This document shows positions 1 through 31,836 of a stretch of 31,836 nt of DNA, piece by piece (positions within the stretch are counted from its first letter, which is position 1; every line of letters starts with the position of its first letter). The notes under the pieces were generated by a model that saw nothing but the letters and a program-made list of their open reading frames with translations, made no database searches and was not told where the DNA came from. Where the stretch lies: contig CAZIGU010000001.1 of the NCBI GenBank assembly GCA_964538545.1, positions 1 to 31,836 of the forward strand, given 5' to 3'. Made by a program: the position numbers and the translations under genes. Source of the stretch: an uncultured Candidatus Peribacteria bacterium (GTDB lineage: Bacteria; Patescibacteriota; Gracilibacteria; BD1-5; UBA6164).

Positions 1-1027
1 CCATGTAAATACTAAGTGATTTTATTTTTTCTTTTTTAACTGAAGATATATTTTTATCATTTAACTTTGTTTTTATATCTTTTTCTAAATCTTTAAATGA
101 TGTCACTACTTTTTTTATTTCATTTTCTATTTTATATGTAGGAAGACCTTTAATATAGAATCTTAGTTCTACTTTTATATCGTATTCATCTAAAGAAGAG
201 GAATTTATATCAAAAAGTTTTGGTATTTCTATATTTTCTATAGAAAATATAGGGTTATTATAGATATTAAATTTATTTTTAAAATTTAAATCAGAAATAT
301 TTGATAATCTTATTTTTCAATCATTATCTATATCAAAACTACTTCATTTTATATTTATTTGTCATATATTTCTAGCAAAATGAAGAAAATCTTTTATATT
401 TTTAGAAGCTCAACTCAATTCTAAAGATAATGGTATATAAAAAATTTGACTAGATAATGTGTCTTTTGAGTCATAATCTATTGGTGATACTGAAGTTATA
501 GATATATTTGAAGTTTTATTTGTAAGAGAAAAACCTCTTGTAATACTTTCAACATAAGATATAAAATCTAAATCTGTTAAATTACCATCAGTATATACTC
601 ATTCTTGATAATTTGGTATAAGTGTTGATATTTTTTCATTTCTGTTTTTTATTTCTAATTTATTAGATTGTTCTGCTAAAAATTTTTCTTTAGACTCTAA
701 AAAGGTTTTATAATCTTTAAAAGAAGCATTTTTTTTAAAATTTTCTTCATAAAATTTTTTCATTTTTCAATCTTTATCATTTCATAATAATAAACTTAAA
801 GATTGATTTGTATTTTTTGTTTTAAAATCTTCATAAGTAAATCAATTTAAATTTGTATTATTGTATTTATCTATAATAGTTTTTGTTTCTTCTTTTTTTA
901 AAGATATCTCATCAAAAGCTCAAACAAAATTGTATAAAAAAGCTAATGCTATTAAAACTATAACACTATTTAGTATAATAGTGGAAGTATTTTGTTTAAT
1001 TTTTCTTTTTATTTGTATTTCATCCAT
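1..1027 (-). CDS. Membrane-anchored hypothetical protein, possibly PilO-like (runs off the window)
   Basis: ATG at 1027. Checked open with TGA=Gly over 1027-361 and again at the window edge. One N-terminal hydrophobic segment; internal LELSGASKNIKDFLHFARNIG resembles PilO-type folds (weak). Confidence 0.55.
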
Positions 1028-1041
1028 ATTTGTGAATTAAA

Positions 1042-1866
1042 TTATAAATTATTTCATATATTTGAATATTTTAATTTTAGTTTTATAGTAGTTTTTTTTG
1101 TATAAGGTGGATTTTCTTCATTTTCTTCAACTAAAAACTCTTTTGGTTTTTCTATTAGTATAAAATTATTTTCAGGTGTTTTTTGTATATAGTTTATAAA
1201 ACTTGCTGATAAAGCTCATCGAGATCATTTAATAAAACTTTTTAAATCTGAAGATCTAATAATTGAAAAATCTGTAGTATAAAAATCACAAGTAGTTTCT
1301 AAAATATTTTTATTATCTAGCTTAAAATTATAACAGACTATTTGTTTATCTTCTGGTGAAAATTTATTTTTCATAGATAAAAAATCTGATATTATCTCTA
1401 AAGTTTTTGTTTTTGAAGAAGGATATGTAGTTTGTAAAAAAACTGCTTCTTTACTATCTTTAAAACTATTTATTTCATAAATTCACATAAAATTTTTTGA
1501 GATACTTGATGTTATTTCTTTTTCTAGTTCTTCATTTTTTTGAGAATAATATTTATGTAAAGCAAAAACTGAAGATCATAAATCCAAATCTGATTCTAAG
1601 TCTTGTTGTATTAAAGGTTTTATAGTATCTAAAAAAGGAGAGTTTAACATATTTTCATTTTTTTGAATATATACATATCAATATACAGTTATTGCAATAA
1701 AAACAGAAAAAATCATAATATAATTAGATATTTTTGCTCATAAAGACGCATAGTACAATTTATCTTTTTTTTGTACTTTTTTTTCTTCTTCAACTTTTCA
1801 AAAATCCAATTCTCAAGACAATTCTTTAAAAATATTTAAATCATTATTATTTTGTTCTTCTGGCAT
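1042..1866 (-). CDS. Hypothetical single-pass membrane protein (274 aa), possibly PilN-like
   Basis: ATG 1866 to TAA 1042, open with TGA=Gly. One TM segment near the N-terminus; lies directly upstream of the PilO-like gene. Function is inferred only. Confidence 0.6.
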
Positions 1867-1947
1867 ATAAAATATTAAATTAAAAATTAAATTACAAAAA
1901 TAGTTTATCATAATTTAAAAATTATTGCAAAAAAAAGACTTGATTTT

Positions 1948-4590
1948 TTAAGAATTTATTTTTTCTTTAATCAAATCTAAAAAACTCTGGGAGCTTATGT
2001 GTTTTATTTTTGAATCTTTTGGAAAAGATAAGTACATATCTTTTCACCATTTAGTGGTAAACAATCTATCATCTAATATAATAAAAATTCATTTATCATT
2101 TTTAGTTCTTATAAGCCTTCAAAATCATTGTTTTGTTTTTATAATAGTTTTTGGTATAGAATATTCTAAAAAAGGATCTTTATAAAATCTTGATCTAGCT
2201 AAAAAAACAGGATCTTGTGGGTTTAAAAAAGGGAATTTATGCATAATAAGATATTTTAAATCTTGTCATGGTATATCTATTCATTCCCAAAAACTATCTG
2301 TTCATATAATAACTGAGTTATTAGGAGAAGATGTAAAAAAATGTATTATTTTTGTTTTAGAAGCTCATATATTTTGAGCTAGTAAAGATATATTTTCTTT
2401 TGATAACTCTTGTTTTAAATATATAAAAAAATTTTTTATACTAGAAAAAGATGTTGTTAAAATAAGGGTATTTCATTTTACTATTTTTAAAAAATTTAAT
2501 AAAAAACTATTTATATATGGATTATCGTATTTTATAGTTCATAAGTCTTGAGGGGATACTATAAGTACTTGTGAAGAATAGTCAAAATCAGTTTCAACAA
2601 AAGTATCTTTAAAATCTTGTAATCATAAAGAATTTTTAATATATGAAAAACTATCTCATATTCTGAAAGTAGCAGAAAGTAAAGTTATGGAATCTATTTT
2701 TGACCATAAAAAATTTTGTAAAAAATTTGATATGTTTAGCATAGTATATGATAAATAATTATTTCAATTTTTATTGAATCAAAAAATTGGTATATATTTA
2801 TCATAATTTTCTATATCTAAAGTATTTTTAATAACTGTAAAATAATCGTTTAATAAAGAAATATATTTTTGTATTTTTAATAATTTTTCTTCATTATTTG
2901 AAAAAATAAAATTTATATGATTTATATCTTGTAATGTTTTGTTAAAAATATTTTGTATATCGTACTGAATAAAAAAATCTTTTTGTATAAGTATTTCTTG
3001 ATTATCATTTTGATAATTTGATTTATGTGTAGTATAGTCTGATAATAAATCAAATATTAAAGATGTAGTTGATAACATATTTTCAAAGTATATGTCTATA
3101 TTGTCTAAGTTAATTTTATTTTTTAATATATATTTTTTTATATTAAAAAATACTTTATTTAAGTCATCTATAGTAAATTTTGTTTTTAAAGTTTCTGTTG
3201 TTATATCTTCTAAATTGTGTGATTCATCTATGATGAGATTTTCTATCTGTCAAAAAAGTCTAAAATTTGAAATGGATTCATTTATTAAAATATTGTGATT
3301 TATAATAACAATATTTGAATTTAATGATATAGTTCTAGCTTTATAGGTATATTCATAATAAAGATAATCGTTTTCTTTTGAAAGAGTAAATTCATTGTCT
3401 GAAGTTATTTCTTTTAATATATAATTTTCTTGTGGATAGAAATTTAACTCTTCTAGTTCTCAATATTTTGTTTTAAAAATCCAATTTGTTATTTTTGAAA
3501 TACAAAAAATTTGATTTATATCAAAATCATTATTATTTAATATATAACTTAAAAAACTATAGACTCACAAATAGTTATTTATTCATTTTAATTTAAAATA
3601 AGAAAAATCTAAATTTAAGTTATTTTTTAGATATTCTAAATCTTTAAAATAAATTTGATCTTGAAGTATTTTTGTTTTTGTTGAAATAAATACTTTTTGA
3701 TTATTTTTTATAGAATATAAAATTGAAGGTATTAAATAAGCAAAAGTTTTTCAGACTCAAGTAGGAGCTTCTATAATATATTTATCTTTTTTTTGTAAAT
3801 TTTCTCATATTTGAAAAGATAGTTTTAATTGATTATCTCTTTTTTCTATTTTTGAAAAACTATTAAATTTATTTTCTATTTCTTCTTTTGAAAAATCAAT
3901 ATTTTCATTTGTATATATTTGATTTTTAAAATCTAATTCATCATATTTTTTTATTTGATGTAATAATATTTCTATATATTTTATATAGTCTATATTTTGT
4001 ATATCTCAAAACAAATAGTCTTTTAAAAAAACTATACTTTTATCTTGTGATTTAGAAAATATATATTTTAAAGGTTGTTTTTGGTTTATAGAAAGATTTA
4101 AAATATTTTGTTTTAATTTAATAAATAATTTTACTGTTGATAAAGTATCTGACAAAGCTCTATGCTCATTGAAACTTCATAATCAAAAATAATCTATTAA
4201 AGATCATAAATTTAATGATTTTTGTTCTATTATAGAAAAATTTGCTAGATAAAAAGTATCTATAAAAATATTTTTTTCAAAAGATATATAATTTGATAAA
4301 AATCAAATATCAAAAGATACATTATGTCAAATTATAGGTAAATCTCATATAAAATCTGATATTTTTTTTATTATTTCTATATCAAGTATTGGTCGAGTTT
4401 TTAAGTCTTCATTTGATATATTTGTAAGATTATATATAAAATCTGATATTTCTATTTGTGGATTTATAAGAGTTGAAAAAGTGTCGATTATTTCTCAAGA
4501 ATTATCGTCAAATTTAACAATTGCTATTTCTATAATTTTATCTTTTTTGTTATCAATTCATGAAGTTTCTAAGTCTAATGCTATAAACAT
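1948..4590 (-). CDS. dinG: DEDDh 3'-5' exonuclease fused to DinG-family helicase (880 aa)
   Basis: MFIALDLETSG (ExoI), GHNVSFD, HRALSD; Walker A EAPTGVGKTFAY; DESH; motif VI QGFGRLIR. Supplied ORF 2779-3078 is an in-frame fragment. Confidence 0.92.
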
Positions 4591-4599
4591 AAATATAAA

Positions 4600-5013
4600 T
4601 TATTTTTTAAATACATATTTATCATATGTAAAAAATTTTAAAAAGAAAATAAAAGTAGTAACTAAAAAAATTATTAAGTATAAATAAATTTCATGGAAAT
4701 AATTTGAAATATAAATAGTTAATAAATAATTAGATAAACTAAATAAAAAAAGGAAAAATATGTATTTTAAAAAAATAAAAAAATCATATTTTACTCAAAA
4801 AATTATTTTTAAAGAAGTTAAAAAATTGATAAAACTTATAATTAAGATAACTATAAAATAAGAATATTCTTTTGATATGTAAAAATAATTTATAAGCACA
4901 TATGTAAGTCAAATACTTATAAGATAAGTTAAAAATCAAAAAAATAGAAATTTCAAAAATTTTTTATTATTTTTTAAACTATTAAAAATTATACAAAATC
5001 TTGTTTTACTCAT
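4600..5013 (-). CDS. GtrA-like small four-TM membrane protein (about 137 aa; start could be TTG 4956)
   Basis: Open frame with TGA=Gly filling the gap between dinG and the pseudouridine synthase. Four hydrophobic stretches; ends YDKYVFKK, typical of GtrA-family proteins. Confidence 0.55.
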
Positions 5014-5702
5014 ATTTTATCAAATAAATCTTTTAATTCTTTTTTTGTTAAATGTTTATATTCTCAAATTTGTAAATCTCAAAGTAAAATATTTTCTATT
5101 CTAATTCTTTTTAATTTTTTTACTTTAGATCAAACAGATTCTACCATTCTTCTTATTTGTCTATTTCTTCACTCTGTAATAGTTATACTAAATTTTCAAG
5201 AAGATATACGTTTAACTAAAGCTTTTTTTGTATAACTTCAAAGTATAAAAACTCAAGAAGATATTTTGTGAAGTTGTTCATCTGTAATAGATCAAAAAGT
5301 TTCTACTATATATTCTTTTTCATGATTATATTTAGGATGCATCAAATAATTTGCTAATCTTCAGTCATTTGTTAAAAGTATAAGTCAAGTTGTTGGTTTA
5401 TCAAGTCTTCATATAGGGAAAACTCTTTTGTCTATGTCTATAACATCCATTATAGTTTGTTCTCAAATATTTGCACAAGTAGTTACAACTCAAGCAGGTT
5501 TATTTAATTTAAAATATAAAAATTCTTGTCAATTTTTGATTATTTTGTCATCAAATTGTATTTTATCTTTTTCTGGATCTATTGTTTGTCATATTGTTGC
5601 TAATTCTCAATTTACTTTTATATATCAATTTCTTATATATTCTTCTGCTTTTCTTCTAGAGCATACTCAAGAATCTCGAAGATATTTATGTATTCTTATC
5701 AT
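4989..5702 (-). CDS. rRNA pseudouridine synthase, RsuA/RluB/RluF family with S4 domain (237 aa)
   Basis: KYLxDSGVCSRRKAEE (S4), LNKPAGVVTT, catalytic VFPIGRLDKPTTGLILLTNDG, HPKYNHEKEY. Confidence 0.93.
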
Positions 5703-5704
5703 TT

Positions 5705-6673
5705 TTATATTTTAAAATTTAAAGTTTTTGTTTCTTTTAATTCTCACGAAATTGTAAATCATGAAGCTTTTTTATGACCTCATCATCAGTATTTAAAAGC
5801 TATAGAGTTTAAATCAATATCATCTCTTAAAGTACGAAGAGATCATTTTATAAAATCTCATTTTTGTGTCAAAAACACTACATATTTCACTCATAAAACT
5901 CAAGTAAGCAAGTCTAAAACTCATTTAGTATCTTCATAGTTCAAATTATAATCATCTAAAGAAGTTTTATTTATATATGCATACAAAATATTTTCCTCAT
6001 CTATAAAGCTATTTGATAATATTTCTCAATATAATCTAAGTGAATTTAGTTTTTTTGTTTTAAAAATCTTATCTACTATCAATTGTCTATCTCGACCTAA
6101 TCATACTAGTTTTGAAGCTATAAAATATGTTATATTATTTGTATTTGATGTCTGAAAAGATAAAGAATCTGTATATAATCAAGTAAGTAAATATGTTGAT
6201 GAAATTGAAGTAATTTTATATCATAATAAATAAAATATCTCCCAAATTATCATAGTTGTTGATGTATATGTAGCATTTAGTATATTTTGTTTAGAAAACA
6301 AAGTATTACTTATATGATGATCTATTGATATAGTATTGTATTTTTTTTCAAATAATTCTTTATACTCTTCTAAAAATCAAGTAAGAGATGGATTTGAAGT
6401 ATCAAGAAAAAAAATCAAATCATAATCTTTTGGATTAAAAGATTTTTTAAATTTATTTATGTTTAACAAAAAAGAAAAATTTTTTGGAATATCGTCTTTA
6501 CAAATTAAATCTATATTTTTATATAAAAAATTATCTTTTATTATTTGATATAATCACATAGTTCGTCAAATAGTATCTAAGTCTGGGTTTATGTGACTTA
6601 CTATAGCTATATTTTTTGAATTTTTTATTTTATTTATTATTTGTGAATATATTTGGATTTTTTTTGAAATCAT
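5705..6673 (-). CDS. DHH/DHHA1 family phosphoesterase (NrnA-like oligoribonuclease/pAp phosphatase, 322 aa)
   Basis: SHINPDLD, IDHH, GLYTDS, GSLRT and GGGGHKKASG motifs. Confidence 0.9.
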
Positions 6674-6678
6674 TTAGT

Positions 6679-6713
6679 AAAAAGTTATTTTTAAGGTTTA
6701 AAAATAACTTTTT
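6679..6713 (-). terminator. Intrinsic terminator-like hairpin downstream of murB
   Basis: Perfect 16-bp inverted repeat AAAAAGTTATTTTTAA / TTAAAAATAACTTTTT with a 3-nt loop; AT-rich, so weak. Confidence 0.5.
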
Positions 6714-6755
6714 TTATAATTTTTTCAAATTTTTTGATATTGATTTTATGAAAAT

Positions 6756-7646
6756 TTAATTTTTAATAATCCTAACTTCATTTTCTAAAACTATATTATG
6801 CTTTTGTTTTATTTTATTTAAAGCTAAATCAATAAGATATAATAAATCTTTATGGTTTCAGTTTTTTTCATATGTCATCAAAAAATTTCGATGTTTATCT
6901 GAAAAATATGCATTATTATAAGAAAATCATTTTAATCAAACATCTTCTATCAAAAATCAAGCTGAATAATCTTTTGAAGGGTTTTTAAAAAAACTTCAAC
7001 AAGAATTTCAAATAGGTTGAATTTCTTTTCTAAATTTTATATTATCTACATATGAATGATATTTTTCTATCTTTTTTGATAAATCAAATACAATTTTTAT
7101 TATAAAATAGTTTCAAGTTTGTTTGAAAATACTATTTCTATATGAGAAATTTATATCTTTTTTATACTTAGTAATAATTGTTTTATTTTTTATATCATAT
7201 ACTAAAACTTCTTTTAAGTTATTTTCTATTTCAAGTCAAAAACATCAAGCATTTCAAAAAACTGCTCATCAAACACTTCAAGGTAATCATATAAATCTGT
7301 GAAATAAATCTTGATTAAAATCTTTTTCTAATTTTTCTGATATATCCCGTATTTTTTCTCAAGAAAAACAAGTAAGTATTTTAGTTATTTCATCATAATG
7401 ATATCATAATAGATTATTTTTTATAATTATTCCATTATATTCATAAAAAGAAAATAACATATTTGTTCAAGATCATACAAAAAGAATTTTTAAATCATTT
7501 TCTTTAGCAAATTCATATATTTCTCATATATGATAAACATCGTCTAATTTGTTTATTTCAAAATAGTATTTTGTGAATGCTTTTGTTTTAAAATTTGATA
7601 ATTCTGTTATTTCTATATTTTCTCTTAAATAAGATAATTTTTTCAT
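6756..7646 (-). CDS. murB: UDP-N-acetylenolpyruvoylglucosamine reductase (296 aa)
   Basis: VGSGTNMLF, GLPGSVGGAVFGNAGCFG, SCGSFFKNP, SAGFLIE, KHxNF, C-terminal LENEVRII. Confidence 0.93.
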
Positions 7647-7650
7647 AATT

Positions 7651-10476
7651 TTATATAGTATTTTCTAAATATTTTTTTATATATTCTCAAGTTATACTTT
7701 TTTTGTTTGATATAACTTCTTCTACAGTTCAACTAGCGACTATATATCATCATTTATCTCAACCTGTAGGTCAAAAGTCTATTATATAATCTCGATTAGC
7801 TATTATATCCATATTGTGTTCTATAACTAATACTGAGTTTCATTTTTCTACTAAAGAATTTAAAATTTTAAGTAATTTTTGAGTATCTTCAAAATGAAGT
7901 CATGTAGTAGGTTCATCTAATATATAAAAAGTTTTTGAAGTAGATCTTTTTGATAACTCTGTAGCTAATTTAATTCTTTGAGATTCTCAACCTGATAATG
8001 TAGTAGAAGATTGTCATAATTTAATATATCCTAATCAAACTTGATTAAGTATTTCGAGTATTTTAAATATTTTGTTTTGAGATTTAAAAAACTCCATTGC
8101 CTCTACTATGGTCATATCTAAAACATCTGATATACTTTTTCATTTAAATTTTATTTCTAAAGTTTCATTATTAAATCTTTTACCATCACAATATTCACAC
8201 TTAACATAAACTGGTGGCAAAAAATGCATTTCAATTTTTTTAACTCAATCTCAGTCACAATGATTACATCTTCAATCACGAGTATTGAAGCTAAATCTTC
8301 AAGGTCAGTATCATCTAGTTTTTGCATCTATAGTTTCTGCAAATAAAGCTCTTATATGATCAAAAACTCAAGTATACGTAGCTGGATTACTACGAGGAGT
8401 TTTTCATATAGGAGACTGATCAACTACTATTACTTTATCTATATATTGTAGTCAAGTTATTTTTTCAAACTGTCCAACTTGTCTAGTAGCTCAATTTAAT
8501 TCATTTAATAAATATGGAGATAAAATATAATTAACTAAGCTAGATTTTCAACTTCATGAAGGTCAACAAATAACAACTAAATTATTTAAAGGTATTTTTA
8601 CATCTATATTTTTTAGATTATTTTGTTTAGCTTTAAAAATCTCTAAGTAATTATTTATAAATCTTTTTTCTTTTTTTATAAGTCTTGGTATTTGATTTGA
8701 TAAGTATTTTCAGGTAGTTGTTTGATTGCTTTTTAGTATTTCTTCATATATTCAAGAAAATATAACTTCTCAACCATAAATTCAAGCTCATGGTCAAATA
8801 TCTATTATATAATCTGCATTTTTCATAATATCTTCATCGTGTTCAACTACAATAAGAGTATTTCATATATTTTTTAATTTTTTTAAATTCTCAATTAACA
8901 TATCATTATCTCTTGGATGTAGTCAAATAGATGGTTCATCAAGAACATAAATTATTCATTCTAATTTAGTTCATATTTGCGTAGCTAATCTAATTCTTTG
9001 AGACTCTCAACCTGATAGTGTAGCTGATTTTCTAGATAAAGAAATGTAAGAAAGTCATACTCAAGATAAAAACTCTAATCTTTCTTTTATATTTTTAAAA
9101 ATATTTTTAACTATTTTTTCTTCAGATTCATTTAAAATAATTTTATCAAAAAAATCATATAACTCACTAACAGGTAAAATACTTAAATCTCATATATTTT
9201 TTCATCTAAAATATACAGATAAACTTTCTTTATTCAATCTATATCAATTACATTCTGGACAATCTATAGTGGAAATATAGTTTCATAGTTTTTCATTATC
9301 TACATCTGAAGAATAATATTTATCATTTAAAATATTTATTATTCATTTATATTTTGATATGTATTTTTTTCAAGACATATTATTTTCTGGAGAGATTTCA
9401 TATAAATCTTCTCAAGTTCAATAAAGTATTATATCTCTTTGTTTTTTTGTTAATTTAATATATGAAATATTTGAATCTATTTTATGTTTTTTGCAAACCT
9501 TTAAAACTAATTCATGATAATAATTACTTCAAAACCAAGGTAAAATAGCTCATTCTGCAATAGTTAATCTAGGATTTATAATTCTTTCTTCTAAAAAAAC
9601 TACTTTTTCTCAAAGTCAATGACAAGTTTCACAAGCTCAAGAATGACTATTAAAAGAAAAACTAGATATATCTAATTCTTTTGGAGTATGTAAACAATTA
9701 TTACAAACAAATACTGTTGAATAATTTTTTGTTTCTGTATTGTTTTCATTTAAAATAAAATCAATACTTAAAAATCAAGAAGAAATTTTTAATCAAAGGT
9801 CTATTGAATCTTTTAACCTTTTTAAATCAGATTCTTGAAAATCTTTTACTATAAGTCTGTCTATAACAACAAAAACATTATCAAGTATTTCTATGTTTTC
9901 TATTTCATCATTTATAGAATAAATTTTATTTCATATAGCAAATCTAATAAATCATAAATTTAATACTTCTTTTTTTATAGATTCTAGATTTTTTAATTTT
10001 CATTTTAAAATTTCTGTTTTTATTATAAATTTAGTATTTATTTGGTAAGTTAATATAGAATCTATAATTGATTGTATTGAATCTTTTTTTATTTCACTTC
10101 AACATTTTACACATTTTCTATCTCATAGATTTAAAAATATAAGTTTTAAATAATCATATATTTCAGTTATAGTTCAAACTGTAGATCTAGGATTACGATT
10201 TGTTGTTTTTTGATCTATAGAAATAGTAGGAGAAAGACCTGATATTTCTCTATATTTAGCTTCTTCTCAAACTCATCATATAAACATACGAGCATAAGTA
10301 GATAGACTTTCTAAATATTTTTGTTGTCATATATTGTATATAGTTTTAAAAGCTAAACTAGATTTTCAACTTCATGATAATCACGTTATAACTGTTAGTT
10401 TATTTTTAGGTATTTTTATATCTATATTTTTTAAATTATGTGTATTAACTCATTTTACTTCTAAAAAATCTGACAT
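7651..10476 (-). CDS. uvrA: Excinuclease ABC subunit A (941 aa)
   Basis: [45 protein letters not shown], two LSGGESQRI signatures, Zn-finger Cys pairs, [20 protein letters not shown]. Confidence 0.97.
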
Positions 10477-10518
10477 TTTTATTAAATTATTAAAATATAC
10501 TGAAGATATATTATATTG

Positions 10519-10550
10519 AAAAAAAAATATATTCAAGGAATATATTTTTT
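10519..10550 (-). terminator. Intrinsic terminator-like hairpin between the Zn-ribbon gene and uvrA
   Basis: Inverted repeat AAAAAATATATTC-aag-GAATATATTTTTT at the stop of the 10549-11127 gene. Confidence 0.5.
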
Positions 10551-11127
10551 AAAGGTGATGATTTTTTAGAAAATTATTTAAAAAATTTAAAATTTTTATA
10601 AACAAATTATTATCGACAAAAACCATTTTACTTCATGAATTTAATTTTTGATAAATAGAATTTATTTTTAATCATTTTATATCTACTTGATTTAAAACAT
10701 AATCTTCATCTGTATGAAAAAAATCTATTATAGTTTTTGAATTTTTTACAAAACTATAATCTATAAAAATTTCATATTTTCTTCAAGATATTTCTATTTT
10801 TATGGACTCTATTTTTCAATTTTTTTCTAGTATTTTATATATATTTATTCAAGATTTAAAATAAGATATTTTTTTGTATTTTTTAGTATCTATAATTTCA
10901 TCTTTTTTAGAAGATTCTTTTTGATATTGAAAAAAATGCTGTTCACTTACTTGATAATAACAATTTTTACATCAATATCAATCTAAAAAAGAATTTTCAT
11001 CACAATTAGGACATAAATTGTATGAAAGTATTTCTTGTGATATGTCTGATATTTGTTTTATGATTTTATCTTTTTGAGAAGTATTTTTTGTATTTGACAA
11101 TAATTTATTTTTATTATTTTCTAACAT
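10549..11127 (-). CDS. Hypothetical protein with a Zn-ribbon-like CPNC-x8-CKNC motif (192 aa)
   Basis: ATG 11127 to TAA 10549, open with TGA=Gly; LCPNCDENSFLDGYGCKNC. Confidence 0.65.
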
Positions 11128-11170
11128 AATAATTATAATATATAATATTTATTTCATTATAACACAAAAT

Positions 11171-11872
11171 TTAATTTGAAGCAAATATTAAAGCTATTAT
11201 ATGTTTAACTCAATTTTGTTTTAAAATTTTAGATAATTCATTTATAGTGGAACCTGTAGAAAAAACATCATCAACTATTATAAAATCATAGTCTTTATAT
11301 TTAAAAAATTCTTTTTGATTTAATAAAAAAGCTCATTTAATATTGTTTACCCTATCATTTTTAGACAATTTTGATTGTGATTTTGTCCATTTTAATTTTT
11401 TAAAAATTTTTGAATTATATGGTATTTTAGTTTCTTTTGATAAATAATAAGATATAAGTTCTGCTTGATTATATCATCTAATAAACTTTTTTAAAAAATA
11501 ACTTGGTGGAAAAATAATTATTGTTTTAGAAATATCTATATTTTTATTATGTAAATATAATTTTTCTTTTAAATAATAAGCTATATCTTGGGAAATATCT
11601 TTTCTATTATAATATTTTAAATCTTTTATAAGTTTTTGTATAACTTGATTATTATAATTAAAAAGTATTATAACTTGATCATAATACTTTTTTTGATTTT
11701 CACAATAAGAATGAACTAAAAAATCTTTAGAATATGTTTTACAAACTGGACATATTTCTTTATGATATCATATTTTAAAAACACAATCTAAACATAAATA
11801 TGAAGATTTTTTCTTACAATTATAACATCTTTTTGGTGATATTAAATCTTTTATAAAATCTAAAATTCTCAT
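11171..11872 (-). CDS. comF: ComF/ComFC family competence protein (PRTase fold with N-terminal double Zn ribbon, 233 aa)
   Basis: SPKRCYNCKK...LCLDC...CPVC at the N-terminus; PRPP-binding loop IIVDDVFSTGSTINE. Confidence 0.9.
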
Positions 11873-13245
11873 AATATCATTTTTGATAAACTATCAACTC
11901 AAAATCATGTAGCTCAAGGATTAAAATATCAGTATTTTTCCTTAACAAAAGAAACTCAAGCTATATCTATATGAACAAAAGATTCATTATTTAAGCAAAA
12001 ATTATATAAAAATGCTCCTCACATAGTAGATCAAACATGTATTCAAGAAGTAAGATTTTTTAAATCACTTATAATTCATTTTGTTTTATCTACATAAAAT
12101 TTAGAAAAAGGTAATTCCCAATATTTTTCAAAAGTAGTATTTTTTAATAATGAGTTTATTATTTGTTTATTATTTCACATAATTCAAGCATAATTGTATC
12201 ATAAAGCTACCATACAAGCTCAAGTAAGTGTAGCAACTGTTATGATTGAATTTAAGTTATAATTTTTTGATAGATAACTTATTCAATCTGCTAAAACAAG
12301 TCTTCATTCTGCATCAGTGTTGATAATTTCAACTGTTTTTCAAGAATATGAAGTCAATATATCTCATGGTCTATAACTTTCTCAAGATATAGAATTTTCA
12401 GCTATAGGTAAACAAGCTATTATGTTGCATTTTATATCTTTCTCATCAAGTTCTTTCATCATAAATAAAACACTTGCACTTCAAGCCATATCATCTTTCA
12501 TAGTAAACATATTGTCATCTAATTTTATATTTAATCATCAAGTATCAAATGTAATTCATTTTCAAACAAATCAATATGTAGGTAAATTTTTATCAACTAT
12601 TCTTTCTAATATAACCATTTTTGGCTTTGAAGAACTTCACATTCAAACTGAAGTTATTAGATTTAAATTATGTTTTTTTAAATCTTCATATTCTAATACT
12701 TTTAATTTAGTGTTTCTAAATTTTATTTGTCTAATAAAAGATAAATATTTATCTGGAGTTTTATCTATAGATGGCTTATTTACTAAATCTCTGCAAGAAA
12801 TTATATTATTTATAGTTGATAATCTGTTGTCTAAGTATTGTCTAAAATTATCATTACAAATGATATTTAAATCTATTTCATTTTTTTCTTTTTTATAAAA
12901 ATCAAAATCATATTTTCATAAAACAACACTATCAAGCAATATATTATCTACTTGATATTCTATAGTTATATTTTTTCAAAAAAGATCTATGTTTTTTCAT
13001 ATAAAATACTCTAAATTATCTTGAGTATCAAGATAAAATAAAAAAGTAATATATTCTATATCTTCTCTATCTAAATAAAATTTTAAAGCAGTATTTTCTT
13101 GTTTAGAAAAAACTTCATCTATTTTTGAATAAATATTTTTAGAAATATCTAAAAAATTATATTTTTCTAAATCTGATCTAGATTTTAGTAAAACTATTAA
13201 GTTTGTGTTTTTCAAGTCTGAAAAAGAGTTTTGTATATTTATCAT
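11860..13245 (-). CDS. pepA: Leucyl aminopeptidase, M17 family (461 aa)
   Basis: FVGKGITFDTGGLNIK, MKDDMAGSA, YRPGDI, GKTVEIINTDAEGRLVLADG. Start ATG 13245 (alternative TTG 13293). Confidence 0.95.
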
Positions 13246-13277
13246 AATTTTTTGTATTTTAAAAAATATTTTAAAAG

Positions 13278-14606
13278 TTATTCTAAATCTCAAGTTAATC
13301 TATTATAAGTTAAAAAAACTTGTATAGAAATTATAAATAATAATACTCAAATATATAAAAATTCAAATTTATTATATATAAAATAATTTATTATAGTATA
13401 TATCAAAATTATATAATTATAAAAATATAAAAAGTAAGTATCTATCTTATTTTTTATAAAATATGTTAATCAAATTATTAAAAAAGATAAAATAATTCAA
13501 AAAATTAAAAAATATAAACTTTCTTTTAAAATTAAATTATATTTTAATATAGTAAAATATAATAAATAAATAAATACACTTATTCATAAAAAATAAGAAA
13601 CATAATTTGTATATTTTTTATGAATATATAAATGAATAAATGTTAATATAAAAAGTAATATATATATTATATAATAAAATTTATACAAGAAAAATCAAAA
13701 TCAAAACAAAATTGAAATATATAAAAAAATTATTCAAATATATTTAAAAATTATTTTATCATTTTTAAATAATTTAATTTTAAAAATAAAATAAAAATAA
13801 ATTATTCATATAAAAAAACTTATGATAATAATAGAAAAAAGAACACTATAATGATATAAGTAATCATAAAAGTAAAATAATAACAAAAAGAAAAAATACA
13901 AACTAAAATGCAATATTAAAATATTATCAAAACTAGATTTTTTTGATATTTTTTTATCATAATAAAGCAATATTATAAAAATAAATAATAAAACTATTCA
14001 ATTTATTAAATCTATATAATTAAAGAAATTATTATCAAAAAGTAATATATAAAAATAATTTCAAATATAATAAAAAGAAAAAATAATTGAATTTATTCTT
14101 AAAAGTTTTTGTGAAAAAAATGAATATTTTGATAAAAAGTAAAAAAGTAAAAATCATATATTTAGTACGAGTATAAAAATTTGAAAACTAATTTTCTCAA
14201 AATCTAAACTTATCAAATATAATGATACATAAAAAAGTAAAAATCATAAATAATAAAATATTATATTCAAAACATTTTTATTTTTTATTTTATCTATCAA
14301 AGAAAAATTATTTATTTTAGAAGATTCTTTTATCTCATCTTCCAAAACTCAAGAAGAAAAATATATAAATAAAAAAACTCATATTAAAAAGAAAAAAATA
14401 GATTCTATAATTAAATTTCAAAAAAAAGATTGAATAACCAAGTTTGATTGATCTGAAAAAATTATACTATCTTTTAAAGATAAATTCAAAATATTTTTAT
14501 CATAATTTGTATCATTTAAAAAAATATCTTTTTTAATAGAAAAAACATAAAAAACATAAAATATAAAACTATATAAAAATGTTATTAAAAAAAATATAAA
14601 TCTCAT
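13278..14606 (-). CDS. Polytopic membrane protein of unknown function (442 aa)
   Basis: Frame traced codon by codon from ATG 14606 to TAA 13278 with no TAA/TAG; many hydrophobic F/I/L/Y stretches. Confidence 0.7.
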
Positions 14607-14666
14607 AAAAAAAGTAGTTAATACTAACTACTTTAATATAAATAAAAAATAAATAATTGCAAAAAT

Positions 14667-16040
14667 TTAAAAATTTATAAAAAATATTCAAAATATAAAT
14701 GATAATATAAAGAAGTTTATAATCATAGTTATCATTCATCTTGATAAATAAACAAAAAAAACTGCTAAATTTATACTTATAATCCATATTAAAAATGAAA
14801 TATTTAAGTTTATATTAAAATTAAATACATTATTTAAAATAAACACTAAAGATATAAATATAGAATATAATAAAAATATGTTTATAAAATATTTATGTAA
14901 TATTAAAATCAAATCTAAAATCAAATCTGAAATATAAGAATATCATTTTACAACTTTAACATAAGAAAAAGTTGATCAATTCATACGAGATTTTAAAATA
15001 AATAAATTATTTTTTATAATTTGTTTTTTAATACTTAAATCTTCTAAAAGTTCTTTATTTTCTTTTTTTTGTATAAAAATTTTAAATAAATTTTTTAAAC
15101 TTTCTTTTTCTATTTCTTTTAGTTTTTCTTTATATTTATCATACAAAATTTTGGATTTTAAATAAGACGATGATTTTGTATCTATTACTATTTTTTCTTT
15201 TTTTTCTTGTTTAAGTTTGTTTTTTAAATCTTCAAATATTTTTTTAAGTATATATCATATATCTTTTTCTTTTTCTATGAATTGTGTTTTAGATCAGGAT
15301 TCTTTTAATAATTTATTTGTTTCTTTAACTAATTTTCTATATTCTTCATCTTTTTTATTTTCAAGTATTTCAAGTTCTAATTCTCATATTTTTGATAAAG
15401 CAAATTCTGATATTTGATAAAGTTTAGATACATTTGTAGAAGTTTTTAATCTAACTATGTTGTTATAAATATCTTTTATTTTTTCTTTTCTAGAAAAAGT
15501 TATTATATCATTTTCTTGAATTTCTATAAAATATTTTAATTTAACTAAAACTTTATCAAGTAAAACATATGCTTTTTGTAATTCCTTTTGTAATCAATAT
15601 TTTTCTGTTAATTCTTCTTTTACTACTTTTTGTTTTTTTTCTTGTTCTTTTTGTTCTAATTCTAATTCTTTTTTATGAGTTTCTAAATAAACTTTATATT
15701 GCTCACTTAATGTTTTTATATTTTTTTCTTTTATCTCTAAAGAATCATTTTTATTTTGATATATATATAATAAATCAAATTTTAATTCATCTTTTATTTT
15801 TAAATAAGCTTTAAAAATATCATCTGAAAATATAGTTCATTGTTTTATTTGTCAATTTTGATTTATATCAAAATAAAATTTAGATCAAGATTTTTCTGTT
15901 ATTTCTCAAACTTCAATCACATTTACTATAGAAAAACCCTCTTTATGAAGTTCTTCTTTTAATATATTTTCTGATTCTCGTTTTCTTATAATATCAAATT
16001 TTTTAGTTCATTTGATAACTGAAACTTTAAAATTTTTCAT
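14667..16040 (-). CDS. Hypothetical protein: N-terminal duplicated PilC-N-like motif, coiled-coil middle, C-terminal TM helices (457 aa)
   Basis: Frame traced from ATG 16040 to TAA 14667; K/E-rich heptad region in the middle; 2-3 TM segments at the end. Confidence 0.7.
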
Positions 16041-16055
16041 ATTTTAGTTTTTTAA

Positions 16056-16313
16056 TTATACTTTATTTGACAAAAATTTATCAAAACAATCATTGCAAAT
16101 TTTTTGAGTATCTTCTTTTGATAAATTTTTTGAAAACTCTCGTGTTTTAAATAAATCAGATAAAAATTCTTTAGAAAAATCTATTGAACTTTTTATTCTG
16201 TCTCATAAATTTTTTAAAGCTTGATTTACATCTCAATTTTTTAAACTATCTATTAAATTATTAGAATCTGTATTTAATTCATTTTTTGTATTTATTTTAT
16301 TTTCAACTGACAT
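16056..16313 (-). CDS. Small hypothetical protein (85 aa)
   Basis: ATG 16313 to TAA 16056, open with TGA=Gly, tightly packed between neighbours. Confidence 0.55.
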
Positions 16314-16316
16314 ATA

Positions 16317-16628
16317 TTATATATTATTTAATAAAAATCAAAAACTATTTATTTCTTTTTGTTTTTCAATTACTTCTTTTTTTCTAAGACCTGAAATTTT
16401 TGTAAAATTATTTTTTCTTATATCTTCAATTTCTTTTTGTTCAACATTTCAAACAAAATCTTGTAAAGAAAAATATAATTTTTCCAATCATATTTCATCT
16501 ATATTTTCTAAAGCTTCTAAATATAAACTTTTTTGTTTATCATTTATATTTAAATTTTCTATTATAGTTTTTACTATTTTTTTCTTTTTAGAAACTTCAG
16601 AATATTTTTTAAAAATATTAAGTATCAT
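16317..16628 (-). CDS. Hypothetical protein (103 aa)
   Basis: ATG 16628 to TAA 16317; first gene of the leftward block. Confidence 0.6.
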
Positions 16629-16965
16629 TTTATTTTTTATTAAAAATTAAATATATTTTATTTTATCATAATTTTATTTTTTTTACAAATTTTTTATTTA
16701 TATTTATTTATTATATATATTTATATAAATAGTAATAGTAATAATAATGAATGTTAAAAAGTAAAATTATATAAATAAAAGAAAAAATTGTATATTTATA
16801 AATATATATAAATAAAAAATAAAAAATTAAACTTATTTTAAAGCAAAATAAGTTTTTTTAACAAAAATTTAACAATAAAAAATAATATATATTGACTTGC
16901 TTTTAATCAATATTTTTATATTATAAACTTGTTAAATAAAAAAAATATTTTTTAAACATTGAAAG

Positions 16966-18348
16966 ATGGAAGATATTAAAAATACTAAAAATAATAAAAG
17001 TTTTTTACATTGATTTATAATCTTTTTAACAGCTTTTTTACTTTGATTTATAATAAGTCAAAATTTAGACATACTTTTTAACAATGATAGTTTAAAGTCT
17101 AATCAAATATCTGAAGAAAATACAGATTATTCTGATGAAGAAGATAAAAATTTAAAAGAAATAATAAAAGAAACTCTTTTAAGTAAAGATTTAGATTTAA
17201 ATTATTTTTGGGAAGTATATAATTTAATAAAAAATAATTATTATTCTTCAGATGAAATAGATAAAAAAGAATTACAATATGGAGTTATAAAATGACTTGT
17301 AGAATCTTTATGAGATAAACATTCAGAATTTTTTCCTCCCGTAGAATCTAAAGAATTTAATAATACTTTAAGTTGAGATTTTGAGTGAATAGGAGCTGTT
17401 ATAGATAAACATGATTTATGAGTTATGGTAGATAGAGTTATTAAATGATCACCTGCTTTAGAAAATGGTATATTAAAATGAGATATTATAATAGAAGCAA
17501 ATGAAGTTAAATTATCTTGACTTGAAGTTGATGAAGCTGTTAAAAATATAAAATGACCTGCATGAACAAAAGTAGTTTTAAAAATTATTAGAACTTGAGA
17601 AAAAGATATTTTAACAAAGGAAATAACAAGGCAGAAAATAACTATACCTTCAGTTGAAACAAAAGATATAAATGAAAAAGAAATATGATATATATCTTTA
17701 AATATGTTTTGAGAAAATACTTCAAAAGAATTTTTTGAAATACTTCAAACTTTTAATAATAATAAATACAAATGAATTATTATTGATTTAAGAGATAATT
17801 GATGAGGATATTTGCAAAGTGCAGTTGAAATATTGTCTAATTTCATAGAAAAAAATAAGGTTTTAGTTACTACAAAATATAAAGAGTCATCTTTAAATGA
17901 ATCATATTTATCTGAAAATAATTGAGTTATTTTTGATAAAAAAATAGTTGTTTTAATAAATTGAAACTCTGCTTCAGCTTCTGAAATAACAGCTTGAGCT
18001 TTGAAAGATTATAATAAAGCAATATTAATTTGAGAAAAAACTTATTGAAAATGATCAGTACAACAACCTTTTGACTTAAAAGATTGAAGTATGTTAAAAC
18101 TTACTATAGCAAAATGGTATACTCCTAAAGATATAAATATAGATCATGAGTGAATAAAACCAGATATAGAAGTAAATTTTAAAAAAGAAGATTTTGAAAA
18201 TAAATATGATAGACAGTTAGAAAAAGCAAAAGAAATACTTAAAAATTATATAAAAATAGAAAATATATCCGTAGTTATAAATGAAGAAAATATAAGAAAT
18301 TGAACTTGAACTACTATGACTTGAAGTGTAGAAAATGAAAAAAAATAA
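16966..18348 (+). CDS. ctpA: Carboxyl-terminal processing protease, S41A family with PDZ domain (460 aa)
   Basis: N-terminal TM, FEGIGAVI, IIDLRDNGGG, catalytic NGNSASASEI, GEKTYGKGSVQ, KLTIAKWYTP. Confidence 0.94.
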
Positions 18349-18360
18349 TTATTTAACAAT

Positions 18361-18389
18361 AAAGTAAAGTAAAATACTTTACTTTTTTT
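18361..18389 (+). terminator. Intrinsic terminator after ctpA
   Basis: AAAGTAAAGTA-aaa-TACTTTACTTT followed by a T run. Confidence 0.65.
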
Positions 18390-18447
18390 ATTGATTATTT
18401 GATAAAAATAATATAATAAAATTAGATATTTTTTTAATTTTATTATT

Positions 18448-19680
18448 ATGTTACAAAATATAGATATTGATATTTATAATCTTATTTTAAAGGAAACTGA
18501 AAGACAAGAAAATGAAATAGAGTTAATAGCTTCAGAAAATTATGCTTCAAAAGCAGTTTTAGGAGCATCAGGAAGTATTTTATCTAATAAATATAGTGAA
18601 TGATATCCTTGAAAAAGATATTATGCATGACAAGAAAATATAGATTTAATAGAAGAATTAGCTATTTCTAGAGCTAAAGAAATATTTTGACGAGAATATG
18701 TAAATGTTCAACCATTATCATGAAGTCCTGCAAACTTAGCAGTTTATTTAGCTTTTTTAAAACCTTGAGATAAAGTTTTATGATTATCTTTGGATCAATG
18801 AGGTCATTTGAGTCATTGACACCCTCTTAATTTTTCATGACTTTTATATGAAATAATACCATATTTTTTAGATAAAGAAACTGAAACTATAAATATGGAT
18901 GAAGTAGAAAAAATAGCTTTAGAAACAAAACCAAAAATGATTATAGCTTGATTTTCTGCATACTCTAGAAATTTAGATTGGAAAAGATTTAGAGAAATTG
19001 CTGATAAAGTATGAGCTATTTTAATGGCAGATATAAGTCATATAGCTTGACTTATAGCTTGAGGAGTTTTAGAAAATCCAGTTCAATATTGTGATGTTAT
19101 AACTACAACTACTCATAAAACTCTTAGAGGTCCTAGATGAGCTATTATTATGAGTAAAAAGGAATTTGAAAAAGATATAGCAAGACGAGTTTTTCCTTGA
19201 GTTCAATGAGGTCCTCACGAAAACTTGATTGCTGCAAAAGCAGTTGCTTTTAAAGAAGCTTTAAGTGAAGATTTTAAAAAATATTGTAGACAAGTTGTAG
19301 ACAACGCAAAAGTATTGTCTAATTCTTTAAAAGATTATTGATTTAAAATCATTTCAGGTTGAACAGATAATCATATAGTTTTGGTTGATGTTTTTTCTAG
19401 TTTTTGAGTTACTTGAAAAGAAGCAGAATTTGCTTTGGAAAAAGTATGATTATCAACAAATAAAAATATGATACCTTATGATATTAGAAAAGCTTTAGAT
19501 CCATCTTGAATAAGATTATGAACAGCACGAGCTACAACAAGAGGAATGAAAGAAAATGAAATGTTATTTATATCAAGAATTTTCTTGGAAACTATAAAAA
19601 ATAAAGATAATGAAGATAAGTTAAAACTATTAAAAGAAGAAGTTTTAAATTTTTGTAAAAAATATCCTATTTATAAATAA
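18448..19680 (+). CDS. glyA: Serine hydroxymethyltransferase (410 aa)
   Basis: LIASENY, NKYSEGYPGKRYYAG, NVQPLSGSPAN, GGHLSHG, PLP lysine [29 protein letters not shown]. Confidence 0.97.
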
Positions 19681-19681
19681 T

Positions 19682-20331
19682 ATGTTTTTAAAAGAAATAA
19701 TTCAATTTAGTAAAGATAATTGGTGGATTTTTATAATATTTTTTATTTGTTTACTAATAATTTGATATACAAATACTTGAAATATTTATGAAGTTTTTTA
19801 GTTTTTTCTATTCATTTTATATGAGATATTTTTATGATGATTATGTGAAAATATTATATATTGTGAGAAAACAAAAAATGAAATATTTTTCAAATATCAT
19901 CAACTTCTATTTTTGCACTTCTTTGATTGTATGCTTGAATTTTTAATTGAAAATGATATTATTTACAACCACAGTTAATTTTTATATTTGCTTGAATAAA
20001 ATGATTTATAAGTCATAAAATATCAGATTTTTATAAAAATATAATATTTATAATACTTTTTATAATTACACTTTTTATATACTTTTATTTTTCTTTATTT
20101 ATAGATTTATCTTCTATAATTCAAATAATTTGATTTTTATCACTTTCAACATGTCTTTTTATACAAAATAAAAATATAATTTTCTTTTGAATTTTATTTA
20201 TAACAATATGATCTTTTTTAAGTATTTATGTATCTTTTTTAAATTCAAATATAAAATGAATAGATATATCGTATTTTTTACTACCTTTGACAATTTTAGT
20301 GTTTTATGTTAAATCTTTATGGAAAAAATAA
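19682..20331 (+). pseudogene. Multi-TM membrane protein interrupted by a single frameshift (real lesion or homopolymer sequencing error)
   Basis: ATG 19682 sits right after the glyA stop and hits TAG at 19799. A protein-like continuation resumes in another frame at 19801 and ends at TAA 20329-20331. One extra T in the T6 run at 19794-19799 restores about 216 aa. Confidence 0.6.
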
Positions 20332-21359
20332 TTTATATATTTTTATTAAGTTTGTTTTTGTCTATTTTTTTTGTTTTCATTTTAAAAAAAATATTTTATC
20401 ATTTTAAAATACTTGATAACCCTATAAAATACAAAAAAAATAGACAAGCCATACCATATAGTATGTGAATTATTTTTTTTATATCATTTTTTATAATGAG
20501 TTTTTTATTTTTAGAACATAATTATAAAATTTATTTGATATGGTTTTTTTGATTTTTAATAACTTTGGTAAGTTTTTTTGATGATTTATACAATGTTAGT
20601 CCAAAAATTAGACTTCTTCTTCAAATAATTATATGATTTATTATATGACTTACAGCTATAAAAATATGATATTTAACATCGCTTTTTTGATGAATAGATT
20701 TACAAAATTATAGTATATTTTTATTTTCATATGAGATATATATAATATCAGCTTTATTCACAATGATATGGTATGTTTTTATATTTAATGCTTTAAATTG
20801 GAGTGATTGAGTAGAATGAAATCGAGCTTTTTTAAGTTCTATAATTTTTTTAATAGTGTCTATATTGGGTTATATATTGTACTTAGATTGAGATAAAAAT
20901 GCTATAAATATAACTTATATATGAATTATACTTTTTGCTATAGTATTGCCATTTATATTTTTTGAATATAAAAATCATATACTCATGTGAGATAGTTGAA
21001 CTATGTTTTTATGATTTATGGTTGCTACTTTGTGAATAGTTTTTTGATGAAAAATAGCTACTATAGTTATAGTCTTTTGAATATATTTTGTAGATGCTAT
21101 ATATGTTATATTTAATAGATTAAAAAATCATAAAAATCCTTTAATTTGAGATAATACTCATTTTCATCATAGACTTATGTCTATATGAATGTCTAAAATA
21201 CAAATAATATTTTTTGTTTGATTTTTTTCTTTTTTATTTTGATTTTTTTCTTTATTTTTAGATAAAATATGAAAAATATTTTTATTTGTTTTTATAGTTT
21301 TTTTTGTTATATTTACACCAAAAATAATTATTAAATTTATTAAAAATGAAAAAAAATAG
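20319..21359 (+). CDS. Glycosyltransferase family 4 (WecA/TagO/MraY-like undecaprenyl-phosphate sugar-phosphate transferase, 346 aa)
   Basis: PIPYSMG, LVSFFDDLY, FNALNWSDG, GDSGTMFLG, GDNTHFHHRL (WecA/TagO-like); about 11 TM segments. Confidence 0.88.
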
Positions 21360-22017
21360 TTTTTGATTTACATTTGTAGAGATGATAGTTGTTATTTTTA
21401 TAATATCAATAACTTGAGTTGTAGCTATGAATTCTTTGTTTTCTTCTTTTGATAAACAAGTTTGAAATATTCAAAAAAATGAAATAATAAATTTCATAAA
21501 TTCTTTTGATAATAAATTATGAAAAAATATTACAGATTATGAATTGATTTTTTCTTGATGATTAGATTATTTAATTTATAAAACAAATAATAATTATAAA
21601 TCAGGTTTAGTTAGTTATTCTTTTTCTTGATATACTTGAACCTTTACAAACACTGTTTCATGAACTTTGATAGAATATTATTTTTATAATAATAATAAAC
21701 TCATAAATAAAGATATTTCTTCTCGAAGTTGAGCTATTTTAAATTATGATTTTTCTATTTTAAAATGAAATAGTTATATAAAAACATTTGTTGATTCTAA
21801 AAGATTAAATGATATATGAGTTTATTTTTTTTCATCTGATGATAAAAATCCTTTATTTATAAAAGAAATAAAAAATTGAAATAGTACACTAACTTGAATA
21901 ACTATAAAAAAATCTATTTGATGAAATAAAATAATACAACAAAATTGAAATAATATATCTAGTTGAACTATAATTTTTGATACTAAATACTGAGAGTTTA
22001 ATATAAATATACCTTAA
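21346..22017 (+). CDS. Prepilin-type N-terminal cleavage/methylation domain protein (minor pilin-like, 223 aa)
   Basis: MKKNSFG|FTFVEMIVVIFII class III signal; the cleavage-site Gly is encoded by TGA. Confidence 0.85.
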
Positions 22018-22030
22018 TAATAAAATAAAT

Positions 22031-23005
22031 ATGAGAATAGCTTTTTTTTGAACTTGAGATTTTTCTACATCTATACTTGAATCTATTTTGAAATATGAAG
22101 ATATAGAAGTAGTTTTATGAGTTAGTCAAATAGATAAGATTATTTGAAAAGATAAAACACCAACTCATACTAAACTAAAACAGTTTTGTATATCAAATAA
22201 TATACCTATTTTGCAACCTGAAAAATTAAAAAATAATTTAGAATTTTATAATCATTTAAAAAATTTAAATCTAGATTTTTTGATAGTTGTAGCTTATTGA
22301 AAAATAATTCCTTTAGAAATACTTAAAATACCAAAATATTTTAGTATAAATATTCATTGAAGTATTCTTCCAAATTATAGATGAGCTTCACCTATACAAG
22401 AGTCTTTAAAAAATTGAGACAAAAAGACATGATTGACAATTATGTGTATGAGTGAATGAATGGATGAATGAGATATACTATCTACAAAGGAAGTTGATAT
22501 AGACATAAAAAACAAGACACAAGATATTTTTGATAAATTTCAAAATATATGACCTACTTTACTTATAGATACTTTAAGAAAAATAATTAAAAATGAAATT
22601 ACTCCTATAAAACAAGATAATTCTAAATCAACTTATTGTTCAAAAATTGAAAAAAAAGATTGAGAAATAGATTTTGAAAATGAAGGTATATCAAAAATTT
22701 ATAATAAATATAGAGCATATCATACTTGGCCTTGAATATATACTTATTATAAATGAAAAAAATTTGATATAACAGATTGTGAAATAGAAGTAAATGACTT
22801 ATGTTATTTTGATGAAGATTTTAATTTATGAGATGTTGTTGAGTTTGAAGATCATTGAGAAAATCATGTTTGAATACTTTGTAAATGATGAATTTTGATT
22901 TTAAAAAAGGTAAAACTTGAGTGAAAAAAAGAAATGTCTATTAAAGATTTTTTAAATTGAAATAAAGATTTTTTAGAATATAGTTTTTGAAAAATTGCAA
23001 AATAA
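22031..23005 (+). CDS. fmt: Methionyl-tRNA formyltransferase (324 aa)
   Basis: MRIAFFGTGDFS, VVAYGKIIP, INIHGSILPNYRGASPIQ, MDEGDI, YRAYHTWPG. Confidence 0.95.
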
Positions 23006-23054
23006 AGATTTTTTGTATAATAAAACTACTTATTTAATTTTTAACTTTTAATAT

Positions 23055-23816
23055 ATGTTAAATATTGCTTTTAATACTTTTAAGGAAATTGTAAGAAATA
23101 AATTTTTATATCTTATAATATTTTTTGCATTAGTTTTAATAGTTTTTTCTTTAGCATTATGAAAATTGACTATTTGAGAATCTCAAAAAGTAATTTTAGA
23201 TTTTTGAATAGCTATGATAGAAGTCTTTTGACTTATATGAGTTTTGTTTGTTTGAAGTCAGTTGCTTTTTAAAGAAATAGATTGAAAAACTATATTTCTT
23301 ATACTTAGTAAACCTATTAAAAGATATGAATTTATACTTTGAAAATTTTTATGATTTTCTATGATAATTTTTTTGATAGTTTTATTGCAATCTTTTTTAT
23401 ATTTATTAGTATTATTTTTTAATTGAATAAATATAGATTTTCTTATAATAATATCTTTAGTATTTATATTTTTGAAATTACTTATAGTTTTATCTATAGT
23501 AATATTTTTGTCTACATTTATGTCTAATATATTGACTATTATAACTACAGTTATGGTATATTTTATAGCACATTCTTTTTCTTTACTTATAGATTTAGCT
23601 TTAAAAACAAAAGATCAAATTTTTATATATTTTGTTAAAACTATACAAGTTATTTTTCCACCTTTTGAAGCTATAAATATAAAAGATTATATATGAAGTT
23701 TTATTACTTTTAATTATATGTATTTTTTACAAAATATCATATTTAGTTTAGTTTATTTATCTTTAATAATTTTGTTTACAGTTTTAATTTTTAATAGAAA
23801 AAAATTTGAAAACTAA
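23055..23816 (+). CDS. ABC-2 type transporter permease (253 aa)
   Basis: [38 protein letters not shown]; six TM segments. Confidence 0.85.
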
Positions 23817-24477
23817 TATTTCTTTTAATGAAGAGTTTTATTCTATACCATTCTATGTTGATAATAGAGTTTTAATACCAAGAAATGATACAGAAATACT
23901 TGTAGATCAAGCTTTAAAAACTATAAAAACAAGTGATTTTAAAGAAATAATTGATATATGAACTTGATCTTGAGTTATTTTGATATCTATTTTTAAAAAT
24001 AATAATACTATAGAAAAATATTATTGAATAGATATATCAAAAGATGCTTTAGAAGTAGCTAGTATAAATATAGAAAAACATAATTTATGATGACAAATAA
24101 AACTTTTAAATTCTGATTTACTTGAAGTTTTTTTGTCTAAAAATGAAAAAATATTTTCAAAAAAAATTATACTTACAGCAAATTTACCATATATCAAAAA
24201 TTGAGATTTTATAAATATGGACTTAGAAGTTATACAAAATGAACCTCATATAGCTTTATTTTGATGAGAAAAAACTTGATTTGAGTTGTATGAAAGACTT
24301 TTTGATCAAATAATTCTATTAAAAAATATTTATAATATAGAGAAAATTATACTTTTTATAGAAATATGATTTGATCAATATGAGTATTCAAAAAGTTATT
24401 TGGAAAAAATTAAATTAAATTTTGAATATTTTAAAGATTTTAATAGTATATATAGAGTCATAAAAATAGAATTTTAA
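23806..24477 (+). CDS. prmC: HemK/PrmC release-factor glutamine methyltransferase lacking the N-terminal domain (about 223 aa)
   Basis: [44 protein letters not shown]; start probably TTG 23806, overlapping the permease stop. Confidence 0.85.
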
Positions 24478-24495
24478 TTACTAATCTTAAAATTT

Positions 24496-25158
24496 ATGTG
24501 ATTAGAAGATTTTACACCTTCGGAATCTCAAGAAGGTTCTAAATCATCTCGAGAAGCAGCAGAGAAATATAGACAATCAGTTAAAAAACGAGCATCTTGA
24601 CTAAAAAAAATATCAAAAGATGAAAAGAAAGCCAGAAAACATGATTTATTACTTTTAGAGTTTTTGACAGAAATAATAAGAAATAAAAAATATGATATTA
24701 TATTAAATGATTTATTTAAAGCTTTGGATTCTTCTAAAACTTCAAATTTTATAATATGAATATTATCTTTAATATATTTACCTATAAGCAATAAAATAAG
24801 AACTTTAAACAACTTAGAAAATATAAGTTTTGATAAAAAACCATATTCAGAGGAATTTGTTTTTGATGATAATAATTTAGATTTAGAATTTAAAAATAGA
24901 ATAAATTTATGGATAGAAGATATAATTTATATATTAAAATATGATTATTCTTCAGTTCAAATAAAAAGTCTTTTAGAATCTATTAAAAAAGAAGATATTG
25001 ATTATGAAAATATTATAAAATTTGTTTCAAAAATATTTCAATTTTTCTTTAAAGAATTTAATATATATATATCAGAAGAAAAAGCATATTCATATTCTTC
25101 TTTTATAGTAAAAGAAATATATAATAAAATAAAAGATATAGAAATAGAGAATATATAA
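24496..25158 (+). CDS. Hypothetical protein (220 aa)
   Basis: ATG 24496 to TAA 25158, open with TGA=Gly; charged helical N-terminus; two in-frame CGA codons. Confidence 0.7.
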
Positions 25159-25185
25159 AAAGATACTTTTTAAAAGTGTCTTTTT
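25158..25185. terminator. Bidirectional terminator-like hairpin between convergent genes
   Basis: AAAAGATACTTTT / AAAAGTGTCTTTT inverted repeat (one G-U pair) lying between two stop codons. Confidence 0.65.
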
Positions 25186-25891
25186 ACTTATGAGGATATT
25201 TTGTTTTAGATGGCCATTTTTTCCAAATTCTTTCCATATATCAAACATTTATATTTATATAATCTATTAGTTTTTCATAATTTCATCTATTTTCTTGTTG
25301 ATAAGTTTTTTTATTGTCTTTTCTTATAGATAATTTATTTAGTTTCAATACATTGATAGCAATGCTTTCATAAATTTCTAATTTATTTTTATATATTTCT
25401 TGACATACTGAAGGTGTATTTATACTTTTTAATACTAATATAGTATTTGTTGCTTTTATTCATTCATCTTTACCAATACAGTTTATAACTTTATCTCTTA
25501 TAGTTTTATTACATAATTCTTGATATTCTCTTGCAAATTCTCAATCTATAAAATTTAATTTATATTCTACAAAATCTAAAGCATCAACTAAGGGGTCTAT
25601 TTTTATTTTAGTTGCATTTTTTCAGAAAAATTTATCTTTATCTTTTTCAAGATCTTGTAAAAACTTCATTACTTTTTTATCAATTTTTTTAAATTCCATA
25701 TCAAGCACTATTTGAACAAGTCTATACTGAGGATCTGGATTAAAAGAACATACAAAATCTTGTATACTTCTTGTTGTATTTGGATTTTGTGCTGTAGTAC
25801 ATCTGTCTGATTGAGATTTATATTCACAAGCATAAGTTTGTCATACAGATATTAAAAATACAAAAAAACTTAAAAAAAATACTTTTTTCAT
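25184..25891 (-). CDS. Secreted Cys-containing hypothetical protein (235 aa)
   Basis: Signal peptide MKKVFFLSFFVFLISVGQTYA|C; several Cys; C-terminal RIWKKWPSKT. Confidence 0.7.
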
Positions 25892-25892
25892 A

Positions 25893-26138
25893 TTATCTTT
25901 TTTTTATTAAACTAATTGCAAATAAAGCTATCTTTCATAAAATAGATAAAACTTTTTTTATTCATTTTTTAGGTACTCTTTTTTCTATATTTTCAATTGT
26001 TTTTTTGCTTATTTCTTTTCATTTTTTTGTTTTAGATAATCAAACAGCAGAAGCGACAGCTCATCATATGATTATTCAAGTTATTATTTTATCAAGTTTT
26101 TTGATAGTTGAATCTTTTTTGTTTTTTCTAAAAAACAT
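25893..26138 (-). CDS. Small YtxH-like membrane-associated protein (81 aa)
   Basis: ITGIIIGGAVASAVGLSKTKKGKE matches the Gly-rich YtxH-type pattern. Confidence 0.6.
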
Positions 26139-26164
26139 CGTTTATTTAGTTAGCTAATAATTTT

Positions 26165-26593
26165 TTATCATTCCATTTTATTTATTTTTATAGTCTTAGT
26201 ATCAAATCTAAGTTTTGGTATTATTATAATAAGTAAATTGTTATGCATATAAGCTTTTATTTTATTTAAAGCTAAATTTTCAGGAAGTATAATATTTCTT
26301 ATAAATTTTCACCAAAAACATTCACTATTTCTTAAAATAATTCAATCTTCATCATATTCTTTAGGCTTTTCTCTAGTTCATTTTATAGTTAATATAGTTT
26401 TTTGTATAGATAAATCAATATCTTCATACTCAACTCAAGCAATAGGAGCTACTATATACAAACTATCATTTCATTCTAATATATCAAGCGCTATTTGTCA
26501 TACTTCTTGTTCTTCTTCTTCTTTATCAATCATTTCAACTTCTATAGTATTTTTTTGATTTTCTTCTTCATCAACTCAAAATAATTTAAACAT
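26165..26593 (-). CDS. Hsp20/alpha-crystallin family small heat-shock protein (142 aa)
   Basis: IVAPIAGVEYEDIDL, LTIKGTR, ECFWGKFIRNIILPE, IKAYMHNNLLIIIIPK; acidic N-terminus. Confidence 0.9.
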
Positions 26594-26657
26594 ATTTTTT
26601 TATTTAATTATAAAATTTTTAAAAAATAACTTTTTTATAAAAACATTATAAAAATTT

Positions 26658-26686
26658 TTGAAAAAAAACAAATAAAATGATATAAT
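26658..26686 (+). promoter_or_regulatory. Sigma70-type promoter upstream of pilC
   Basis: TTGAAA (26658) - 17 bp - TATAAT (26681) with an extended -10 TGn. Confidence 0.6.
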
Positions 26687-26718
26687 AAAATAAATAATTA
26701 TTTAAAATAAAAATAAAA

Positions 26719-27855
26719 ATGAATATTGATATAAAAAAAAATGATTTAAACTCCATTTTTGAAGCTATAAAATCAAAGTTTATAAACAAAAAAAATATAA
26801 AAATTTCTCAAAAACAAAAAATATATTTTTTTGATTCACTCTATGATCTTATAAATTCTTGAATTCCTATAACAAACTCTTTAACTATAATGTTATACCA
26901 AACAAAAGATAAAAAAACTTCATATATTATATCACAAATACTTAAAAATATAAGTTTATGAAAAAAAATAGAAGAGAGTTTTAAAGAGTTTCCAAGAGTT
27001 TTTTCAAATTTTGATGTATATATGATAAAAATGTGAGAAGTGACATGAAAACTTGCAAATTCTATTGATAATATAAGACAAAGGGAAGAAAAAAATGCAA
27101 ATATAAAATCAAAAGTTATATGAGCTTTGATATATCCTAGTATAGTTATATCTCTTAGTATAGCTATGGTAGTTTGATTTATGGTTTTTGTTATACCAAA
27201 AGTACAAATAATGTATTCTGACTCAAATGTTAATTTACCATCTTTGACACAAAAAGTCATATATATGTCAGAATTTTTACAAAAAAATTATATTATTTTG
27301 ATGTTTTTATTATTTTTTATAGTCTTTCTTTTAATTTTATTTAAAAAATGAAAAAAAACTAAATATTATTTTGATAAAATTATATTACAAATTCCTCTTT
27401 TTTGACCACTTATAAGAAAAAAAATATTAACAATCTTTTCTAATACATTGTGAACTTTATTATCAAATTGAATTATGATAAATGAAGCTTTAGGTATAAC
27501 TAAAAAAAGCTTAGAAAATGATTATTATGAAAGAAGAATAGACGAAATTTTAGTCTCTATTTGAGAAGGTATTCCACTTAGTGAACTTATGTGAGTTAAA
27601 AAAATAAAAGACTCTAAACAAGATGAATATTTTCCTATAGAATTGTCTAGTATAGTAAAAATATGAGAACAAACATGAAAACTATCAAGCTTACTTTTAA
27701 AAATATCTCATAAGTTTGACAAGGAAATAGACACAGTTGTAAAATGACTACAACGAGCAATAGAGCCTATAGTTATTATACTTGTTTGAGTTATAGTTTG
27801 AACTATGATAATGGCAATACTTCTTCCATTTTTTAATATGGTAAATGTTGTTTAA
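26719..27855 (+). CDS. pilC: Type II secretion system F family / type IV pilus platform protein (378 aa)
   Basis: Two GspF repeats: DLINSGIPI...GEVTGKL...ALIYPSIV and LLSNGIMI...GEQTGKLS...IEPIVII...ILLPFF. Confidence 0.92.
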
Positions 27856-29089
27856 AAATCTATTTCAAATAAACTATATTCATTTTCTTTTGATTTAACA
27901 GATATTTTTATTTTGTAAATATCTGTTATTTTTTTACTAAAGAAAGTAATATTCAACTTCATTTTGAATTTCTTGAAATATCTTCTTTATAAAATCTTTC
28001 CCAAATTTTTTCATAATTTTCTTTTTTTATAGCTACTCATGAATTTTTTATACTAAGTTTATTTTTTTGTAAAATTATTTCAATAAATCAATTTTTTTAT
28101 TATACCTTATAGTATTTCTTAATAGATTAGAAAAAAGTATATAAAAATAATTTTTAGGTACACTTACAAAAACATTTTCTTTTTTTCATATATTATTTTT
28201 ATATTTTTTTCTATAATATCGTTATTAAATTCTTTTAAAATATTTTCTATTTCTATTGATATATTTGTTTTTTCATAATTTTTTATATAACTTATATCTG
28301 ATAAATCAATAAGAGATTTAATTATATCATCAATTCTTTTTATTTCATCTGTAGAGTTTTTTATAAGTTCTTTATCATATATTTTTTGAAAATTTAACAA
28401 TGATAAATTAGAATTTATAACAGATATAGGAGTTTTTATTTCATGACTTGCATTGTGTATAAAATCAGTCATTTCTTTTAAGTTATTTTCTATAGGTTTA
28501 AGTATTTTTTTTGAAAAATATCTTCATAATAAATAAAATATTATAGAAAATAATAAACTTAAAATTAAAAATAATAAAATATCAAATAAATAACTATCTA
28601 AATCATAAGGGCTTTTTGACAAAAATAATATATAATCTCAATCATTTTTTATATAAGTTTTAAAAAAGAAAAATCATTTTTCTATATTAATATTATAATC
28701 TCAAAAAATTATAATATTTGATTTATTTTTTAAATTTCTTCTGTTAAGAGTATTTAATCTAGCAGGTAATTCTTCAAAATCAAATGGTTTTGTCATATAA
28801 TCATCTGCTCAAATATTTAATCATTGTATAATATCGTTTTTTTGAAGAGTTTGAAGTTAATATAATTATTTGAGTATCTATTCAAGATTTTCTTATTTCT
28901 TTCAAAACTTCTATTCAAGATAATCATGGTAAGTTTATATCTAATATGATGACATCATAATAATAGTTTTTTGCTTTATTTAATCAAGATAATCAATCTA
29001 GACAAGATTCACAAGTTATATTTTGCAAACTAAATCTAAATTATATTTTTAGATATTTGTATATTGTCTTCAATTAGTAGTATTTTCAT
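27852..29089 (-). pseudogene. Decayed two-component system: OmpR-type receiver fused in frame to a truncated sensor histidine kinase, with five frameshifts
   Basis: MKILLIEDN; YDVIILDINLPG; GADDYMTKPF; HisKA FIHNASHEIKTP; N box NLLRNTIRYN; ERFYK. Frame changes near 29041, 28837, 28180, 28092 and 27929. Confidence 0.85.
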
Positions 29090-29190
29090 TTTTTTATATT
29101 TATATTTATAATTCCAAAACTAAAATATTTTTTTTAATTAAGAAACAAGTAAGAATATATTAAAAATATTTTTAATAAGTCAAAAATAAA

Positions 29191-29218
29191 TTGCTTTTAA
29201 TAAAATAATAATTATACT
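29191..29218 (+). promoter_or_regulatory. Possible sigma70 promoter of typA
   Basis: TTGCTT - 16 bp - TATACT, about 50 bp upstream of the ATG; chance matches are likely at this AT content. Confidence 0.4.
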
Positions 29219-29269
29219 CTGACACGTTTAAAAGTAATATACTTTTTATTTATATTTTAACAATATTAT

Positions 29270-31072
29270 ATGTCTTTTAGAAATATTGCCATAATAGCTC
29301 ATGTAGATCACTGAAAAACTACTTTAGTAGATGCTATGCTTAAACAATCTTGAACTTTTAGAGAAAATGAAAAAGTTGATGAGAGAGTTATGGATAGTAA
29401 CGATCAAGAAAAAGAAAGATGAATAACTATTTATGCAAAAAATACTTCAATTTTTTACAAAGAACACAAAATAAATGTAGTTGATACTCCATGACATGCT
29501 GACTTCTGAAGTGAAGTAGAGAGAGTTTTGAGAATGGTTGACTCTGTCTGTTTAGTTGTAGATGCATATGAATGACCTATGCCTCAAACTAAATTTGTTC
29601 TTAAAAAATCTTTAGCTTTAGGCTTAAAACCTATAGTAATAATAAATAAAATAGACAAGCCTACTTCTCGTCCAGATTGGGTTGTTGATCAATTATTTGA
29701 TTTATTTGTTAAATTATGAGCTACAGATGAACAACTAGATTTTCCTGTTTGTTATGCTATAGCTAGAGAATGAATAGCAAAAAGGGATTTATCAGATGAT
29801 TCAAAAGATATAACTCCACTTTTTGATATGATTATGGAAAAAGTTCCAGAAGCTCCAAATAATTCAGAAAAACCTTTTAGAATGCAAGTTGCAAATCTAT
29901 GATATGATAATTTTTTAGGTAGACTAGCTATTTGAAGAGTTTATGATTGAGTAGTAAAACTTTGACAAGAGGTTACAATAACTGCAAATGATTGAACTAA
30001 AAGAAAATGAAAAATTTCAGAAATATTAACAAATCATTGATTAGCTAAAGTAAAAACTCCACAAGCTCAAGCTTGAGATATAGTTACAATAGCTTGAATA
30101 CCAGATATATTTGTTTGAGAAACAATAGCACAAGATACTTCAGTTGAAGCTCTTCCTCCTATTACTATAGATGAGCCTACTCTAAAAATGGAATTTTTAG
30201 TTAATAATTCTCCTTTCGCAGGTAAAGAATGAAAAATGGTTACTTCTAGACAAATAAGAGATAGATTAGAAAGGGAGTTAGAAACAAATGTTTGAATGAA
30301 AATAGATTTTGATTGAAGTGAAAACTTTATGGTATCTTGAAGATGAGAATTACACTTATCAGTTTTGATAGAAACTATGAGAAGAGAATGATTTGAACTT
30401 CAAGTTTGAGCTCCTGAAGTAATAATGCATGTTGAAAATGGAGTTAAAATGGAACCTATTGAAAGAGTAGCTGTTTCTGTTCCTTCTGAATTTGCATGAG
30501 CTGTTATAGAAAAACTTTGAAAAAGAAAATGAGAAATGGTAAATATGGTTGATGAAAATTGAACAGTGTCTTTAGAATTTAAAGTACCTACTAGATGACT
30601 TCTAGGTTTTAAATCAGAATTTACTACTATCACTAAATGAGAATGAATTCTAACTTCTTCTTTTGAAGAATTTGCAGAATATAAATGACCTATTGAGAAA
30701 AGAGAAGTTTGATCTATGGTTTCATGAGAAACTTGATCTACAATGGCTTATTCTCTATGGAAACTTCAAGATAGATGACCTTTGTTTGTAGATCCAGCAG
30801 TATCTATATATGAATGAATGATTATATGAGAACATTTAAAATGATGAGAACTTGTAGTTAATGCTACAAAAAATAAACAATTGACAAATATAAGAGCATC
30901 AGGTAGTGATGAAGCATTGAAACTTGCTACTCCTAGAAGAATGACGTTAGAAGAAGCAATTGATTATATAGGTTGAGATGAATATGTTGAAATAACTCCT
31001 TTAAATATAAGACTTAGAAAAAAATATTTAACAGAAACAGACAGAAAAAAATATTCTAGAAGTAAAAATTAA
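29270..31072 (+). CDS. typA: Translational GTPase TypA/BipA (600 aa)
   Basis: [52 protein letters not shown]-terminal IRLRKKYL. Many invariant Gly residues are encoded by TGA. Confidence 0.97.
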
Positions 31073-31100
31073 AAGAATGGATTTTAATCCATTCTTTTTT
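31071..31100 (+). terminator. Intrinsic terminator after typA
   Basis: AAAAGAATGGA / TCCATTCTTTT inverted repeat with a short AT loop, followed by Ts. Confidence 0.75.
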
Positions 31101-31169
31101 ATAAAAATTTGTATTTATAAAAAAATTATTATACTAAAATATGAATTTTTTACTTTTTAATACTGAAAT

Positions 31170-31836
31170 ATGATTTTAAATATTTTGAAAGACTTATTAT
31201 TACCATATAGAAATATTGTAAATTGGATTATAAATAAAACAATATTCTTTTTTGTATCTATTTTTATTTGAATTATTTTTTCTTCACCATTTTTTTTAGT
31301 TGTATATTTTTTAGCAAAAAATGATAGTGTCAAATGGAGTGAAATATTATCAAATTATTTCATTTCAGGAAGTCTTCCTATGAGTGTTTTAGCTACTTTA
31401 TGAGATAATTTTTTTGTTATTTTTATAGAGATTATTTTAGTGTTTTTATGAATTTTTATTTTGATATTTTCTTTTTATTATCAATCAGTTTTGAATACTA
31501 AACTATTTTTAGAGTATAAAAATAATATAATAAGTCCTTTTTTTTCTAAAAATTTATTTACTATTTATGTTAGGTATTTCAATATAGTTTCATTAGTTTG
31601 ATTATTTTTGATATTACCTTTTGTAGTTTTTTTTATAATATCTATATTTCTTGTAGTTTTTAGTGGTTGAATTGAAAAAACCACTATATTGGCTTATAGT
31701 TGATTTAATTATTTTACAGTTTCTATATTGATTTTATTTTTTATTACATTTTTCATAACAATTTATTTAGTTTATAGAACAATTTTTTCTATAACTTTAT
31801 ATTTAGAAGATAAATTTATAAAAAAAATAGAAACTC
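31170..31836 (+). CDS. Multi-TM hypothetical membrane protein (runs off the window)
   Basis: ATG 31170; frame open where checked (first about 270 nt and at the window end); several hydrophobic segments. Confidence 0.6.

Follow-up and report, generated by a model that had tools for sequence, protein, structure and literature searches.

The window analysed here is a whole contig of 31.8 kb and 19% GC from the BD1-5/Gracilibacteria group; its nearest homologues all carry the annotation Candidatus Gracilibacteria. Its genes include those for a DinG-like exonuclease-helicase, a pseudouridine synthase, a DHH/DHHA1 phosphoesterase, MurB, UvrA, GlyA, a WecA/MraY-family glycosyltransferase, a type IV pilin-like protein and a GspF/PilC-family platform protein (Table 1). 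Open reading frames cover the window 1.24-fold when TGA is taken as sense and 0.21-fold when it is taken as stop. TGA is the main glycine codon of the ORF set (490 TGA vs 45 GGN), and in alignment with 68 standard-code UvrA genes, 56 of the 67 TGA codons of the window's uvrA fall at glycine-consensus columns, in agreement with the initial annotation, which had read TGA as glycine.

That annotation also proposed that CGA has passed from arginine to alanine. The ORF set holds 16 CGA codons (15.8 per 10,000 codons), one CGG, nine CGT and no CGC, next to 182 AGA and nine AGG. The ten CGA codons originally listed are all in frame at the correct coordinates, and six more are in frame (those starting at 1219, 15978, 21724, 24550, 24589 and 27754). 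If CGA is alanine, it makes up about 6% of the window's alanine codons, some of them at positions where GlyA, UvrA and MurB have an invariant alanine.

Table 1. In-frame CGA codons and the single in-frame CGG codon of the window, with the residues found at the aligned positions.
Codon	Coordinates	Strand	Gene product	Gene coordinates	Context	Aligned residues and Pfam
CGA	1219..1221	minus	conserved BD1-5 hypothetical protein	1042-1914	FIKGS[CGA]GALSA	orthologues S,T,S,S,S,R; no Pfam match
CGA	4393..4395	minus	DinG-like exonuclease-helicase, RNase_T exonuclease domain	1948-4599	DLKT[CGA]PILD	Ala (GCN) 6/6 BD1-5 orthologues
CGA	5676..5678	minus	RluF/RsuA-type pseudouridine synthase, S4 domain	4989-5711	KYL[CGA]DSG	Ser 7/7 BD1-5 orthologues
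CGA	6092..6094	minus	DHH/DHHA1 phosphoesterase	5705-6673	VGLG[CGA]DRQ	Ala 2/2 orthologues; Pfam DHH + DHHA1
CGA	6563..6565	minus	DHH/DHHA1 phosphoesterase	5705-6673	DTIG[CGA]TMG	Ser 2/2 orthologues
CGA	6888..6890	minus	MurB	6756-7664	SDKH[CGA]NFL	Ala 7/7 BD1-5 orthologues; A/G/A/C in solved MurB structures
CGG	7347..7349	minus	MurB	6756-7664	GEKI[CGG]DISE	orthologues TGG (Trp) 4/7, rest S,S,T
CGA	7792..7794	minus	UvrA, second ATP-binding domain	7651-10548	IIAN[CGA]DYIIDFGP	BD1-5 orthologues A x6, S x1
CGA	15978..15980	minus	conserved BD1-5 membrane or coiled-coil protein	14667-16043	IIRK[CGA]ESEN	orthologues Ala 6/7, Ser 1/7
CGA	18691..18693	plus	GlyA	18412-19680	EIFG[CGA]EYVNVQP	Ala 117/120 homologues; Ala in solved SHMT structures
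CGA	19186..19188	plus	GlyA	18412-19680	DIAR[CGA]VFPG	Ala 116/120 homologues
CGA	19528..19530	plus	GlyA	18412-19680	LGTA[CGA]ATTRG	Ala 117/120 homologues
CGA	20823..20825	plus	WecA/MraY-family glycosyltransferase	20313-21359	VEGN[CGA]AFL	orthologues T,F,F; Pfam Glycos_transf_4
CGA	21724..21726	plus	type IV pilin-like protein	21328-22017	DISS[CGA]SGAI	single orthologue Ile, variable region; Pfam N_methyl
CGA	24550..24552	plus	hypothetical protein	24478-25158	SKSS[CGA]EAAE	no orthologue among loci compared
CGA	24589..24591	plus	hypothetical protein	24478-25158	SVKK[CGA]ASGL	no orthologue among loci compared
CGA	27754..27756	plus	T2SS/T4P platform protein, GspF/PilC family	26698-27855	GLQ[CGA]AIEP	Lys 4/4 BD1-5 orthologues; Pfam T2SSF

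Several of these positions are alanine far beyond the BD1-5 group. The UvrA site is alanine in 64 of the 68 standard-code bacterial genes and in solved UvrA structures; the paralogous position in UvrA domain I reads [12 protein letters not shown]. In the best solved structures the three GlyA sites are mostly alanine. Among the homologues at the GlyA site 19186, 'R' appears four times: in the window's own protein and in three JGI proteins nearly identical to it, one of which was checked in DNA and also has CGA there. The site at 19528 is likewise CGA in GCA_028713225.1 and in a Logan contig belonging to that species. The exonuclease site (gene Pfam matches RNase_T, DEAD and Helicase_C_2), which the initial annotation had graded as weaker, proves stronger than that from its uniformly alanine orthologues, while the site in the WecA-like gene, thought compatible with alanine, is weaker and uninformative because its orthologues have T or F. 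The GspF/PilC site is the only CGA site whose orthologue consensus is a basic residue.

The informative sample is the 14 alignable CGA sites of this one contig. Their orthologue consensus in other code-25 BD1-5 genomes is alanine at eight and serine at three, with one each of F, I and K; as had been stated from the sequence alone, arginine is the consensus at none of them. True arginine codons have an alanine consensus in 0.37% of 1890 cases, so that eight of 14 would arise by chance with a probability of about 1e-16. A likelihood test built on an empirical codon-to-consensus table from the window's own codons ranks alanine best for these 14 sites (0 nats), followed by Ser (-14.3), Cys (-24.2), Trp (-41.4) and Arg (-45.7).

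The remaining arginine codons provide controls. Eight CGT sites align with RRRRRKKR and the likelihood test also calls CGT as arginine, as the initial annotation had maintained; it calls AGG as arginine too, and AGA still behaves as arginine in the window. Outside the window, the test calls CGA itself as arginine in three BD1-5 loci of 30–33% GC (L002, L003 and L044; n = 12, 11 and 21). For CGG, the single window codon lies at a tryptophan column of MurB; when low-GC CGG sites are pooled, only n = 4 (W, Y, W, I), tryptophan fits best and arginine lies 16.7 nats behind. CGG is probably tryptophan, a meaning that has been described before in some BD1-5.

The match of CGA with alanine columns was assessed on this contig and on loci of its relatives. 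CGA also stands at alanine columns in four further BD1-5 lineages of low GC, from different assemblies, namely GCA_019454605.1 (two sites in DnaE and the DTPGH[CGA]DF motif of TypA, all alanine columns), GCA_028713225.1, GCA_028702055.1 and one JGI contig. Pooling their 21 CGA sites again gives alanine as best, with Ser at -14.3 and Arg at -46.3 nats. Where any of 240 homologues of GlyA and TypA shows 'R' at a column conserved for another residue, that column is mostly lysine, as expected, and next most often alanine (13 cases); the alanine-column cases checked in DNA are CGA, except for one TypA group (that of L110), which has a true arginine codon. In other low-GC relatives CGA is nearly absent: 0 of 6121 codons in L007, 0 of 4536 in L110 and about 0 of 6904 in L108, corresponding to 0, 0 and about 1 per 10,000, with 2.7 in L005 and L006 and 22–39 in the lineages of 31–33% GC in which CGA is arginine. 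L108, the closest relative by TypA (89%), has no corroborating value because it has essentially no CGA.

The alternative with most to say for it is serine: CGA would be translated as serine, or now as alanine and now as serine by a partly mischarged tRNA or two competing tRNAs. Serine is the second-best amino acid for CGA in every low-GC lineage, and in the window the serine consensus at three of 14 sites (the pseudouridine synthase site in the S4 domain, DHH site 36 and site 1219 in the hypothetical protein) exceeds the share of about 9% seen for ordinary alanine codons, so serine or mixed decoding is kept as a rival. However, A and S are interchangeable at these sites in the wider families, the pseudouridine synthase position being S/A/A in the solved RluF, RsuA and RluB; at the invariant-alanine sites of GlyA, UvrA, MurB, DnaE and TypA, serine is almost never found in hundreds of homologues, and it falls below alanine by the same 14.3 nats in the window and in the pooled lineages. 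We regard this reading as improbable. A reading as glycine or cysteine could arise, for instance, from the tRNA-Gly(UCA) of the clade by one mutation of the anticodon (UCA to UCG); G and C do occur at the KH-X-NF site among MurB homologues, and the five CGA sites of GCA_028702055.1 (G, A, V, G, S) fit glycine marginally better than alanine (by 0.6 nats). Yet alanine is the clear winner over the pooled lineages, and in the window cysteine is 24 nats behind it, while glycine trailed by 28 nats in an initial version of the test and is outside the best three in the final one, making such decoding very unlikely.

Both conventional explanations of the CGA codons can be set aside with still more confidence. 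If plain table 25 were in use, the CGA codons would be systematic read, base-calling or assembly errors from GCN: the window is one metagenomic contig, and relatives mostly have GCT or GCA at these sites, which amounts to a GC to CG swap at codon positions 1–2. But a single type of error is inadequate because relatives carry both GCT and GCA, the flanks of the CGA sites share no motif or context suggestive of systematic base-calling error, and normal translation is seen wherever CG dinucleotides lie in other frames, a point made from the outset that we uphold. Contigs of other species and sources (NCBI assemblies, JGI and Logan) also have CGA at alanine columns; the same GlyA site is CGA in the NCBI and Logan assemblies of one species (P0004 and P0035, 100% identical), and the three JGI proteins with CGA in GlyA are 99% identical. 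Artefact is accordingly a most implausible account. Equally hard to credit, and strongly disfavoured, is that CGA is still arginine, or is effectively unassigned and stalling, at sites that tolerate arginine or in genes that are decaying. In 2021, Codetta gave arginine or '?' for CGA in the low-GC BD1-5 genomes then at hand (PMC8629427), and the GspF site aligns with lysine; against this, the CGA sites include conserved alanines of essential or housekeeping enzymes, the window's genes show good conservation and no other sign of damage, its other arginine codons behave normally, and arginine trails alanine by the 45.7 nats given above.

Every comparative test that we ran favours alanine, and the original proposal of CGA as alanine on top of TGA as glycine is supported. 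From these sequence comparisons, CGA is very probably read wholly or mainly as alanine, both in the organism of the window and in several of its very low-GC relatives within BD1-5 ('Gracilibacteria', GTDB class JAEDAM01); the likely route is codon capture, with CGT, AGA and AGG still arginine and CGG probably tryptophan.

No tRNA genes were found in the window, and none of the three tRNAs in about 330 kb of BD1-5 loci has the anticodon UCG, so no tRNA reading CGA was found there; a metagenome-wide pattern scan for tRNAs of matching anticodon with G3:U70 (and A73) but without the arginine determinant A20 hit only unrelated contigs and none in DNA of the window's lineage. Alanyl-tRNA synthetase identifies its tRNA by the acceptor pair G3:U70 and ignores the anticodon, which would make capture of a codon by a tRNA of alanine identity possible. 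Alongside the column statistics, controls and lineage distribution observed above, we infer the decoding tRNA, its charging and the following order of events: AT pressure would have driven CGA almost to extinction, the arginine tRNA with anticodon UCG would have been lost, the vacated codon may then have been captured by a tRNA with a CGA-reading anticodon and alanine identity, and CGA would afterwards have spread to its present share of the contig's alanine codons. Such a capture fits the near-loss of CGA in other low-GC relatives and the published lack of tRNA(UCG): the source data to fig. 4 of PMC8629427 give its count as 0 in BD1-5 genomes of low GC. The first two states, near-extinction of the codon and loss of tRNA(UCG), are both visible in sister lineages, the tRNA loss according to the literature. 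A change from GCN to CGA takes two substitutions, via glycine or proline intermediates, which is awkward at invariant alanines and appears to have been repeated at the same GlyA sites.

Among known systems, one precedent for a sense codon passing to alanine by way of an anticodon-mutated tRNA-Ala, the kind of tRNA that we propose for the window, is the yeast Pachysolen tannophilus, where tRNA and peptides are both demonstrated and where capture is possible because the synthetase ignores the anticodon; there, unlike here, the code is a eukaryotic nuclear one and the codon (CUG) a leucine codon. The window resembles table 25 (the candidate division SR1/Gracilibacteria code, UGA = Gly) in that TGA is its main glycine codon, but departs from it at CGA, which is arginine in table 25 and here behaves as alanine, and probably also at CGG, which would be tryptophan. 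In Absconditabacteria both of these codons are reported as reassigned to tryptophan, as the initial annotation had correctly stated, and in some BD1-5 CGG alone is (Shulgina & Eddy 2021, PMC8629427). The window shares with Absconditabacteria, the sister group, low GC, depletion of CGN, reliance on tRNAs with UCG and CCG in place of inosine, and the codon affected, and its only CGG lies where 4 of 7 orthologues have tryptophan; its CGA, however, behaves as alanine and not tryptophan. An Absconditabacteria-type reading of CGA was rejected, with no tryptophan consensus at any of the 14 sites and tryptophan 41.4 nats below alanine. It was argued that CGA and CGG move together (PMC8629427), whereas here they are apparently split between two amino acids. 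In Clostridia, CGG is predicted to be alanine in the genus RGIG3102, with a reported tRNA in which G3:U70 is present and A20 missing (KACI preprint, bioRxiv 10.64898/2026.04.02.715157). As in the window, an arginine CGN codon of a low-GC bacterium would pass to alanine, and the mechanism proposed, a G3:U70 tRNA, is the one that we infer here; RGIG3102 differs in its codon (CGG, anticodon CCG), its phylum and its standard UGA.

For JAEDAM01, the KACI screen, which took in about 2.7 million assemblies, gives known changes only and no CGA to alanine (bioRxiv 10.64898/2026.04.02.715157), and we found no report of this reassignment in the literature searched, where the tryptophan code of Absconditabacteria and the 2026 prediction for RGIG3102 come closest. 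We lean, on balance, towards a family-level clade of very low-GC BD1-5 with a triple-deviant code (UGA = Gly, CGA = Ala, CGG = Trp), in which the CGA/CGG pair may have been split after loss of tRNA-Arg(UCG) and capture by alanine identity, and in which CGA may have re-entered the same invariant alanines independently in different lineages. The reading of CGA as alanine points to a previously unreported change in the bacterial genetic code.

The window spans a whole contig (31,836 bp, 19.3% GC), which is densely coding when TAA and TAG are the only stops. ORF coverage is 1.24 with TGA as sense against 0.21 with TGA as stop, the ORF codon count gives 490 in-frame TGA against 45 GGN, and 56 of 67 TGA codons in UvrA fall at columns whose consensus among 68 standard-code bacterial UvrA genes is Gly. 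Its GlyA and TypA have their closest homologues, at ~80% and up to 89% identity respectively, exclusively in sequences annotated as Candidatus Gracilibacteria or Altimarinota. Thus the contig comes from a BD1-5/'Gracilibacteria' organism (GTDB class JAEDAM01) in which UGA encodes Gly. A Logan contig of 2.2 kb matches the window TypA at 93% identity; it appears to encode the same protein, the shortfall being close to what translation of its TGA codons as Trp would produce. One open frame is probably not a gene, since its translation is of low complexity and no orthologue was matched, and a weak Rfam match within the S41 peptidase gene is almost certainly due to chance (see table for both).

The ORF set contains 16 CGA codons, together with 1 CGG, 9 CGT, 0 CGC, 182 AGA and 9 AGG. 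All ten CGA codons that the initial annotation had proposed to read as Ala are in frame at the coordinates it gave, and six more were found. The named CGA-bearing genes in the table are supported by Pfam and solved-structure matches. In the three best solved SHMT structures, the GlyA sites read A/A/A, T/A/A and A/A/A, and in the window UvrA the first ATP-binding domain has Ala where its sequence is paralogous to the CGA site. Two CGA sites lie in variable regions and two more are without an orthologue. With 233 GCN codons in the window, CGA would account for about 6% of alanines if read as Ala.

CGA codons of the window with the residues that they align with (X marks the codon in a motif), and other features of the window and of a phage-like element
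Feature	Position (strand)	Aligned residue or description
GlyA site 1, EIFG-X-EYVNVQP		Ala in 117/120 homologues
GlyA site 2, AR-X-VFPG	19186-19188	Ala in 116/120 homologues
GlyA site 3, GTA-X-ATTR	19528-19530	Ala in 117/120 homologues
UvrA, IIAN-X-DYIIDFGP		Ala in 64/68 standard-code UvrA genes and in the two best solved UvrA structures
MurB, KH-X-NF		Ala in 7/7 BD1-5 orthologues; A/G/A/C in solved structures
DinG-like helicase with RNase_T exonuclease domain		Ala in 6/6 orthologues
Conserved hypothetical protein		Ala in 6/7 orthologues
DHH/DHHA1 protein, one site		Ala in 2/2 orthologues
DHH/DHHA1 protein, second site		Ser in orthologues
RluF/RsuA-type pseudouridine synthase, S4 domain		Ser in orthologues; S/A/A in the wider family (solved structures)
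BD1-5 conserved hypothetical protein	1219-1221 (-)	Ser in orthologues
T2SS F protein (GspF)		Lys in orthologues
Family 4 glycosyltransferase
Pilin-like protein
MurB, sole CGG of the window	7347-7349 (-)	TGG (Trp) in 4/7 BD1-5 orthologues
Open frame of 201 codons	16048-16650 (+)	opposite and adjoining the 14667-16043 gene region; Phe/Ser/Ile-rich
Rfam match to Rickettsia sRNA47	17947-18062 (-)	29 bits, gathering score 60
tRNA of phage-like element	9056-9131 in L113; 9633-9708 in L115	anticodon UCG, G3:U70, A73, U20

The possible meanings of CGA were compared by likelihood. ORFs were called in 18 code-25 loci with CGA and CGG masked, their proteins were aligned all against all, and the consensus residue in other lineages was recorded for each codon, giving an empirical table of the probability of each consensus given the encoded amino acid. 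At the 14 informative CGA sites of the window (those with orthologues in other code-25 loci), where the consensus reads SAAAAAFIKSSAAA, Ala fits best; the deficit is 14.3 nats for Ser, 24.2 for Cys, 41.4 for Trp and 45.7 for Arg. Of 1890 codons known to specify Arg, 0.37% face a consensus of Ala; for Ala codons proper, the consensus is Ala in 62% and Ser in 9%. As controls, CGA was scored as Arg in three BD1-5 loci of 30-33% GC (L002, L003 and L044; n = 12, 11 and 21), as were the CGT (8 sites) and AGG (9 sites) codons of the window itself; the Ala signal is thus confined to CGA, and to lineages of low GC. From these alignments, CGA is very likely decoded as alanine in the organism of the window. 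That the CGA codons are instead a sequence artefact keeps a small residual probability: relatives carry GCT as well as GCA at the CGA positions, the pattern of CGA at Ala columns is repeated in NCBI, JGI and Logan assemblies, and a base-calling motif artefact was rejected, since no flanking motif is common to the 16 sites.

CGA at Ala columns was also found in four other low-GC lineages: (i) GCA_019454605.1 (loci L067 and L109), at two DnaE sites and in the TypA G-domain motif DTPGH-X-DF, with Ala in the orthologues at all three; (ii) GCA_028713225.1 (L001 and L112) and a Logan contig of the same species (L084), at GlyA site 3; (iii) a JGI contig (L083); and (iv) GCA_028702055.1 (L082). When the 21 CGA sites of these four lineages are pooled, Ala is again best, with Ser at -14.3 nats and Arg at -46.3 nats. 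Where 'R' appears at a conserved column of another residue in 240 GlyA and TypA homologues, the column is mostly Lys and next most often Ala (13 cases). The 'R' at a conserved Ala column in one TypA group, that around L110, was rejected as a CGA, as the fetched locus contains no CGA; it is therefore a genuine Arg substitution, and shows that the test is not circular. Per 10,000 codons, the window has 15.8 CGA and the remaining Ala-type lineages have 4-15; the frequency lies between 0 and about 3 in other low-GC relatives (L005, L006, L007, L108, L110), and the higher-GC Arg-type lineages reach 22-39.

In the GlyA tree, the site-3 CGA of GCA_028713225.1 and the site-2 CGA of the JGI species are missing from relatives of 85-94% identity, which have GCN there, and these codons therefore arose separately from those of the window at the same sites. 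Replacement of GCN by CGA thus seems to have occurred more than once at the same invariant GlyA alanines, on comparison of the window with L083, L001 and L084. Each such replacement takes two substitutions, and we have no explanation for the recurrence.

The neighboring codon CGG appears to have another meaning. Besides the single CGG of the window (see table), the CGG sites of L082 and of the fetched BD1-5 locus L116 align with TGG in L110, and Trp fits best when the four CGG sites are pooled. CGG is thus probably Trp in this lineage, in agreement with published CGG-to-Trp calls for some BD1-5; if so, CGA and CGG are divided here between two amino acids.

No tRNA gene was found in the window by ARAGORN or a permissive Rfam scan, nor in the BD1-5 loci, about 10, among the matches listed from a UvrA-based contig search, the rest being standard-code bacteria. 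Around 330 kb of fetched BD1-5 DNA, including GlyA, TypA and radical-SAM homologue loci, yielded three tRNAs only (Leu-UAA in L112, Ile-GAU and Gly-UCC in L116), none with a UCG anticodon. This falls well short of the ten or so predicted by a rough estimate of about 40 tRNAs per ~1.1 Mb genome; perhaps the tRNA genes of this clade are clustered elsewhere.

A metagenome-wide scan with a tRNA pattern (G1-G3, U8, A14, Y32, anticodon UCG, T-loop, U70-C71-C72-A73) gave 19 matches, two of them in AT-rich contigs, and a similar scan of viral contigs gave high-GC matches only. Neither AT-rich contig was accepted as the source of the lineage's tRNA: L097 is 1.4 kb long, encodes Gly by GGN and has no link, and L107 is a phage-like element that lacks in-frame TGA and whose CGA codons are exchanged for CGT or AGA in different strains, and so is unconnected with the lineage. 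This element (19-20% GC; also L113, L114 and L115) encodes Rnl1, a Pnk-like HD/AAA_33 protein, an M15 peptidase, PIF1 and T4 gp30.3, and its best protein matches are uncultured phages of 630-735 kb; judged by its identity elements, its tRNA combines the acceptor of an alanine tRNA with a CGA-reading anticodon, and may be charged with either Ala or Arg. Nine metagenome contigs of 42-59% GC (L090, L093, L098, L099 and L102-L106) hold more tRNA-like sequences with G1-G3, U70-C71-C72-A73 and UCG, partly inside tRNA clusters (seven tRNAs in L102). Their sources could be further lineages or phages in which CGA means Ala, or else some Arg tRNAs may tolerate G3:U70.

In the source data of Shulgina & Eddy, all analysed low-GC BD1-5 genomes lack tRNA(UCG), have tRNA(GCG) and mostly have tRNA(CCG), and use CGA at 1-7 per 10,000 codons, inferred as Arg or '?' (PMC8629427). 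The absence of tRNA(UCG) from these genomes and the existence of CGA-free relatives are consistent with codon capture. In this scenario CGA and its Arg tRNA would have been lost first, and the vacant codon then taken by a tRNA charged by AlaRS, an enzyme that recognises G3:U70 and not the anticodon; that tRNA may derive from an Ala, an Arg or a Gly(UCA) tRNA. If CGG is Trp, such a tRNA would need to avoid CGG, as the tRNA-Gly(UCA) of the clade must avoid UGG; U34 modification (mnmE/mnmG/mnmA, tilS-like genes) may account for such selective reading. Our confidence in this specific tRNA mechanism is lower than in the Ala decoding.

To our knowledge, no bacterial sense-codon reassignment was known before 2021, and every case reported so far remains a computational prediction; CUG is read as Ala in Pachysolen. 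Reported cases are CGA and CGG to Trp in Absconditabacteria, CGG to Trp in some BD1-5, CGG to Gln or Trp in Firmicutes, and AGG to Met (PMC8629427). CGG to Ala has been predicted in the Clostridia genus RGIG3102, with a G3:U70 tRNA(CCG) (bioRxiv 10.64898/2026.04.02.715157). A full-text literature search of incomplete coverage found no report of CGA to Ala, and a prior report elsewhere is possible.

If true, the CGA-to-Ala code would be a new amino-acid outcome for this codon and would show that CGA and CGG can be given different meanings, here in an organism where UGA is already split from UGG. Sister lineages in which CGA is Arg, absent or Ala would form an unusually clean comparison set for codon capture. 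When these genomes are translated by table 25, 4 or 11, every predicted protein has Arg at positions where the cell very probably inserts Ala, including conserved alanines of GlyA, UvrA and MurB, and this misreading would affect annotation, structure prediction and metaproteomic searches.
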